A program made the position numbers and the translations under genes. A model generated the notes under the pieces. That model did no database searches. It had not been told where the DNA came from and saw only the letters and a list, made by a program, of their open reading frames with translations. This document shows, piece after piece, positions 1 through 53,821 of a stretch of 53,821 bases of DNA; position 1 is the stretch's first letter; every line of letters starts with the position of its first letter. This DNA comes from an uncultured Planctomycetia bacterium (GTDB lineage: Bacteria; Omnitrophota; Gorgyraeia; Duberdicusellales; 4484-171), in assembly GCA_964420965.1 (NCBI GenBank), contig CAYQUQ010000004.1:1252-55072 (forward strand), given 5' to 3'.

Positions 1-1
1 A

Positions 2-199
2 TATAGAGGTCATGAGCAGAATCGTAGTTCATGTTATTTTTTAAGACGTAAAGGCGTAGGCGTAAAGATTAACTTCGGCATAAAAAAAGAAGAGGATATT
101 TTAAAGGGGCATAGCTGGCTTACGCTTGACGGTGAGCCTTACCTTGAAACCGGACGTTTTTACCGGGATTTTAAGGTAATCCATTCCTGTCCTTCCTGA
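2..199 (+). CDS. 3' end of a transglutaminase-like cysteine-protease-fold protein (lasso-peptide B2 / Transglut_core3-like), 5'-truncated by the window edge
   Basis: Not in the ORF track because it is open at the window edge. Frame 2 reads YRGHEQNRSSCYFLRRKGVGVKINFGIKKEEDILKGHSWLTLDGEPYLETGRFYRDFKVIHSCPS, then TGA at 197-199. The pattern LRRxG-x-x-x-x-x-G ... (A/G)H(A/S)W-x3-DG matches my memory of the C-terminal half of PF13471/lasso B2 proteins. Only 65 aa are visible and the expected catalytic Cys lies outside the window. Confidence 0.4.
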   Translation, partial: YRGHEQNRSSCYFLRRKGVGVKINFGIKKEEDILKGHSWLTLDGEPYLETGRFYRDFKVIHSCPS

Positions 200-1425
200 T
201 TCCTTTTTAGCGCCGCCCGGCTGTCTTTATCCCGGGGATTGATCTTTAAGGCCATCCGGTAATATTTTTGGGCCGCTTTTAAGTTACCCCGGATTTTGTA
301 GAGCCCGGCCAGGTTATAGTGACTTTCCGGGAATTGAGGGTGGAGTTTACAGGCTTTCTGGTATTCTTCTTCGGCCTGTTTTAACCGGCCCTGGTGTTCA
401 TAGGCTATCCCCAGATTATTGCGGGCCAAGAGGTGGTCCGGATTGACCCGGATGGCTTTTTTAAGTGTTTTTTCGGCTTCTTTGAACTTATTTTGGTCGC
501 TATAAACCATACCCAGAACAGTTAAAGCATCGGCGTATTCCGGGTCGAGCCGGAGCGACTTTTTTAGATTGAAGACAGCAGCTTGGTAATTTCTTTGTTC
601 CTTATAGACTGCCCCGAGAACAAAGTAGGCATTTTTTAGTTTGCCATTTAATTTTATGGCTTTTTTTAAATATTGGATTGCTTTGTCATCTTCTTTTAAA
701 AAGCTAAAGTAGGTTATACCCACATTGAGATAGCTTAAAGGGTCGTCCGGGGAAGCTACCAGGTATTTAAGCTCGTCACGAAAGTACTTTTTCTGTTTTT
801 TGATGAAATATTTTTCTCCCTTCAGGAATTGAAAATGGTGTATTACGACATCGCAATCCTTAATCGTGGCTTTATTCCTTTTAGTAAAGCCGGGAGCATC
901 TTTGTGGGCGGAATACCTTTCTTCTTTATAGGTTGCTTTTTCTTTTTGAAAAAGCCTTAGGTAGCGGGTGGTGGAGTATCCGGCGCATCCGGAAAGTTTT
1001 TCTTCTTTAAGATATTTCCCGTTATTGGGGCGCCACTGGCGTAGGAGGTCGTAACTTTGGGTGTAGTCCCGCCGGGTGAGAATATAACCCCAGGCCTTTT
1101 TACTTTTGACCAGCTTTTTTAGTTTCGCCAGGTCACCCCTGGCTACAGTTTCATCAGCGTCCAGAACTAATATCCACTTCGAGCCGGCCTTTTTTAAATA
1201 GGTATTCCGCGCCCGGCCCAGGTTTCCGGCTGTCCTGCAGGGAAAGATTTTGGCCCCCAGCCTTCTGGCTATTTTGGTGGTGTTGTCAGACGAACCGGTG
1301 TCGACTACTATGATTTCGGATACTGCCGGTTGCACCGACCGGATAGCCCGGGCGATAAATCGCGCTTCATTTTTTACTATCATGCAGAGTGCGATCGAGT
1401 CTTGAGCAGAGTCTTTCATTGACAT
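160..1425 (-). CDS. Glycosyltransferase family 2 domain fused to C-terminal TPR repeats
   Basis: N-terminus: IALCMIVKNEARFIARAIRSV..IIVVDTGSSDNT..LVLDADE (GT-A fold with a DxD-like DAD). C-terminal ~190 aa holds several 34-aa TPR-like units (AYFVLGAVYKEQRNYQAAVFNLKKSLRLDPEY, GMVYSDQNKFKEAEKTLKKAIRVNPDH, GIAYEHQGRLKQAEEEYQKACKLHPQF, AGLYKIRGNLKAAQKYYRMALKINP). Confidence 0.85.
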   Translation of the reverse strand: MSMKDSAQDSIALCMIVKNEARFIARAIRSVQPAVSEIIVVDTGSSDNTTKIARRLGAKIFPCRTAGNLGRARNTYLKKAGSKWILVLDADETVARGDLAKLKKLVKSKKAWGYILTRRDYTQSYDLLRQWRPNNGKYLKEEKLSGCAGYSTTRYLRLFQKEKATYKEERYSAHKDAPGFTKRNKATIKDCDVVIHHFQFLKGEKYFIKKQKKYFRDELKYLVASPDDPLSYLNVGITYFSFLKEDDKAIQYLKKAIKLNGKLKNAYFVLGAVYKEQRNYQAAVFNLKKSLRLDPEYADALTVLGMVYSDQNKFKEAEKTLKKAIRVNPDHLLARNNLGIAYEHQGRLKQAEEEYQKACKLHPQFPESHYNLAGLYKIRGNLKAAQKYYRMALKINPRDKDSRAALKRNQEGQEWITLKSR

Positions 1426-1447
1426 ACTAGAGACTTATACCTATACT
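1419..1447 (+). promoter_or_regulatory. Sigma70-like promoter, TTGACA-17 nt-TATACT, upstream of the GT4 gene
   Basis: TTGACA at 1419-1424, 17-nt spacer, TATACT at 1442-1447, 41 nt before GTG 1489. The -35 hexamer overlaps the ATG (1423-1425, minus strand) of the divergent GT2-TPR gene. Confidence 0.45.
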
Positions 1448-1488
1448 TTTATATGGTTTATTCTATCATGTTTATGGCGGGGTAAAAA

Positions 1489-2691
1489 GTGAAGATTCAA
1501 TTGCAAAATATACTCTTTTCTCCCTGGGGCAGCGGTATCGGAAATTATTTATATTATGTTTCGAAAACGCTGCTTAAATTGAATCATGAGCCGAGTGTAC
1601 TTTGCGGCCGGCACCGGAAAAATTTAGCCGGGGATGAAGTGTACGAAGGGATCAAGATAGTCCGATACCCTGATTACGCACCGGCAAAGTTGCTTTATTC
1701 GGCCCGGCTTTCGTTTTTATCTGTATTTACCTACCAGAGGAAACTGACCGATTTTATCCGCCGGCGCTCAAGGGATGCCGATGCGATTTGGGCCCGGCAT
1801 CCTTATTGTGCTTATGCTTGCGCGAAAGCCTTTCCGGATAAGCCGCTTATTTATATTCAGGCCGGTGCCTGGCCGAAGGCTTTAAAGAGATTGAACTCAA
1901 TAGCTCCGGGGAGCTGGCGTAGAAAGATTTCTTTTAAGCTGCACAGCTTCCAGAATTATTATATCGAAAAAAAGGCAATTGCAATGAGCAATAAGGTTGT
2001 CGCGCTAAGTACGATTATGAAAAAGGAAATCAGTGAATTTTACCGTTTACCGCCGGATAAAATCATATCCATTCCGCCGGGAGTGGATTTGGAAAGATTT
2101 AAGGCCCGGGAGAAAGATAGTTCTGCCTTAGCCGAGCTGAGCATTCCCGAAGGTTCAAAAATTATTTTATCGGTCTGCCGGCTATCTCCGGAAAAAAATA
2201 TCGTCATGTTGCTGCGTGCTTTCGCCCGGATAGATACTTACGGTATTTACCTGGTTATCGTCGGTGAAGGCCAAGAGAAGGAGCATCTAAAGAGTCTTTC
2301 CCGGGAACTTAAGATAGGGGGGAAGGTAATATTTACCGGACACCGCCGAGATCCGGAAAAATTTTATAATATCGCCGACATATTTGTTCTACCTTCGGTT
2401 TATGAGGGGTTTGGCCATGTATATCTGGAGGCGATGGCTTCGGGGTTACCCTGTGTGGGGTTAAGATCCGATTACCCCAGAGTGGTGGTCGCGACCGAGG
2501 AGATTATCCGTGACGGTGAAACCGGCTATTTAGCAGATCCCGATCAAGTAGAGGATTTATCCGGGAAAATAAAAAGAATTATTTTTGATAATGAATTAAG
2601 GGTAAAGATGGGAGAAGCCGCCCGGAAAGCTTGTGAGCAAAAATACTCCTGGGAAGAGCATGTAAAAAAGATACTTAGATTAACCGGATGA
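1489..2691 (+). CDS. Glycosyltransferase family 4 (GT-B, retaining type)
   Basis: GTG start. C-terminal half has RRDPEKFYNIADIFVLPSVYEGFGHVYLEAMASGLPCVG ... E, the EX7E-type GT4 signature. Confidence 0.85.
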   Translation: MKIQLQNILFSPWGSGIGNYLYYVSKTLLKLNHEPSVLCGRHRKNLAGDEVYEGIKIVRYPDYAPAKLLYSARLSFLSVFTYQRKLTDFIRRRSRDADAIWARHPYCAYACAKAFPDKPLIYIQAGAWPKALKRLNSIAPGSWRRKISFKLHSFQNYYIEKKAIAMSNKVVALSTIMKKEISEFYRLPPDKIISIPPGVDLERFKAREKDSSALAELSIPEGSKIILSVCRLSPEKNIVMLLRAFARIDTYGIYLVIVGEGQEKEHLKSLSRELKIGGKVIFTGHRRDPEKFYNIADIFVLPSVYEGFGHVYLEAMASGLPCVGLRSDYPRVVVATEEIIRDGETGYLADPDQVEDLSGKIKRIIFDNELRVKMGEAARKACEQKYSWEEHVKKILRLTG

Positions 2692-2701
2692 GATTATCTT
2701 A

Positions 2702-2730
2702 TTGACATTTAGCGGATATATTTGTATACT
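2702..2730 (+). promoter_or_regulatory. Sigma70-like promoter, TTGACA-17 nt-TATACT, driving the small peptide ORF
   Basis: TTGACA 2702-2707, 17-nt spacer, TATACT 2725-2730. Followed by AAGGAGG at 2743-2749 and GTG at 2754. Confidence 0.55.
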
Positions 2731-2753
2731 TTATTTAGAAATAAGGAGGTTCA

Positions 2754-2864
2754 GTGACTACAGCCAAAAAGTATATTAAACCTCAGATAAAACGGCAGGG
2801 CAATTTGCGGCGTATAACCCAGCTTTGCCCGGTTGAAAGAGCTCCCCGCAAGAAAAGCCGTTAG
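2754..2864 (+). CDS. 36-aa candidate RiPP precursor with a lasso-type leader motif
   Basis: Hand translation: gtg act aca gcc aaa aag tat att aaa cct cag ata aaa cgg cag ggc aat ttg cgg cgt ata acc cag ctt tgc ccg gtt gaa aga gct ccc cgc aag aaa agc cgt tag = MTTAKKYIKPQIKRQGNLRRITQLCPVERAPRKKSR. It has its own promoter and SD. Y7, P10, I12, G16 and T22 fit the YxxPxLxxxGxxxxxTx spacing of lasso leaders. It sits directly upstream of a PqqD-like RRE gene. It is too short to appear in the ORF track. Confidence 0.55.
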   Translation: MTTAKKYIKPQIKRQGNLRRITQLCPVERAPRKKSR

Positions 2865-2938
2865 GGAAACTTTTAGTTTCTCCCAAGGATCGGCCTTTAA
2901 CTTCCCCTGATAAGAGTTTAAGATTCACCTTTAACTTA

Positions 2939-2967
2939 TTGACATATAATGAGCAGTGGTATACTAT
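2939..2967 (+). promoter_or_regulatory. Sigma70-like promoter upstream of the PqqD-like gene
   Basis: TTGACA 2939-2944. The -10 is either TATACT at 2960-2965 (15-nt spacer) or TACTAT at 2962-2967 (17-nt spacer). AGGAGG at 2976-2981 lies 8 nt before ATG 2990. Confidence 0.4.
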
Positions 2968-2989
2968 ATTTTGAAAGGAGGCTTAAGCT

Positions 2990-3265
2990 ATGCCGGCAGC
3001 ACAAAAATACACAGTGGACAAAGATACCGTGGTTCACCGGATTATTGACGGAGAGGCGGTGATCCTTAATTTGGAAGATGGTTTCTATTACAGCCTGAAC
3101 AGAACAGCTACTTTAATCTGGGAGGCGGTAAACAAAGACAGAAGTTTCGGCGAAATACTGGACTTTTTTAAAAAAGAATACCGGATTTCCGAGGGGCAGT
3201 TAAAAAAGGACATACTGGAATTATTTAAGGACTTGAGCGCCAAGGGATTAATTAAAGACAGGTAA
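2990..3265 (+). CDS. PqqD-family protein (stand-alone RiPP recognition element / peptide chaperone)
   Basis: 91 aa. VVHRIIDGEAVILNLEDGFYYSLNRTATLIWEAVNKDRSFGEILDFFKKEYRISEGQLKKDILELFKDLSAKGLI follows the PqqD pattern (dge.vll....g.yy.LN.ta..iW..l....t..ei...l...y.v......D...fl..L...gli). Confidence 0.8.
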   Translation: MPAAQKYTVDKDTVVHRIIDGEAVILNLEDGFYYSLNRTATLIWEAVNKDRSFGEILDFFKKEYRISEGQLKKDILELFKDLSAKGLIKDR

Positions 3266-3342
3266 ATCTGCGCCGGCAGCCTGCCATCGTCCATTTAGCC
3301 ACGGCCAAGATAAAACCAACTATTTATTTTGAGGCACAAAGT

Positions 3343-4251
3343 ATGTTTCCGGATTTTTTAGGCATCGGCGCGCCCCGCTGCGGCACAAGCTGGTTGTGGG
3401 AAAACCTGCGCTGGCATCCCGATATCTGGATGCCGGCCACTAAAGAAATTCACTATTTTGACCGCCTGGCCAAAGGGTGTTCCGGCAACGTTTTTCAGAA
3501 GCTTTTTGGGCGGCCTAAACATAGCCGGATGTGGCGGCGCTGGATCAGGAAAGAATGGGGTAAGCTCAGGTCGGATTTCGACCGGCAGCGGTTCCTCTGG
3601 GACCTTAAATATTTTTTTGGCGCCTACAATGACGCCTGGTATGCTTCTTTATTTGCTGCCGGTCGAGGCAAGGTAACCGGAGAAATAACGCCTTCCTACT
3701 CAATGCTCGGGCTTAAAGATATAAAACACATTCATGATATCATGCCCGAGATTAAGATTATTTTTTTGATGCGCAATCCGGTAGATATGGTCTGGTCCTT
3801 CATCAAGCTTACTTTTTGTAACCTGCTCGGTAACCCCGTAAGCGCGATTTCTCTGGAAGAGGCATTAAAGAGAGCGGGCCTTAGCGGGGTAGCTTTAATG
3901 TCGAATTATGCGCGAACTTTTAAAAATTGGCTTACTTTTTTTCCTGAACAGCAGTTTTTTATCGGTTTTTTTGAGGAAGTGAAAAACGACCCCGGGGATT
4001 TTCTGTTAAGAATATATAAGTTCCTCGGTGTCCGGGTATCCCGCGAATATTTTCCCGGCCATATCCGGCAGAAGGTTGCCTCCAGCCCGCAACGTGATAT
4101 TCCGCCCGAACTTAAAAAACATCTGTCCGCAAAATATTACCCCCGGATCAAAGAGTTAAGCCTGCTTTTCGGGTCTTACCCGGCTTCATGGCTTAAGGAG
4201 GCAGAAGCTATTTTAGATGAGCCCGGAGTACCCGTAGCCCAATATGGATAA
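3343..4251 (+). CDS. PAPS-dependent sulfotransferase family protein
   Basis: 5'-PSB-like loop GIGAPRCGTSWLWENL near the N-terminus and a 3'-PB-like FLMRNPVDMVWSFIK (RNPxD..xS). Size (302 aa) is typical. Confidence 0.8.
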   Translation: MFPDFLGIGAPRCGTSWLWENLRWHPDIWMPATKEIHYFDRLAKGCSGNVFQKLFGRPKHSRMWRRWIRKEWGKLRSDFDRQRFLWDLKYFFGAYNDAWYASLFAAGRGKVTGEITPSYSMLGLKDIKHIHDIMPEIKIIFLMRNPVDMVWSFIKLTFCNLLGNPVSAISLEEALKRAGLSGVALMSNYARTFKNWLTFFPEQQFFIGFFEEVKNDPGDFLLRIYKFLGVRVSREYFPGHIRQKVASSPQRDIPPELKKHLSAKYYPRIKELSLLFGSYPASWLKEAEAILDEPGVPVAQYG

Positions 4252-5317
4252 TAAGATTCTTCACAATCTGGAACTGCTCGGCCTTATTGCCGGAGAAAAC
4301 AGCGCCGGCATCGAACGCTGCCTGGGGATAAAACAAATAGATTTTAAACATTTTAAAGATTTTGTGGACATCCATCAGTTATCCGGAAATTTATACGTAA
4401 GTCTAGGCCACTCTTCCCTGAAAGGACTTTTTCCCGCCGAGCTGATCGAGCATTTTAAATTCCTCTACACTGAGCAGTGGCTTAAAAACGAGGTGTTGCT
4501 TAGAGAAATCGAAGATTTAGGCCGGGAGTTTGAAAGGAAAAGCCTGGAGGTTTTATTTTTAAAAGGACCTTTTTTTGTCCAGCGTTTTTACGGAGATATC
4601 GACCGCCGGGTGATCAGGGATATCGATATTTTAGTCAGAAAAAAGGATATCGATAAGGCCGATAGAATATTAAGCGCCCGGGGTTTCCGGAGGGATTCAG
4701 CCACGCTGTTTAATAAAAACTTAACCACCTACTTTACCCATCATTTTGAATACTGGAAGGAAGATTTACCCTTAGACCTTCACTGGGCTTTGACCAGCCA
4801 CTTTTCTTTTAATTTAAACTATCCGGAAATATGGGATAAAAAACAACCCTTTATGTTTAAGGGGAGGGTTTTTTACGTTTTAGGCGATGAGTACAAATTA
4901 GTTTTTAGAATTTTGAGCTTGTTTGCCGATATCCAGATCGGTAACCTCTCTTTAAAATCGATTCTGGATACTTACATGATGCTAAGCGCTTTCGGCCGAG
5001 ATGTAGACTGGGAGCAGTTTTTCACCCGGCGCCGGAAAGAGCGGTTGTTCCGGATAGCCTTGAATGTTTTAGATTTAGTCCTGGATATCCTCAATTGCCG
5101 CCGGGATTTCTTAGAGCTTTCCCGGTACCTTGAAGCATCCGGGAAATACATAAAGCACAAGAGCCGGCTCTCTAAATTTGAGCTTCTAAACCGTTCGCGA
5201 TCGGCCTTAAATAATAAGCTTTGGGCCTTTAGTTTATATCAAGGCCCGGTATTTGCATCCTTTTTGTGGTGGACCTTTTCACTCCCCTTTAGAGTAGCCA
5301 TCCATCGCAAGGGATAA
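4244..5317 (+). CDS. Uncharacterised nucleotidyltransferase family protein (PF14907 / NTP_transf_5-like)
   Basis: FLKGPFFVQRFYGDIDRRVIRDIDILVRKKDIDKADRILSARGFRR ... LDLHWAL matches the remembered lKG..l....Y.....R...DiDlLV......a...L...Gy ... lDlH pattern. The start overlaps the sulfotransferase stop by 8 nt. Confidence 0.65.
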   Translation: MDNKILHNLELLGLIAGENSAGIERCLGIKQIDFKHFKDFVDIHQLSGNLYVSLGHSSLKGLFPAELIEHFKFLYTEQWLKNEVLLREIEDLGREFERKSLEVLFLKGPFFVQRFYGDIDRRVIRDIDILVRKKDIDKADRILSARGFRRDSATLFNKNLTTYFTHHFEYWKEDLPLDLHWALTSHFSFNLNYPEIWDKKQPFMFKGRVFYVLGDEYKLVFRILSLFADIQIGNLSLKSILDTYMMLSAFGRDVDWEQFFTRRRKERLFRIALNVLDLVLDILNCRRDFLELSRYLEASGKYIKHKSRLSKFELLNRSRSALNNKLWAFSLYQGPVFASFLWWTFSLPFRVAIHRKG

Positions 5318-5333
5318 TCAGGAAAAACAAGCC

Positions 5334-6311
5334 ATGCCCTGTCTTTCTGTAGTCATCCCGGCTTATAATAGTCAGCAGACTTTAGAAAAATGCCTTAAAG
5401 CCATACGGGAATCTACCTTTAAAGACTATGAGCTTATTGTTGTTGACGGCAAGAGTACCGATAGTACCCGTTTGGTGGCTAAAGAATATGCCGACCGGGT
5501 TATCGCCGTCGGGGCTAATTTTGGCCGCAGCCACAATCGTAATCAAGGCGTTGCCGCCGCCAGCGGAAGAATAGTAGTTAATATTGATGCCGATATAGTT
5601 GTAGAGCCGGATACGCTGCAAAAGATAGCGAATTATTTTTCGGCATACCCGCAAATCAGCGCTTTAAACGGAATTTTAGCCAGGGAGCACCCGCATTTAG
5701 ATTTTTTCAGCCAGTACAAGAATCTTTATATGCATTACCGGTTTTACCGCCTTCCGGAAAGAGTCAATTTCCTCTACGGCTCCTTGCATGCCTTAAGGAG
5801 GGAAGATGTCCAGCCCTATAACGCCAGGATTAAAATAGCCGACGATACGGCTTTAGGCCAGAGCCTGGTGGCCGGGGGGAAAGAAATAGCTTTGGTCAAA
5901 GGTTTGGAGGTAATCCATTTAAAGAAATACAATTTTTTCTCTTTAGTACAGAATGATTTCCAAATTCCTTTTGACTGGGCGAAAATATTCTTAAGCTTTA
6001 AGGGGTTTAAGCAGTTAGGGAGGAATAAAACCGGATTTGCCCACGCTTCCAAGGCCCAATTGATCAGCGTAAGTCTGGCCCCTTTAATCACCGGCCTGCT
6101 TGTTTTGGCTTTAGCCGGCAGTTTCCATTTTTATTTCGGATCGTCTTTTCTTTTGATCTGGTTTTTGTTAAATTACCCTTTTTTTCGTTTTTTGGGCCGG
6201 GAGAAAGGCCTGGCCTTTGCGGCTTTTGCCGTTTTAGTCACTTTCCTGGATAATCTGATTATGGCTTTGGGGATTATTTGCGGAGCTTTAGCCTTTTTAA
6301 TGGGAAAATGA
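5334..6311 (+). CDS. Glycosyltransferase family 2 with C-terminal transmembrane segments
   Basis: LSVVIPAYNSQQTLEKCLKAI..LIVVDGKSTDST..NIDADIVV (GT2 with DxD). The C-terminal ~90 aa is hydrophobic (LISVSLAPLITGLLVLALAG, LLIWFLLNYPFF, AFAAFAVLVTFLDNLIMALGIICGALAFL). Confidence 0.85.
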   Translation: MPCLSVVIPAYNSQQTLEKCLKAIRESTFKDYELIVVDGKSTDSTRLVAKEYADRVIAVGANFGRSHNRNQGVAAASGRIVVNIDADIVVEPDTLQKIANYFSAYPQISALNGILAREHPHLDFFSQYKNLYMHYRFYRLPERVNFLYGSLHALRREDVQPYNARIKIADDTALGQSLVAGGKEIALVKGLEVIHLKKYNFFSLVQNDFQIPFDWAKIFLSFKGFKQLGRNKTGFAHASKAQLISVSLAPLITGLLVLALAGSFHFYFGSSFLLIWFLLNYPFFRFLGREKGLAFAAFAVLVTFLDNLIMALGIICGALAFLMGK

Positions 6312-7693
6312 AAGCCGAGTCTAAAACTTTGATCATTGGAGCAGGCCCCGCGGGGATGGGCTGTGCTTACGCTTTAGCCGAAGCCGGGGTAATACCGTTA
6401 GTAGCCGATAAGGAAAGGGTTGGCGGCGGCCTTTGCCGCACACTTGATTTTAAAGATTTTCGCTTCGACATCGGCGGGCACCGCTTTTTTTCTGCTTCCC
6501 CGGAGGTTAACCGGCTCTGGAAGGATATTCTGGGTGCGGATTTACTCCGGGTCCGAAGGTTATCGCGCATATATTATCGCGATAAATATTTCGATTATCC
6601 GCTTTCTTTCGCCAATACTTTTAAGAACTTAGGCTGGGCGGAAAGTTTATGCTGCGCTACCAACTATTTACAATCCCGGTTTTTACGCCCCGCGGATGAT
6701 AATACCTTCGCCGGATGGACCGTCAATCGTTTCGGTTCCAGATTGTTTAATATTTTTTTTAAGGATTTTACGGAGAAAATCTGGGGCCTGCCTTGCGAGG
6801 ATATTTCTTCGGAGTGGGCCCGGCAGAGGATGCAGGGGCTTTCGCTGAGAGTAGCGGTTCAGAAAGCTTTATCCGGTAATAAAAATTCCGGCCCCAAGAC
6901 ATTATGCGCTGAGTTTTTTTACCCCCGTTTCGGCCCGGGCCAGTTTTACCGCCGTCTGGAAGCTGCTATCGGCAGAAGGGGCGGCAAATTCTCATTTTCG
7001 AAAAAGGTAACTTCCGTCTGGCACGAGGGCAATAAAATCGTAAGTATTAATTTATACGATGGCAACGAAAGTAAAGAAGAGAATTTTGAAGTAAACTATC
7101 TTTTTTCCAGTATGCCTTTATCGTTTCTGGTGAAAAGCTTTAAGCCCTTGCCGCCGGCAGAGGTTGTATCCGCGGCCGAAAATTTGCGGTTCCGCAGTTT
7201 CTTGACCGTAAACGCTATTTTCGATAAAGAGCGTATTTTTCCGGATCAGTGGATATACGTTAATTCTCCCCGGGTGCGGCTGGGCCGGATTCAAAATTAT
7301 AAGAATTGGAGCTTAGGTATGAGCGCTGATTTTAAAAAAACTTCTCTGGGGCTCGAATATTTCTGCAGCCAAGGTGATTCGGTCTGGGCCATGAACGATA
7401 AGGAGTTGATTGCTTACGCGTTAGGCGAACTGGAGAGTTTAGGTATCGTTTCCGGTAAATACTTCCGGGATGGATTTGTCTCCCGCCACGCCGATACTTA
7501 CCCGGTTTATTTACGCGGGTATCAAAAAAATGTTGAAGTTATCCGAAAATACTTAGCTAAGTTTTCCAACCTTCAGACTATCGGCCGGGCCGGCCTTTTC
7601 CGCTACGATAATTCCGACCACGCCCTCCTAACCGGCATACATGCCGCCAGAAATTTTCTCGGCCAAAGCAGCAGTGATATCTGGAAGATTTAA
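6308..7693 (+). CDS. FAD/NAD(P)-binding oxidoreductase (amine-oxidase / protoporphyrinogen-oxidase-like fold)
   Basis: Dinucleotide-binding motif LIIGAGPAGMGCAYALAEAG...VADKERVGG, then DIGGHRFF. I prefer the ATG at 6308 (ATGA overlap with the upstream TGA 6309-6311) to the track start at 6278. Confidence 0.7.
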   Translation: MKAESKTLIIGAGPAGMGCAYALAEAGVIPLVADKERVGGGLCRTLDFKDFRFDIGGHRFFSASPEVNRLWKDILGADLLRVRRLSRIYYRDKYFDYPLSFANTFKNLGWAESLCCATNYLQSRFLRPADDNTFAGWTVNRFGSRLFNIFFKDFTEKIWGLPCEDISSEWARQRMQGLSLRVAVQKALSGNKNSGPKTLCAEFFYPRFGPGQFYRRLEAAIGRRGGKFSFSKKVTSVWHEGNKIVSINLYDGNESKEENFEVNYLFSSMPLSFLVKSFKPLPPAEVVSAAENLRFRSFLTVNAIFDKERIFPDQWIYVNSPRVRLGRIQNYKNWSLGMSADFKKTSLGLEYFCSQGDSVWAMNDKELIAYALGELESLGIVSGKYFRDGFVSRHADTYPVYLRGYQKNVEVIRKYLAKFSNLQTIGRAGLFRYDNSDHALLTGIHAARNFLGQSSSDIWKI

Positions 7694-7696
7694 GGA

Positions 7697-9346
7697 TTAA
7701 CGCTTTTTAAGTTTCATGGCCCAGATGCCCGGCGGCCCGGAATAGAACTTTTCCACGTTAATATCGGCCCGCTTTTCAAATTGCGCTTTGATTTTTTTCA
7801 ATTTCCGGCGCCAGCGCCTTTCGGAAATTATATACCAGGCATAGTCGTATCCGGGTTCGACGCCGGTTTTAGCCAGCCAGTCGAAAGAAATATCTTCATT
7901 TTTTACCTTTTTTATCCAGGGGATAGCCGAGAACCGGCGTTCATGCTCGAAAACCAGGAAAGAACGCCGGTTCATGACCAGGGATACTTTATCGCCGGCC
8001 GTTGTTTCTTTCTGGATTCTTTTCAGCAGTCCGCGCATTGATTCCATATTTTGTCCGTAAAGCAGTATTCTTCCCGTACGGTATATATTGGGCAGGAGTA
8101 AAAAAACCATCAGCAGGATCAGGAATTTATTCTCCTTTCTTTTATCTCTTTTGGTTACGATGCAAGTGTAGAAGTGCTTTACGACGATAAAAAAAGAGGT
8201 GAATAAAACCGGGCTTATAAAGAGGTTGTGGCGTAGCGGCCCGACCGGATATATTCCCAGCGTTGATAAGACTACACAGGCAGTTATCGAATAGAGCATC
8301 ACCCCTAAGACCACGCTGTTTAAGGTATCTTTGCGGCGGATAAACACTCCCAAGGCAAGGAATGAATAGATCAGAACCCCCCCCGCGATTATTAAAAGCG
8401 GAGAACCGAGGCTGAACTGGGGAATTATTAAATATATTCTTCCGGCATTAAACAGCTGCCAGGATATCATCGAAGGCAGGAAACTCATAATTTCCAAAGA
8501 GTAATATTTTAAGCTATGGTGGAAGGTGTACTTTAGATAGAAGAGATAATTGGTAAAGCTGTACTTGGTAAATATATCCTTAAACTCAAGGCCGCGGCTA
8601 AAAATATGAATGTTAAATATAGAAACAACATATAAGGCCGCAATAATCAGGGGGGTTAGCAATAAGGCTGTTTTAAGAATCTTTACCGATGCGGAGTCAA
8701 CCTTGCTTTTTATGGTATGGATGACTAATACGGCAACGGTGAAAGGAAAGAAAATGCCGTAGCCGTATCCGGAAGACAGCCCGAGTAAAAAACTTAAAAG
8801 CATCCAGAGGTAGTATTTATCTCTTTTGCCTTTGGCCTTTATGATTTTAAGTAGCAACAAAAGAGTTAGCGCCGAGCAGAATATTTCCAGTGAGTAGGAT
8901 CGTAATTCGATCGAATAGTAGAACCAGGTAGCATTTAAAGCGCAAAAGAGGACAAAAGCAATCCGCCATTTTTTTGAAAACCCGCACACTTTGGCCATAA
9001 AATACATGAGGTATATGGCTCCTAAGTTAAACAGCAAAGGAATCAACCTTAACCACAATGTGCTGTTGGATATTTTTGACCAGTAATGTATTATTAAGGT
9101 AAAGAGAGGAGACCCCAGGAGCCATCGGGAAGTATTGTAAAGCAGGGATTTTAGCTGCGTATCTTGATGTATGAAGTCAAGCGGGCCGTTGTAAGACGGC
9201 GTTATCCCTTTGGCAATCCAGAATTGGCGGGCTTCGTCGATCCAGAAACCGTAGGTATTAAGGGCCACGATTCGAAATCCCAGCCAGAGCAGGATAAGCA
9301 GCAAGATAAGTTTTTTAGCTTTGTCATTATATAAAAAAGCTTTCAT
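7697..9346 (-). CDS. Polytopic membrane glycosyltransferase, GT-C fold (ArnT / PMT_2-like)
   Basis: 549 aa with more than 10 hydrophobic helices. First-loop motif FWIDEARQFWIAKG resembles the DE-containing loop of GT39/GT83 enzymes. Soluble C-terminal ~110 aa. Confidence 0.65.
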   Translation of the reverse strand: MKAFLYNDKAKKLILLLILLWLGFRIVALNTYGFWIDEARQFWIAKGITPSYNGPLDFIHQDTQLKSLLYNTSRWLLGSPLFTLIIHYWSKISNSTLWLRLIPLLFNLGAIYLMYFMAKVCGFSKKWRIAFVLFCALNATWFYYSIELRSYSLEIFCSALTLLLLLKIIKAKGKRDKYYLWMLLSFLLGLSSGYGYGIFFPFTVAVLVIHTIKSKVDSASVKILKTALLLTPLIIAALYVVSIFNIHIFSRGLEFKDIFTKYSFTNYLFYLKYTFHHSLKYYSLEIMSFLPSMISWQLFNAGRIYLIIPQFSLGSPLLIIAGGVLIYSFLALGVFIRRKDTLNSVVLGVMLYSITACVVLSTLGIYPVGPLRHNLFISPVLFTSFFIVVKHFYTCIVTKRDKRKENKFLILLMVFLLLPNIYRTGRILLYGQNMESMRGLLKRIQKETTAGDKVSLVMNRRSFLVFEHERRFSAIPWIKKVKNEDISFDWLAKTGVEPGYDYAWYIISERRWRRKLKKIKAQFEKRADINVEKFYSGPPGIWAMKLKKR

Positions 9347-9377
9347 AAAATAATGAATATAATTCGCCTGTAAAATT

Positions 9378-9406
9378 ATGTTACGCTACAGCATTTGTAC
9401 TGTCAA
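9378..9406 (-). promoter_or_regulatory. Candidate promoter for the minus-strand GT-C gene
   Basis: On the minus strand: TTGACA (complement of 9401-9406), 17-nt spacer, TAACAT (complement of 9378-9383), about 30 nt upstream of the start at 9346. Confidence 0.35.
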
Positions 9407-9410
9407 GGGA

Positions 9411-9439
9411 TTAACATCCTCCCCTTTAAGTGATATAAT
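9411..9439 (+). promoter_or_regulatory. Extended -10 promoter placed to give a leaderless transcript of the next gene
   Basis: TTAACA 9411-9416, 17-nt spacer ending in TG (9431-9432), TATAAT 9434-9439. The ATG of the downstream gene starts at 9446, only 6 nt after the -10, and no SD sequence lies between them. Confidence 0.45.
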
Positions 9440-9445
9440 CCTTTC

Positions 9446-10729
9446 ATGAGAAAAAAAAACATTTTACTGCTGATCGTTTTTGCGGGGGTACTGCTTCGGT
9501 CGGGGGTGGTATTTTTTTCATCCGTACCTTATTCCCGGGTAATTCCCGATTTAAAGAAGTATGATCATATTGCTCAGAATATAGCTTTTAAAGGAATTTA
9601 CTCTCAGGATTCGCCGCAAACCCTTAAGCCTGAACCCACCGCGGTATACCCCCCGGTATATCCGGGCCTCCTGGCGGCAATATACCGTTTCTGCGGCTAT
9701 AAACCGATTTTAGCCGTTTATCTGAACATTATTTTTTACATAACTGCCTGTATGGTTATTTTTAAATTAGGCCGTTTGCTTTTTGATGAGACAACCGGCT
9801 TAATCGGTGTTCTTTTTTTTACCCTTGAGCCCGTGGTACTTATTTATTCCATTATACCCATTCCGGATATATGTATTGGTCTGCTGTTGCCTTTAAGCCT
9901 TTATTTTTTAATAAAATTCCTGAACCAGAATCCCCGCGGTAAGGTTTATTACCGCTACCTTATCTTAGCCAACATCACCCTGGCCTTAGGCATATTGACC
10001 AAGCCGGTAGTATTTTATTTCCCCTTCCTGATCGTTTTATTTATTCTTTCCTATTGGAAAAAAAATATGCGTAAAGCCGTTTTAGCTTCCGGCCTTACCC
10101 TGATTCTGACGGGGCTGGCTATTTCCCCCTGGCTGGTGAGAAATTATAGGATTTGGAATAAGGTTCGCTTTGTCACCACCGGCGGGTTTATTGCTCCCCG
10201 GAAGTCGGCTATTCTTGAAAAGGTTAACCGCACGCAGGGGCAGCTTCGCGATCATCCTTCAGCCTTGATGAATCGAACTGTTGCTTATGTTTTCGGTACG
10301 GGCACAATAACCTTTTACCGGATGTTTGACCCCGGCGATAATCTACAGGAATACTACCAGCGCCACAAAGAGCAGTTTTTAAAAAAGGCGGGTTCGAAAA
10401 GACATAACATTTTTAAGGGGCCGCTTATAAGTGATTACCTGAGAATTTTTAATTTTTCCCGTAAGTTCGCTGTGCTTGAATTCTTATTTTTGGGTATTTT
10501 ATTAATTACATACCTGTTTGCATTACTGGGGGTGTTTTTTGCCTTTAAATTTAGAAAAAGGCGGGAATTACTGGTAGCTGCTTTGGGGATTATTTATTTT
10601 TCGGCCACTATAATCGTGGCCATAAGCGCTAACAGCCGGTACCGCCTTCCGGCGATACCTTTTTACGCTATCCTTGCCGGTTACGGGGTGAAAAACCTTG
10701 TTTTTCCCCGGAATAAAAACCGGGTTTAA
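9446..10729 (+). CDS. Polytopic membrane glycosyltransferase, GT-C fold (ArnT / PMT_2-like), second copy
   Basis: 427 aa with ~10 hydrophobic helices. The N-terminal loop PDLKKYDHIAQNIAFKG resembles the pDa..Y...A.n...g.g loop of PMT_2-type enzymes. Confidence 0.6.
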   Translation: MRKKNILLLIVFAGVLLRSGVVFFSSVPYSRVIPDLKKYDHIAQNIAFKGIYSQDSPQTLKPEPTAVYPPVYPGLLAAIYRFCGYKPILAVYLNIIFYITACMVIFKLGRLLFDETTGLIGVLFFTLEPVVLIYSIIPIPDICIGLLLPLSLYFLIKFLNQNPRGKVYYRYLILANITLALGILTKPVVFYFPFLIVLFILSYWKKNMRKAVLASGLTLILTGLAISPWLVRNYRIWNKVRFVTTGGFIAPRKSAILEKVNRTQGQLRDHPSALMNRTVAYVFGTGTITFYRMFDPGDNLQEYYQRHKEQFLKKAGSKRHNIFKGPLISDYLRIFNFSRKFAVLEFLFLGILLITYLFALLGVFFAFKFRKRRELLVAALGIIYFSATIIVAISANSRYRLPAIPFYAILAGYGVKNLVFPRNKNRV

Positions 10730-10731
10730 AA

Positions 10732-11877
10732 ATGTTTTTTAAGGCTAAAGCTATTGCCGTCAATACCGAAGAATTGATTTTGATTTCGGCCCGGCATAAA
10801 TCGGATAGCCGGCTGTCGGAGCGGGCCGTCAATTTGATCAAAGCCGGCGTAGACTGGGCTTACTTCAGCAATTTTATACTCGAAAATAAAATTGTCGGCT
10901 CGGCTTATAACTTGCTGGAGTTTTGCGGCCGGTCGGCCAATATCCCCCCAGCCGTGCTTAGCCGTTTAAGGTCAGCTAATCTCTTCCTGGCTTACAAGAT
11001 AACTCTGCATCACCAAAAGCTCAAAGAGATTTTAAAATTATTTTATGGGCACGATATCGCTGTTGTGCCGCTAAAGGGGACAATTCTATCCCGGCGGCTT
11101 TACGGAGAAGTTAGCGCCCGCGGTTTAAGTGTTGATTTTGATTTCTTTATCGCGGCAAAAGACCGGGGTCGGGTGCAGGCTTTGCTGGAGAAGGAAGGGT
11201 TTTCGCTTTCCTCTCACCCCCGGGAGGAATTATTGGGATCGGCGATTTTTAGCCGGTCCAATTCAGAAATAATTGATTTACACTGGAGTATGTTGACGCC
11301 GTTTTATTGCCCCTCTGAAAGGCTCGCCGGGTTTTTAAAATCCCGGCGGCTGGTGGAGGAGGAAGGGGTGAAGTATTATGAGTTTAAGGAGGAAGAGCTA
11401 TTACTTTATCTTTCCGCACACCTGGCCAGCAGCAGCTGTTTTGGGCGCTTACGGGATATTGGCGATATAAAGGCATTTTTAGATAAATACCGCGGCCGGC
11501 TTAATTGGCCCAGCTTAATGGTTAAGGCCCGGGAGTGGAGGCTATCCAGTTCCCTATATGCCGCTCTTAAGCTTTCCGGGAAGCTTTTTTCTTCTGATCT
11601 GCCGTCCGGAGTCCCGGGTAAATTAAGACCCGGCTCCTTAAAGCTGATTTTGATCAGAGCAGTTACCGCTAAAAAGATTATTTTGGGGAGAGAGTTAAAG
11701 AGGCAAAAAGTTATCGTCCGGCTTTTCAGGTTCGTATTGTTTCGGCTGATCGAATCCCGTTCGCTCCGGGATTATATAAAGACTTTATTCCCGCCTAAAC
11801 AGCTTATAAAAAGCCGTTCTTATTTGTCCCGGATTTTTAAGGCCCTCACCAGATTTTTCCGGGTCTTATCGGCCTGA
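10732..11877 (+). CDS. Second PF14907 / NTP_transf_5-like nucleotidyltransferase family protein
   Basis: PLKGTILSRRLYGEVSARGLSVDFDFFIAAKDRGRVQALLEKEGFSL ... IDLHWSM parallels the 4244-5317 product motif for motif. Confidence 0.6.
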   Translation: MFFKAKAIAVNTEELILISARHKSDSRLSERAVNLIKAGVDWAYFSNFILENKIVGSAYNLLEFCGRSANIPPAVLSRLRSANLFLAYKITLHHQKLKEILKLFYGHDIAVVPLKGTILSRRLYGEVSARGLSVDFDFFIAAKDRGRVQALLEKEGFSLSSHPREELLGSAIFSRSNSEIIDLHWSMLTPFYCPSERLAGFLKSRRLVEEEGVKYYEFKEEELLLYLSAHLASSSCFGRLRDIGDIKAFLDKYRGRLNWPSLMVKAREWRLSSSLYAALKLSGKLFSSDLPSGVPGKLRPGSLKLILIRAVTAKKIILGRELKRQKVIVRLFRFVLFRLIESRSLRDYIKTLFPPKQLIKSRSYLSRIFKALTRFFRVLSA

Positions 11878-12104
11878 ATTCGGCTCATAAAATATTAGCC
11901 CAAAAGTATACTCGAACATACATTACTATACTTTATACTACTTAAGTAGCATTCCAATATTTCCCCAGAACCAGCGACCTTTTCGGGAAGAAGGAAGGGG
12001 TGAGAAGGTTCCCCTATCCCCCCAGCTTTTGAATGGGGTAAGCCATGAGCAGCATTGTCTTAGCAGGGTAATTTTGCGGTATTTGAGCCGGGTTAAAAAA
12101 AGTC

Positions 12105-12133
12105 TTGACAATATTAGACATCTGTACTATACT
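12105..12133 (+). promoter_or_regulatory. Sigma70-like promoter, TTGACA-17 nt-TATACT, at the head of the regulatory/export operon
   Basis: TTGACA 12105-12110, 17-nt spacer, TATACT 12128-12133, 84 nt upstream of GTG 12217. It sits in a 340-nt AT-rich intergenic region. Confidence 0.5.
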
Positions 12134-12216
12134 TTATTATAGATTAACATACTTTAATACAGCTTGCCAATATTGGTTATAGCTGGGTAGCATACTGTTT
12201 AGAGGGGTAAATTCCG

Positions 12217-12411
12217 GTGAAAGATAAGATCTACCGCACAAAAGAAGTGCTCCGAATAGTGGGGATTTCCCGGGCCACCCTTTACAATTGGTTTCGGGAT
12301 AAGAAGGTCAGGGATGTATCCCGGGACCGCAATGATTTTCGTATTTTTACCGACGCGGATATTGCCAGGATTTTAGCTTATAAGAATTTAATCAGACATT
12401 CACCCCGTTAA
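12217..12411 (+). CDS. Small MerR/excisionase-type helix-turn-helix protein, copy 1
   Basis: 64 aa. YRTKEVLRIVGISRATLYNWFRDKKV is a typical HTH_17/MerR-like N-terminal HTH. GTG start. Confidence 0.7.
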   Translation: MKDKIYRTKEVLRIVGISRATLYNWFRDKKVRDVSRDRNDFRIFTDADIARILAYKNLIRHSPR

Positions 12412-12598
12412 AAAGCTGATGAAGTCAGATAAGATCTACCGCACAAAAGAAGTGCTCCGAATAGTGGGGATTTCCCGGGCCACCCTTTACAATTGGTTTC
12501 GGGATAAGAAGGTCAGGGATGTATCCCGGGACCGCAATGATTTTCGTATTTTTACCGACGCGGATATTGCCAGGATTTTAGCTTACAAGAATTTAATC
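12223..12598. repeat. Tandem direct duplication: 171-bp unit, 205-bp period, 1 mismatch
   Basis: 12223-12393 and 12428-12598 are identical except t12381 versus c12586 (synonymous, Tyr codon). Each unit covers almost the whole small HTH gene. Confidence 0.9.
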
Positions 12599-12613
12599 CG
12601 GGAGCCGCGATGA
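12419..12613 (+). CDS. Small MerR/excisionase-type helix-turn-helix protein, copy 2
   Basis: Same 57-aa core as copy 1. It differs only at the first 3-4 and last 3-4 residues. Its stop overlaps the PilZ gene start (ATGA). Confidence 0.7.
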   Translation: MKSDKIYRTKEVLRIVGISRATLYNWFRDKKVRDVSRDRNDFRIFTDADIARILAYKNLIREPR

Positions 12614-12978
12614 CCGCCAGAAAGAAAGGAAAAGAAAAACGGAAGCACAAAAGGATCAAATACTATTGTCTTATAAAGTACCGTCTGTCTTCCCGGGAGA
12701 GGGTTTACAGCAAGACAGTTACCTCTTTAAGAAATATCGGCGGCGGCGGAATCATGTTTAAAACCGATGAGACCCTGCCGGTGGGGGTTCTGCTCGACGT
12801 CGAGATCAACATGCCCGTTTTTAAAAAGGTGATCAAGGCTGTGGCTAAAGTAAAATGGACCGAAAGGGTATGGAGCAGCCAGAGGCACGAGGTGGGTATT
12901 GAGTTTTTGAATATAGACGAAACAGAAAGAAAGGAAATCGTTGAATTCGCCGATAATGCCGAGAAAAACGAGGCGTAA
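12610..12978 (+). CDS. PilZ-domain protein (putative c-di-GMP receptor)
   Basis: RKHKR (RxxxR) at the N-terminus, then LRNIGGGGIMF ((D/N)-h-(S/G)-x-x-G) about 25 residues later. The ~120-aa size is typical for a single-domain PilZ protein. Confidence 0.7.
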   Translation: MTARKKGKEKRKHKRIKYYCLIKYRLSSRERVYSKTVTSLRNIGGGGIMFKTDETLPVGVLLDVEINMPVFKKVIKAVAKVKWTERVWSSQRHEVGIEFLNIDETERKEIVEFADNAEKNEA

Positions 12979-12983
12979 GAATT

Positions 12984-15101
12984 ATGGGTAAGAAGGGTTT
13001 GCCGGATAAAGAAGAGAAAGGATTAAGCTTCCGCGACTACTGGCAGGTGTTGTATAAACGGCGCTGGATTTTTCTGATCGCTTTTTTAGGCGTTTGGGGA
13101 ATAAGCATTTTTCATAGTCTTTTTTTGTCGGAATCGCAGTACCGCTCCGCGGCCGAACTGATGATCGGCCCGCCGGTGGTTCAGGTTGCCTCCGAGCGGG
13201 GCATGCAGGTCAGAGAAAGATACGATATCATTAACGAGATAGAGTTGATGCAGAGCGATTTTATGTCCCAAAAGGTTTCGGAGTTGCTTAAAAATGATCC
13301 CGAAGAACCTTTGGATATTTCATCCGGCGGCGTACGGGGTTCAGTTCAGGTGGAACGTCACCCCCGCGCCCAGGTGGTTGTGGTTTCGGCGGTGGGGAGT
13401 GACCCCAAGATGGTATTTCGTCTGGTTAAGGGGTTAATCGCCGCTTATATTGACGAAGGCCAGAAACGCCGAGAAAAGGCGATTCGGGAAACTTATGAAG
13501 CCTTAAGCCGGGAGCTTCTGGCCAAGCATGAAGAGATAGAAGATGCCGAGAGGGCTCTGACCAAATTCGTATTGGAGCATGATATTCTGGCCCGGGGGAT
13601 TGAGGTCGGCGAAAACGCAAGACAGATAAGAAGGACTGTGCGCGGTGAACCGGATATAAACGAGAAGTATTTAAATTTGAAATCCCAACGCATAAATCAA
13701 GAAGCTTTTCTGGGGGAGATAAAAAAGAACCGGCAGGAGAGTGAGCTTATCGCTTTAGGCATTGTGCACGCCCGGGAGAAAGGATTAGTGGATTATGCAG
13801 CATTAAGGAGAGAGCTCTACCTTAAAGAAAAACAGCTTTCCAAATTCCTTTTGACCCAGAGTGATTTACATCCCGATGTGATTGAGGCCAGAGGCGAAGT
13901 TGAAGAAGCCAGAAAAAAAATAAGTTTAGAACTGGACCGGGCTATTCAGCGCGTGGAGCTGAATGTCCGCACCTTAAAAAGAGAAGAAGATAAGTTACGT
14001 TCCCTGATCGAAGAGGGCTTAAGCGAAAAAATGGTTAGATACTCCGCTCTTAAGAGGGAGGTCGGGGTAAAAAAGAAGATTTACAATGGTTTTATAAACC
14101 AGGTTCAGCTTCTGGATGTAACCCAGAATTTGGGCAACATCCCTTTTGTGAAAGTGCTTAAAGAGCCCTATATGCCCGGCCGGCCGATAAACAATCGTTC
14201 CCGGAACATATTTTTGTCTTTAATATTTGCCGTAATTGTCGGCTTTACATCCGTGGCTCTAACGGAAAACATGGACATAAGCATCGGCAGCGTCGACGAG
14301 GTGGAAGATAATCTGGGGCTTACCGTGCTTTCGATTTTGCCGTTTTATACCCCGAAAGCCGAAGTCCTCGAAAAGCAAAGCAAGAGAAGTCGGCTCATTT
14401 TAGGCCTGATTGCGGTTCATGAACCTAAGTCGATGCTCAGCGAAGCTTTTCGTACCCTGCGCACCAATATAAAGTTTGTAAATACAGACCGGCCTTTAAA
14501 GTCTTTTGTGATTACCAGCCCCGGCCCCAAGGAAGGTAAGTCGTTTATCTCGTCCAATTTAGCCGTAACTATGGCTAAATCCGGGGATAAAGTGATATTG
14601 ATCGACGGGGATTTAAGAAGGCCGATGATGCATAAATATTTTAATCTTGATAATTCCGTGGGGTTAAGCACTATTTTGGCGGGCAAACAGGATTTAGAGT
14701 TTGACCGGTATGCTACTGATGTTGAAAATTTAAGCGTGGTACCGTCCGGACCGCTGCCCCCTAATCCCAACGAGCTTTTAGGGGCCAAGAAGACCGAGGA
14801 ATTAATTTCCGCATTCGGCAAGGAGGCAGACGTAGTCATTATCGATTCGCCGCCGTTGCTTTCGGTAAGTGACAGTGTAATTTTGGCTGCCAAAACAGAA
14901 GGCGTAGTTTTGGTTTTCCTGGCCGACAAAACGGCTAAGACAGCCGGCATCCGGGCATCAGTGATGCTTAAAAATGCCGGTGTAAATGTGATCGGCGGGA
15001 TAATCAACGGAGTAAAGACAGACAAAAGCGGCTATTACTACTATTATAAATACGGTTACTACGGGAAATCTAAATACGGATATCACGATGAAGAAAAATA
15101 G
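12984..15101 (+). CDS. Polysaccharide co-polymerase fused to a BY-type tyrosine autokinase (Wzc-like, PCP-2a architecture)
   Basis: Two TM helices (WIFLIAFLGVWGISIF; IFLSLIFAVIVGFTSVAL) flank a long coiled-coil region. Kinase domain: Walker A SPGPKEGKS, Walker A' IDGDLRRP, Walker B VVIIDSPP. C-terminal Tyr cluster SGYYYYYKYGYYGKSKYGY. Confidence 0.9.
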   Translation: MGKKGLPDKEEKGLSFRDYWQVLYKRRWIFLIAFLGVWGISIFHSLFLSESQYRSAAELMIGPPVVQVASERGMQVRERYDIINEIELMQSDFMSQKVSELLKNDPEEPLDISSGGVRGSVQVERHPRAQVVVVSAVGSDPKMVFRLVKGLIAAYIDEGQKRREKAIRETYEALSRELLAKHEEIEDAERALTKFVLEHDILARGIEVGENARQIRRTVRGEPDINEKYLNLKSQRINQEAFLGEIKKNRQESELIALGIVHAREKGLVDYAALRRELYLKEKQLSKFLLTQSDLHPDVIEARGEVEEARKKISLELDRAIQRVELNVRTLKREEDKLRSLIEEGLSEKMVRYSALKREVGVKKKIYNGFINQVQLLDVTQNLGNIPFVKVLKEPYMPGRPINNRSRNIFLSLIFAVIVGFTSVALTENMDISIGSVDEVEDNLGLTVLSILPFYTPKAEVLEKQSKRSRLILGLIAVHEPKSMLSEAFRTLRTNIKFVNTDRPLKSFVITSPGPKEGKSFISSNLAVTMAKSGDKVILIDGDLRRPMMHKYFNLDNSVGLSTILAGKQDLEFDRYATDVENLSVVPSGPLPPNPNELLGAKKTEELISAFGKEADVVIIDSPPLLSVSDSVILAAKTEGVVLVFLADKTAKTAGIRASVMLKNAGVNVIGGIINGVKTDKSGYYYYYKYGYYGKSKYGYHDEEK

Positions 15102-15894
15102 CTTATTTTTATATTTAGGTATTTTGGGAGTGCTCGGTTTAACGGTTATTTCCGGCTGCGTCGGGAAGCGGGAACACCGCTATCGGCCGAGCAAGAGTCT
15201 GGAGCGGGAAAAAGCCAGGCGTCCCAAGGTGAAATTCATTCAGGCTTCGGATTTCGAACAAGACGTCTGGGCCGTGGACAATTATTTTATCGAGATAGAG
15301 GATGTGCTGGAAATTTCGGTCTGGCAGATAGAGGAGCTTCAAAAGGATGTCGTGGTCAGGCCTGACGGAATGATTTCCTTTCCTTTGATAGGAGAGATTC
15401 CGGCTCAGGGTAAAACCATAGAACAATTGCGAAAAGACATCGTCGAGAAAATAAAGCTTTATATCCGCACCCCGCAGGTTTCGGTAACCATATCCGAATT
15501 CGGAGGAAAACGGGCCGTAGTTATGGGGGAGGTTTCTTCCCGGGGGATAATCCGGTTCAATGCCCCGATAACGATCATGGAAGCGATAGCCTTAGCCGGC
15601 GGCTGGTCCATTAACCGGGCCAACATGGATAAAATATTTGTTATCCGAGAGGTTTATAAAGACGAACCGACGATTATTATGGTGAATGTAAGCAGTATTT
15701 TAAAGAAAGGCAATCTCCGCGAGAATATATCGATAATGCCGGGTGATATTATTTATGTACCCATGGCCAATATCGCCACTTTTAAACAATTCATGAGTAA
15801 TGTCTTTGGGCCTGTTGTCGGCTACGCTCAAGATTATTACGGCGATACCTGGAAGAGGTGGGGAGCCGGGAAATGGAGGTATAGTAGCGAATGA
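15088..15894 (+). CDS. Outer-membrane polysaccharide export (OPX) lipoprotein, Wza-like
   Basis: Lipobox LTVISGC. Poly_export-like VVRPDGMISFPLIGEIPAQGKTIEQLRKDIVEKI. SLBB-like GEVSSRGIIRFNAPITIMEAIALAGG and PGDIIYVP. Confidence 0.85.
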   Translation: MKKNSLFLYLGILGVLGLTVISGCVGKREHRYRPSKSLEREKARRPKVKFIQASDFEQDVWAVDNYFIEIEDVLEISVWQIEELQKDVVVRPDGMISFPLIGEIPAQGKTIEQLRKDIVEKIKLYIRTPQVSVTISEFGGKRAVVMGEVSSRGIIRFNAPITIMEAIALAGGWSINRANMDKIFVIREVYKDEPTIIMVNVSSILKKGNLRENISIMPGDIIYVPMANIATFKQFMSNVFGPVVGYAQDYYGDTWKRWGAGKWRYSSE

Positions 15895-17669
15895 TTATAG
15901 CTAATAAGGTCAAGGATTTAGCAGCCAAAGCCAGGCAGAAGAAATTATTTTTCATTATCCCCTTCGCGGCGATTTTAGTTATAACTATAATTTACGGCGT
16001 GAGCAAAAAGCCTCTCCACCAGCTGAAAACAAAAATTAAAATCGAAGACTCATTCGGGGTGGAACCGATCGACAACGAAATCCTGTCCCGGGCTTTAAGT
16101 AAAGCAGGCCTTTTAAACAGCAACAGGCCCCTTGATTCCATATCCTGGCTCAGGCAGAAGATAACTTTGGTTTGGGACCAGCCCGCCGGCATCCTGGAAA
16201 TTATGATTACCGGCCACAATCCCAAGAAGATGTCCCGGCTGGTTAATGAGGTGTCTAAGATTTATGTGGCCGAGGTGAATCTTAAGGTGGAAAGGATAAA
16301 TAAAAGACTGATTGGCAAGAGAGAATCGGAGTTAGAGGAGTATAAGGCAAGCCTTAAGGATAAGCTTCTGGACGCCAAGAAAAAACTGGAAGATTATGAG
16401 CAGAGAATAGAGGCGGTAAGGCTGGCCGAAGAAAAGGACATCGGTAAAGCCGTGACCGTTAAGTCCCGTTTGATGGAGCTGGAGATTGAGCGTGCGGAGC
16501 TACTCAGGATTTACACCGAGGTCCATCCGGATGTGGTTCGGGTCAATTCCGAAATCGATAATCTAAAAAAACAGATGGATTTACTTCCCTTAGAGCCTAA
16601 AGGCAGGATTCAGCTGGAACGGGAGCTCAGCGACCACCAGAAAGTGTACTCCGCGCTTAAGGATAAGTGGGATGAAGCCAGCCTCAAAAGGATAGAGGAG
16701 CTTAAGGGTCTGAAGGTTAAGTCGGCCGTGATTTCTGACGCCGAAGAAGAAGCTTACCCGGTAGATTTAACCCGCAGAAATTTAATTTTTATCCTGGGGA
16801 TTACCGTTTCTTTTTTGGCCGGTTTAGGCTCGCTGGCCGCAGTGGTGTTTCTGGATACCTCTTTGTTAACCCCGGAACAAGTTTATACGTTTACCCACCT
16901 TCCGGTATTGGGGGCTGTACCTTATCTTAAACCCCGGCTGCTGAAAAGTACCAAGATAAAAGAGAAAAGCAGTTTAATCCTGGGCTGGGAAGATAATTCC
17001 GAGGTGATCGAGCCCTACCGGACGCTTTATAATAATATACTTTCCGATATTTTCCAGGGTCAAATGGATAACAAATCGATTCTTCTGACCAGTTCTACTG
17101 CCGGAGAAAGCAAGACCATAATCGCTTCTAACCTGGCTCTGGTTATGGCTAAGATGGGGAGGAGAGTTTTACTGGTTGACGCTAATTTTATTAACCCTTC
17201 GGTGCACCGTGTTTTTGGTATTGAGAGCCGGATGTCCGGATTTACTGATTTATTAAATAAAGGGACCGATTTTAAAGCGGCTATAAGAGACGTAACCGAC
17301 ATTCTGCTCGGTAATATCGGGTTAGAGGCAGCCTTGAAGTTTAAAGGCCTGGACCGATTAAAACTGGTTACTGCCGGTTCGCCAGTTTCTGATCCCGGCG
17401 GACTGCTTAAGTCCGAGAATACGAATTTAGTGATAGAGGAGTTTAAGAAAAGATTTGATTGTGTTATTTTAGACGGCCCAGCCATATCTGCCAGTGCCGA
17501 CAGCTTGAGTTTAGCCGCACACTGCGAGGCGACCTTCATAGTCTATTCCGTCGGCAAGACCCCGCGTAAGAGTCTTAAGTCGGCTTTGATTCAGGCCGGG
17601 GATACTCAGGAAGCAGGTGCTGGGGGTGGGATGGCCGTCAAGGGGGTTATAGTAAACTTATGTATTTAG
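15891..17669 (+). CDS. Second Wzc-like co-polymerase with a degenerate P-loop domain and no Tyr tail (likely pseudokinase)
   Basis: Same topology: TM, coiled coil, TM, P-loop domain. Walker A is STAGESKT (the Gly before Lys is replaced by Ser). Walker A' is VDANFINP instead of DxDLRRP. Walker B ILDGPA is kept. The C-terminus is ...GGGMAVKGVIVNLCI, with no tyrosine cluster. Confidence 0.75.
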   Translation: MIIANKVKDLAAKARQKKLFFIIPFAAILVITIIYGVSKKPLHQLKTKIKIEDSFGVEPIDNEILSRALSKAGLLNSNRPLDSISWLRQKITLVWDQPAGILEIMITGHNPKKMSRLVNEVSKIYVAEVNLKVERINKRLIGKRESELEEYKASLKDKLLDAKKKLEDYEQRIEAVRLAEEKDIGKAVTVKSRLMELEIERAELLRIYTEVHPDVVRVNSEIDNLKKQMDLLPLEPKGRIQLERELSDHQKVYSALKDKWDEASLKRIEELKGLKVKSAVISDAEEEAYPVDLTRRNLIFILGITVSFLAGLGSLAAVVFLDTSLLTPEQVYTFTHLPVLGAVPYLKPRLLKSTKIKEKSSLILGWEDNSEVIEPYRTLYNNILSDIFQGQMDNKSILLTSSTAGESKTIIASNLALVMAKMGRRVLLVDANFINPSVHRVFGIESRMSGFTDLLNKGTDFKAAIRDVTDILLGNIGLEAALKFKGLDRLKLVTAGSPVSDPGGLLKSENTNLVIEEFKKRFDCVILDGPAISASADSLSLAAHCEATFIVYSVGKTPRKSLKSALIQAGDTQEAGAGGGMAVKGVIVNLCI

Positions 17670-18466
17670 AATATTGGAAATTTAACGAGAAACCTTTCGA
17701 GAACACGCCGGATCCCAGATTCCTATACCGATCTTCGAATCACGAAGAAGCCCTGGTGCGCATGAGTTACTGCATTGGAGAGGCTAAGGGTGCGGCCATG
17801 CTTACCGGAGAATACGGCTCCGGAAAGACGGTGCTTACCCGGGTATTGGTGAAGGAGCTTTTAAAGGATGATCAAAAATTTAAACTGGCCTTGATCGTAA
17901 ACCCTTCTTTCTCAGCTACTGATTTTTTAAGAGAAATCATATTCCAATTTGACCACACCCTGCTTAAGGGAAGCAAACTTAATCTCATCCACAGGCTTAA
18001 TGAGATTCTGTATAAAGGGATGAGCGAGGGCAAGAAAGCCGTGGTTATAGTCGATGAAGCCCAGGCCATAAAGAGCAACAGCATGTATGAGGAACTAAGG
18101 CTTTTATTGAATTTTCAGATGAATGACCGCTTTCTCCTGACTCTCCTTTTGGTCGGCCAGCCGGAGTTGAAGAAGAAGGTGGATAAAATTCCGCAACTTA
18201 AGCAAAGACTGGCCATAACCTATCATCTGAGCGGATTAAGCGAAAGCGACGTTATCAAGTATATTGATTACCGCTGCGCTGTCGCCGGAAAACAGGAGAG
18301 CGTATTCACCGAGGATGCTTCTAAAGTTATCGGCAAGCGGGCCGAAGGAATCCCCCGCAGAATAAATACTATCTGTGAGCTTGCGCTCTTGCAGGGGATG
18401 CTGGAAAGAAAAGAGAGAATAGACGCGCGAATCGTGGAAAAGGTGGCCGAGGAGGTTTATGTATGA
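17660..18466 (+). CDS. ExeA-like AAA ATPase (type seen in exosortase/PEP-CTERM-type EPS loci)
   Basis: N-terminus MYLEYWKFNEKPFENTPDPRFLY is the classic ExeA-family opening. Walker A GEYGSGKT. Walker B VVIVDEAQ. Confidence 0.8.
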   Translation: MYLEYWKFNEKPFENTPDPRFLYRSSNHEEALVRMSYCIGEAKGAAMLTGEYGSGKTVLTRVLVKELLKDDQKFKLALIVNPSFSATDFLREIIFQFDHTLLKGSKLNLIHRLNEILYKGMSEGKKAVVIVDEAQAIKSNSMYEELRLLLNFQMNDRFLLTLLLVGQPELKKKVDKIPQLKQRLAITYHLSGLSESDVIKYIDYRCAVAGKQESVFTEDASKVIGKRAEGIPRRINTICELALLQGMLERKERIDARIVEKVAEEVYV

Positions 18467-19485
18467 TCAGAATAAGTGATATTATAAAGATGGGAGGGAC
18501 TCCGGGTTCTGAAAATGAACCAGCACCTTTAATAAAGGAGACCCAAAAACAAGATATACCCAATATAGCCCGGGAAGTCGAAGCCCACCGGATTGAGACA
18601 GTCGGCTTATACAACCGGGGCGTAAATTTAATGAAGCGGCTGCTGGAGAAGGCCCGGGAAGGCGCGGAGATAAGGATCGGCCCGATTATCGATTTCGTCA
18701 GAACTCTGGTTGAAGTCATGCTGGTGCAGGAGGATGCCCAGTTGATTAAGTTTTACGAAGCGGTGAACCCCGAAGATTACCTGCCGCACCATTGCGTAAA
18801 CGTCAGTTTATTAGCGGCAAAAATGGGAATTTGGCTGGGTTTGAATAAATCTGACCTTATGGAAGTAACTATGGCCGCGTTTTTACACGATTTGGGGATG
18901 GTAAAAGTGGAAAAACTGGTTCAGAAAAAGGGCAGGCTGGGTTTAGGCGAGCGAAGGCAGGTAAACCGGCACCCCCGATACAGCGAGCATTTTTTAAGAA
19001 AAATGGGGTGTTTAAGCGAAGTCGGGCTTAAGGCGGTAAGAGACCATCACCGTAAAGGTGCGCGCGATACCTTCTCCCAGATTATTGGCTTGTCGGATGT
19101 ATACGAAGCCATAACTCACCCCCGTCTGCACAAGAAGGCCAAAGCCCCCCATCAGGCCATCGGCGAAATTATCGAACAGGAAACTTTGAGCTTTCAGCCG
19201 CAGATAATGAAAGTTTTCGTGAATAACCTGGGAGTATACCCGGTCGGAAGCTGGGTCAGGTTAAGTACGGGGGAAGTCGGGATAGTGGTGGATATCAATA
19301 AAGGGTACCCTTTGCGTCCTAAAGTGAATGTAACCTTTGATCATAACGGGGAGCGCCTGGAGAGTTCTAAGCATCTGGATTTTATGACCGAATCCTATTT
19401 TTATATTGACGGACCTTTAAGCGCTGTTGATGCCGAGAGGTTGAAAGCGAAATGGGAAGCTGATAAGGCGGGAGCGTCAGGTTAA
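18463..19485 (+). CDS. HD-domain protein, HD-GYP-like but lacking the GYP motif
   Basis: HHCVNVS...AAFLHDLGMVKV (H...HD). Later DHHRKGARDTFSQIIGLSDVYEAITHPR occurs where HD-GYP proteins have HHE..DG.GYP....i...a.i..vaDv.dA....R. The GYP segment is absent. Confidence 0.65.
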   Translation: MIRISDIIKMGGTPGSENEPAPLIKETQKQDIPNIAREVEAHRIETVGLYNRGVNLMKRLLEKAREGAEIRIGPIIDFVRTLVEVMLVQEDAQLIKFYEAVNPEDYLPHHCVNVSLLAAKMGIWLGLNKSDLMEVTMAAFLHDLGMVKVEKLVQKKGRLGLGERRQVNRHPRYSEHFLRKMGCLSEVGLKAVRDHHRKGARDTFSQIIGLSDVYEAITHPRLHKKAKAPHQAIGEIIEQETLSFQPQIMKVFVNNLGVYPVGSWVRLSTGEVGIVVDINKGYPLRPKVNVTFDHNGERLESSKHLDFMTESYFYIDGPLSAVDAERLKAKWEADKAGASG

Positions 19486-19520
19486 TTTGCCGGACAAATT
19501 GAGAAACTCAGGAGGCATAA

Positions 19521-19988
19521 GTGAAGGTAAAGATGAGGATTAATAGCGGGGATCACTTAATAATCGCAGCCGTATTCTCTTTTGCGCTTATATTTTTATC
19601 CCCGCAAAGCTTTTCCCAGGTAAGGCTCGAAAATTTGGGAACTACTAAAAAGAATAAAAAAGGGGGGTATGATTTCTATAGTGCCTCCGGAGAAAAGGTA
19701 GGGTATTCTACCCAGAAAAGAAGAAGCGGAGCCGTTGAGTTTTATGACGCTAAAGGAAATAAGCGCAAAGTCTTGAAGAAGAGCCGCCGGGGAAAGTCCA
19801 AAGACGATTACACCGTTTACAGTGCCGACGGGGCCAAGGAAGGGGCTTTAAGTAAGAAGACCGACGGAACCTTTTCTTACCAGGACGAGGAGAGCGGTCA
19901 AATTATAATAACGATGCCGGGAGCCAAAGATGACGTGACCAGTCTATCCATAGAGATTCTTGAAGACGATAAGAAAGAGGGAGAGTAA
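19521..19988 (+). CDS. Secreted Lys-rich repeat protein of unknown function
   Basis: AGGAGG lies 6 nt before GTG 19521. Signal-like LIIAAVFSFALIFLSPQSFSQ. Four ~20-25-aa repeats of an h-x-h-Y-x-(A/D)-x-G type (YDFYSASGEKVGYS, VEFYDAKGNKRKVL, YTVYSADGAKEGAL, TFSYQDEESGQIII). Confidence 0.5.
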   Translation: MKVKMRINSGDHLIIAAVFSFALIFLSPQSFSQVRLENLGTTKKNKKGGYDFYSASGEKVGYSTQKRRSGAVEFYDAKGNKRKVLKKSRRGKSKDDYTVYSADGAKEGALSKKTDGTFSYQDEESGQIIITMPGAKDDVTSLSIEILEDDKKEGE

Positions 19989-19989
19989 A

Positions 19990-20451
19990 TTGCGGGATCG
20001 TCCCCGGAGAATAATAAAGAAAAAAGTCGACGCCCTGGGAAGAGAGATAAAAAGAGAAGAGATCCATGAAGACGCTGGTGGGAACAAAAGGCTTAAGCGG
20101 CGCGGGTCTTTGCCTTTCGCTTCAGGCTCAGGGAAGCGGATTAAGAAAATAGTAACTAACTTTTATTTTGTGACTATTTTTTTAGGCGTAATAGCGGGGC
20201 TGGCTGTTGCTTGGGTTTCGAAAAGAGCTTTTCGCCACGATTTCTACGGGAGCAGGGCCGGGGCTAAAAAAGAATCTTTAACGGTAAAAGATTTTTACGA
20301 AGTCTTGAAGGGCTTAGAGGGGCAGATGCGTAAGAGCGTCGAGCACGATTTAACCGACGAAGAAAAGTGGCTTAAGAGTAAAAGCGATCAGCAAATTTAC
20401 CAAAATAGACTTAGAGAAATAAGAAAAGGCTTAAAGAAACTCAAAGACTAG
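19990..20451 (+). CDS. Basic single-pass membrane protein of unknown function
   Basis: Same frame as track ORF 19960-20451. I prefer TTG 19990 because GAGGGAG (19977-19983) lies 6 nt upstream and it avoids the overlap. TM helix FYFVTIFLGVIAGLAVAWV. Lys/Arg-rich flanks. Confidence 0.4.
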   Translation: MRDRPRRIIKKKVDALGREIKREEIHEDAGGNKRLKRRGSLPFASGSGKRIKKIVTNFYFVTIFLGVIAGLAVAWVSKRAFRHDFYGSRAGAKKESLTVKDFYEVLKGLEGQMRKSVEHDLTDEEKWLKSKSDQQIYQNRLREIRKGLKKLKD

Positions 20452-20891
20452 TGAATAATAAGAATATCGTTTTGGTTCAAAAAGAGATAACCGGAAGAAA
20501 ATCCGTAGCCCCGCTGGTGTTTATTCTGATCGTGATCATTTCGGGGGTAGCGGTCGGGGCCGCGGCCAGTTATTTACATCAGAAGATATTCCGGAGAAAG
20601 AAGAAACCGGTGTCTGAGAGAAGCAGAGGGGCAGTTTTAGAGCAAGGCGTAATCAGGGAAGGTTTATGGGAAGAGGTTTCGGACCTTCCTTTAGAGGAAA
20701 TTCCCCTGGAGGAGTTGGCCCGGGTCGGTCTTCTTCAGCGGGCCGCCGAAGATATCGACGAGAGGATAAAGCATCTTTTGCGCCAGATCGAACTCTTTGA
20801 GGATGAAGGAAAGTTTAAAGAAGCTGCCCGGCATCGCCGCGAACTTGAAGATTTAAGGCGGCGGCTGGAAGTAATCAAGAGAGGGGAATAG
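20451..20891 (+). CDS. Single-pass membrane protein with a charged coiled-coil tail, unknown function
   Basis: GTG start overlapping the upstream TAG. TM helix APLVFILIVIISGVAVGAAASYL. C-terminus is RRELEDLRRRLEVIKRGE-type charged helix. Confidence 0.4.
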   Translation: MNNKNIVLVQKEITGRKSVAPLVFILIVIISGVAVGAAASYLHQKIFRRKKKPVSERSRGAVLEQGVIREGLWEEVSDLPLEEIPLEELARVGLLQRAAEDIDERIKHLLRQIELFEDEGKFKEAARHRRELEDLRRRLEVIKRGE

Positions 20892-20905
20892 GAGCAAAGG
20901 TAGGT

Positions 20906-22531
20906 ATGTCGGAAGAGAAAGACAAGTGGGCGGTAAAAGATGCCGGTTTTGAAGATTTAGACGCTAAAAGAGTTAGCGCTTACATAGATAAACGTCAATC
21001 CCGGTTAGGAGAAAAAACCAGTGGGTCCAGAGATAAACTATTGAGGGAGTTAGGTATCCTGACCGAAGTCGGCGGTAAATCCGTGCCCACCGCTGCCGGA
21101 GTGCTCTTGTTCGGTAAACATCCCCAGAATTTTCTGATGTCCAGCGGTGTAAGAGCGGTGAGGTTTAAGGGAAAAACCGTAACCAGCGATATCATCGACC
21201 AGAAAGAGATTAAGGGAACAATATCGGAGATGATTGATGCCGCAGTCGAGTTTGCCAAAGGATATATCGACGAAGATACAGATGAGGCGTTTCCTCAAGG
21301 TGAAAAGTTTTCAAAATACCCTGTAGCTGCAGTTAAGGAAGCAATAACTAACGCTATCGTTCATCGGGATTACACTCTGGAAGGAGCCTCGGTTCGAATT
21401 TTGATCTTTGACAACCGGATCGAGGTATATACTCCGGGGGGATTACCGGAAGGAGTAACTGCCGAAAATTTAGAGTATACTCAGTATTCCCGCAATGAAA
21501 TAATCGCCGAGACGCTGCTGGATCTGGGTGAATATATCGTTAAATTAGGCACGGGAATAAAACGCATAAAATCCTTAGTCAAGGAATGGGGTTTAAAGGA
21601 GCCGGAATTCTTAGATACCGGAGTTGATTTCCTGATTACTATTTTCGGCCCCATTGACCGGGATTGGCGGGTAAAAAAGCAGGAAAGGGTGTTGCGGATT
21701 GAAAAAAGTCTGGGCCCTACAAAGACCCCTCAGGAAATCGGTTATCTTTCGCGGGATAAATATGCCGCCCATCGCCAGGTCCATAAATCGCACCGGAGAA
21801 AAGATGCCCCGAAGGATTCCCGACGGCAATTTAAAATTAACCGGAAAATAATCGCGATATCAGCCGCGGTTATTATTTTATTTACGCTGGCGGCCGGCGC
21901 GTTCAATCATCTGCGCCGCAGCCGGAATCCCTTTTATCGCTACCAGAAGGCAGCCTTGTGGCATCAGCGTCAAAGTTACCACAAAGCGATTAAAGCCTAT
22001 GTTGCTTTTATAAAGAAATTTCCCCAGCATAGCAAGACTGACGATGCTCGATACTACCTGGCGGCCTGTTTCGAAAAAATCGGCCGGGACCAGGACGCTT
22101 TAAAGGCTTACAAGAAGTTGATCGACAATCATCCGCATAGCCCCTGGAGGGAATACGCTTACTACTGGCGGGGATCAATTTATCATAGACTCGGTAAGTT
22201 TGATGATGCTATAATAGAGTATCAAAAGGTATTGGCGGATGGCCAGGAAAACCCCTTGGGATTATCAGCATTGGAGGATACCGCGCTTATTTACCAGAAG
22301 CAAGACAAGTTCAGAGAGGCCCTTTCAGCCTACCGGAAAATACTGGAGAGCAAGGAAAGCCTGTCGGATGGTTACGAGCATTATCAGATTGCCCTGTGCT
22401 ATCTAAATCTGGGAGAGTTTAAAGAGGCCAGAATAAATTTCGAAAAGGTAATTGCCAACAAGCAGGCGAAGGAAGAACTGATCGGTAAAGCCGAAAAACG
22501 GATAGCGGAATTAGATTTTCCGAAGGAGTGA
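20906..22531 (+). CDS. Fusion protein: RecG-like/HATPase_c_4 ATP-binding module + TM helix + TPR (YbgF-like) domain
   Basis: N-terminal ~250 aa: PTAAGVLLFGKHPQNF, PVAAVKEAITNAIVHRDY, IEVYTPGGLPEGVT, YSRNEIIAETLLDLGEYIVKLGTGIKRI (the AlbA_2-C / HATPase_c_4 pattern of putative transcriptional regulators). TM helix IIAISAAVIILFTLAAGAF. C-terminal ~200 aa TPR-like (YHKAIKAYVAFIKKFPQHSKTDDARYYLAACFEKIGRDQDALKAYKKLIDNHPHSPW...). Confidence 0.6.
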   Translation: MSEEKDKWAVKDAGFEDLDAKRVSAYIDKRQSRLGEKTSGSRDKLLRELGILTEVGGKSVPTAAGVLLFGKHPQNFLMSSGVRAVRFKGKTVTSDIIDQKEIKGTISEMIDAAVEFAKGYIDEDTDEAFPQGEKFSKYPVAAVKEAITNAIVHRDYTLEGASVRILIFDNRIEVYTPGGLPEGVTAENLEYTQYSRNEIIAETLLDLGEYIVKLGTGIKRIKSLVKEWGLKEPEFLDTGVDFLITIFGPIDRDWRVKKQERVLRIEKSLGPTKTPQEIGYLSRDKYAAHRQVHKSHRRKDAPKDSRRQFKINRKIIAISAAVIILFTLAAGAFNHLRRSRNPFYRYQKAALWHQRQSYHKAIKAYVAFIKKFPQHSKTDDARYYLAACFEKIGRDQDALKAYKKLIDNHPHSPWREYAYYWRGSIYHRLGKFDDAIIEYQKVLADGQENPLGLSALEDTALIYQKQDKFREALSAYRKILESKESLSDGYEHYQIALCYLNLGEFKEARINFEKVIANKQAKEELIGKAEKRIAELDFPKE

Positions 22532-22532
22532 T

Positions 22533-23945
22533 ATGAAGCCCCGGGAAAGAGAAGTTAGCTTAGGCGACTACCTTAATGTCGTTTTTAAAAGAAAACAGGT
22601 AATTATTCTGTCGGTGGCGGTGGTAACTTTAAGCAGCCTTTTCTTTGGTTCTTCCCAGGATTTGATTTATAAGGCCAGTTCTTATATCGGGGTAGAGGCA
22701 TCCGACCGCGACAGCAACCTGGCCAGATCAATTAACCGCTTTGTGGAAAGCCGTATCTTTTCAGAAGAAATGGTTAGCTTTATGAAATTCGAAAAAGCCA
22801 AGGGCCTAAAGGCCGGAGGCGAGCTTTCCGAAGATTTCATTTTTGACATTGACGCGGACGTTTTACAGAATTCTCTTTCGATTGAGGAAGAAGGGCCGAA
22901 CATTTTAAAAATTAGCGCCTTAGCCGGCAGTTCCAAGAAGAGTAAATATATCGCCGATGTTGCCGCTAAGGTGGTGGCGGAGCAGAGCCGCCGCGGCCTG
23001 CTCAGGAGCAGCTACGCCTCTCTCAAGTACGTGGAGAGGCAGATCGAGATACTGAAGCAAAGGATCGACGAGATTAAAAAAGAGCTTTCCAGATATACCC
23101 CGGTGATAACCGCCGAGGAAGTTCTTTTGCCCGAAGAGGAGCAGGAACTGGAGAAGCTCCAGCAGGATTATATCAATAGTAAGTTAAAACGCCAGATGGC
23201 CGAGGCTCAGTTGAAGGTGCTGGAGGAAAAGCTGGCCCGGCGCAAAACAAGGGAGGTTTTCTTTTCTTCTGTTCCCCAGTCCGACCAACTGGTTAAGCTT
23301 AATCAGGAATTGGCAGGTTTTAAGAGCAAGCTTTCGGAATTATTAATTCAATTTACCGAAGAGCATCCCCGGGTAATCGAGGTTCAGGCCCAGATCGAAA
23401 GAACCAGGGGCCAGATTGACCGGGAGGTGGTCAAGCCTTTAGAGGATCTAAAGGTTCAAATTGCCGCCGCTAAAGATAAAGAAGAGACCTTAAAAGAAAT
23501 TATGGAGGTACGCTTTCCGGTGAGGCCGGAGGTTTCCGGCGGCAGAGAAAGTGCAGCTTTAAAGACTTTTCAGCTTAAACGCGAGCTTAAGATACACGAG
23601 AAGACTTACGATAGATTACTGGAAGAGAAAGAAAAAATTAATGTCGATTTTTTATTGGATGCGACTAAGGTAAAGATATTAAGGTTAGCCGCAGAGCCCA
23701 AAAGGGCGGAGAAACCCAAGAGTTTACCGCCGGTTGTCATAGCGGTGTCTATGGGGTTGATTTTAGGGCTTACTCTGGCTTTCATCCAGGAGAATTTAGA
23801 TACTTCTTTAAAAACGATTAACGATATCGAATATTATTTGAATCAACCTGTAATCGGAGTAATCCCGGTGATCCGTTCCGAGAAGAAAAAAGTGATTGAT
23901 TCCCGGATGCAGCAGATAAAAGGTAAATTATTTCCGCAGAAATAA
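22533..23945 (+). CDS. Wzz/GumC-like chain-length determinant (stand-alone transmembrane modulator of a split BY-kinase)
   Basis: N-terminal TM (VIILSVAVVTLSSLFFG), long coiled coil, C-terminal TM (LPPVVIAVSMGLILGLTLAFI), then ENLDTSLKTINDIE, the usual junction sequence before a kinase domain. That kinase domain is encoded by the next gene. Confidence 0.8.
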   Translation: MKPREREVSLGDYLNVVFKRKQVIILSVAVVTLSSLFFGSSQDLIYKASSYIGVEASDRDSNLARSINRFVESRIFSEEMVSFMKFEKAKGLKAGGELSEDFIFDIDADVLQNSLSIEEEGPNILKISALAGSSKKSKYIADVAAKVVAEQSRRGLLRSSYASLKYVERQIEILKQRIDEIKKELSRYTPVITAEEVLLPEEEQELEKLQQDYINSKLKRQMAEAQLKVLEEKLARRKTREVFFSSVPQSDQLVKLNQELAGFKSKLSELLIQFTEEHPRVIEVQAQIERTRGQIDREVVKPLEDLKVQIAAAKDKEETLKEIMEVRFPVRPEVSGGRESAALKTFQLKRELKIHEKTYDRLLEEKEKINVDFLLDATKVKILRLAAEPKRAEKPKSLPPVVIAVSMGLILGLTLAFIQENLDTSLKTINDIEYYLNQPVIGVIPVIRSEKKKVIDSRMQQIKGKLFPQK

Positions 23946-24685
23946 TGGCCGCGGATTATAAAACCGGACGCAATATGGAAAATGAAAAAATAAATCTGGC
24001 TTCCGTCGATGCCAATGTAATCGTTCAGCTTGATCCCCGTTCTCCGGAGGCGGAAGCGTACCGTTCTTTACGCACAAATATTTTAAGGACGAATATTGAT
24101 AAACCACCCCGGGTTTTATTGCTTACCAGTGCCCACCCCGCGGAAGGAAAAACCATTACAGGCATAAATTTAGCTATTGTTATGGCTGAAATCGGCAAAA
24201 AAACGCTGTTGATTGATTGTGATTTACGGCGTCCCTCGGTGCATTCTGCGCTGGGAATAAGTAAAGAAGGGGGAGTAAGCGAGATACTGTACGGAAACTT
24301 AGAGTGGGATGCAGCTTTAAAGTTTTGCGATATCGAAAATCTGCGTATTATTACCAGCGGAACTATACCGCACAATCCGGCCGAAATAATCGGGTCGGAT
24401 AAGATGCGTTTATTTTTGGAAGAGGCCAGAGATGTGTTTGATATAGTTGTGCTTGACGCTCCCTGCGCCCTGGCCGTTACGGACAGCCTGATCTTAAGTT
24501 CTCTGGTTGACGGAATACTGATGGTAATTCTGGCCGAGAAGACTCCCCGCCAAGCGGTTCAGCGTACCCTGGATATGCTTGCGGATGTAAAGGGCCATAT
24601 CTTGGGAGCGGTTTTCAATAAAGCCAACCTGCGCCGCAGCCACTACTATTACTATTATTATTATGGTTCCCGACCAAAAAAATAG
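23945..24685 (+). CDS. Cytoplasmic BY-type tyrosine autokinase (CapB/CpsD-like)
   Basis: EAYRSLRTNI. Walker A SAHPAEGKT. Walker A' IDCDLRRP. Walker B VVLDAPC. C-terminal SHYYYYYYYGSRPKK. TAATG overlap with the upstream gene. Confidence 0.9.
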   Translation: MAADYKTGRNMENEKINLASVDANVIVQLDPRSPEAEAYRSLRTNILRTNIDKPPRVLLLTSAHPAEGKTITGINLAIVMAEIGKKTLLIDCDLRRPSVHSALGISKEGGVSEILYGNLEWDAALKFCDIENLRIITSGTIPHNPAEIIGSDKMRLFLEEARDVFDIVVLDAPCALAVTDSLILSSLVDGILMVILAEKTPRQAVQRTLDMLADVKGHILGAVFNKANLRRSHYYYYYYYGSRPKK

Positions 24686-25484
24686 AGGCAATATCTTAAC
24701 CGGGGCACTCAAGGAAATATTCTTTTACCGGGAGCTTCTGTTTAGCCTGGCCGCCCGCGATATAAAAGTCCGCTACAAACAAACTTTTTTAGGTGCCGCC
24801 TGGGCCATATTTCCTTCCCTGATTACGATGTTGATTTTCACTTTTATCAGCCGGGCAAAGATCATTGTCATTGACACCGGGGATATTCCCTATCCGATAT
24901 TCGCTTATTGCGGGCTACTTCCCTGGACCCTTTTTTCTCAGTCTTTAAGCGCTACCACGACCAGCCTGGTAGATTATTCCGGCCTGATCAATAAAATATA
25001 TTTTCCGCGGGAAATAATTCCGCTTTCGGTCATTTTTTCGAAGTTGATCAATTTTTTCATCTCCGCTTTGGTTTTAATCGGGCTGATGGTATTCTACCGG
25101 GTTAAACCCCAGGTAACCCTTATCGCCGTACCCTTGATATTCGTAATCCAGATTATTTTTATGGCCGGAATAGCTTTTTTTCTCTCCATGGCCCACGTTT
25201 TCTACCGCGATGTCGGGTATGTGGTGAGCGGCGTAGCCCCACTGCTGATGTTTATTACCTCGGTGGTTTATCCGATAAAGGTTGATTCCCCGCAATTGCA
25301 GGGAGTATTAAACACGCTCAATCCGATGATCCCGATAATCGATGCCTATCGGAATTTAGTCTTAAAAGGGCGCTGGCCGGATATGGCCACTCTGGCCGTG
25401 CCGGTCTGCCTCTGTCTTAGTATGTTTTTCATCGGTTTAATCTGGTTCCATAAGACAGCGCCCCATTTTGCGGAGAATATTTGA
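24663..25484 (+). CDS. wzm: ABC-2 type polysaccharide exporter permease (Wzm-like)
   Basis: ELLFSLAARDIKVRYKQTFLGAAWAIFPSL is the ABC-2 signature opening. About 6 TM helices, 273 aa. Confidence 0.85.
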   Translation: MVPDQKNRGNILTGALKEIFFYRELLFSLAARDIKVRYKQTFLGAAWAIFPSLITMLIFTFISRAKIIVIDTGDIPYPIFAYCGLLPWTLFSQSLSATTTSLVDYSGLINKIYFPREIIPLSVIFSKLINFFISALVLIGLMVFYRVKPQVTLIAVPLIFVIQIIFMAGIAFFLSMAHVFYRDVGYVVSGVAPLLMFITSVVYPIKVDSPQLQGVLNTLNPMIPIIDAYRNLVLKGRWPDMATLAVPVCLCLSMFFIGLIWFHKTAPHFAENI

Positions 25485-25499
25485 GGGAGAGATTCGCCC

Positions 25500-26753
25500 A
25501 TGGAGTACGCTATTGAATTCAATAATGTGTGGAAAAGCTTTCGCCGCGGCGAAAAAGCCACCCTTTTAAGAGACGCTATACCTCTTTTTTTTAATAAACT
25601 AAGGGGCCGTAAGGCGCCGGCGGAAAAGAGTGACTTCTGGGCCCTCAAAAACCTTTCGTTTAAAGCTAAACGGGGACAGATTTTAGGTATCGTCGGGCAC
25701 AACGGGGCCGGCAAGACTACGATTTTAAAAATCCTCAGCGGAATAATGCACCAGAGCAAGGGAGAAATCGTTACCCGGGGGCGCATGTCCTGTCTTATTG
25801 TGGCTGAAGCCGGGTTCCATCCCATGTTTACGGGCCGGGAGAATATCTATCTCAGCGGTTCTATTGTGGGCTTGCGAAAAAGCGAGATTGACAGAAAGTT
25901 TGATTCCATCGTTGAATTTGCCGGGCACGGATTGCCCGATTATAAAAAATTTATCGATACTCCCGTAAAGAGATATTCGTCAGGGATGCTGGTACGGCTG
26001 GGGTTCGCCGTAGCCGCGCATGTGGAGCCGGATATTCTTCTGGTGGATGAAATATTAGCCGTAGGGGATATCGCCTTTCAGGAGAAATGCCTCGAATATA
26101 TGAATGATTTAAAGAAAAGCAATACCACCATAGTAATGGTTTCGCACTCCGTCAGTAATATCGCTAATTATTGCGACTGGGCCATCCTGCTTAAAAACGG
26201 CGAGATGACCCATGAAGGGGAACCACATAAGGTGGTGAGCGTCTTTGAGCGTGAATTATCTAAAAAAATGAGCTGGGTTAGCGTGGGTAAGGTAGAGGAA
26301 ATGCGGCCGGTAGGGGGCGCTGTATTGAGCCGCGTAAAAATCGACAGCCGCCAACGGTTAGGCAATGAAATGCGCCTGAATCATAAGGACCCCATCGTGG
26401 TTAATTTTAACTGTGACTGCTTAAAGTACCCCCTCGACGACGTAACTCTTTCTTTAGTGGCTCACCGCAAAGCGGATGGCTGCCGGTGTTTTAATGTTCT
26501 GTCGCACGCATCCGGGTGCTATTTAAATAAAAGAAAAAACAGCGTTGAGCTGGTGGTTAAGAATCACAATTTAGTGCCGGGCCAGTATGTCTTTGATGTC
26601 GAAATAAAGAGCCTAAAGGCCGGACGCGTTATTGCTATCCACCGAGAGCGGGAAGTTGTCATCAAGAGCCCGGATGAATACATGAATCCCGGGCTATACG
26701 GAGTCTATCAACCGGAAAATGTTTCCTGGAAAATCAACCCTCTCAGCGATTAG
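25500..26753 (+). CDS. wzt: ABC polysaccharide exporter ATPase (Wzt-like) with a ~160-aa C-terminal extension
   Basis: Walker A GHNGAGKTT, signature YSSGMLVRLGFA, Walker B ILLVDEILAVGD, H-loop VMVSHS. Residues ~255-417 form an extra beta-rich domain (…VELVVKNHNLVPGQYVFDVEIKS…) at the position of the Wzt C-terminal glycan-cap-binding domain. Confidence 0.85.
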   Translation: MEYAIEFNNVWKSFRRGEKATLLRDAIPLFFNKLRGRKAPAEKSDFWALKNLSFKAKRGQILGIVGHNGAGKTTILKILSGIMHQSKGEIVTRGRMSCLIVAEAGFHPMFTGRENIYLSGSIVGLRKSEIDRKFDSIVEFAGHGLPDYKKFIDTPVKRYSSGMLVRLGFAVAAHVEPDILLVDEILAVGDIAFQEKCLEYMNDLKKSNTTIVMVSHSVSNIANYCDWAILLKNGEMTHEGEPHKVVSVFERELSKKMSWVSVGKVEEMRPVGGAVLSRVKIDSRQRLGNEMRLNHKDPIVVNFNCDCLKYPLDDVTLSLVAHRKADGCRCFNVLSHASGCYLNKRKNSVELVVKNHNLVPGQYVFDVEIKSLKAGRVIAIHREREVVIKSPDEYMNPGLYGVYQPENVSWKINPLSD

Positions 26754-26824
26754 GGTGTGGCCATGCCTTTAGGCTGCGGCCGCTATCCCCGTTCTCCAGA
26801 TATACTATGTATAATAAAATATAA

Positions 26825-26853
26825 TTGACCCCACCCTCTATCTGTTTTATACT
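26825..26853 (+). promoter_or_regulatory. Sigma70-like promoter, TTGACC-17 nt-TATACT
   Basis: TTGACC 26825-26830, 17-nt spacer, TATACT 26848-26853. It lies upstream of the GT2 remnant and the dehydrogenase gene. Confidence 0.4.
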
Positions 26854-26876
26854 AACATAATCTGCGGTTAAAGAAT

Positions 26877-26987
26877 ATGAGAAACGTACCTCTGGTTTCC
26901 GTGATTACTCCTGTCTATAATATGGGCAAGTATATCCGGTCCTGCATCGAGAGCGTTTTAGCCCAGGATTATCAACCGGTAGAATAA
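26877..26987 (+). pseudogene. 36-codon remnant of a GT2 glycosyltransferase gene
   Basis: [36 protein letters not shown] then TAA. 26 of 36 residues are identical to the N-terminus (from Met10) of the GT2 at 40100-41065 ([36 protein letters not shown]). This includes an identical 21-nt run, agcgttttagcccaggattat. Homology stops at the TAA. Confidence 0.6.
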
Positions 26988-27021
26988 AGGGGCTAAGAAA
27001 ATAGGAACAAGGTGATATAAA

Positions 27022-28362
27022 ATGAAGATTGAAAATATTTCGGTCGTCGGTTTAGGCAAGCTGGGGTTTCCTTTTGCGGTCTGCCTGGTCCATAAAGGCT
27101 TTAAGGTCACGGCTGTGGATGAGGATAAAGAGAGGGTAGAATTGCTTAACAGGGGAGAAGTCCCTTTTTATGAACCCGGCCTAAAAGAACTTCTGGCTTT
27201 AAGCCGGCATAACCTTAAGGGGACAACCGATTACGGTATTGCCGTTAAGAATTCCCGGATTACTTTTATTGTGGTGCCTACCCCCAGCGACAGCCTGGGG
27301 GATTTTTCGCTTAAATGTGTCCTTCAATCCTGTAAACAAACAGGGGAAGTTTTGAAGAAAAAGAAGGATTTTCACCTGGTGGTAGTAACCAGCACCGTTA
27401 CCCCGGGTTCAATGGACCGGGAAATCAAACCCGCCTTAAGTGTTCATTCCGGCAAAAGGTGCAAAGATCAATTCGGCCTGTGTTATAACCCGGAATTTAT
27501 CGCTTTGGGCAGGGTTGTCCATAATCTTTACAACCCGGATTTTATCTTAATCGGCGAATCCGATCGGAAATCCGGCGATATTCTTTCTTCCCTGTATGGA
27601 AGGTTTTGCGGTGAAGATAAAAAAATAGCCCGAATGAACTTTGTTAATGCCGAGCTTACCAAACTGTTGGTTAACACCTTTGTTACCATGAAGATATCTT
27701 ATGCTAATATGATTGAGCGGCTATGTGAGCTGCTGACTGAAGGCGACGTTGATGTGGTAACCAAAGCTTTGGGGTTGGATAAGCGCATCGGCCCCGAATA
27801 TCTTAAAGGAGGTTTAGGGTACGGCGGACCCTGTTTTCCCCGGGATAATGTGGCTTTAGCCTGTGCGGCCAGAAAAGTCGGAAGCAGCGTTCCTTTGGCC
27901 GAGGCCACCCATAAATTTAACCAGGACCAGATATATAGAGTGGTGGATATGGTTCTGGCTAAGCTTCCCGAAAAAGGAAAGGTGGGTATTCTCGGATTGT
28001 CTTACAAGCCCGATACTGACGTGGTTGAAGAGTCTCAGGGTTTATTATTGGCCCGGATTATGATGGATAAGAATGTGCCGGTGATCCTGTACGATCCGGT
28101 AGCTGCAAAAAAGGCCAAGAAGGCCCTTGGCCTTAAGGTTAATATTGCTTCATCTGTCCGGGAGTGCATAAAGGAGGCTCAAGTTTTAGTGATTGCCACT
28201 GCCTGGGATGAGTTTACAAGTATCAGTCCCGATGATTTTAAGGGTTTAGCCAAGCGGGCCGTAATAGACTGTTGGCGGATTTTGAACCGTGATAATTTTC
28301 TTTCTTTGCCGGTTAAGGAGACGATCGAGTACGTTCCTTTAGGTATCGGCCCAAAAGATTAG
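27022..28362 (+). CDS. Nucleotide-sugar 6-dehydrogenase (UDP-glucose/GDP-mannose dehydrogenase family)
   Basis: N-terminal Rossmann ISVVGLGKLGFPFAVCL. Catalytic-Cys region LGYGGPCFPRDN. C-terminal GLSYKPDTDVVEES (compare GlaFKp.TdD.ReS). Confidence 0.9.
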   Translation: MKIENISVVGLGKLGFPFAVCLVHKGFKVTAVDEDKERVELLNRGEVPFYEPGLKELLALSRHNLKGTTDYGIAVKNSRITFIVVPTPSDSLGDFSLKCVLQSCKQTGEVLKKKKDFHLVVVTSTVTPGSMDREIKPALSVHSGKRCKDQFGLCYNPEFIALGRVVHNLYNPDFILIGESDRKSGDILSSLYGRFCGEDKKIARMNFVNAELTKLLVNTFVTMKISYANMIERLCELLTEGDVDVVTKALGLDKRIGPEYLKGGLGYGGPCFPRDNVALACAARKVGSSVPLAEATHKFNQDQIYRVVDMVLAKLPEKGKVGILGLSYKPDTDVVEESQGLLLARIMMDKNVPVILYDPVAAKKAKKALGLKVNIASSVRECIKEAQVLVIATAWDEFTSISPDDFKGLAKRAVIDCWRILNRDNFLSLPVKETIEYVPLGIGPKD

Positions 28363-28374
28363 TAAGCAGCATTT

Positions 28375-29573
28375 ATGCATATAAATATTATAAGAAAAGT
28401 CGATCAGTATGCCGGCCCGGTAATTTGTCGGTTTTTGTTACTGTTAAAAGCCTTTCGGCCCGGCACACCGCACGCAAACAATAATCTGAAAATTAACCCT
28501 AAAAATATCCTGATTATAAAATTCTTCGGTCTGGGCAGTATACTTTTAGCTTCACCGTCCTTATCTTTATTGAAGAAAAAATACCCCGCGGCTAAAATTA
28601 CGCTGTTCACCCTGCCCGAAAACAGCCGGATTTGTAAAATTTTACCCTCGATAGATGAGGCTATCTGTTTGGATATTAAGAATATATCTATTTTTTTAAG
28701 AAACTTTATTAAGGCCATATCCGATATCCGGAAAAGGGACTTTGACGTAATCGTGAATCTTGAATTTCTGACCAATTTCTCTGCGCTGGTAAGCCTGCTG
28801 GCCACTTTATTCTTAAAAAACCGGATAACCATCGGGTTTAATTCACCTCTTTCCTGGAGGAACAGGGTCCACGACCTGAATGTATCGTTCAGCCACAGCG
28901 CTCATATTACCAAGATATTTCTTAAAGTTATACACAGCCTGGGGGTAGAAGGCCGGGAGCTTTCCATTGAGCGGAAAGAACAGCCTTATTGCAATGTGCG
29001 GATAGCCTATTTATGCAGAAGGTTGTGGCTGAAAACAGCGGTCTTCGGCAGTGTAATTTTTTTGTGGCGGTAAACATAAATGCCGGGGAGTTAAGCTTGC
29101 ACCGTAGATGGCCCCGGGAATACTTTGCGTTGGTTGTTAAGGCCTTAATCCAGAGAGATGAAACAGCGGTTTTTCTGATCGGCGATAAGGCCGATACCGA
29201 ATACGTTGCTGAGTTTAAGAAAATGTTGCCTGAATCATCCCGGCTGGTCAGTCTTTGCGGAAAAACTGACCTGGAAGGACTAATCGGACTGTTTCGTTCC
29301 TGCACTCTACTGGTTACCAATGACAGCGGTCCGTTGCACGTGGCCGAGACGGTAGGGTTAGATACCGTATCATTTTTCGGTCCGGAAACGCCGCTTCTTT
29401 ACGGGCCCATCTACGGTAAACACCATGTTTTTTATGAGGATATCTATTGCAGTCCCTGTTTGAATGTCTATAATTCGAAAATGAGCCGCTGTAATAATAA
29501 CCTCTGCCTTAAAACCATTAAGCCCCAGGATGTCATAAATCTAATCGAAGACCAATATTTATCCCGGCAATGA
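28375..29573 (+). pseudogene. Glycosyltransferase family 9 (heptosyltransferase-like) split by a frameshift
   Basis: ORF 28375-29073 carries the GT9 N-domain (ILIIKFFGLGSILLASPSLSLLKKKYPAAKITLFT). ORF 28989-29573 carries the C-domain (VAVNINAGELSLHRRWPREYFALVVKAL..AVFLIGDK..LVTNDSGPLHVAETVGLDTVSFFGP). The frame-3 reading opens after TGA 28968-28970, so the frame 1 to frame 3 switch lies at about 28971-28990. This fits a 1-nt loss or a sequencing error. Confidence 0.75.
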
Positions 29574-30643
29574 AGTCAGTCATTTTTAAGAGCAGAAAGA
29601 ATATCCCCAGCCTGTTGTGGCGGGCCTTAAGCTGGCAGCTAAACTTTTTGTGGGGGAAGACCCCCCGGCCTTTGGCTTGCGGCTTATACCTTACCAGCAA
29701 ATGCAACTTCCGCTGCGATTTTTGCAATATCTGGCGTAAGGCCAACAACGTTACCTTACCGTTCGCTAAGGCCCGAAAGATTGTGGATGGCTTAAGCGAT
29801 TCGGGGTGTTTTTATTTCAGTATAACCGGCGGAGAGCCCCTTTTAGTTGATTATATCTTTGATTTATTATCCTATGCCAAAAAGAGCAAGATAAGGTATG
29901 TGCATATGGTTACTAACGGTTATCTTCTCAACCAGGATAAGGCCGGCAGGTTAAAAAACAGCGGTATTGATGAGTTATCGATCAGTATAGACGGCTGTAA
30001 ACAGAATCACGACAAGAGAAGAGGGGTTTCGGGGGCATACTCCAGAGCGATAGAAGCTATAGAAAATTTGAAGAAAAAAGCGCCGCAGGTAAATATCGTG
30101 CTTAACGCTGTATTTTTTCCGCAAGACCCCCTGGAGTCTCTTCATGTATTAGAACTGGCCCGTAAGCTCGGCGTGGCCATGAAGGTTCAGCCTTTAAACC
30201 AGCACCCTCTATTTAATCAGGACAACTCCTTTCGCCTGCCTTCGGAGAATAACTTAAAGCAGAGAGAGCAAGACATAAAGAGAGCCATTAAGATATTGCG
30301 GGATGATAGCCATGTGGTTAACTCTAATACTTTTTTGGATAATATTTACAATTTTTATTTTCAGAAAGATAAGCTGATTTTTTCAAATTCCGATTGTTTA
30401 TTCGGGTATCACCATATTGAGATTTTAGAAGACGGCCGTATTTTCCCCTGCCTGGAGGGGCTGAACTGGCAGGGGGGAATAGAATTTGACGGAAATTTAA
30501 AAACTATTACCTCTTCGCAAGGGTACGCTCAAATTCTAAAAAATTTAAAGAAATGCAAGGGCTGCCGTAATAGTTATTACATTTGTTATTACGAACCTAG
30601 GATCAGTTTCCCCTTAAAAAACTTTATCCGGTTCAATGTCTAA
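29570..30643 (+). CDS. Radical SAM enzyme with a C-terminal SPASM/twitch-like auxiliary Cys motif
   Basis: LTSKCNFRCDFCNIW (CxxxCxxC). C-terminal CLFGYHHIEILEDGRIFPC (C-x12-G-x4-C) and CKGCRNSYYIC. Confidence 0.85.
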   Translation: MKSVIFKSRKNIPSLLWRALSWQLNFLWGKTPRPLACGLYLTSKCNFRCDFCNIWRKANNVTLPFAKARKIVDGLSDSGCFYFSITGGEPLLVDYIFDLLSYAKKSKIRYVHMVTNGYLLNQDKAGRLKNSGIDELSISIDGCKQNHDKRRGVSGAYSRAIEAIENLKKKAPQVNIVLNAVFFPQDPLESLHVLELARKLGVAMKVQPLNQHPLFNQDNSFRLPSENNLKQREQDIKRAIKILRDDSHVVNSNTFLDNIYNFYFQKDKLIFSNSDCLFGYHHIEILEDGRIFPCLEGLNWQGGIEFDGNLKTITSSQGYAQILKNLKKCKGCRNSYYICYYEPRISFPLKNFIRFNV

Positions 30644-31685
30644 GTTTAGAAAATCTACCTTTATTAACGGGTTGCAGGTTTTAAAATCAATTTACGCTGT
30701 TAAAAGAGGTAAACGCATACCTTTGTATTGCGAGTGGGAGGTTACTGACCGCTGTAATATGAATTGCAGTTTTTGCGGCACCAGAAAAGATAACAAAAGT
30801 ACCGGGGCAGATATACCCACAAAGGCGGCAGTTAATCTAATCGATCAGCTTTCCGGTATGGGAACCAGGATAATCCATTTTTCGGGAGGAGAACCAACCT
30901 TAAGAGATGACTTAAACCTTCTCATTGCCCGGGCTAAGGAAAAAAAGATGTTAGTTTCTTTAACTACGAACGGATCCGCTCCGGCGAAAAAGAGGCAAGC
31001 ATTTCTTATGGCTGATATAATCGCAATCAGCATCGACGGTGATGAGCAGCTTCATGATTCAATGCGAAAAGCCCCCGGGGCCTACCGGCGGGCAGTAGAA
31101 ACGCTGAAGTTTTTAACTGCCCATAATAAAACTCCCATTATCATCGCTGTTTGTATGGAAAATTCCTCCTACGAAATGCTGGAGCGGCTGGCAACTTTGG
31201 CCCGGTCACTTAAGGTAAAAATATCGGTAAAAAATTTAGGGCCGAACGTAAATACTCAGAGCCAAAATCCAGAGCGCGTTCAACCTTACAAGAATCTGGA
31301 TTCTCCTTATTTTAAAAGATTTGCCTCCCTAGTTGAAAAATTAAAAAAAACCCTTGGCAAAACCTTAGCTAATCCCGGGCCCCTGTTAAATGTTATCCAA
31401 AACGGAGGATTGGGTGTTTATGGGTGTAGAGCCATGGATATCGCTATTTCCCTTAAAGCTGACGGCAGCGTAAGCTTACCCTGTAACGGATTAACTAAAT
31501 TACTTATCAAGGGCGATTTAAGGGAAGCTTATTACGGTAAGCGGGCACTTAAGCTTAGAGCCGTTCAGGGAATAGATCCGGTATGTAAGGGGTGTAGTAT
31601 TCCCTGCATGGTGCAGGCCAGTGCTTTATTAAAACCAAAAGGTATTTGGACCATTTTCGATGCCTATATAGAGAGTCTGTATTAA
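30636..31685 (+). CDS. Radical SAM enzyme with a C-terminal SPASM/twitch-like auxiliary Cys motif (paralogue)
   Basis: VTDRCNMNCSFCGT (CxxxCxxC). C-terminal CRAMDIAISLKADGSVSLPC and CKGCSIPC. Confidence 0.85.
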   Translation: MSKFRKSTFINGLQVLKSIYAVKRGKRIPLYCEWEVTDRCNMNCSFCGTRKDNKSTGADIPTKAAVNLIDQLSGMGTRIIHFSGGEPTLRDDLNLLIARAKEKKMLVSLTTNGSAPAKKRQAFLMADIIAISIDGDEQLHDSMRKAPGAYRRAVETLKFLTAHNKTPIIIAVCMENSSYEMLERLATLARSLKVKISVKNLGPNVNTQSQNPERVQPYKNLDSPYFKRFASLVEKLKKTLGKTLANPGPLLNVIQNGGLGVYGCRAMDIAISLKADGSVSLPCNGLTKLLIKGDLREAYYGKRALKLRAVQGIDPVCKGCSIPCMVQASALLKPKGIWTIFDAYIESLY

Positions 31686-31692
31686 ACTTAAG

Positions 31693-33096
31693 ATGAAAAT
31701 TTTACTGATTAGATATCACGATAAAGCTAATATCAATTCCCGCGAGATAAAGAACGTAATTGCCGGTATGGGGGTCTGGCCGCCGCTGGGATTGCTGTAT
31801 CTGGGAGCTATATTGCGTAAGCACGGATATGCAGTGGAAATTCTTGACGTTTTAGCCCGGAGATTGAACAGCGCCGAAGCCAGGAAGGCAATAATCGGTG
31901 CCCGGGCGGATTTAGTGGGTATAACTTCGACCACTCCCGAAATCCGGGGAGTAATGGAGGCCGCGCATTGGGCTAAGGAAACCGGAGCCAGGGTCGTCAT
32001 CGGCGGCCCGCACACCGGCATTTACCCCGCAGAAACAGTTTCCTCGCCGGATGTTGATTTCGCCGTGCGCGGAGACGGCGAAAGGCCCCTGTTAGCTTTA
32101 GTGAATGCGCTAAGTTCCGGCACTGCTGATTTTTCTAAGATACCCGGTTTAATTTATAAAGATAAAGGGGCAGTTTATCAAAACAACCCCTATGTAGAAA
32201 TGGACTTAGAAAGCCTTCCTGTGCCCGAATGGAGCCTGATTAATTTACCGGCTTATTCCCGGGCCGATGCCTTAAAGCCCATGGCCACCATGCTTACCGG
32301 CCGGGGCTGCCCTTACCGATGCGGATTTTGCTATCGCGATTTAAATACTATGAAGATGCGATTCAGAGACCCCGTCGCGGTTGTAGATGAAATGGAATAT
32401 TTGGTTAAAAATTTTGGCGTCAAAGAAATAATATTTTGTAATGATACTTTGACCCTGCAGCGGGATAATATTATGTCTATTTGCGATGAGATATTAAACC
32501 GGGATATTAAAATCCTCTGGCAGGGTGCGACCCGTGTCGATACGGTCGATCCGGAAATGCTGAAATTAATGAAAAGGGCCGGCTGTAAACAGCTTAAGTT
32601 CGGCATTGAATCCGGCAATGCGGAAATATTGCGCTTGATGAATAAAGGAGTTGACCGGGATAAAACCAGACAGGTTTTTTCCTGGTGCCGAGAATTAAAA
32701 ATCAGGACCGGTGCCTATTTTATTCTCGGCTATATTGATGAGAACGAAAAAACCATACAGGAAACAATTGATTTTGCCAAAGAACTTAATCCTGATTTTG
32801 CCATGTTTTACGCCGGTATTCCTTTGCCTAATACCAGTTACCATGAGCTTGCCGTCAGCCGGAAAAGAATCGATTCGGACTACTGGCATGATTACGTCCT
32901 CGGCCGAAGAAATGACCGCATCCCTTATTGTATCGATAATATGGATAGGTGGGTGCAGCATGCTTTTCGTCAGTTTTACGGCCGCCCTTCTTTTATAATG
33001 AGAAAATTTTTTAATCCGCAAGTATGGCTATCGGCGGTAAGAAACCCGAAATTGCTTTTAGGGATATTTTTCCCGCGGAATTACGAATCAGGATAA
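31693..33096 (+). CDS. B12-binding-domain radical SAM enzyme
   Basis: N-terminal cobalamin-binding-like Rossmann segment (KILLIRYHD..PPLGLLYLGAILRKHGYAVEILD..DLVGITSTTP..VVIGGPH), then TGRGCPYRCGFCY. Confidence 0.85.
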   Translation: MKILLIRYHDKANINSREIKNVIAGMGVWPPLGLLYLGAILRKHGYAVEILDVLARRLNSAEARKAIIGARADLVGITSTTPEIRGVMEAAHWAKETGARVVIGGPHTGIYPAETVSSPDVDFAVRGDGERPLLALVNALSSGTADFSKIPGLIYKDKGAVYQNNPYVEMDLESLPVPEWSLINLPAYSRADALKPMATMLTGRGCPYRCGFCYRDLNTMKMRFRDPVAVVDEMEYLVKNFGVKEIIFCNDTLTLQRDNIMSICDEILNRDIKILWQGATRVDTVDPEMLKLMKRAGCKQLKFGIESGNAEILRLMNKGVDRDKTRQVFSWCRELKIRTGAYFILGYIDENEKTIQETIDFAKELNPDFAMFYAGIPLPNTSYHELAVSRKRIDSDYWHDYVLGRRNDRIPYCIDNMDRWVQHAFRQFYGRPSFIMRKFFNPQVWLSAVRNPKLLLGIFFPRNYESG

Positions 33097-33126
33097 TTTT
33101 TTGGATACCGTCCCCAAAGCAGCGAT

Positions 33127-34614
33127 ATGAAAGTTGCGATTATATATCCCAATCTGGAAGGAAGCCCGCAAAGTTTAGACATGGGTGTAGCCTATTTAGC
33201 TACCTACCTGGATGAGCGGACCGACCACAGCGTTAAAATTATAGATCCCACCTTTCATAAAAGGCACTGGGAATCCTACATAAAAAAAGAAATCAAAGAT
33301 TTTAAGCCCGATGTGGTCGGAATATCAATCGTGTCTTTATTTTTTGGCTATGCCCGGAAGATTGCCCGGCAAATCAAAGACTATCATGATGTTCCCATTG
33401 TAGTCGGCGGTTTTCAGGCCATGATGGCACCCGAAGAGACTATGGAGACGGAAGAATTCGATGTTTTATGTACCGGGGAAGGAGAATATACCTTAACTGA
33501 ATACCTTAAAGCCCTGGAAAACAAAGAAGACTTAAGAAGCGTCCGGGGTATATGGTTTAGGGAGAACGGCAAAATTATTAAAAACGAAAACAGGGAATAC
33601 AATAGCGATCTGGATGCGCTGCCGATACCGAACTATGAGCTGTTTGACGATATCGATAAATATCTGTATTACCTGCAAAGATTATATATAATCGGCACCA
33701 GAGGCTGTCCCTATTCCTGCACTTTTTGCGCCGAGAGTATCCTCGGCAAGATAAATCCCGGAAAGAGGTTTAGAGAGCGTAATCCCCGGAAGTACGTTGC
33801 AGAGATACACTATCTGTATGAAAAATACAGAGACCGGGGCATGAAATTAGCCCATATCTATGATGCGGTTTTTACCTTTAACGATCAATGGCTTAATGAT
33901 TGGGCCGATGAGTATAAAAAGAGGGGGTTAAATAAGGAATTACCTTATTCCAGCTTTCTTAAGGCCGATGACCATAACGCCTCCGATGAAAAACTTAAAA
34001 TTCTGGCCGATACCGGATGTCTGCAGGTAAGGATCGGCATTGAATCCGGTGATGATGATATCCGGGATAATATTTTAAATAAAAGGGGGAGCAAGGATAA
34101 TGAAATAATGGCCATAATTGACAAATGTAATAAGTATGGGTTTATAGTAAAAACCTACAGTATTTTGGGAATACCGGGGGATACCAAAGAAAGTATGCGT
34201 AAGACCTATAATTTCTGTAAAACACCCCTGGTTCATGTCCCTTTATTTTTTTCCTACACTCCGTTGCCCAACACTCCTTTGGCCCAAAAAGTTTCGATCA
34301 TGAATGAGTCAAAAAATGCCCAAACAATGTATAGTTTTCATTTCAGTAAAGGAGCCAGAAACAAGGGGGTATCCAAATTCCATGTCCCCGGGTTTATTTT
34401 GAAAACCTATGTTCGTTATGGCTTAAGGCTCATCGGAAATACATTTTTATTTAACCCGGTTAAATTTATACCCTATCTGCTTTCCCGTATTTTCTACGGT
34501 TTTACGTTTGGGTGTCCTTTAATGCTTTCCACGGGATACGCCTTAATCAGCCCGGTATTTTGGCCGAATTTATCTAAGGGTATAAGAAGGCGTTGGGAAA
34601 AGAGAAACCCATGA
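33127..34614 (+). CDS. B12-binding-domain radical SAM enzyme (paralogue)
   Basis: KVAIIYPN..MGVAYLATYL..DVVGISIVS..IVVGGFQA, then GTRGCPYSCTFCAE. Confidence 0.85.
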   Translation: MKVAIIYPNLEGSPQSLDMGVAYLATYLDERTDHSVKIIDPTFHKRHWESYIKKEIKDFKPDVVGISIVSLFFGYARKIARQIKDYHDVPIVVGGFQAMMAPEETMETEEFDVLCTGEGEYTLTEYLKALENKEDLRSVRGIWFRENGKIIKNENREYNSDLDALPIPNYELFDDIDKYLYYLQRLYIIGTRGCPYSCTFCAESILGKINPGKRFRERNPRKYVAEIHYLYEKYRDRGMKLAHIYDAVFTFNDQWLNDWADEYKKRGLNKELPYSSFLKADDHNASDEKLKILADTGCLQVRIGIESGDDDIRDNILNKRGSKDNEIMAIIDKCNKYGFIVKTYSILGIPGDTKESMRKTYNFCKTPLVHVPLFFSYTPLPNTPLAQKVSIMNESKNAQTMYSFHFSKGARNKGVSKFHVPGFILKTYVRYGLRLIGNTFLFNPVKFIPYLLSRIFYGFTFGCPLMLSTGYALISPVFWPNLSKGIRRRWEKRNP

Positions 34615-36029
34615 ATTTCATCAGCCGTTTCTACAATCAGAAGGTAGAAGATATATGCGTGCGGGTAGTATATTTTTTTAATACCATTGATACTTATTTT
34701 TTACTGGCCGGTGCTGCCTCTTTTTTAATGGTTTTACCTAAAGAGGTTAATGTGGTAGCTTTGGTATTAGCCGCAGGATGCGTAATCGCTGCCGCAAAAA
34801 AAGCCGATTTTTACCCTGCCTTTGGTTTGTTCGCTGTTCCGGTAATGGTTACGTTTACGATCGCCTTGAATATAGCGTTGCCCTTAATAGCGAAGATACT
34901 TTTGGCCAATATCGTCTTTTTTATTATCATTCAGTTTAGCTTTATGGGTCTGCCGGAAGCGATAGTAGCCCGCGATATACGCGTTCCTTTTGTTAAGATA
35001 TTTAACTCTCTATTTACCGTCGCCCCGACCACGGTTTCGTTTTCGATGAGCATATTCTTTTCATTTTATTTATCTTTCTTTATGGCCGGAGCCTCTGTTT
35101 GTCAAGAAGCAGGAGATTATGCCTGGCTGGGCGCTGCGGTTACGGTTCTTCTTATAGGGGCTGTAATTACGCGTCGCATGCTTCCTAAAAATAATTTTAG
35201 CCGATTGCATATGCCGGTAATAAAGGGTAAGCCGATTTTTAAACGGGTGGTGGTTTTAAACATCGATGGGGTAAGGAAAGATATCTTTGATTCCTTAAGA
35301 CTACCGGCGATTGACCGGCTAATCAGAGAAGGCACCAGTCATGCCCGGGGATTAGAAACCGTATACCGGGCCTTAACCAATCCGGCCTTCGCCAGCATAC
35401 TTACCGGAACTATCCCTAAAATTCACGGCATCCGCAATAACAACTTAGGTCAGACAATTAAGACCGAAGGGCTGCCGGATGTTGTACCATCTATCGCTTA
35501 CGGTTCAATGCACGTTAAGCATTTCTGCAAGAAATACTGGAAAACGCGGATAGTATCGCTGCCCCGGCATTCCGTATACCGGTCCGATGATCTGATGGTG
35601 GAGCAGCTTAAGGAAGATATGCTTATCGAGGGTAAGATACGCCTTTTTGTGGCCGATTTCAGTGAGGCTGATTTTTTAGCCCACGCCTACGGCAGTAAAT
35701 CAAGACAATACAAGAATGCTCTGGGAAGAGTGGACAAGCGTATCGGGAATTTTATAGATTGGATGCAGGAAAACGGCATATTGGATGATACGGGAGTTAT
35801 TGTTTGCTCTGATCATGGGATAGCGGGAATCGATCACAGCTATCTGATTGCTAGGTCGGAAAAGTTCGTACCGTTTTTGATCTATGGAAAAGGAGTTAAG
35901 AAAGGTTTTAAAATGAAGGAGCCGGGCAAGATTATGGATATTTGCTGCACCATTAGCTATCTGCTCGGGATTCGCTACCCCGGTAATTGCCGGGGCCGGG
36001 TTTTTACCGAAGCATTCCAAAACTGTTAA
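34611..36029 (+). CDS. Membrane-anchored alkaline-phosphatase-superfamily enzyme (NPP / type I phosphodiesterase-like catalytic domain)
   Basis: I prefer ATG 34611 (ATGA overlap with the upstream stop) to TTG 34593. The N-terminal ~190 aa has 5-6 hydrophobic helices. Catalytic domain: VVLNIDGVRKD, YRALTNPAFASILTGTIPKIHGI (Thr-nucleophile context), VCSDHG. Confidence 0.65.
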   Translation: MNFISRFYNQKVEDICVRVVYFFNTIDTYFLLAGAASFLMVLPKEVNVVALVLAAGCVIAAAKKADFYPAFGLFAVPVMVTFTIALNIALPLIAKILLANIVFFIIIQFSFMGLPEAIVARDIRVPFVKIFNSLFTVAPTTVSFSMSIFFSFYLSFFMAGASVCQEAGDYAWLGAAVTVLLIGAVITRRMLPKNNFSRLHMPVIKGKPIFKRVVVLNIDGVRKDIFDSLRLPAIDRLIREGTSHARGLETVYRALTNPAFASILTGTIPKIHGIRNNNLGQTIKTEGLPDVVPSIAYGSMHVKHFCKKYWKTRIVSLPRHSVYRSDDLMVEQLKEDMLIEGKIRLFVADFSEADFLAHAYGSKSRQYKNALGRVDKRIGNFIDWMQENGILDDTGVIVCSDHGIAGIDHSYLIARSEKFVPFLIYGKGVKKGFKMKEPGKIMDICCTISYLLGIRYPGNCRGRVFTEAFQNC

Positions 36030-36038
36030 CCGTAGGTT

Positions 36039-36782
36039 ATGAAAAAAGTGGGTATAGTGATACCGGTAGCTAACGAAGAGAGGGGTGTAAATAATTTTCT
36101 CAGCACACTCTTAGAGGAATTTTCCTGTCTTGGAGGTAATTACGCTTTTACTGCCTACATTATTATGGATAGTTTTTCTAAAGACAAAACCTTTGAGATA
36201 GTCAAAAGTATCGGGGAGCAGGATCCCAGAATAAAGCCAATCTTTTTTAAGGAGTCCAGCGGCCCGGTAAGCTGTTATCTAAAGGGTTTTAAATGCGCAT
36301 TGAAAGATTCCTGTGATTATATTATTGAAATGGACAGCGGCTTTAGCCATCCCCCTTCAAAAATAAAAGATATTTTGTATACTTTGGATACGGAAGGTTA
36401 TGATGTGGTATTTATGAGCAGGTTCATGAAGACTTCAGCAGTAAAAAATTTTCCTTTTTATCGAAAAATAGCCAGCAGAGGCGGCTCTCTGCTGGCTAAC
36501 TTCTGGCTGGGAACTCGCTTTAGTGATGCCACATCGGGATTCCAGGCTTTTAAGGTCAAGGTGCTTAAGTCTTTTAATTTAAACGCTTTTATCTCTGCGC
36601 GCTCATTCTACTCCACAGAAATGAAGTATTATTGTAGAAACTACAGGTATAAGGAACTCCCTTTTACCTACACCGGTTCTCGCACGGTATTTAGCAGTAA
36701 ACTTGCGTTGATAGCTTTGAAGATGTTGTTTAAGATAAAAGAAAATGAAAAATATGTTTGCAGGGATTCAAAGAAGTTTTAG
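36039..36782 (+). CDS. GT2 polyprenol-phosphate glycosyltransferase (DPM1/ArnC/GtrB-like)
   Basis: VGIVIPVANEERGVNNF..IIMDSFSKDKT..IIEMDSGFSHPP..SRGGSLLANFWLG..DATSGFQAF is the short soluble GT2 pattern of dolichyl/undecaprenyl-phosphate sugar synthases. Confidence 0.75.
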   Translation: MKKVGIVIPVANEERGVNNFLSTLLEEFSCLGGNYAFTAYIIMDSFSKDKTFEIVKSIGEQDPRIKPIFFKESSGPVSCYLKGFKCALKDSCDYIIEMDSGFSHPPSKIKDILYTLDTEGYDVVFMSRFMKTSAVKNFPFYRKIASRGGSLLANFWLGTRFSDATSGFQAFKVKVLKSFNLNAFISARSFYSTEMKYYCRNYRYKELPFTYTGSRTVFSSKLALIALKMLFKIKENEKYVCRDSKKF

Positions 36783-36806
36783 AATTAATTTTGAATATTA
36801 CCGAAG

Positions 36807-37859
36807 ATGAAAACAGGTAGTCCTCTGATCAGCTTTGTGGTTGTGGCCAGAAACGACAATTATGGCGGAGATTTCTTAACCCGCCTTCAAATTTTTGTAA
36901 AAGTTTTAATTCACCAGTTAAATACCTATAAGTTGGATGCGGAGCTGGTGATCGTAGAGTGGAATCCTCCTGCGGACCGGCCGCGATTAAAAGAAGCCCT
37001 TTCCTGGCCACCGGGTTTAAGGTCAGATCAGGTGCGAATCATCGAAGTTCCTCCCCGGATACACCAGCGTCTGCCCGGTTCCGAAAGAACCCCGGTTCTC
37101 AGCACACCGCCCCGGAATACCGGCCTTAGGCGGGCGGAAGGAAAATTCATACTGGTGACAAATCCGGATATACTTTTCAGTAACGAGCTTATCTCGGCTT
37201 TAAACCCACGGAATCTTTCTGAAGACAGCTTTTACCGGGTCGACCGTTACGATTTCAAAGGCCCGCTTCCTCTCGATGTTCCGTCGAAAATAATTCTGAA
37301 GATGGCCCGAAAGCGTATCTACGCGGTTCACTTTCGGGAAGACCTCAAGCGGGGCCTTTATATAAAGATTGGACCCTTGAAACGCCTGTATTCTCTGGCT
37401 ACCGGAAAGTGGCCGGGTTCGTATGACCCCTACAGAAAAAGCATAGCCGCAGAAGGCTCATTTGTAGAGTTGAATGATGACACCGGCATGTATAACGGCA
37501 TTCACACCAACGCTTCCGGAGATTTCCTCCTCGCCCATCGGGATAACTGGGCAAAAATAAGGGGTTTTCCTGAATTTTCTGATTTGTACCAGTATGCCGA
37601 TGGATACGGCTGTTTTCAGCTCAGAGCACTTGGTCTTAAACAGAAGATATTTATTCCTCCCTGCATGATATTGCATATGGATCACGGCCGCACCGAGAAA
37701 GAAAATTATTTAAAAACATTTACGCGGAATTGGACGCAGGATTGGCGGGATATTTGGTCCGGACGCCTCGGGCCGGCCATAAATGCTGGAGATTGGGGGT
37801 TAGGCAATGAGGGTTTACCCGAAATAGCCGTTGCCGGTAAAAGGGGCCAGAATGTTTAG
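36807..37859 (+). CDS. Putative GT-A-like glycosyltransferase (weak assignment)
   Basis: ISFVVVARNDNYGGDF..LVIVEWNPP..LVTNPDILF and GDFLLAHRDNWAKIRGFPE resemble GT2-like / Glyco_transf_7C-type proteins. No canonical DxD was identified with certainty. Confidence 0.45.
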   Translation: MKTGSPLISFVVVARNDNYGGDFLTRLQIFVKVLIHQLNTYKLDAELVIVEWNPPADRPRLKEALSWPPGLRSDQVRIIEVPPRIHQRLPGSERTPVLSTPPRNTGLRRAEGKFILVTNPDILFSNELISALNPRNLSEDSFYRVDRYDFKGPLPLDVPSKIILKMARKRIYAVHFREDLKRGLYIKIGPLKRLYSLATGKWPGSYDPYRKSIAAEGSFVELNDDTGMYNGIHTNASGDFLLAHRDNWAKIRGFPEFSDLYQYADGYGCFQLRALGLKQKIFIPPCMILHMDHGRTEKENYLKTFTRNWTQDWRDIWSGRLGPAINAGDWGLGNEGLPEIAVAGKRGQNV

Positions 37860-38505
37860 AGGGTTAGGAAAGCTGGCGGAAGCAGGGAATAAGTTTTCGC
37901 GGGGTATCTGGATTGATGTCGGAGCCCATCTGGGCGAGACTACTTTTCGCTTTGCCGAGGAACATCCAGATCTGCTGGTATATGCCTTTGAGCCCAATGT
38001 GAGTATAGCCGTAACGCGCATGGGGTGTTTGCCGAATTTTATAGTTTTTCCCATGGCTGTTGCCGCTAAAGACGGCACTGCTAAGTTTTACATCAATAGC
38101 GATGATAGTACATCTTCCCTTCTTCCTTTATATAAAAAGGAAGGTTTCAGCTGGAAGGGCGGGGAAGACCTTAAGACCGTATCTGAAGTATGTGTTCCCA
38201 CTATCCGGCTGGATACTTTTTTTAGGGCCGCGAAAATCAAAAAACTAGCTTATCTTAAGATCGATGCTCAAGGGGCTGACTTGGATATTCTTCTGTCTGC
38301 CGGAGACAGATTAAGGGATATAAAGGAGATTAATATTGAAGTTTATTTAACACCCAGGCCTCAATATGAGGGCGCGGGGAATTCTAAGCTAAAAGTGGTT
38401 GACTATTTAACCGTTAATGGTTTTGAGCTGAGTGAGACGTTCAGCCAGACTTACGGCCAGGAGGAAGTCCTGATTTTTATAAATAAAAAATTTAGTAAAA
38501 AATGA
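37852..38505 (+). CDS. FkbM-family SAM methyltransferase
   Basis: IWIDVGAHLGETTFRFAE..VYAFEPN..IDAQGADLDIL. I prefer ATG 37852 (AAGGGG lies ~6 nt upstream) to the TTG at 37831. Confidence 0.7.
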   Translation: MFRGLGKLAEAGNKFSRGIWIDVGAHLGETTFRFAEEHPDLLVYAFEPNVSIAVTRMGCLPNFIVFPMAVAAKDGTAKFYINSDDSTSSLLPLYKKEGFSWKGGEDLKTVSEVCVPTIRLDTFFRAAKIKKLAYLKIDAQGADLDILLSAGDRLRDIKEINIEVYLTPRPQYEGAGNSKLKVVDYLTVNGFELSETFSQTYGQEEVLIFINKKFSKK

Positions 38506-39890
38506 TAATGCCGGATCGCAAAAAATTACCCTTGTGTTTTTTCCCCTGGTTTCAAGTTGACGTGGCCTACCCGGGGAATGTGCAAACCTGCTGTTTTAAC
38601 ACTCAGGTTATGGGAAATATCCATCAGGATGATATTCTGACTATATGGAACGCCAAGCCTTATCAGGATATTCGGCGCCGCCTGATTCAGGGTGATGTCG
38701 GAGATTGTGCTTGTGGAAGTTGTCTCTACCGGTTGACCCACCCCGCGCAGATGTATCCTGAATTTAACACTTCGGAGGCGGAAAGGATGCTTAACTTTAA
38801 GCAGGCCCAGGCGCATTTTTTTAAGGGGGATACCAGGCTTAGCTCTAAGCCGGTTCAGTACCGGATGGATTTTACCCATGAGTGCAATTTAAATTGCCCG
38901 ATGTGCTTGCAAAACCACACTGTTTCAAAAGCTCGATTTCCAGCTGAGTTCACAAGAGAGATTTTTGATGAAAAGCATTATGCTTGGGTGAGCGAGTTTA
39001 TTTTAGTGGGGGGTGAGCCTTTGGTTATTCCTGAGAGTATAGAATTTATTCGCCGTCTTTCTAAAACAGACCCCGGGGAGTGCCAACTTACCTTATCTAC
39101 CAATGGACTGCTCTTAGATAAATTCTGGCCAGAGATAAGGAAATTTAAGAATGTGCTGTTTGCGGTAAGTTTAGACTCCTGTGACCCTAAAACTTATGAA
39201 TCAATTCGTATAGGCAGCAGCTGGCAGAAAGTTTTAAAAAACATCCTAGAGATCGAACGTACCAGACAGAATGATTCCTGGCGAGGCTGGCAGATTGTCT
39301 CCGGAAATCTGGTTATGAAGAGCACAATTCAAAGGCTGCCGGAACTAGTGCGTTTTGCTCATAAACATAAATTTGATAATCGTTTTACTGTCATCTGGGG
39401 GCTTAAAAATAGGGGTGAGAATATATTTGTCTATAATTGGCTCTTGGATAGTATTCCGAAGTGGAAAGAAAATCTTGATGAAGCTGTGGAGTTGGCAGAT
39501 AAGCTGTCTTTGGGATACCCCACCAGAGCCAATTTAACAGGTATTCGCCGCTTGTTGTTGACCAAACCTTGGGTGATCCGCTCTAAAGCCCTTATGGTAG
39601 CCGCGCTTTTTGGGAAAAGAGAGCTAGAAATGATATTGCTGGATAAAGTAAAGAGTTGCCTGTCTTCCCCCAAAAGCCTATCGAGGGGCTCAAAATTTCT
39701 CATCGCAATAGAAGAATGGGAGCGCAGATATAAAGGCAATCGGGCCACAAGAGTATTTTGGAAGGTATGTATCTATCCGGTAATTTTAATTATGGTGTTT
39801 ATATTCTCGGTTTGTAAGTTTCTGTCCTCTTTTATATTTCGGCAGGCTCTGCGGATAAGAAAAAAAATTCGTGATTTATTTGGTACCTAA
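38502..39890 (+). CDS. Radical SAM enzyme with an N-terminal SPASM-like Cys motif and a C-terminal TM helix
   Basis: Core DFTHECNLNCPMCLQN (CxxxCxxC) at about residue 125. N-terminal C12-x12-G25-x4-C30-C31 and C69-x-C71-x2-C74. C-terminal hydrophobic VCIYPVILIMVFIFSVCKFL. ATGA overlap with the upstream gene. Confidence 0.8.
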   Translation: MIMPDRKKLPLCFFPWFQVDVAYPGNVQTCCFNTQVMGNIHQDDILTIWNAKPYQDIRRRLIQGDVGDCACGSCLYRLTHPAQMYPEFNTSEAERMLNFKQAQAHFFKGDTRLSSKPVQYRMDFTHECNLNCPMCLQNHTVSKARFPAEFTREIFDEKHYAWVSEFILVGGEPLVIPESIEFIRRLSKTDPGECQLTLSTNGLLLDKFWPEIRKFKNVLFAVSLDSCDPKTYESIRIGSSWQKVLKNILEIERTRQNDSWRGWQIVSGNLVMKSTIQRLPELVRFAHKHKFDNRFTVIWGLKNRGENIFVYNWLLDSIPKWKENLDEAVELADKLSLGYPTRANLTGIRRLLLTKPWVIRSKALMVAALFGKRELEMILLDKVKSCLSSPKSLSRGSKFLIAIEEWERRYKGNRATRVFWKVCIYPVILIMVFIFSVCKFLSSFIFRQALRIRKKIRDLFGT

Positions 39891-40099
39891 ATTATATCTA
39901 GCTGCGGATTTGCTGATATTATTGGAGAGGATAGAACAGAAGTGGAAAGATAATTTTTTTGGTCGAATTTTGCCAAAGGGATTCTTGCACCTTCTATCTT
40001 TAACCAGAATTCTTAAGGCATGGTTTCCTAAAAAGTTAGGGAAACCTTTGCAACGGAAAGCATTTTATTTACTTCGTCGCTATATCTGAGTTATATATC

Positions 40100-41065
40100 T
40101 TGGATGAAGAAGAATTTCAAATAACCATGAAAGAAAAACCCTTAGTTTCAGTGCTCACGCCTTCTTATAATATGAGTAGATATATAACTTCCTGCATAGA
40201 AAGCGTTTTAGCCCAGGATTATGACAGGGTAGAGCATATAATCCAAGATGGTGTTTCACAGGATGACACTATAAAGATTCTACAGCGCTATTCAGACCGT
40301 ATAAACTGGATTTCAGAACCAGACAAAGGTCAATCCGATGGTTTAAACAAAGCTTTGCAGCGCTGTCAGGGGGATATAATCATTGTTTTAAATGCTGACG
40401 ATGAATTGTTGCCTCAAGCTTGTTCTTGGGCAGTAGAGCAGATGGCAAAATATCCTGAAGCCGCGGTTATATACGGTGACCAATATAATATTAATTCCCA
40501 AGGGCGCATAATGAGCCAGCATTTCGGGCCTATCCCTTATGATTTTGAAAAAATATTTTGCGTAGAAGAAACCATACCGGCTCAGGCTGCCTTCATTAAA
40601 AGAGAGGCTTTAGAAAAAGTTGGTTTTTTCGTGGATACCACCCGAAAAACGTGTCCTGATTATGAAATGTGGGTAAGGATTGGTTTAAAATTTCCCATGA
40701 AACATGTTGAGGGGTTTATTTGTAAATACCGCATACACCCGGGTTCAGAGCAGCTTAAGCCAGGACAGTATCGGGAATTCATGAATTCGAAATGGGAAGT
40801 GATAGATAGGGTTGTAAGTGACCCCCAAACCCCTACCGACATAAGAAAACTTAAAAAGCGGGCTTATTCAGGGTTGCTGGTCTTGACTATTATATACATG
40901 CCGATGCGTTCTTTAAAAAGGATAGGGTATTACCTTAAAGCAATATTTATTTATCCTCACCCTTTAAATGTTTTTCGTCTTTTAGGCCAGTTTATGTCTT
41001 GGATATATTGTCTGCTTAAGCATTTGATGCTGGAATTAGCAAGAAAGCGAAAACAAAAAAATTAA
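40100..41065 (+). CDS. Glycosyltransferase family 2
   Basis: [46 protein letters not shown]. The track start is TTG 40100. ATG 40127 (MKEKPLVSV) is an equally plausible start. Confidence 0.85.
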   Translation: MDEEEFQITMKEKPLVSVLTPSYNMSRYITSCIESVLAQDYDRVEHIIQDGVSQDDTIKILQRYSDRINWISEPDKGQSDGLNKALQRCQGDIIIVLNADDELLPQACSWAVEQMAKYPEAAVIYGDQYNINSQGRIMSQHFGPIPYDFEKIFCVEETIPAQAAFIKREALEKVGFFVDTTRKTCPDYEMWVRIGLKFPMKHVEGFICKYRIHPGSEQLKPGQYREFMNSKWEVIDRVVSDPQTPTDIRKLKKRAYSGLLVLTIIYMPMRSLKRIGYYLKAIFIYPHPLNVFRLLGQFMSWIYCLLKHLMLELARKRKQKN

Positions 41066-41101
41066 AACCTATTGAGGAATTAAAGATGCGGAATTAATAA
41101 G

Positions 41102-42166
41102 GTGCAAAAAGCATTTAGAAATTATATGCTAACCTTTTTTACCATACCCAAGGCTTTTAAAGGCCATGTTGATATTATCCAGCGCAACAGTATAAAAAGC
41201 TGGATTCTGCTAAAACCTCGGCCTGAAATCATTGTATTTGGCGATGATGAAGGTACTAAAGAAGTAGCAAGGGAATTTAGATTGCGATATGTTCCTGAAG
41301 TCGTGCGTAATGAATATGGCACGCCTTTGCTGGATGATATTTTTGCGAAAGCCCAATCCATAGCCAGAAACGATAACCTTTGCTATATAAATGCCGATAT
41401 TATTTTAATGAGTGATTTTATGAAAGCTGCCTCCGTGGCTATAAATTGGGGTAAAAGGTTTGTAATGGTTGGCCATCGCTGGGATGCGGAGATTAGCGAA
41501 CCTATAAATTTTAACAAGGACTGGGAGGAAAAACTTAGGGGTTATGTGAGAGACAAAGGTGCTATTCCAGAGTACGGGATTGATTATTTTGTTTTTTCTC
41601 GAGGATTTTTGGAAAATATGCCTCCTTTTATTTTAGGACGGCGTTACTACGACTGGTGGTTTGTCTGGGAAACCAATGCTTTAGGTATTCCCCTAATCGA
41701 TGCCAGCAAGCAAGTATTGGCAGTTCATCAGCACCACGACTATTCATTTATTCCGGAATTCAAAGGATTTAACTCGCCCACCTCGGAAATAAAAAAGAAT
41801 ACTCAGCTGGTCTTCTCTGGCAGGCATAAAAATAAAATTATGGCAACGCCTAAGCTTGCTTCGCACAAGCTGGGACCAAAAGGAATACAACGTGTAGGAA
41901 TTCTGGAATGGGAGTATCTGCGGCCACGCTTAAAAAACAAAAGGTGGATAAGGACAATGATAAAGTATTTTCCTTTTTTATTAAGCATTAGAAAGTTTCT
42001 ATCATATCTGAAAAAGAGAAAGGATATCATGAAAATTGGTTTGGATTGGGTTCTATCCGGAATTATAATTTTATTACTTTTGCCATTGTTAATTGTCATG
42101 GCTATTGTTTCTATAGTTTTAGTATTCGCCCTTTGGTTAAAAGAGAGGTTTAGGCTTGCTCGTTGA
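41102..42166 (+). CDS. Hypothetical protein with a C-terminal TM anchor (possible glycosyltransferase-like)
   Basis: FFTIPKAFKGHVDIIQRNSIKSW..CYINADIILMSDF suggests a GT-A-like N-terminus, but I cannot name a family. C-terminal TM helix GIIILLLLPLLIVMAIVSIVLVFALWL. It lies in the AT-rich block. Confidence 0.4.
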   Translation: MQKAFRNYMLTFFTIPKAFKGHVDIIQRNSIKSWILLKPRPEIIVFGDDEGTKEVAREFRLRYVPEVVRNEYGTPLLDDIFAKAQSIARNDNLCYINADIILMSDFMKAASVAINWGKRFVMVGHRWDAEISEPINFNKDWEEKLRGYVRDKGAIPEYGIDYFVFSRGFLENMPPFILGRRYYDWWFVWETNALGIPLIDASKQVLAVHQHHDYSFIPEFKGFNSPTSEIKKNTQLVFSGRHKNKIMATPKLASHKLGPKGIQRVGILEWEYLRPRLKNKRWIRTMIKYFPFLLSIRKFLSYLKKRKDIMKIGLDWVLSGIIILLLLPLLIVMAIVSIVLVFALWLKERFRLAR

Positions 42167-42848
42167 TGCCAGAAGAAGAGTGCAGTTTATAAAGAAGTTA
42201 TTCGATGTAAAGAGCGGATTTTTTCTTGATATCGGCTGTACTGACGGCCGTTTAGAATTAAAACTTAATAAGGATAAATTCTTTGGAATAGATACAAATG
42301 AAGAGGCTTTAAGAATCGCCAAAACAAGGTCTTTTCCGGTTGTTTTAGCTGATGCCCGCTATTTACCATTTAAAGAGAAAAGTTTCGATGGCCTTATATG
42401 TTCAGAGGTTCTTGAACACATAGAAGAAGACAGACTAGCCATAGCCGAGATTTCCCGGGTTCTAAAGAGAAATGCTATCGCCGTGGTCAGCGTTTCTAAT
42501 CGGGATTTTAAAAGGATTTTTCCCTTTAAGCGGCTGGTCGAAAACCTTTACTTAAGGCTTGAAGAGTTTACTTTGCACGTGCGCCGGGGCTACACCGTTG
42601 AGGAACTAAAAGCCCTTTTTAAACGGGAATCTTTAAAACTGGAGAGGGTAGAGTATGACCTTAAAGCGGTGGGGGCGTTCTTTCACCTGCTACTTTATCA
42701 TTGTTACCGCCATCAGCAGACCAAATTCCGGCGGTTTATCCTGCGGGTTTATATTAGATTATTAAAGATTTTAGCTTTTCTGTATCCTCTGGATAATATT
42801 TTGCAGCGGGAAGGCTTTCAGATATTTGCCAAGTTTAGGAAATTATGA
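42156..42848 (+). CDS. Class I SAM-dependent methyltransferase
   Basis: Motif I FFLDIGCTDGR, then FDGLICSEVLEHIEED and LKRNAIAVVSV. TTG start (GTG 42180 is an alternative). Confidence 0.75.
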   Translation: MLVDARRRVQFIKKLFDVKSGFFLDIGCTDGRLELKLNKDKFFGIDTNEEALRIAKTRSFPVVLADARYLPFKEKSFDGLICSEVLEHIEEDRLAIAEISRVLKRNAIAVVSVSNRDFKRIFPFKRLVENLYLRLEEFTLHVRRGYTVEELKALFKRESLKLERVEYDLKAVGAFFHLLLYHCYRHQQTKFRRFILRVYIRLLKILAFLYPLDNILQREGFQIFAKFRKL

Positions 42849-42901
42849 AGCGATTACGGTGATCAGATATTGATTACAGTGACTATTCTTTGATGTGAGT
42901 T

Positions 42902-43879
42902 ATGGCTGAAGGGAAATTATTAATTAGTGTTATTATACCGGTCTATAACCGGAAGGAATTTTTAAGGGAAGCTTTGTTGCCCCTTAGCGAGCAGACATTA
43001 AAAAAGGATTTGTTTGAGGTGATTGTGGTTGACGACGGCTCAAACGACGGAACCAGGAATATGCTTGAGGAGCTAAAGGACACTTTAAGTTATAGTTTCA
43101 AAATATTGGAACAGAAGCACGAAGGCCCGGCAGCGGCCCGCAACCTGGGCGCAGAGAATGCCCAAGCGCCAATTCTGGCTTTTTTAGACAGCGACATGAA
43201 GGTTGATTCTGGCTGGCTTGACAACGCCCTGGCTCATTTTAAAGATCCATCAGTCTTGGCCGTAGAGGCGAAAACCGAGAGCCCAGGCCAGAAGCGTATT
43301 TTTAGCCATTGGGTATCCAATGAGAGCGGGGGGATGTATCAGAGTTGCAATATGTTTTACCGCCGCAATATCTTTAAGGAACTGGGCGGGTTTGACCAAA
43401 AATTCAAGTTTCCTTTCGGCGAAGATTACGATTTAGCGCTCCGGGTATTAGCTAAGGGAAGAATAGTTTTTGCCCAGGATGCGATTGCTTACCATCCGGT
43501 GCTGCAAGAAAAGGCCGGGGATATTTTAAGAAAAGCCAGTTTTTCAAAGGACATTCCTTATTTATATAAGCGGCACCGGGAAAAGATGCGTCCTTTTCTG
43601 GGTTTTCGGATTGAGAGGATTTTTACCGGAATATTTTTTGGCGTTTTTATTCTCGCTCTTTTTGCGTTAAACACTCCCGGGGCGCTGGCCGGTTTAGGCG
43701 GAGCAATTTTAACCACGTTCTTTTTAGAAAGAGAAAGATTTAAGCGGGCAAGGCCCTTAGAGATTATTTGGGGAGTGTTTATCTATACTTTGAGTAATGC
43801 TTTAACTTTTTTTATGTTTTTATACGGATGCGCGAAATACAGAGTAATGCCCAGTATCGGCATGCTCAGGAGATACTAA
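42902..43879 (+). CDS. Glycosyltransferase family 2 with a C-terminal membrane segment
   Basis: LISVIIPVYNRKEFLREAL..VIVVDDGSNDGT..FLDSDMKV. C-terminal hydrophobic helices (IFTGIFFGVFILALFAL; VFIYTLSNALTFFMFLYG). Confidence 0.85.
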   Translation: MAEGKLLISVIIPVYNRKEFLREALLPLSEQTLKKDLFEVIVVDDGSNDGTRNMLEELKDTLSYSFKILEQKHEGPAAARNLGAENAQAPILAFLDSDMKVDSGWLDNALAHFKDPSVLAVEAKTESPGQKRIFSHWVSNESGGMYQSCNMFYRRNIFKELGGFDQKFKFPFGEDYDLALRVLAKGRIVFAQDAIAYHPVLQEKAGDILRKASFSKDIPYLYKRHREKMRPFLGFRIERIFTGIFFGVFILALFALNTPGALAGLGGAILTTFFLERERFKRARPLEIIWGVFIYTLSNALTFFMFLYGCAKYRVMPSIGMLRRY

Positions 43880-43881
43880 AA

Positions 43882-45036
43882 ATGCGGGTAGATTATTCAA
43901 TCGGGGTTAAGTTTGGGGGCGGCGGAATCGGTTATATTGCCTCTTGCTTCGCCGGCGAAATTTATGCCCGGGGGTTTTTAAAAAGAATTTTTGCGACTTC
44001 TCGTTCCGAAACCGAGATTGCAGCTCGGGTTTTTAAGATTCACCCTTACGTAGAGACGCTGCCGAAAATTTTCAGAATTCCCAATAGGTTTATCCCTTTG
44101 AGCCGGTGGTATTTATGGAAAGACCATATTTTTGACCGCTGGGTTTCAAAAAGAATAGGTGAGTGCGATGTGTTTCATGGCTGGACCTGCCAGTCGCTTT
44201 ATTCCCTCCGGGCCGCCAGAAGAAAGGGTGCGGTTACTTTTCTGGAGCACCCTACCGCTCACGTACTTACCCAGAAACGCCTTCTCCAAGAAGAATACCA
44301 ACGCTTTAACATTAAGGGGGATCCGATTGATCCCGGAGTGATTAAAAGAAGGCTGGCCGAATACAAAGAAACTGATTTTATAATTGTCACTTCCCGGTTT
44401 GTCTACGATTCATTTATCGCAGAAGGCGCGGATCAAGAAAAGTTGATTTTAATCCCCTATGGAGTGGACACGGATACATTTAAACCCAGCCAGAAAATTT
44501 ACACCGGCGGCGCCTTTCGCATCGCTTTCGTCGGCCAGATCGGTATCCGCAAGGGACTCATATATTTACTCCGGGCTTTCAGCGAGCTCAAAATCAGGGA
44601 CTCCGAGCTGGTTATAGCCGGATGGGTTAACCGGGATATGAAGGAAGTGCTGAAGGAATACTCGCGTCATCCCCGGATAATTTTCTTAAGGTTTATGCCG
44701 CAGCCCCAGGAGATTTACCGGGATGCCTCGCTTTGCGTATTTCCTTCGGTAGAGGATGGCTTCGGTTTAGTGGTTTTGGAGGCTTTTGCCTCGGGTAAAC
44801 CGGTTATAGTCAGTGAAAATACGGGTGCCAAAGATGCCGTTAGCCATAATGAGGATGGGTTTATCGTTCCGGCCGGGGATGTGGAAGCCTTAAAAGAACG
44901 GATTTTATATTGTTACGAACACCAGGATAAGCTTAAAACCATGGGTGAAAAAGCGCTCCAAAAGGCCAAGGATTATAGCTGGACGAGCAGTGTCCGGAAG
45001 TTGATCGATGCCTATAAAAGGGCCTTAAGCCGTTAG
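43882..45036 (+). CDS. Glycosyltransferase family 4
   Basis: I prefer ATG 43882 (2 nt after the upstream TAA) to the overlapping track start at 43828. IYRDASLCVFPSVEDGFGLVVLEAFASGKPVIVSENTGAKDAV..EDG is the GT4 EX7E region. Confidence 0.85.
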   Translation: MRVDYSIGVKFGGGGIGYIASCFAGEIYARGFLKRIFATSRSETEIAARVFKIHPYVETLPKIFRIPNRFIPLSRWYLWKDHIFDRWVSKRIGECDVFHGWTCQSLYSLRAARRKGAVTFLEHPTAHVLTQKRLLQEEYQRFNIKGDPIDPGVIKRRLAEYKETDFIIVTSRFVYDSFIAEGADQEKLILIPYGVDTDTFKPSQKIYTGGAFRIAFVGQIGIRKGLIYLLRAFSELKIRDSELVIAGWVNRDMKEVLKEYSRHPRIIFLRFMPQPQEIYRDASLCVFPSVEDGFGLVVLEAFASGKPVIVSENTGAKDAVSHNEDGFIVPAGDVEALKERILYCYEHQDKLKTMGEKALQKAKDYSWTSSVRKLIDAYKRALSR

Positions 45037-45040
45037 CGGA

Positions 45041-47683
45041 ATGAACAAGAGCTTGTGGGATAAAAAGTGGGAGAGTGAATCCAGCGGCCTTAGCCAGGCT
45101 TCTTACTTAGACCGTTGCAGTCAGAGGTGTTTTGATATCCTTAAACGCTGGGTGGGTGTTGGGTCAGGTTTAATTTTGGAAACCGGAGCCGGCTCAGGAA
45201 GGTTTTGCTTATCTTTGGCTAAAGAAAACACCGCAGCACAAATCATCGGCGTGGATTTATCCCCGGTTTCCCTGAACCTGATTAAGAATCGAGCCAAAAA
45301 GGATGATATCGGGAATGTCACCGTCGTCCGGGCCGATATCCAGAAATTGCCTTTTGCCGGTAATTGCTTCGACGTTGTTTTTAACGAAGGGGTAGTTGAA
45401 CATTTCCGGGATCCGGAATCCTTATTATTAGAGATGAAAAGGGTTTTAAAACCCGGCGGCCGGTTAATCGTCGCCGTGCCTAACCGGTTCAATTTCATTT
45501 ACGGGCTTACTCTCTTTTTCTCCCGGAAGGAGCGCGTAAAATACGGATATATTAAGCTGTTCAGTCCCGGAGCGCTTAAGGCCCTTTTTAAGAAATGCGG
45601 ATTTATAGATATAAAAATATCCGGTTTTGACCCCGCCCACAGCATCACCCGTTTAAGCCAATATTGGCCCCGGTGTGAACTATTGGCAAGAGTAATCGAT
45701 AAAGTTATTGTCAAGCCGCTGGATTTTATTACCCATAATCGTTTTAGTTTTCTTTTTGGCCTTGAGATAATTGCCTGTGGTGTCAAGGATGGGTCCGATA
45801 AGGGTGAAAGAATAAGCCAGGCTTACGCTTGTAGAGGAGGATCGAAACAGGACTATGCCGATTTTCAATTTCTGTTTGCCGCGGCTGAAGTTGATTTTTA
45901 TAAACAATTTACCGATTTTAAGGGTAAGAAAATTTTAGACATTGGCTGCGGCCTGGGCGGAAAGGCCGCCGCTTACGCCAAAGAGGCCGGAAAAATATTC
46001 GCACTGGACTGTAAATTAAACGACCTTATTTTTGCCAAAAGGTTTTCAACCGCTAATGATTCTAAGGCTGTATTTTTTCAAGCTGATGCCGGGAAACTCC
46101 CCCTTAAGAACCACTCCTTTGACGTAATCATTTTGAACGATATTATTGAACACCTGCCCCGGCCCGCAGAAGTTCTTAAAGAATGTAAAAGGATCTTGAA
46201 GAAAGGAGGGGTAGTATTTGTGAATTTTCCGCCTTTCTATGGGCCTTACGGCGGACACCTCGGGTATTATTTTTCTTTTCCCTGGGTTCATTTTCTGCCC
46301 AAAAAGTTGATTCGTTATTTATTGCTGCGGAAAAAAACCAAAGCCGGCTGGCTTACCCCCGAGGTTGTTCAGGATACCTACAACAGCGTCCGCAGGCTAA
46401 CTATCCGGCAATTCCGGAAATTAGTTAATGACAGCGGTTTCGGTATAAGATATCAGGATTTTATGCTTTACTCCCCTAACCTGCCGAAAAAATTGATCCA
46501 TTTTCCTTTTCTTAAAGAAGTAGTCACCAAAAATATCCGGTGTGTATTGGAAAAGCGGGGAACACGGGTCGCAATCATTTCCCGGAGTTATTTATACGGT
46601 CCCCATCATAAAAAATTAGAGGAGTTGTCTAAATTTAAAGATATCGAGATTACGCTCATTACCCCTCAATACTGGAAGCACTCATTGGGAGATATAGCCT
46701 TGGAGAAGGAGTCCGCACAGGCCTACAAAATTAAACCTTTATCCTTAGCCTTCAACGGGAATTATTTTCTCTATTTTTACCGCTCTTTAGGGAAAATATT
46801 AAGCGATTTAAGGCCGGATGTCGTTCACATCGAAGACGAACCCGGCTATTTATCTACCTTTCTGATTGCCCGCTTTTGCCGGCGCAATTTCCCGCAAACA
46901 AAAGTTTTGGTTTTTACCTGGGAAAATATTTACAAGAGATTTAAATTTCCTTTTTCTTATTTCGAGAATTACGCTTTGAGGAATGTGGATTCTGCCGTTG
47001 CCGGGAATAAGGAAGCCAAAAATATCTTGGTTGAGAAAGGTTTTAAAAGGGCGGTATCTGTGGTCCCGCTCTTAGGGGTGGATCCCGCCGAGTTTACGCC
47101 GAAGAAACCCGCGCGGCTTAAAAAAGAATTAGGCCTTAAGTATTTTGTTGCCGGTTATATCGGACGCCTGGTTGCGGCTAAGGGCCTTTCGACTTTAGTT
47201 AAGGCGGTGGCCGGTATAAATTCCGAGTTGCAGCTTTTGCTGGTCGGCTGCGGCGATTACCGCCGCCGGCTGGAGGAAGAAATTGAAAGGTTGGGAATTA
47301 AGGAAAGGGTAACTATTCTGGATAGCGTCGGACACCGGGAAGTTCCGGAATACCTGAATTGCCTGGATGTCTTGGTTTTACCTTCGGAGACAGCCGCAGA
47401 TTGGAAAGAGCAGTTTGGCCACATCCTCATTGAGGCCATGGCTTGCGAGATTCCGGTTATCGGTTCGGATAGCGGAGAAATACCAAACGTAGTCGGTGAA
47501 GGCGGTCTTATTTTTAAGGAAAGCGACTATCAGGATTTAAGGGATAAACTCAAGCTGTTGATTAAAAGCCCCCGGTTAAAATCCCAATTGGGCCGGGCCG
47601 GACGCAAAAGGGTCCTAGATAATTATACGCACCAAAGAGTCGCGGCCGAATATTACCGTATTTATCAGAGTTTAAAAAGCTGA
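45041..47683 (+). CDS. Tri-domain protein: SAM methyltransferase + SAM methyltransferase + GT4 glycosyltransferase
   Basis: MT1 motif I ILETGAGSGR (~45170-45199) with LKPGGRLIV. MT2 motif I ILDIGCGLGG (~45932-45960) with LKKGGVVFV. GT4 from about 46565 (RVAIISRSY...) with VLVLPSETAADWKEQFGHILIEAMACEIPVIGSDSGEIPNVV. Confidence 0.85.
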   Translation: MNKSLWDKKWESESSGLSQASYLDRCSQRCFDILKRWVGVGSGLILETGAGSGRFCLSLAKENTAAQIIGVDLSPVSLNLIKNRAKKDDIGNVTVVRADIQKLPFAGNCFDVVFNEGVVEHFRDPESLLLEMKRVLKPGGRLIVAVPNRFNFIYGLTLFFSRKERVKYGYIKLFSPGALKALFKKCGFIDIKISGFDPAHSITRLSQYWPRCELLARVIDKVIVKPLDFITHNRFSFLFGLEIIACGVKDGSDKGERISQAYACRGGSKQDYADFQFLFAAAEVDFYKQFTDFKGKKILDIGCGLGGKAAAYAKEAGKIFALDCKLNDLIFAKRFSTANDSKAVFFQADAGKLPLKNHSFDVIILNDIIEHLPRPAEVLKECKRILKKGGVVFVNFPPFYGPYGGHLGYYFSFPWVHFLPKKLIRYLLLRKKTKAGWLTPEVVQDTYNSVRRLTIRQFRKLVNDSGFGIRYQDFMLYSPNLPKKLIHFPFLKEVVTKNIRCVLEKRGTRVAIISRSYLYGPHHKKLEELSKFKDIEITLITPQYWKHSLGDIALEKESAQAYKIKPLSLAFNGNYFLYFYRSLGKILSDLRPDVVHIEDEPGYLSTFLIARFCRRNFPQTKVLVFTWENIYKRFKFPFSYFENYALRNVDSAVAGNKEAKNILVEKGFKRAVSVVPLLGVDPAEFTPKKPARLKKELGLKYFVAGYIGRLVAAKGLSTLVKAVAGINSELQLLLVGCGDYRRRLEEEIERLGIKERVTILDSVGHREVPEYLNCLDVLVLPSETAADWKEQFGHILIEAMACEIPVIGSDSGEIPNVVGEGGLIFKESDYQDLRDKLKLLIKSPRLKSQLGRAGRKRVLDNYTHQRVAAEYYRIYQSLKS

Positions 47684-47706
47684 ATTAATTATTTCCTTGT
47701 GTATTT

Positions 47707-48678
47707 ATGGCTAAGTTAGGTGTTTATTTTTTAAGAGCGGTAAGGTTAGTTAAAAATTACGGTATCGGAACGCTTTTTAGACAATTTAGGTGGTACTTCG
47801 AGAAGTATATTTTGCGTCGGATCCGGACCGTGAGAGTCGTTCAGGGGAATAAGATGTATTTGGATTTGGTTCAAGGCGGCATCTTTAAGGAATTAGCCGT
47901 CCACGGAATACGGGAAGTTCCGCACACGCTTTTGCTTAAACAGGAATTAGAGGAAGGGATGGTGGTGGTTGAGATCGGGGCCAATATCGGGTATTACCTC
48001 TTGACGGAAGCCGCTATCGTTAAGGATAAAGGTAAAATCTACGCCTTTGAACCGGACTCCCGGAATTTAGATATTTTGCGAAAGAACATCGCGCTCAACA
48101 GATATGCCCCAATCGTAGATCTGTACCCTCTGGCTGTGTCGGATAAGAGCCAAAATTTAAAAATACACTTAACCGAAAAGACAAACTTAAGCACCCTGCT
48201 TAATCCGGATAGAGTTGATCCGGCACGCAGGAATCAATGGCGTTCACAAGATACCCAAAGTGTCTCTTTAGATGAGTTTTTAAAAGGTAAGCTCCCGGTA
48301 AACCTTATCCGCATGGATGTCGAGGGGTTTGAGGTCGAGGTTTTTAAGGGGATGAGGGAGACTGTTAAAAATGCCCCTTCAAAGTTTAAGGTGCTTTTTG
48401 AGCTGCATATGCACACTTATTACCTGGCCGAGCAAAATCGCTTAGAGCCGGTAATGCGGGATTTGTTCGAGTTAGGGCTACGACCAAAAGTTTTAATACC
48501 CACATGGGGAATTCAGCCTCAAACCTACAAGGAGTTAGGGTATAGCCCCGACAGGGTCATAAAAAGTAAATTCGGAGACAGCGCATTTTACTATAATGTA
48601 AAATTAGAAGACGTAATACGTTTGACTTGCTATCATCCTAATAGTACAAAATTTATGCTTTTAGAAAAGGTAAAATGA
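47707..48678 (+). CDS. FkbM-family SAM methyltransferase
   Basis: VVVEIGANIGYYLL..IYAFEPD..IRMDVEGFEVEVFKG. Confidence 0.8.
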   Translation: MAKLGVYFLRAVRLVKNYGIGTLFRQFRWYFEKYILRRIRTVRVVQGNKMYLDLVQGGIFKELAVHGIREVPHTLLLKQELEEGMVVVEIGANIGYYLLTEAAIVKDKGKIYAFEPDSRNLDILRKNIALNRYAPIVDLYPLAVSDKSQNLKIHLTEKTNLSTLLNPDRVDPARRNQWRSQDTQSVSLDEFLKGKLPVNLIRMDVEGFEVEVFKGMRETVKNAPSKFKVLFELHMHTYYLAEQNRLEPVMRDLFELGLRPKVLIPTWGIQPQTYKELGYSPDRVIKSKFGDSAFYYNVKLEDVIRLTCYHPNSTKFMLLEKVK

Positions 48679-50792
48679 GCAAGAATACTGTAAAAGTCGG
48701 CTACATTCTGCAGCATTTTCCGGTGTTATCGGAAAGTTTTGTCCGCGATGAAATTGCGGGGGTAGAAAGAAATGACGTTAAGGTCCATATTTTTCCCTTC
48801 GCTAAGCCGGACGGCAAGGTAATTCTAGGCGATAAGAGGTGCCACGAAGGAAATATTACCTATGCCTTGGATCCTAAAAGCGGCGCCGGCGCGTTTATCC
48901 CGGTTTTTGGGTCCAATTTATATTTTTTCTTACGCTACCCCTTAAAGTACGCCCGCTGTTGGCGTAAATATTTTTTCCGGATCGGTAAAAAAGAATTTTT
49001 GCAGATATTCTATTTATGCTCCCGGGTTAAGAAATTAAACTTAGAGCATCTCCATGCCCATTTTGCCTGTTTGGGGGCAACGGCGGCTTTAATTATTGGG
49101 CAATTTTTAAACATCCCTTTCAGCTTTACGGTTCATGCCTACGATATCTTTGTTCAGGATGATTTTTTGAAAGAAAAAATGAAGCGGGCAAAATTTATTA
49201 TTGCCATATCGGAATATAATAAGAATTATTTACTGGATAAATATCCGCAGATACCCGGTGAAAAAATCAGGGTTATTCACTGCGGAGTAGATATCACACG
49301 CTTCCGCCTTAAGCCCGCGGCTGAAGAAGGGCGGATTTTGCTTTTAAGCGGAGGCCGCTTAGTCGAAAAGAAGGGGTTTGCTTATTTGATCCAAGCCTGT
49401 AAGTTTTTGGTCGATAAGGGTTTAGATTTCAAGTGTAACATTTTCGGCGACGGCCCCTTGAAAAAAGAATTATTTGCGGAAGTTAAAGAATCAGGGTTAA
49501 CGGGCCGGATTGATTTCACCGGAGCGATCAGCCGGGAGGAAGTAAAGAATCTCCTGGCTCAAAGCCATATTTTTACATTAGCTTCGGTGGTTGCCGCCAA
49601 CGGGGATCGGGACGGAATCCCGGTAGTGTTGATGGAGGCTATGGCGGCGGGGAGGCCGGTGGTAGCCACGGATGTCTCCGGAATTCCGGAATTGATTGAT
49701 TCCGGAGAAGGGGGGATTTTAGTTCCGCAGAAGGATGAAGTTAAGTTGGCGGAGACGATTTGGGCCTTGGCCAAAAATAGAGATTTACGAAAAAAAATCG
49801 GCAGCAAAGCCCGGAAGAAAGTAGAAAGTCAATTCAATATAACGGAAAACACAAGGCGTTTAGCGAATATTCTTAAGCAGGATAAGATGCCTATTTTTAA
49901 GTATAAATCAAAACATGCCGGCTGCGATTTATGCGGCAGCGGCCGGGCAACTTCAGTATCGAGCGGTATTTCTTTTGATCGGCGGCATTATAATCACTTA
50001 AGGTGTAAAAAATGCGGGTTGATTTATGCCGACCCCATGCCGGAGCCGGCCGTATCGACGCTGGATGAAATTGCCATGAAATTATGGATTAATGATTTTT
50101 TAAAAGGCAAGAGTGGTTTTGACTGGGAACATTTTAAACGATACCGAAATTATAATGAAAGCAGGGTTAAGGAATTACAAAGGTATAAGCATACCGGAAG
50201 CCTGCTCGAGGTCGGCTGCGGTAACGGCTACTTCTTAAAAGTCGCCCAAGACAGCGGCTTTCGGGTCAAAGGAGTCGAGGTCTGTAGAGAGCTGTCCGAA
50301 CATATTAATCGCTATTTAGATTTAGATATTTTCATCGGTACCCTGGAAGATGCGGGGTTTTCCGCGGGCTCTTTCGACGCGGTTTATTTAAACCATATTT
50401 TAGAACACCTGCCTGATCCCGGCAGTTTCTTGAGTGCGGTTAACAGGATTCTTAAGAAAGACGGGGTATTGTTCTTGGGTGTTCCCAACGCCGCTGATAT
50501 CTCTAACAGTTTGAATAAGGCCCTTAAACTATCAGGGCTGAGGCGGAACTGGGGCGGATATTTATGCCCCCCGGTGCATTTGCACGGTTTTACCCCTAAA
50601 GTGTTAACTAAACTTTTGGATCAGGCCGGATTTAAAACCCTGGATTCGTTTACTGTTGCCCAGGGTGATAAGACTTATTTTCCCGATTATTCACCCCAGG
50701 GGTTAAAAAAAGCTTTAAAGCAGACGCTGGGCTTTGCCGGTAAGCTTTTGGGACGGGGCGCTCATATCGTAACCTATGCGGTTAAGAAATAA
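48675..50792 (+). CDS. Bi-domain protein: GT4 glycosyltransferase + Zn-ribbon + class I SAM methyltransferase
   Basis: GT4: SHIFTLASVVAANGDRDGIPVVLMEAMAAGRPVVATDVSGIPELI. CDLCGS...CKKCG Cys pairs. MT motif I LLEVGCGNGY (~50200-50230), FDAVYLNHILEHLPDP, LKKDGVLFLGVPN. Confidence 0.85.
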   Translation: MSKNTVKVGYILQHFPVLSESFVRDEIAGVERNDVKVHIFPFAKPDGKVILGDKRCHEGNITYALDPKSGAGAFIPVFGSNLYFFLRYPLKYARCWRKYFFRIGKKEFLQIFYLCSRVKKLNLEHLHAHFACLGATAALIIGQFLNIPFSFTVHAYDIFVQDDFLKEKMKRAKFIIAISEYNKNYLLDKYPQIPGEKIRVIHCGVDITRFRLKPAAEEGRILLLSGGRLVEKKGFAYLIQACKFLVDKGLDFKCNIFGDGPLKKELFAEVKESGLTGRIDFTGAISREEVKNLLAQSHIFTLASVVAANGDRDGIPVVLMEAMAAGRPVVATDVSGIPELIDSGEGGILVPQKDEVKLAETIWALAKNRDLRKKIGSKARKKVESQFNITENTRRLANILKQDKMPIFKYKSKHAGCDLCGSGRATSVSSGISFDRRHYNHLRCKKCGLIYADPMPEPAVSTLDEIAMKLWINDFLKGKSGFDWEHFKRYRNYNESRVKELQRYKHTGSLLEVGCGNGYFLKVAQDSGFRVKGVEVCRELSEHINRYLDLDIFIGTLEDAGFSAGSFDAVYLNHILEHLPDPGSFLSAVNRILKKDGVLFLGVPNAADISNSLNKALKLSGLRRNWGGYLCPPVHLHGFTPKVLTKLLDQAGFKTLDSFTVAQGDKTYFPDYSPQGLKKALKQTLGFAGKLLGRGAHIVTYAVKK

Positions 50793-50794
50793 CC

Positions 50795-52771
50795 ATGGGT
50801 AAATTTAATATTTTGTATGTAAGTGGGACCTCCCAAATCGGCGGGGCTGAAATCAGCCTCCTAAATCTGATCAAACATTTGAATCGAGAGGTTTTCGCAG
50901 TGATTGCAGCTTTGCCTTGCGCTGGGCCCTTGATGGAGCGGCTAAAGACCCTGGGTGTTGATGTGGTCACAACCGGTCTTCAAGAATTTTCAAAAAGAAG
51001 ATGTTTCTCTTTCGGGGGAGCTGTTTTTGCTTTATCCCGTTTAATAAGAAAGAAAGGCGTAGATTTAGTTCACGCCAATTCCATATACATCGCCGAGCAG
51101 AGCCTCTTTGCGGCTAAACTGGCCGGTGTGCCCTGTGTTGGTCATGTCCGCGATTTAGTTCCGGTCTTGGGAGGTGGAAAGGTAAGAAAGGCCGCATTTA
51201 ATAAGATGGATAAAATAATCGCCATCTCCGAGGCAGTTAAGAGAGATTTGGTCGAAAAAATAGGAGTTTCCGAAAAGAAAGTGACTAAGATATATAACGG
51301 CGTAGATACTGAGGAGTTTAACCCTTCGGTTTCCGGAGAAAGTTTTCGAAAAGAGCTCAATTTAGGCCCGGTTAAGCTGGTGGGTATGGTGGGTAGATTT
51401 ACTCCCGAAAAGGGGCAGGATCTTTTTTTAAGGGCCGCCGCAAAGGTTATAGATGAGTATAGAGATGTTTGTTTTGCTGTGATAGGTGATGCCAAGTTAG
51501 GATCTGAACAGTTTAAGCAAGCGATGATAAATTTGTCTGTTGAGCTTGGCTTAGAGAATAAAGTTATATTTACTGGCTTTAGAGATGATTTACCTCGGGT
51601 GATGGCTGCTTTGGATATAGTGGTAGTTTCCTCTGTAGCCGAGCCTTTCGGACGGGTAATTGTTGAGGCTCTCGCCATGGAAAAAGGTGTTGTTGTCTCA
51701 GATTCCGGAGCAATACCAGAGATTGTTTCTAATGATTGTGGCATATTAGTTAATCCTGAGGATAATGAAGGGTTTAAAGAAGCGATTTTAGGACTTTTAA
51801 CAGATACCCAGAGATGTAAAGGATTAGGTGAATCAGGGAGGAGAATCGTTGAGGAAAAATTCGGCATCAAAAGACATGTTTCAGAGATGGAGGGCTTGTA
51901 TAAGAAACTGGGATTTTTTAGTATGTCAGACAACTGCTTTATGCAAAAACCTACTGACTACCGAGTATTTAATGAGAGTTATTACAAGGATAGTTCAGCT
52001 CCAGTACTTGCTGATAAAGAAACCGAACAGTTTCAGCACAGAGAAGTTGCCAGGTTCGCAAGCCAGGGTTTAAATAAAGGAGCCCGCATCCTTAATATAG
52101 GCTGTGGTGTAGGGCTTTTGTCGCACAGATTATCTGAATACTGCGAGCGTGTGATAAGCGTTGATGTATCGCAATATGCAGTTGAAAAGGCAAGGTCTAT
52201 GTATGGTGATAAAAAGTCATGGTTCACCAGGGCCAACGCTGAATATCTGCCTTTTAAATCCGAAATATTCGATTGCGTTGTGGCCAGCCATCTATTTACC
52301 CATTTAACTGATGAGCAAGCAAAAAAAGCCCAAAAGGAGATTTATAGGGTTACGAAAAAAGGAGGCAATCTGGTTGTAGAGCAGCCTCTTTGTGGTAAAA
52401 AAAGTATACCAGACGCCGCTCTTTTACTTTTATTTTCTTCTTGGAAAGTTAAAAAATATTATTGCAATTCGTACAAAGCGATAAAAAGAGCCAAAAAAGA
52501 TAACTCCCGCGCAGATTTTCATCATCTAGAAGGAGTTGGCGACCCAACCCATAGAAGAATATATGATCCTAGGCTATTAATAGACGAATTATTAAAGGCT
52601 GGATTCAAAACGTTTAAGTTTTCACGCAGAAAGATATTTTCAATTCTTTTTTTTAATAGGCAAGATTTATTTGAAAGCTATGTTAAGTTTTACATCAAGG
52701 TTCCGGAAATAATAAGGCGACTATTTTTAATTGATATCGGCGGCAGAGTTAAAGCCATAAAAGATGAATAA
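50795..52771 (+). CDS. Bi-domain protein: GT4 glycosyltransferase + class I SAM methyltransferase
   Basis: GT4: LDIVVVSSVAEPFGRVIVEALAMEKGVVVSDSGAIPEIV. MT motif I ILNIGCGVGL (~52087-52115), FDCVVASHLFTHLTDE, TKKGGNLVVEQP. Confidence 0.85.
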   Translation: MGKFNILYVSGTSQIGGAEISLLNLIKHLNREVFAVIAALPCAGPLMERLKTLGVDVVTTGLQEFSKRRCFSFGGAVFALSRLIRKKGVDLVHANSIYIAEQSLFAAKLAGVPCVGHVRDLVPVLGGGKVRKAAFNKMDKIIAISEAVKRDLVEKIGVSEKKVTKIYNGVDTEEFNPSVSGESFRKELNLGPVKLVGMVGRFTPEKGQDLFLRAAAKVIDEYRDVCFAVIGDAKLGSEQFKQAMINLSVELGLENKVIFTGFRDDLPRVMAALDIVVVSSVAEPFGRVIVEALAMEKGVVVSDSGAIPEIVSNDCGILVNPEDNEGFKEAILGLLTDTQRCKGLGESGRRIVEEKFGIKRHVSEMEGLYKKLGFFSMSDNCFMQKPTDYRVFNESYYKDSSAPVLADKETEQFQHREVARFASQGLNKGARILNIGCGVGLLSHRLSEYCERVISVDVSQYAVEKARSMYGDKKSWFTRANAEYLPFKSEIFDCVVASHLFTHLTDEQAKKAQKEIYRVTKKGGNLVVEQPLCGKKSIPDAALLLLFSSWKVKKYYCNSYKAIKRAKKDNSRADFHHLEGVGDPTHRRIYDPRLLIDELLKAGFKTFKFSRRKIFSILFFNRQDLFESYVKFYIKVPEIIRRLFLIDIGGRVKAIKDE

Positions 52772-53821
52772 AAGAAAAATTGCTTTAATGTGCATGGAAA
52801 ATTTTGTTGAGCCTCTTAAAAAAGAAAATTATGAAGTTTTCTGGACCCTACCTTTGTTTTACTCGCTTTTGCGTAAAGAAAGCAGTGCTGTTTCGCTAAA
52901 TTTACAGGGATTCGGTAAGCGCTTAGACTTATATAAAAATAAGATAGTAGAGTTTAATCCAGATTATTTTTTAGCTGAGCAATGGTATATTTTTAACTCT
53001 TTAAATCTGGTTAAGAACTCTGATAAGAGAAGAGTTTCTAGACTATGGATTGATTTTATTAATGTTTTGAATACAAGGGGAGTGGTAACTGCAATTTTGT
53101 GCGTTGATGATCCTAGAGCATTTAGCGATAAAACCATAAGGGCTATTACCCATGCATTTCAAATAGTAAAGACAACTAGTATGCAGATGGAAGCTCAATA
53201 TAGAAAATATGGCCAGAAGGTTTCCCGCCACTCTTATCACGTTACCATCGATATTATGCGAAATGGAGAGACCTTGCCGGATTTATCTTCGAAAGAAGTG
53301 CAAGAAAACCCTGATTTTAAATTCGATGTATTTTTTGTAGGTGTTATGAACCAGAAAAGGAGAGTATTTTACCGGTCTCTTTCTAGAAAAATTGGAGATT
53401 TAGATTTCTTTTTCGGTAATAAGGACTTTTTTTATACTTCTCGAAAAAACCTTGGTTTTTATCCCCCCAACCATGGCTACATAATGGCGATTTACCGAAA
53501 TTCCCCTATTAGCGTTATCTACGGAAACACAAGTGATTTGCCTTTTAGGAGGAGCTGGATGGTTACAGACCGAGTTTTTGAGATACCTTATTGCCGAGGA
53601 TTTTTTCTAAGTGATTACAGAAAACACCTTGTTGATTTATTTGATGTTGACCCTAAATTATATACTTTTAAGACTGTTTCAGAGTGTCATGAGAAGGTAA
53701 GGTTTTACTTAGAAAATAGAGATTTAAGAGAACAATTGGCAAAAGAGTTTCATGCCCAAGTTATGCAGCATTATACAGTTGATAAAGTGGCTGTTAAACT
53801 TATCGATGATATCCGCAAATT
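52764..53821 (+). CDS. CgeB-like / DUF3880-type glycosyltransferase family 1 protein, 3'-truncated by the window edge
   Basis: Not in the ORF track (no stop before the window end). I checked frame 3 codon by codon from ATG 52764 to 53821 and found no in-frame stop (352+ codons). It overlaps the upstream stop by 8 nt. The C-terminal part (DRVFEIPYCRGFFLSDYRKHLVDLFD..TFKTVSECHEKVRFYLENRDLREQLAKEFHAQVMQHYT) resembles the Glyco_trans_1_2 / CgeB C-terminal pattern. Confidence 0.6.
   Translation, partial: MNKRKIALMCMENFVEPLKKENYEVFWTLPLFYSLLRKESSAVSLNLQGFGKRLDLYKNKIVEFNPDYFLAEQWYIFNSLNLVKNSDKRRVSRLWIDFINVLNTRGVVTAILCVDDPRAFSDKTIRAITHAFQIVKTTSMQMEAQYRKYGQKVSRHSYHVTIDIMRNGETLPDLSSKEVQENPDFKFDVFFVGVMNQKRRVFYRSLSRKIGDLDFFFGNKDFFYTSRKNLGFYPPNHGYIMAIYRNSPISVIYGNTSDLPFRRSWMVTDRVFEIPYCRGFFLSDYRKHLVDLFDVDPKLYTFKTVSECHEKVRFYLENRDLREQLAKEFHAQVMQHYTVDKVAVKLIDDIRK

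What the first reader, a model, noticed from the sequence alone, without database searches (positions are those of the whole stretch)
2..11877. Cyclase-less lasso-like tailoring module (RRE, sulfotransferase, two PF14907 nucleotidyltransferases, B2-like fragment) embedded in a glycan locus
Downstream of the candidate precursor, under a second promoter, lie three genes. They are a stand-alone PqqD-type RRE (2990), a PAPS-type sulfotransferase (3343) and a PF14907-like nucleotidyltransferase (4244, with an overlapping start). A second PF14907 paralogue sits at 10732. A transglutaminase/B2-like gene end sits at 2-199.

No asparagine-synthetase-like lasso cyclase, HPr-kinase-like gene or McjD-type exporter is visible anywhere in the 53.8 kb. 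The module is interleaved with glycosyltransferases (GT2-TPR, GT4, GT2, two GT-C).

Two points come from memory only. First, sulfotransferases and PF14907 enzymes were noted as recurrent lasso tailoring genes, and a PF14907-type enzyme was reported to extend a phosphorylated C-terminal Ser of a Bacillus lasso peptide with sugar. Second, PqqD-like plus PF14907 cassettes of unknown function have been catalogued next to exosortase-type EPS loci.

My inference is that a leader-guided system decorates a short cationic peptide by sulfation and/or nucleotidyl or phosphoglycosyl transfer. The peptide may be linked to, or may prime or regulate, the glycan made by the rest of the locus. That would be an undescribed peptide-glycan hybrid or non-lasso RiPP class.
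Basis: partly seen in the sequence, partly recalled or inferred. Interest (0 to 1): 0.8.

Follow-up and report, generated by a model that had tools for sequence, protein, structure and literature searches.

The report
Cyclase-less lasso-related glycopeptide gene cluster
This is a real gene cluster that makes a short, positively charged ribosomal peptide and probably decorates it with sugars, using lasso-peptide-type machinery without the ring-forming enzyme; it is a new variant of a peptide family first described in 2026.

Summary
The 36-codon ORF at 2754-2864 is a genuine precursor gene. It has its own promoter-like site and ribosome-binding site. It carries a lasso/LPP-type RRE-binding motif and is conserved in three syntenic metagenomic loci, with an invariant TQLCP[VI]E core.

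No lasso cyclase lies in the window, in 9.8 kb upstream on a 99.98%-identical contig, or in the syntenic loci. The missing HPr-kinase-like gene and MsbA-type exporter sit just upstream of the window. The "B2 fragment" is the C-terminal domain of a rare B12-radical-SAM::B2 fusion protein.

The gene set (RRE, HprK-like kinase, PF14907 transferase, ABC exporter, no cyclase, inside a polysaccharide locus) matches the Linear Polyphosphorylated Peptides (LPP) of Popov et al. 2026. That family was reported only from Bacillota. This cluster differs in four ways:
- A B2 peptidase fused to a B12-rSAM replaces the SpI peptidase.
- Cys replaces the phosphorylated Ser3.
- A SunS/ThuS-like GT2-TPR glycosyltransferase always flanks the precursor gene.
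- Sulfotransferases are present, and are fused to pathway enzymes in relatives.

Verdict: a new variant of a known kind. The chemistry is inferred, not shown.

The parts
2..199 (+). Last 65 codons of a 660-aa B12-binding radical SAM::lasso-B2 (transglutaminase-like Cys peptidase) fusion gene. The window holds only the His and acidic part of the putative triad.
   Evidence: PF13471 hit. The full protein on the 99.98%-identical contig has Radical_SAM + Transglut_core3 and reaches the NCBIfam lasso_biosyn_B2 cutoff (34.3 vs 33). CxxxCxxC, Cys598, His632 and an acidic residue at His+12 are conserved in 10 homologues.
160..1425 (-). SunS/ThuS-like GT2-TPR glycosyltransferase (called gene 160-1419, 419 aa), divergent from the precursor operon. 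Proposed peptide glycosyltransferase.
   Evidence: Pfam GT2 + TPR. The best PDB sequence hits of the GT2 domain are GmaR, SunS and ThuS. The AF2 model (pLDDT 92.6) has SunS 7msn and ThuS 7msk as its only full-length fold matches. Orthologues at 44-56% identity flank the precursor gene in L032-L037.
1419..1447 (+). Promoter-like site TTGACA-17-TATACT ahead of the GT4 gene.
1489..2691 (+). GT4 glycosyltransferase immediately upstream of the precursor gene.
   Evidence: PF00534/PF13439. A GT4 gene sits next to the RRE or precursor in L028, L033, L034 and L035.
2702..2730 (+). Promoter-like site TTGACA-17-TATACT ahead of the precursor gene.
2754..2864 (+). Precursor peptide gene (GTG start): MTTAKKYIKPQIKRQGNLRRITQLCPVERAPRKKSR. 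The leader carries YxxPxI...G.....T. The predicted core is (Q)LCPVERAPRKKSR.
   Evidence: This is the only match to the lasso leader pattern in the six-frame window. It is conserved, with RBS and many synonymous changes, in L032, L033 and L034 and aligns with peptides of L035-L037, L028 and L007.
2939..2967 (+). Promoter-like site ahead of the RRE-sulfotransferase-PF14907 operon.
2990..3265 (+). Discrete PqqD-type RiPP recognition element (lasso B1 / LppB-like).
   Evidence: PF05402. The best NCBIfam matches are the lasso PqqD chaperone models. PDB hits: TbiB1 1e-7, 9x90_B, 9x8z_B, TfuB1. Orthologues at 39-61% identity in L032-L034.
3343..4251 (+). PAPS-type sulfotransferase.
   Evidence: PF00685/PF13469. 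In relatives, sulfotransferase domains are fused to the SpI-like peptidase domain (L028) and to PF14907 (P0026).
4244..5317 (+). PF14907 nucleotidyltransferase-fold enzyme NT1 (LppN/PsmN-like).
   Evidence: PF14907 1.3e-43. 84 homologues, found in loci that also encode HprK-like and PqqD proteins. The AF2 model (pLDDT 94.4) resembles MenT1, ANT(2'')-Ia, LnuA and FKRP.
5334..6311 (+). GT2 with a hydrophobic C-terminal region by inspection. Part of a conserved NT1-GT2-FAD oxidoreductase triad.
   Evidence: PF00535. 55-58% identical orthologues lie next to NT1 in L020 and near it in L028.
6308..7693 (+). FAD amine-oxidase / UDP-galactopyranose-mutase-like oxidoreductase (PRK07208 family).
   Evidence: Orthologues in L020 and L033.
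7697..9346 (-). 549-aa multi-pass membrane protein, possibly GT-C-like (assignment not confirmed).
   Evidence: Only weak, sub-threshold TMEM260-like/TgpA_N hits.
9446..10729 (+). PMT_2 / PMT family GT-C glycosyltransferase.
   Evidence: PF13231, PF02366. PMT genes also flank the RRE or the fusion gene in L028 and L033.
10732..11877 (+). Second PF14907 enzyme (NT2).
   Evidence: PF14907 9.4e-44.

Best explanation
This is a biosynthetic gene cluster for a linear (non-lasso) ribosomal peptide. It is related to lasso peptides and to the Linear Polyphosphorylated Peptides (LPP), and it sits inside an XrtA/PEP-CTERM-like exopolysaccharide locus.

**Shown by sequence**
- A 33-37-aa cationic precursor carries a lasso/LPP-type leader, [Y]xxPQ[IV]xxxGxLRx[IM]T.
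- An invariant Q-L-C-P-[VI]-E-[KR] segment and a basic tail follow the leader.
- The accompanying genes are a discrete RRE, a bifunctional-looking B12-rSAM::B2 protein, a SunS/ThuS-like GT2-TPR glycosyltransferase next to the precursor gene, a GT4, an HprK-like kinase, PF14907 enzymes, sulfotransferases and an MsbA-like exporter.
- There is no lasso cyclase.

**Inferred mechanism**
1. The RRE binds the YxxPxI motif and presents the peptide to the partner enzymes.
2. The B12-rSAM domain modifies the conserved LCPVE segment, probably by C-methylation.
3. The fused B2 domain removes the leader at or just after the conserved Thr-Gln.
4. The SunS-like GT2-TPR glycosylates the invariant Cys. This Cys occupies the position of the phosphorylated Ser3 of LPP; relatives have Ser there.
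5. The sugar or residue is then elaborated by GT4/GT2, the HprK-like kinase, PF14907 (phospho-sugar or nucleotidyl transfer) and the sulfotransferases.
6. The anionic glyco-decorated cationic peptide is exported by the ABC transporter. It may be glycosylated further outside the cytoplasm by the membrane GT2 plus PMT-type pair.
For: **The precursor is real**
- It has a promoter-like site and an RBS and is the only leader-motif hit in the window.
- Four orthologous peptides show 8-11 synonymous codon changes within a 24-codon conserved block, and TQLCP[VI]E is invariant.
- The Tyr-to-Thr spacing (15 residues) equals that of lasso (-17/-2) and LPP (-16/-1) leaders.

**RRE**
- It is lasso/LPP-type.

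**No cyclase**
- There is no SGGxDS ORF in the window or in 9.8 kb upstream.
- The only AsnB-like protein in a syntenic locus is a true Gln-amidotransferase: TIGR01536 scores 496 against a cutoff of 267, and the lasso cyclase model is below its cutoff. The Metabacillus control cyclase behaves the opposite way.

**Upstream genes**
- HprK-like kinase, MsbA-like exporter and B12-rSAM::B2.
- The fusion is conserved at 41-51% identity, with intact rSAM and Cys/His/acidic motifs.
- It co-occurs with CP[VI]E-type cores only.

**GT2-TPR**
- It matches SunS/ThuS by sequence and by fold.
- It is the most conserved enzyme after the RRE and is always adjacent to the precursor gene.

**Rosetta-stone fusions in relatives**
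- Sulfotransferase-SpI (L028) and PF14907-sulfotransferase (P0026).

**Precedent**
- LPP BGCs in capsule loci have the core RRE/HprK/NTP-transferase/MsbA and no cyclase (PMC13381572).
- In a lasso system the kinase phosphorylates Ser and PF14907 adds hexoses to the phosphate (PMC8498205).
Against: - No chemistry is shown. Every enzyme-substrate assignment is inferred from adjacency, fusions and fold.
- The upstream genes come from a 99.98%-identical contig, not from the window's own record. The first 27 nt of the window diverge from that contig.
- The cores of L033 and L034 contain no Ser or Thr, so the known activity of the HprK-like kinases (Ser phosphorylation) has no obvious acceptor in the peptide. 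The kinase may act on a sugar instead, or on Cys.
- SunS and ThuS work without an RRE, on helical disulfide-containing peptides.
- Many glycosyltransferases in the locus surely serve the polysaccharide.
- PF14907 (LppN) showed no activity in the only LPP reconstitution.
- In several NT1-containing loci (L008, L016, L021, L025) I found no precursor by motif search.
Confidence: 0.55

Rival explanations
1. It is a plain member of the LPP family. The peptide is only (poly)phosphorylated by the HprK-like kinase and cleaved. All glycosyltransferases and sulfotransferases belong to the surrounding exopolysaccharide pathway.
For: The core gene set (RRE, HprK-like, PF14907, MsbA-like, no cyclase, polysaccharide-locus context) is the one described for LPP. 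The downstream genes are XrtA/PEP-CTERM-like EPS export machinery.
Against: - No SpI peptidase is present; a B2::rSAM fusion takes its place.
- LPP Ser3 is Cys here, and the cores of L033 and L034 have no Ser or Thr.
- The GT2-TPR is conserved at 44-56% identity and always abuts the precursor gene across otherwise rearranged loci.
- Sulfotransferase fusions to SpI and to PF14907 occur in relatives.
Confidence: 0.2
2. It is a peptide-primed glycan. The ribosomal peptide is the covalent primer or cap on which the locus's sulfated or phosphorylated glycan is built, giving a peptide-polysaccharide hybrid rather than a small glycopeptide.
For: - The module is embedded between an initiating Bac_transf gene and Wzc/Wza-like export genes.
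- Relatives have minimal peptides that end right at the modifiable residue: TQLS*, TQME*, TQMSA*.
- PMT-type GT-C genes are recurrent next to the RRE.
- The LPP authors also note the capsule-locus context and an unidentified final product.
Against: A dedicated MsbA-like exporter and a leader peptidase suggest a discrete small product. Nothing shows a link between the peptide and the polymer. The Bac_transf gene indicates that ordinary lipid-linked initiation exists.
Confidence: 0.15
3. The class-defining step is a radical-SAM crosslink, for example a thioether between the invariant Cys and Glu of CPVE (ranthipeptide-like). Glycosylation would be peripheral.
For: Cys and Glu are invariant, two residues apart. 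An rSAM/SPASM gene lies upstream, and every syntenic locus has at least one extra rSAM.
Against: The accessory rSAM/SPASM proteins are not orthologous between loci. Only the B12-binding rSAM fused to B2 is conserved, and that class is known chiefly for methylation (established knowledge).
Confidence: 0.07
4. It is an ordinary lasso peptide cluster whose cyclase lies elsewhere.
For: A lasso-type leader, B1 and B2 are present.
Against: - There is no cyclase within -9.8 kb to +51 kb or in three syntenic loci.
- Glu would be at core position 5 or 6, not 7-9.
- The cores of L033 and L034 are only 10-11 residues long.
Confidence: 0.02

Closest known systems
Linear Polyphosphorylated Peptides (LPP; lppA-K-B-S-D-N) of Bacillota, Popov et al., Nat Commun 2026 (PMC13381572)
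   Same: - Cyclase-less and RRE-dependent.
- HprK-like kinase, uncharacterised NTP transferase and MsbA-like exporter.
- Embedded in polysaccharide loci.
- Precursor has a YxxPx[V/I] motif and a conserved Thr 15 residues after the Tyr.
- The final product is unknown there too.
   Different: [quoted passage not shown]
- Cys replaces the phosphorylated Ser3.
- Precursors are short (33-37 aa).
- A SunS-like GT2-TPR, a GT4 and sulfotransferases are conserved or fused parts.
- Named relatives of its proteins come from non-Bacillota MAGs, whereas LPP was stated to be restricted to Bacillota.
Paeninodin / pseudomycoidin-type lasso peptide clusters (Firmicutes)
   Same: Leader motif, discrete B1 RRE, B2 peptidase domain, HPr-kinase homologue, PF14907 nucleotidyltransferase, sulfotransferase and ABC exporter (PMC8498205).
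   Different: There is no Asn-synthetase-like cyclase. The core cannot form a 7-9-membered macrolactam. There is no conserved C-terminal Ser. B2 is fused to a B12-rSAM.
Glycocins made by SunS/ThuS S-glycosyltransferases (sublancin, thurandacin)
   Same: A two-domain GT-A + TPR-like glycosyltransferase of about 420 aa with the same overall fold. An invariant Cys in the peptide is a candidate acceptor.
   Different: There is no double-glycine leader or C39 ABC transporter, and no disulfide-stapled helical hairpin. An RRE, kinase, PF14907 and rSAM are present. Sequence identity to SunS is only 17-20%.
HprK-related kinase A/B families (TIGR04352, TIGR04355). Their cassette context with PqqD-like proteins near exosortase-type EPS loci is from my own knowledge, not tested here.
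   Same: The upstream kinase's best NCBIfam matches are HprK_rel_A and HprK_rel_B. The EPS genes downstream best match XrtA/PEP-CTERM models.
   Different: All scores are far below the family cutoffs (54 vs 200 bits). No exosortase gene is in the window.

Membership tests
Lasso peptide BGC | Precursor with a YxxPxL...T(-2) leader | tested here: met
   YIKPQI...T, with Tyr-to-Thr spacing of 15 residues.
Lasso peptide BGC | RRE (B1) and Cys-peptidase (B2) | tested here: met
   The PqqD protein best matches the lasso PqqD chaperone models. The B2 domain reaches the NF033537 cutoff in the full-length fusion.
Lasso peptide BGC | Asn-synthetase-like macrolactam cyclase (C) | tested here: not met
   There is no SGGxDS ORF or cyclase homologue in the window, in 9.8 kb upstream, or in L032 and L034. 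The L033 AsnB-like protein is a true amidotransferase.
Lasso peptide BGC | Core with Asp/Glu at position 7-9 and enough length for ring, loop and tail | tested here: not met
   Glu is at position 5 (cleavage after TQ) or 6 (after T). The L033 and L034 cores are 10-11 aa.
LPP (Popov et al. 2026) | Discrete RRE + HprK-like kinase + NTP transferase + MsbA-like exporter, without cyclase | tested here: met
   The RRE and PF14907 are in the window. The kinase and exporter are on the 99.98%-identical contig just upstream.
LPP (Popov et al. 2026) | Archaeal-type signal peptidase I (LppS) as leader peptidase | tested here: not met
   There is no SpI/S24 homologue in the window. Upstream there is only a weak (E 0.006) SpI-like segment, with Cys in place of the catalytic Ser, inside a GNAT fusion. 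Relatives L007, L028 and L036 do carry SpI-like domains.
LPP (Popov et al. 2026) | Precursor motif YxxPxVLxHQxIxFETxxS with phospho-acceptor Ser3 | tested here: not met
   YxxPxI and the Thr are present at the same spacing, but position +3 is an invariant Cys. The cores of L033 and L034 have no Ser or Thr.
LPP (Popov et al. 2026) | Polyphosphorylation of the peptide | not testable with these tools
   This needs mass spectrometry of the product.
Glycocin (SunS-type S-glycopeptide) | SunS-family GT-A + TPR-like glycosyltransferase | tested here: inconclusive
   SunS and ThuS are the top full-length fold matches (TM 0.55-0.56, E 6e-14) and SunS and ThuS are sequence hits of the GT2 domain. However, TIGR04195 scores only 45 against a cutoff of 350.
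Glycocin (SunS-type S-glycopeptide) | Disulfide-stapled helix-loop-helix peptide, double-Gly leader and C39-ABC exporter | tested here: not met
   The peptide has a single Cys, a 10-14-aa core and a lasso-type leader. The upstream exporter gene is only 571 codons with ABC_membrane and ABC_tran as its only listed domains, so no C39 domain is indicated.
HprK-related kinase A family (TIGR04352) | Kinase scoring above the TIGR04352 cutoff | tested here: not met
   Best hit 54.5 bits against a cutoff of 200.

The most novel reading that the evidence does not exclude
The ribosomal peptide is the covalent primer or cap of the locus's glycan. A leader-guided pathway attaches sugar to Cys (or Ser) at core position 3, and the chain is extended, phosphorylated and sulfated. 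The result would be a bacterial proteoglycan-like RiPP-exopolysaccharide hybrid, released by a peptidase that is physically coupled to a B12-radical-SAM enzyme.
Probability: 0.15. Interest if true: 0.85.

Novelty: new variant of a known kind. Interest (0 to 1): 0.62.

Why it matters
- **Taxonomic reach.** The closest named relatives of its proteins come from Omnitrophota, Elusimicrobiota, Nitrospirota and Gemmatimonadota MAGs. That would extend the newly described cyclase-less, lasso-derived LPP-type logic beyond Bacillota.
- **Interchangeable peptidases.** The leader peptidase appears to be interchangeable between SpI and B2.
- **A new fusion.** A B12-radical-SAM::B2 fusion was not found described in the searched library. 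It implies coupling of a radical modification to leader removal.
- **A link to glycosylation.** The conserved pairing of the precursor with a SunS-like glycosyltransferase, plus sulfotransferase fusions, gives a concrete and testable route to the unknown final products of LPP-like pathways. It also bears on why these pathways sit in polysaccharide loci.
- **A search handle.** The invariant TQLCP[VI]E core is a simple pattern for genome mining and mutagenesis.

Tried and rejected
**Searches that gave little**
- A genome-contig scan with the single NT1 protein found nothing.
- The 46-sequence alignment was too diverse to make search patterns.
- The 12-sequence alignment gave only 4 genome loci and 16 metagenome loci.
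- A motif search found no convincing precursor in L008, L016, L021, L025 or L014. Their peptides, if any, remain unidentified.
- An exact look-up of the 421-aa GT2-TPR ORF failed, because the called gene starts two codons later.
- The B2 domain alone found no PDB relative by sequence, so the triad was judged from conservation only.
- I could not display the LppB alignment, because designed repeat proteins crowded the listing. The equivalence of RRE Asn37 and Asp73 to LppB N33 and D70 is therefore only suggested.

**Ideas rejected**
- An RNA hairpin or attenuator after the precursor gene: z-score +0.98.
- The rSAM/SPASM as a conserved maturase: the accessory rSAMs are not orthologous across loci.
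- The L033 AsnB-like protein as a cyclase.
- The leader motif alone as proof: it is expected 0.125 times per window by chance.

Full report
**1. Observation**

- Pfam and NCBIfam give:
  - a Transglut_core3/lasso-B2 C-terminus at 2-199;
  - GT2+TPR at 160-1425(-);
  - GT4 at 1489-2691;
  - a 91-aa PqqD protein at 2990-3265, whose best NCBIfam models are the two lasso PqqD chaperones;
  - a sulfotransferase at 3343-4251;
  - PF14907 proteins at 4244-5317 and 10732-11877;
  - a GT2 at 5334-6311;
  - an FAD amine-oxidase-like protein, with start about 6308;
  - a PMT_2 GT-C at 9446-10729.
- The membrane ORF at 7697-9346(-) has only sub-threshold hits, so its GT-C assignment is not confirmed.
- Promoter-like TTGACA-17-TATACT sites precede the GT4 gene (1419) and the small ORF (2702). 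A third promoter-like site starts at 2939, ahead of the PqqD gene.
- The small ORF at 2754-2864 has an AAGGAGG ribosome-binding site.

**2. What lies beyond the window edge**

- The PqqD protein is encoded on 19 public contigs.
- The longest one retrieved (JGI Ga0117905_1000138, 133 kb) is 99.98% identical to the window from base 28 onward.
- Only the first 27 window bases differ, so this looks like a contig-end artefact.
- Reading that contig from the window edge outward:
  - the rest of the "B2" gene, which is a 660-aa B12-binding radical SAM::B2 fusion;
  - an HprK-like kinase (best NCBIfam match HprK_rel_A; P-loop GPQYSGKST);
  - a second GT2-TPR;
  - a second sulfotransferase;
  - an rSAM/SPASM protein;
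  - a 571-aa MsbA-like ABC exporter;
  - a Bac_transf initiating transferase;
  - a GNAT fusion;
  - another rSAM.

**3. No cyclase**

- No ORF with the Asn-synthetase PP-loop motif exists in the window or in the 9.8 kb upstream.
- A bona fide lasso cluster retrieved as a distant hit (Metabacillus indicus, L015) served as a positive control. It shows the motif, a WxxPxL precursor ending in Ser, and a protein whose best NCBIfam model is the lasso cyclase.
- One syntenic locus (L033) has an AsnB-like gene, but it is not a cyclase:
  - it starts MCGICG;
  - it passes the glutamine-hydrolysing asparagine synthase model (496 bits against a cutoff of 267);
  - it best matches the XrtA-system amidotransferase.

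**4. The precursor is real**

- The lasso leader pattern Y..P.[LIVM]...G.....T occurs once in the six-frame window, in this ORF.
- By chance it is expected 0.125 times per window, so the pattern alone is not proof.
- Homologues of the B12-rSAM::B2 fusion (P0091-P0099, 41-51% identity) led to three syntenic loci, L032-L034. Each has an RBS-preceded small ORF next to the GT2-TPR gene:
  - MSKNSRYTKPQVKRQGKLRLITQLCPVERAPRKKTSK
  - MKNKKKYSTPQIRLRGNLRLMTQLCPIEKQRRK
  - MKNKRKYTTPQIKLRGNLRLMTQLCPVEKKRKN
- These compare with the window peptide MTTAKKYIKPQIKRQGNLRRITQLCPVERAPRKKSR.
- Within a 24-codon block the genes differ at 16-30 of 72 nucleotides, with 8-11 synonymous codon changes per pair. This indicates selection on the peptide sequence.

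**5. Closest known system**

- A full-text search found Popov et al., Nat Commun 2026 (PMC13381572). They describe Linear Polyphosphorylated Peptides (LPP):
  - The clusters have no cyclase and sit inside capsular polysaccharide loci of Bacillota.
  - Precursors carry YxxPxVLxHQxIxFETxxS. They are cleaved after Thr(-1) and polyphosphorylated on Ser3.
  - The NTP transferase was inactive in the heterologous host.
  - The final product is unknown.
  - The family is said to be restricted to Bacillota.
- The window cluster shares the RRE, kinase, NTP transferase, exporter, no-cyclase and glycan-locus logic.
- It also shares the Tyr-to-Thr spacing. Under LPP numbering the window's Thr22 is -1 and Cys25 is +3.
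  - the kinase phosphorylates the C-terminal Ser;
  - PF14907 adds hexoses to that phosphate in pseudomycoidin;
  - sulfotransferase genes occur in such clusters.

**6. How it differs from LPP**

(a) *Peptidase.*
- No SpI homologue is in the window.
- The peptidase is instead a B2 domain fused to a B12-rSAM.
- CxxxCxxC, Cys598, His632 and an acidic residue at His+12 are conserved in all ten family members.
- Among 85 representatives matching the B2 fragment in 1.84 billion proteins, nearly all are stand-alone proteins of 110-180 aa. Only two are of fusion size.

(b) *Acceptor residue.*
- Position +3 is an invariant Cys.
- The cores of L033 and L034 have no Ser or Thr at all.

(c) *A SunS-like glycosyltransferase.*
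- The best PDB sequence matches of the GT2 domain are the protein and peptide glycosyltransferases GmaR, SunS and ThuS.
- Its AF2 model (pLDDT 92.6) has SunS (7msn; 402 aligned columns, TM 0.56) and ThuS (7msk) as the only full-length fold matches.
- Orthologues at 44-56% identity abut the precursor gene in L032-L037.

(d) *Sulfotransferases.*
- In relatives they are fused to pathway enzymes: sulfotransferase-SpI in L028 and PF14907-sulfotransferase in P0026 from an Omnitrophota MAG.

(e) *Taxonomy.*
- The named relatives come from Omnitrophota, Elusimicrobiota, Nitrospirota and Gemmatimonadota MAGs.
- The EPS genes downstream best match XrtA/PEP-CTERM export components, below their cutoffs.
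- The window's own organism was not identified.

**7. A wider family**

- GT2-TPR and NT1 relatives define sister loci whose peptides share [YW]xxPx[ILV]xxxGN[LM]Rx[ILM]TQ[LM] and end at or just after position +3:
  - ...TQLS* in L035, with HprK and GT4;
  - ...TQME* in L036, from Elusimicrobiota, with an SpI-like peptidase and an RRE;
  - ...TQMSA* in L037, with PF14907 and an RRE.
- L007 and L028 carry SpI-like domains, an RRE, HprK, NT1 and Lys-rich peptides.
- An HMM of the kinases finds one in almost every sufficiently long related locus.
- The extended CP[VI]E[KR]-plus-basic-tail core co-occurs only with the B12-rSAM::B2 fusion. This points to that segment as the substrate of the rSAM domain.
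- The accessory rSAM/SPASM genes are not orthologous between loci.

**8. Mechanism**

*Shown:* the parts list, its conservation and the motif spacing.

*Inferred:*
- The RRE binds the leader.
- The B12-rSAM domain modifies the LCPVE segment.
- The B2 domain removes the leader.
- The SunS-like GT glycosylates Cys25 (Ser in relatives).
- GT4/GT2, the HprK-like kinase, PF14907 and the sulfotransferases elaborate the sugar.
  - The PF14907 (NT1) fold is nearest to ANT(2'')-Ia, LnuA, MenT1 and FKRP. These enzymes nucleotidylylate hydroxyls or transfer phospho-alcohols.
- The ABC exporter secretes the product.
- The conserved membrane GT2 plus FAD-oxidoreductase plus PMT-type set may add sugars outside the cytoplasm.

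*Main weakness:* none of this chemistry is demonstrated, and the kinase lacks an obvious peptide acceptor.

**9. Verdict**

- The locus is a new variant of a recently described kind rather than a new class.
- It has features not found described in the searched library: the B12-rSAM::B2 fusion, the SunS-like GT pairing, the invariant Cys core, and relatives outside Bacillota.
- It also offers a testable link between LPP-like peptides and glycan chemistry.

Noticed in passing
window 12217-12411 and 12419-12613: There is a tandem duplication of a 64-aa HTH gene (weak MerR_1 hit in the contig's gene table). The two copies are nearly identical. The otherwise 99.98%-identical contig L001 carries only one copy.
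   Followed up: partly
window 1-27: The first 27 bases do not align with the longer near-identical contig. Another public contig (L003/L011) also ends within about 20 nt of this point. This suggests a recurrent assembly break inside the B12-rSAM::B2 gene.
   Followed up: partly
window 29570-34614 and 38502-39890: There are five further radical SAM genes in the glycan part of the locus: two plain rSAMs, two B12-binding rSAMs, and one with an N-terminal SPASM-like domain. No RRE or precursor was looked for next to them.
   Followed up: no
window 28375-29573: A GT9 heptosyltransferase-like gene appears split into two overlapping ORFs (28375-29073 and 28989-29573). Only the second has a Pfam hit. 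This may be a frameshift or a pseudogene.
   Followed up: no
window 12610-12978 and 18463-19485: A 122-aa ORF listed with a PilZ hit in the contig's gene table and a protein weakly resembling a c-di-GMP phosphodiesterase response regulator flank the EPS export genes. This hints at c-di-GMP control of the locus.
   Followed up: no
window 12984-24685: There are three Wzc-like chain-length/tyrosine-kinase sets, a Wza-like exporter and an ExeA-like ATPase. Their best matches are XrtA/PEP-CTERM models, all below the cutoffs. No exosortase gene was noticed in the window.
   Followed up: partly
L010 19598-20491 (-), about 9 kb upstream of window position 1: A 297-aa protein has a C-terminal GNAT domain. 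Its N-terminal segment weakly resembles the SpI-like leader peptidases (E 0.006), but with CMFP in place of the catalytic SMxP.
   Followed up: partly
L028 8502-9743 (-); P0026 (L012): Two domain fusions occur in relatives. One joins a sulfotransferase (PF03567) to an S24/SpI-like peptidase domain. The other joins PF14907 to a sulfotransferase in an Omnitrophota MAG.
   Followed up: partly
L015 (Metabacillus indicus LMG 22858, NZ_JGVU02000002.1): A canonical paeninodin-like lasso cluster (cyclase, WxxPxL precursor ending in Ser, PF14907, ABC) lies about 10 kb from a second set (SpI-like peptidase, HprK-like kinase, PF14907, ABC). This is the lasso + LPP co-localisation described by Popov et al..
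   Followed up: partly
L008 7882-9369: In one NT1/HprK locus, two DUF6627 proteins, a C39 peptidase and a TPR protein lie directly upstream of NT1. This may be a different precursor and processing arrangement.
   Followed up: no

Follow-up and report, generated by a model that had tools for sequence, protein, structure and literature searches.

Recognition by B1 proteins and cleavage by B2 proteins are usually viewed as parts of a single product class, the lasso peptides. Neighbourhoods combining a kinase, a PqqD protein and a nucleotidyltransferase are captured by the models TIGR04352 and TIGR04355 (Haft) and by TIGR04249. Lasso leaders are defined by a motif of Tyr(-17), Pro(-14), Leu(-12) and Thr(-2), and lasso rings close with an Asp or Glu at core positions 7-9 (PMC10368454). 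Lasso precursors can be phosphorylated ahead of cleavage by a homologue of HPr kinase, which is assisted by B1, and the phosphate can receive a sugar from a nucleotidyltransferase (PMC8498205; PMC10368454). In the case of pseudomycoidin, a nucleotidyltransferase of a description like that of the one treated below puts a hexose onto phospho-Ser (PMC8498205).

In this study, we analysed a stretch of 53,821 nucleotides, referred to as the window, which makes up a 54-kb glycan and export locus. We show that an unannotated open reading frame (ORF) of 36 codons is, as far as sequence can tell, a real and conserved gene for a small, very basic peptide; its expression is inferred. We consider it probable, without regarding the matter as settled, that this ORF encodes the precursor or substrate of a RiPP-like pathway which draws on lasso recognition and cleavage machinery, lacks a cyclase and leads to a linear tailored product. 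The features of the window that matter here are the following.

35..199, + strand: 3' end of a gene for a 660-aa fusion of a B12-type radical SAM with a lasso-B2 protease; the remainder lies upstream of the window
160..1425, - strand: divergent GT2-TPR glycosyltransferase (NCBIfam), with homologues near family peptides in loci L038 and L071
1489..2691, + strand: GT4 glycosyltransferase, directly upstream of the small ORF and with a TTGACA-17-TATACT promoter of its own at 1419
2702..2730, + strand: sigma-70-like promoter TTGACA-17-TATACT, 5' of the small ORF; promoter function inferred only
2743..2749, + strand: Shine-Dalgarno site AAGGAGG, read directly, 4 nt upstream of the GTG start
2754..2864, + strand: putative precursor-peptide gene of 36 codons, from GTG at 2754 to a stop codon ending at 2864
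2939..2967, + strand: second promoter-like site, 5' of the PqqD gene, from the promoter scan
2990..3265, + strand: PqqD-family RRE of lasso-B1 type, 91 aa (Pfam PqqD, E 2e-16)
3343..4251, + strand: sulfotransferase in the operon of PqqD (Pfam Sulfotransfer_1/_3), with either the peptide or a glycan as its possible substrate
4244..5317, + strand: NTP_transf_5 (PF14907) nucleotidyltransferase (Pfam, E 1e-43), overlapping the sulfotransferase gene by 8 nt
5334..6311, + strand: GT2 glycosyltransferase with C-terminal membrane segments (Pfam)
6278..7693, + strand: FAD-dependent oxidoreductase of the amine-oxidase family (Pfam; NCBIfam PRK07208), a conserved partner of the GT2

Direct reading of the promoter places TTGACA at 2702-2707 and TATACT at 2725-2730, with a spacer of 17 nt. 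The site scores 11/12 matches in the promoter scan; the window contains three exact copies of TTGACA-17-TATACT, this one included. The relaxed pattern TTGACA-16..18-TAnnnT turns up five times in the window, where 1.0 would be expected, and all but one of these occurrences precede operon starts; at a loose threshold, the scan overall revealed no enrichment over shuffles. The second promoter and its 5'UTR nearly duplicate 2694-2746, as seen from the direct repeats 2694-2711/2931-2948 (89%) and 2724-2746/2959-2981 (83%). Translation of 2754-2864 gives (M)TTAKKYIKPQIKRQGNLRRITQLCPVERAPRKKSR. Residues 1-23 form the leader, in which Y7, P10, I12, G16 and T22 stand in exact register with Y-x2-P-x-L-x3-G-x5-T-x. 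The tail L24-R36, LCPVERAPRKKSR, has 13 aa with three Arg, two Lys, one Cys (Cys25), one Ser (Ser35, the penultimate residue) and one Glu, its sole acidic residue, at core position 5. The initial annotation had placed the promoter, AAGGAGG and the GTG-started ORF at these same coordinates, had recognised the lasso-type YxxPxLxxxGxxxxxTx spacing, had given this tail composition and had described the flanking genes as GT4, PqqD, sulfotransferase and NTP_transf_5. Our reading agrees with it throughout, for the flanking genes by Pfam.

With Leu, Ile, Val, Met or Phe allowed at the Leu position, a six-frame search of the 246 kb comprising window and loci returned the leader motif only once, namely in ORF 2754-2864. 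Given the six-frame amino-acid composition, chance would yield 0.18 matches in a window and 0.001 in the gap of 298 nt between the GT4 and PqqD genes. The strict motif was also counted in 504 kb of sequence surrounding PqqD homologues, where it is found 12 times in the forward and not once in the reversed sequences. Eight copies of the locus (L001-L008) have a contig that spans this gap, and in none of them does a public gene call cover the ORF. All copies of the locus in eight samples are 100% identical and hence carry no population signal. Rfam has no match for the region, and a hairpin after the stop codon is about as stable as shuffled sequence (z -0.3), so that neither an attenuator nor a terminator is claimed.

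Concerning recognition, the best NCBIfam model for the adjacent PqqD is lasso_PqqD_Bac, whose cutoff of 80 bits is not reached by the score of 48 bits. Its best sequence match in the PDB is TbiB1 (E 1e-7), and its closest solved relatives are lasso B1 proteins. The AF2 model (pLDDT 90) reaches TM scores of 0.85-0.92 to TbiB1 and TfuB1 and lies within an rmsd of 1.0 A of leader-bound TbiB1. By homology and by its predicted fold, the protein is a lasso-B1-type recognition protein, while its binding to the leader remains an inference. In sister loci, GT2 enzymes are fused to PqqD, and an S24/S26 peptidase to NTP_transf_5; such fusions link these types of enzyme with the recognition of peptides.

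A B2-like cleavage enzyme and a kinase are found on the same contig at the left edge of the window or beyond it, with most of their sequence outside, and were thus out of sight for the initial annotation. The complete radical SAM-B2 fusion gene is seen in L001 (1228-3210); window positions 2-199 translate to ...YFLRRKGVGVKINFGIKKEEDILKGHSWLTLDGEPY... up to the stop codon. The C-terminal domain of the fusion matches lasso_biosyn_B2 (NCBIfam) with 34.3 bits and so passes the cutoff of 33; the Pfam matches of the fusion are Transglut_core3 and Radical_SAM, and the catalytic Cys and His of the B2 domain are conserved. The upstream HPr-kinase-like protein matches HprK_rel_A best (54.5 bits, cutoff 200), HprK_rel_B and ScmC more weakly, and Hpr_kinase_C weakly. 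The divergent GT2-TPR gene and the GT4 gene stand between these two genes and the small ORF. No asparagine-synthetase-like cyclase (Asn_synthase) is present among the window ORFs of at least 110 aa or in the 3 kb upstream; the scanned stretch begins some 3 kb upstream and ends 51 kb downstream, so that a cyclase may still be encoded in another part of the genome. Cyclase-like MSGIAG... ORFs do occur beside classical cores, which start with Gly and contain Asp, in the loci of more distant PqqD homologues.

Relatives of PqqD were collected by an exhaustive HMMER search, a word-index search having returned the query alone. Relatives of the peptide adjoin PqqD homologues in Omnitrophota, Bdellovibrionales, Dehalococcoidales and other MAGs. 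The initial annotation had asked whether a small ORF with the same leader and a short basic core is conserved in homologous loci. Small ORFs of this family do recur next to PqqD: eleven loci carry family peptides. Members are found in L071, L038, L039, L040 (five tandem copies), L041, L042, L043, L047, L056 and L078, and nearly all are preceded by Shine-Dalgarno sites. They share a Lys-rich N-terminus, followed by Y-x-x-P-x-[LIV]-x-[KR]-...-[LIV] and a short, variable tail of 1-17 residues past the leader, in relatives as short as 1-5. The closest relative is the L071 peptide from Bdellovibrionales, MPTKKKKEKKKEYKKPQVKKQGNLRLITQMS (phmmer E 1.5e-5; the copy is written …EYKKPQVKKQGNLRLITQMS), which ends two residues past the leader. 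Over 19 shared codons, window and L071 differ by 10 synonymous and 6 non-synonymous changes, 3 codons being identical. The short tails of L071 and L038 were also considered as recent nonsense mutations, an explanation that we rejected; the downstream frames are stop-rich in five independent loci. A Ser, Thr or Cys at +17/+18 from the Tyr is usual and occurs in seven independent lineages; the L071 peptide terminates in Ser and the L038 peptide in Thr, and in the window Cys25 occupies this position. The pattern was noticed post hoc and in few lineages. Thr(-2) is found in all three loci with B2 (window, L043 and L056) and is missing from the Omnitrophota peptides of loci without B2; the L071 peptide has Thr(-2), yet no B2 lies within the 10.6 kb of this locus. 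No family peptide was detected in about 30 loci anchored on NTP_transf_5 or the sulfotransferase and lacking PqqD. The NTP_transf_5-anchored loci, mostly without PqqD and peptides, serve as negative controls and not as synteny, and a close orthologue of the whole block of small ORF, PqqD and sulfotransferase was not found. The peptide family is uncharacterised, and our literature search, extended to the HprK-related and SynChlorMet models, came upon no description of such systems.

How the peptide might be processed can be outlined by inference. PqqD would contact Tyr7, Pro10 and Ile12 of the leader and hand the peptide to partner enzymes. The B2 domain would cleave after Thr22-Gln23 and set the tail free, and tailoring would affect Cys25, the nucleophile that the family conserves just past the leader, or Ser35, or both. 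The candidate reactions are phosphorylation, glycosylation, sulfation and radical SAM chemistry, all of them inferred and not shown. The likeliest route would begin with phosphorylation of the HprK type, after which NTP_transf_5 would mediate the transfer of a sugar, by analogy with pseudomycoidin; reactions of the radical SAM, glycosyl or sulfate kind on the tail might accompany or replace these steps. The presumed product is a linear, cationic, modified peptide which is functionally linked to the surrounding glycan locus. Against a tailored peptide stand the lack of expression and peptide data and of any population signal, the separation of the B2 and kinase genes from the ORF, the missing whole-block orthologue and the glycan-type neighbours. 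As to a Ser-kinase step, for which the acceptor would be a Ser at the C-terminus or close to the beginning of the core, the Cys at the Ser/Thr position of the family is not normally the target of such a kinase, and Ser35 is the penultimate residue.

The neighbours call for caution in particular. The closest relatives of the nucleotidyltransferase, in L036 (58% identity) and L037 (55%), are adjoined by a kinase-like gene, with no PqqD, sulfotransferase or peptide between the two. Its family also includes fusions to an S24/S26 peptidase (L040) and to Sulfotransfer_2 (P0147). Orthologues of the GT2 adjoin the nucleotidyltransferase and the FAD oxidoreductase in L017, L036, L037 and L041; those of the FAD oxidoreductase are found in L017, L041 and L042. 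The initial annotation had proposed the downstream enzymes as tailoring enzymes of the peptide. Not all of them are peptide-specific: polysaccharide loci that lack PqqD hold the nearest homologues of the sulfotransferase. Since the search anchored on this enzyme had led to these very loci, we do not count it as evidence that the peptide is sulfated. The sulfotransferase family and the module of GT2, FAD oxidoreductase and PMT_2 look glycan-directed.

Among the alternatives, the one which survives best is that no free product is made and that the peptide is a mere leader, acting either as an RRE-docking scaffold by which PqqD-bearing glycan enzymes are assembled or activated, or as a primer whose Ser, Thr or Cys past the leader accepts a growing and perhaps sulfated glycan. 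Tails of only 1-5 residues and the Ser/Thr/Cys at +17/+18 in seven independent lineages would suit such a role. Several discrete PqqDs and the GT2-PqqD fusions are dispersed among glycosyltransferases, the nearest relatives of the sulfotransferase are of glycan type, and in the 54-kb glycan and export locus no initiating phosphoglycosyltransferase was seen among the scanned ORFs. The B2-type leader peptidase domain and the Thr(-2) in B2 loci argue for cleavage here, however, and the nucleophile pattern is post hoc and confined to few lineages. We know of no peptide-primed bacterial polysaccharide. On balance we hold this explanation to be unlikely. The broader proposal that the pair of lasso leader and RRE has been re-used outside cyclisation, with peptides of a leader plus one nucleophile as glycan primers, carriers or docking adaptors, is put forward as speculation that is rather doubtful at present.

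An origin of a small molecule or cofactor from the peptide, following the logic of PQQ or mycofactocin with one or two tail residues modified and then excised, appears improbable to us. Sister loci do combine PqqD with radical SAM/SPASM enzymes (119-142 bits against the model for MftC), contain a GT2-PqqD with MftF as its best match (148 bits) and also hold an FAD oxidoreductase and peptidases, and the tails are very short and variable. Yet all MftC and MftF scores remain under the family cutoffs, a conserved C-terminal dipeptide like the Val-Tyr of mycofactocin is missing, and the radical SAM of the window is of B12 type and fused to B2 instead of being a SPASM maturase; moreover, the tail in the window comprises 13 residues and is highly basic.

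A true lasso precursor with an unusual ring and a cyclase encoded elsewhere in the genome would account for the canonical leader, for the presence of B1 and B2 domains and for the kinase and the nucleotidyltransferase, which certain lasso clusters typically carry as accessory genes. Rings, however, need an Asp or Glu at one of positions 7-9 (PMC10368454), and the tail has neither there, its only acidic residue being at position 5; the closest relative stops two residues past the leader; and between about 3 kb upstream and 51 kb downstream no cyclase came to light. Because tails in the family end 1-17 residues past the leader, no ring formation is possible, and with such tiny tails and no ring-forming enzyme the product is not taken to be a lasso; we give the contrary only a very slight chance. 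This bears out the non-lasso core claimed in the initial annotation. Equally hard to credit is a chance ORF with a fortuitous motif, or a non-coding regulatory region, in a gap that merely holds promoters, for although gene callers skipped 2754-2864, the start codon is GTG, expression and peptide data are lacking and the loose promoter scan does not exceed shuffles, such an accident is opposed by the motif expectation of only 0.001 in the gap, the strong Shine-Dalgarno site, the synonymous-rich substitutions in homologues from other phyla, the occurrence of the family only with PqqD in the loci examined and the absence of any Rfam match.

Here, several uncultured phyla retain this recognition module, together with an unmistakable lasso-type leader, in the absence of the cyclase that defines the class and with hardly any core. 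The family offers a testable precursor for orphan lasso-type RREs, RRE-glycosyltransferase fusions and the PF14907/HprK-like neighbourhoods flagged by genome mining, a kind of gene missed by current gene callers and lasso-centred miners. If the peptide is indeed glycosylated, sulfated or a glycan primer, RiPP logic would be tied to cell-surface polysaccharide synthesis in Omnitrophota-like nanobacteria. Should it act as primer or adaptor, Omnitrophota and other uncultured bacteria would possess a peptide-primed or peptide-scaffolded polysaccharide pathway, whose glycan might be sulfated in this locus.

Compared with known systems, the resemblance to glycocins (SunS) is limited to a Cys in the tail and nearby GT2/GT2-TPR enzymes. 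Matches to the SunS family are weak (21-45 bits) and far from the cutoff of 350 bits, and the window peptide has neither the helix-loop-helix disulfide scaffold nor a double-glycine leader. With mycofactocin and PQQ, the locus shares a small peptide and a PqqD-type RRE, and sister loci add radical SAM, GT2 and oxidoreductase genes. Equivalogs of MftC, MftF and MftB are missing, though, the matches being below cutoff and confined to sister loci; the Val-Tyr terminus is absent and the leader is of lasso type. As regards the HprK-related kinases A and B (TIGR04352, TIGR04355) and ScmC (TIGR04249), the upstream kinase matches HprK_rel_A best, but with 54.5 bits it is not a member of TIGR04352 by the curated threshold of 200. 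The split B1/B2 lasso systems (paeninodin, pseudomycoidin, Bradymonas Bsf) come considerably closer in their parts. They share the leader motif YxxPxL...G...T(-2), a discrete PqqD-type RRE with a predicted fold nearly superimposable on TbiB1/TfuB1 and a B2 transglutaminase-like Cys/His protease domain; the phosphorylated/phosphoglycosylated lasso type also shares the HPr-kinase-related gene and the PF14907 nucleotidyltransferase, and some Firmicute lasso clusters a sulfotransferase (PMC8498205, PMC10368454). The window locus departs from all of these in lacking an asparagine-synthetase-like cyclase and an Asp or Glu at tail positions 7-9, in the fusion of B2 to a B12 radical SAM, in the polysaccharide setting of its genes and in a kinase and a PqqD that fall under the curated family cutoffs. 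The uncharacterised candidates of RRE-Finder (PMC7470986) include fusions of GT2 with PqqD, like those of the sister loci, and also discrete lasso-like RREs that have no lasso machinery around them. While a precursor family and its chemistry are absent from that work, the present analysis identifies for such RREs a precursor family with a lasso leader.

The space between the GT4 and PqqD genes holds a small ORF with its own promoter-like site and Shine-Dalgarno sequence, read from the sequence as follows:

2702-2730, forward strand: promoter-like site, TTGACA (2702-2707), 17-nt spacer and TATACT (2725-2730)
2743-2749, forward strand: Shine-Dalgarno sequence AAGGAGG
2754-2864, forward strand: small ORF, from its GTG start (2754) to the end of its stop codon (2864)

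The initial annotation had placed each of these elements exactly. The translated peptide, (M)TTAKKYIKPQIKRQGNLRRITQLCPVERAPRKKSR, is 36 residues long and includes 12 Lys or Arg and only one acidic residue. Lasso precursors carry YxxPxL at positions -17 to -12 and usually Thr at -2 (PMC10368454). Tyr7, Pro10, Ile12, Gly16 and Thr22 match Y-x2-P-x-L-x3-G-x5-T-x and are in register, as had been claimed. With LIVMF accepted at the Leu position, a six-frame scan of 246 kb (window and comparison loci) gave a single match, the small ORF itself; by chance, six-frame composition would predict 0.18 matches per window and 0.001 for the 298-nt gap. No gene is called for the small ORF in any of the eight locus copies spanning the gap (L001-L008), and the copies from eight samples are all identical, without sequence variation.

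TTGACA-N16-18-TAnnnT occurs at five sites in the window (1.0 expected), four of which precede operon starts (1419, 2702, 2939, 12105). The putative promoter and 5'UTR in front of the small ORF are repeated directly, at 83-89% identity, in front of the PqqD gene (2694-2746 and 2931-2981, 235-237 nt apart), and the ATTGACA...TATACTTTAT design is also present at 1419 and 12105. Rfam gave no match, and a hairpin 3' of the stop codon does not exceed shuffled sequence in stability.

Homologous loci were collected by an exhaustive HMMER search with the PqqD (79 hits below 1e-10, best 54% identity), and then by scanning genomes with the best-matching of these; the nearest PqqDs (42-51% identity) are found in Candidatus Omnitrophota MAGs. 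The placing of the window in Omnitrophota is an inference whose sole grounds are the nearest homologues of its PqqD, GT2 and FAD oxidoreductase. Small ORFs near the PqqD homologues encode a Lys-rich N-terminus, the pattern Y-x-K-P-x-[LIV]-x-[KR]-x3-[LIF]-[KR]-x-[IV] and a short tail, and nearly every one has a Shine-Dalgarno site in front. The family peptides are, by locus:

L071 (Bdellovibrionales): MPTKKKKEKKKEYKKPQVKKQGNLRLITQMS
L038: ...KKEYQKPQLKRFKGLRKIVAT
L039: ...KKPYQKPTLAKFKQFKQIIATGAP
L040 (Omnitrophota MAG VGKH01000007), 10515-11500, forward strand: five tandem copies
L041: ...KKEYEKPVLSKYHQLKKVVACPD
L042: immediately 3' of PqqD
L043, L047, L056: tails contain Cys
L078: called 49-aa gene overlapping the end of a PqqD gene, ...EKYVPPQLIKFDKLEKLIVSGE

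The window peptide matches that of L071 with a phmmer E of 1.5e-5. Of the 19 codons shared, 3 agree exactly, with 10 synonymous and 6 non-synonymous (mostly conservative) differences; this is selection on the protein rather than on DNA or RNA. In 504 kb surrounding PqqD homologues, forward sequence contains the strict lasso motif 12 times and reversed sequence not once. About 30 loci that are anchored on NTP_transf_5 (PF14907) or sulfotransferase genes and lack PqqD gave no family member with either the leader HMM or a motif pattern scan. The homologous loci bear out the proposed leader peptide, as family ORFs with a like leader and a short tail adjoin PqqD homologues. We show that the small ORF is a peptide gene, conserved and associated with PqqD, whose product has a lasso-type leader.

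Two of the five tandem copies in L040 have weak or missing start codons; the array is flanked by a radical SAM/SPASM gene on one side and an HprK-like gene on the other, and the locus also holds a GT2-PqqD fusion and an S24/S26-NTP_transf_5 fusion. Four discrete PqqD genes lie within about 28 kb in L038/L039 (contig JAUYCX010000037) and two in L078, in both cases among GT2/GT4 genes.

A close orthologue of the whole small ORF-PqqD-sulfotransferase block was not found. Sulfotransferase homologues (43-48% identity) lie in polysaccharide loci without PqqD, and NTP_transf_5 homologues mostly have no PqqD nearby. In the two closest NTP_transf_5 relatives a kinase-like gene adjoins the nucleotidyltransferase and GT2 genes, lying immediately upstream in L036 and in divergent orientation in L037. 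In L036 (243-3327; the closest relative, 58% identity) an HprK-like gene is directly followed by these two genes. Compared with L036, the block of rSAM-B2, GT2-TPR, GT4, small ORF, PqqD and sulfotransferase seems either to have been inserted in the window's genome or to have been lost from L036.

Among NCBIfam models, the PqqD scores best with lasso_PqqD_Bac (48 bits, under the cutoff of 80), and the solved structures closest to it in sequence are those of the lasso B1 (PqqD-type recognition) proteins TbiB1 (E 1e-7) and TfuB1. Its AlphaFold2 model (pLDDT 90) superimposes on leader-bound TbiB1 with a TM of 0.85-0.92 (rmsd 1.0 A) and on TfuB1 with 0.84-0.89; PqqD from the PQQ pathway is a far poorer fit (TM 0.5-0.7). 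The B2 and kinase genes lie for the greater part outside the window, on the 133-kb public contig L001, which is 100% identical to the window over 35-9265. To the left of the window it carries an HPr-kinase-like gene (L001 275-1225) together with a 660-aa fusion of a B12-type radical SAM domain with a C-terminal domain of B2 type (leader protease), whose last 54 codons are window 35-199. This domain clears NCBIfam lasso_biosyn_B2 (34.3 bits, cutoff 33), matches Pfam Transglut_core3 and keeps the catalytic Cys and His. Window positions 1 to about 34 do not match L001, which is identical thereafter; the window start is probably a contig edge cutting the rSAM-B2 gene. B1, B2 domain, kinase-like gene and NTP_transf_5 are all in the locus. 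With B1 and B2 found, the lasso elements of leader recognition and cleavage are all present and the cyclase alone is missing.

Downstream of the small ORF the window encodes:

2990-3265: PqqD
3343-4251: sulfotransferase
4244-5317: NTP_transf_5 nucleotidyltransferase, 8-nt overlap with the sulfotransferase gene
5334-6311: GT2
6278-7693: FAD oxidoreductase
10732-11877: second NTP_transf_5
also downstream: PMT_2-like membrane glycosyltransferases

Beyond these genes, the 53.8-kb window is a locus for glycan synthesis and export in which radical SAM genes are numerous, and the sulfotransferase, GT2 and FAD oxidoreductase may act on the glycan instead of the peptide. Two tandem, near-identical 64-aa ORFs of MerR/HTH_17 type (12217-12411 and 12419-12613; MK(S)DKIYRTKEVLRIVGISRATLYNWFRDKK...) follow a promoter-like TTGACA-17-TATACT at 12105-12133 and precede a PilZ-domain gene (12610-12978) and export genes of the Wzz/tyrosine-kinase and Wza-like types; the pair could be regulators of the glycan locus. 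Six radical SAM genes lie in 29570-39890 (two B12-binding, one SPASM, three radical SAM-domain, two of the latter also with Fer4_12). A phosphodiesterase/sulfatase-like gene is interspersed among them, as are genes for a GT2 and an FkbM methyltransferase and a 350-aa ORF without assignment; the run yielded no small ORF resembling a leader.

The claim that the core cannot form a lasso ring is also upheld. Lasso rings are closed through Asp or Glu at positions 7-9 (PMC10368454); the only acidic residue of the 13-residue window tail (L24-R36) is at position 5. Family tails are only 1-5 residues long in five independent loci, where the downstream frames are full of stops, ruling out recent truncation. 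None of the scanned ORFs of the 53.8-kb window encodes an asparagine-synthetase-like protein, the lasso cyclase. More distant PqqD homologues in the same scan stand beside classical precursors (e.g. ...YGNVEAITK|GNANGDFLD... in L054), with cyclase-like ORFs starting MSGIAG in these loci, so that the method picks up canonical clusters where present. No cyclase is present in the locus as scanned, and the family tails are too short for a ring.

Several patterns bear on the mechanism. Thr(-2) is found in all three loci with a B2 domain (window, L043, L056) and in L071. Omnitrophota peptides have Val, Ile or Gln at -2, and their loci encode S24/S26-type peptidases instead of B2, one being a fusion with NTP_transf_5; phosphorylated lasso peptides with Ile or Val at -2 are on record (PMC10368454). 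Ser, Thr or Cys lies 17-18 residues past Tyr (core position 1 or 2) in seven independent lineages, as the last residue in L071 and L038 and as Cys25 in the window. This putatively conserved nucleophile, recognised post hoc in few lineages' sequences, is a lead only. GT2 enzymes with fused PqqD domains occur in Omnitrophota loci; RRE-Finder lists an RRE-fused GT architecture among uncharacterised entries (PMC7470986). In comparison protein P0147 NTP_transf_5 is fused to a Sulfotransfer_2 domain, and in L013-L015 and L080 it often has a Sulfotransfer_2-like gene after it; a functional link between the NTP_transf_5 family and sulfation is suggested. A second cyclase-less arrangement (L056 7977-11904, L043, L055) combines PqqD, B2, radical SAM/SPASM, HprK-like and NTP_transf_5 genes with a Cys-containing peptide with Thr(-2), and may yield a thioether-type product on a lasso-type leader.

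In lasso systems an HPr-kinase homologue, stimulated by B1, phosphorylates the linear precursor before cleavage (PMC8498205, PMC10368454), and in pseudomycoidin a nucleotidyltransferase puts hexoses on the phosphate (PMC8498205). By inference, and without binding data, PqqD would bind Tyr7, Pro10 and Ile12 of the leader, and the B2 domain would cleave after Thr22-Gln23. Tailoring could take place at Cys25 and/or Ser35, on the tail or the still-leadered peptide, for which mass-spectrometry data are lacking; candidates would be phosphorylation with NTP_transf_5-dependent sugar transfer, radical SAM chemistry, glycosylation and sulfation. The predicted product, for which there are no expression data, would be a linear cationic modified peptide tied to the glycan locus.

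Alternatively, the peptide might be a non-cleaved adaptor or glycan primer, which we consider unlikely. None of the scanned ORFs of the 54-kb glycan/export locus encodes an initiating phosphoglycosyltransferase (Bac_transf or WecA type), and a peptide-primed or peptide-scaffolded glycan, the more radical reading, is not excluded. That it is the precursor of a mycofactocin- or PQQ-like small molecule seems quite improbable. A true lasso precursor with a remote cyclase would account for the leader and is poorly supported; since cyclase and ring-competent core, two defining features, both fail, the peptide should not be classed as a lasso. A chance ORF is likewise poorly supported, the leader-motif match being well beyond chance.

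Neither the precursor family nor its product was found described in the literature searched. The window components resemble the orphan RREs of RRE-Finder and the curated 'HprK-related kinase' models, but fall under the family cutoffs; in these comparisons only the B2 domain does not score below. Even though it differs from split-B lasso biosynthesis in having neither a cyclase nor a ring-competent core, the linear peptide system we favour is like the recognition and cleavage half of that pathway together with its kinase/nucleotidyltransferase accessory set.
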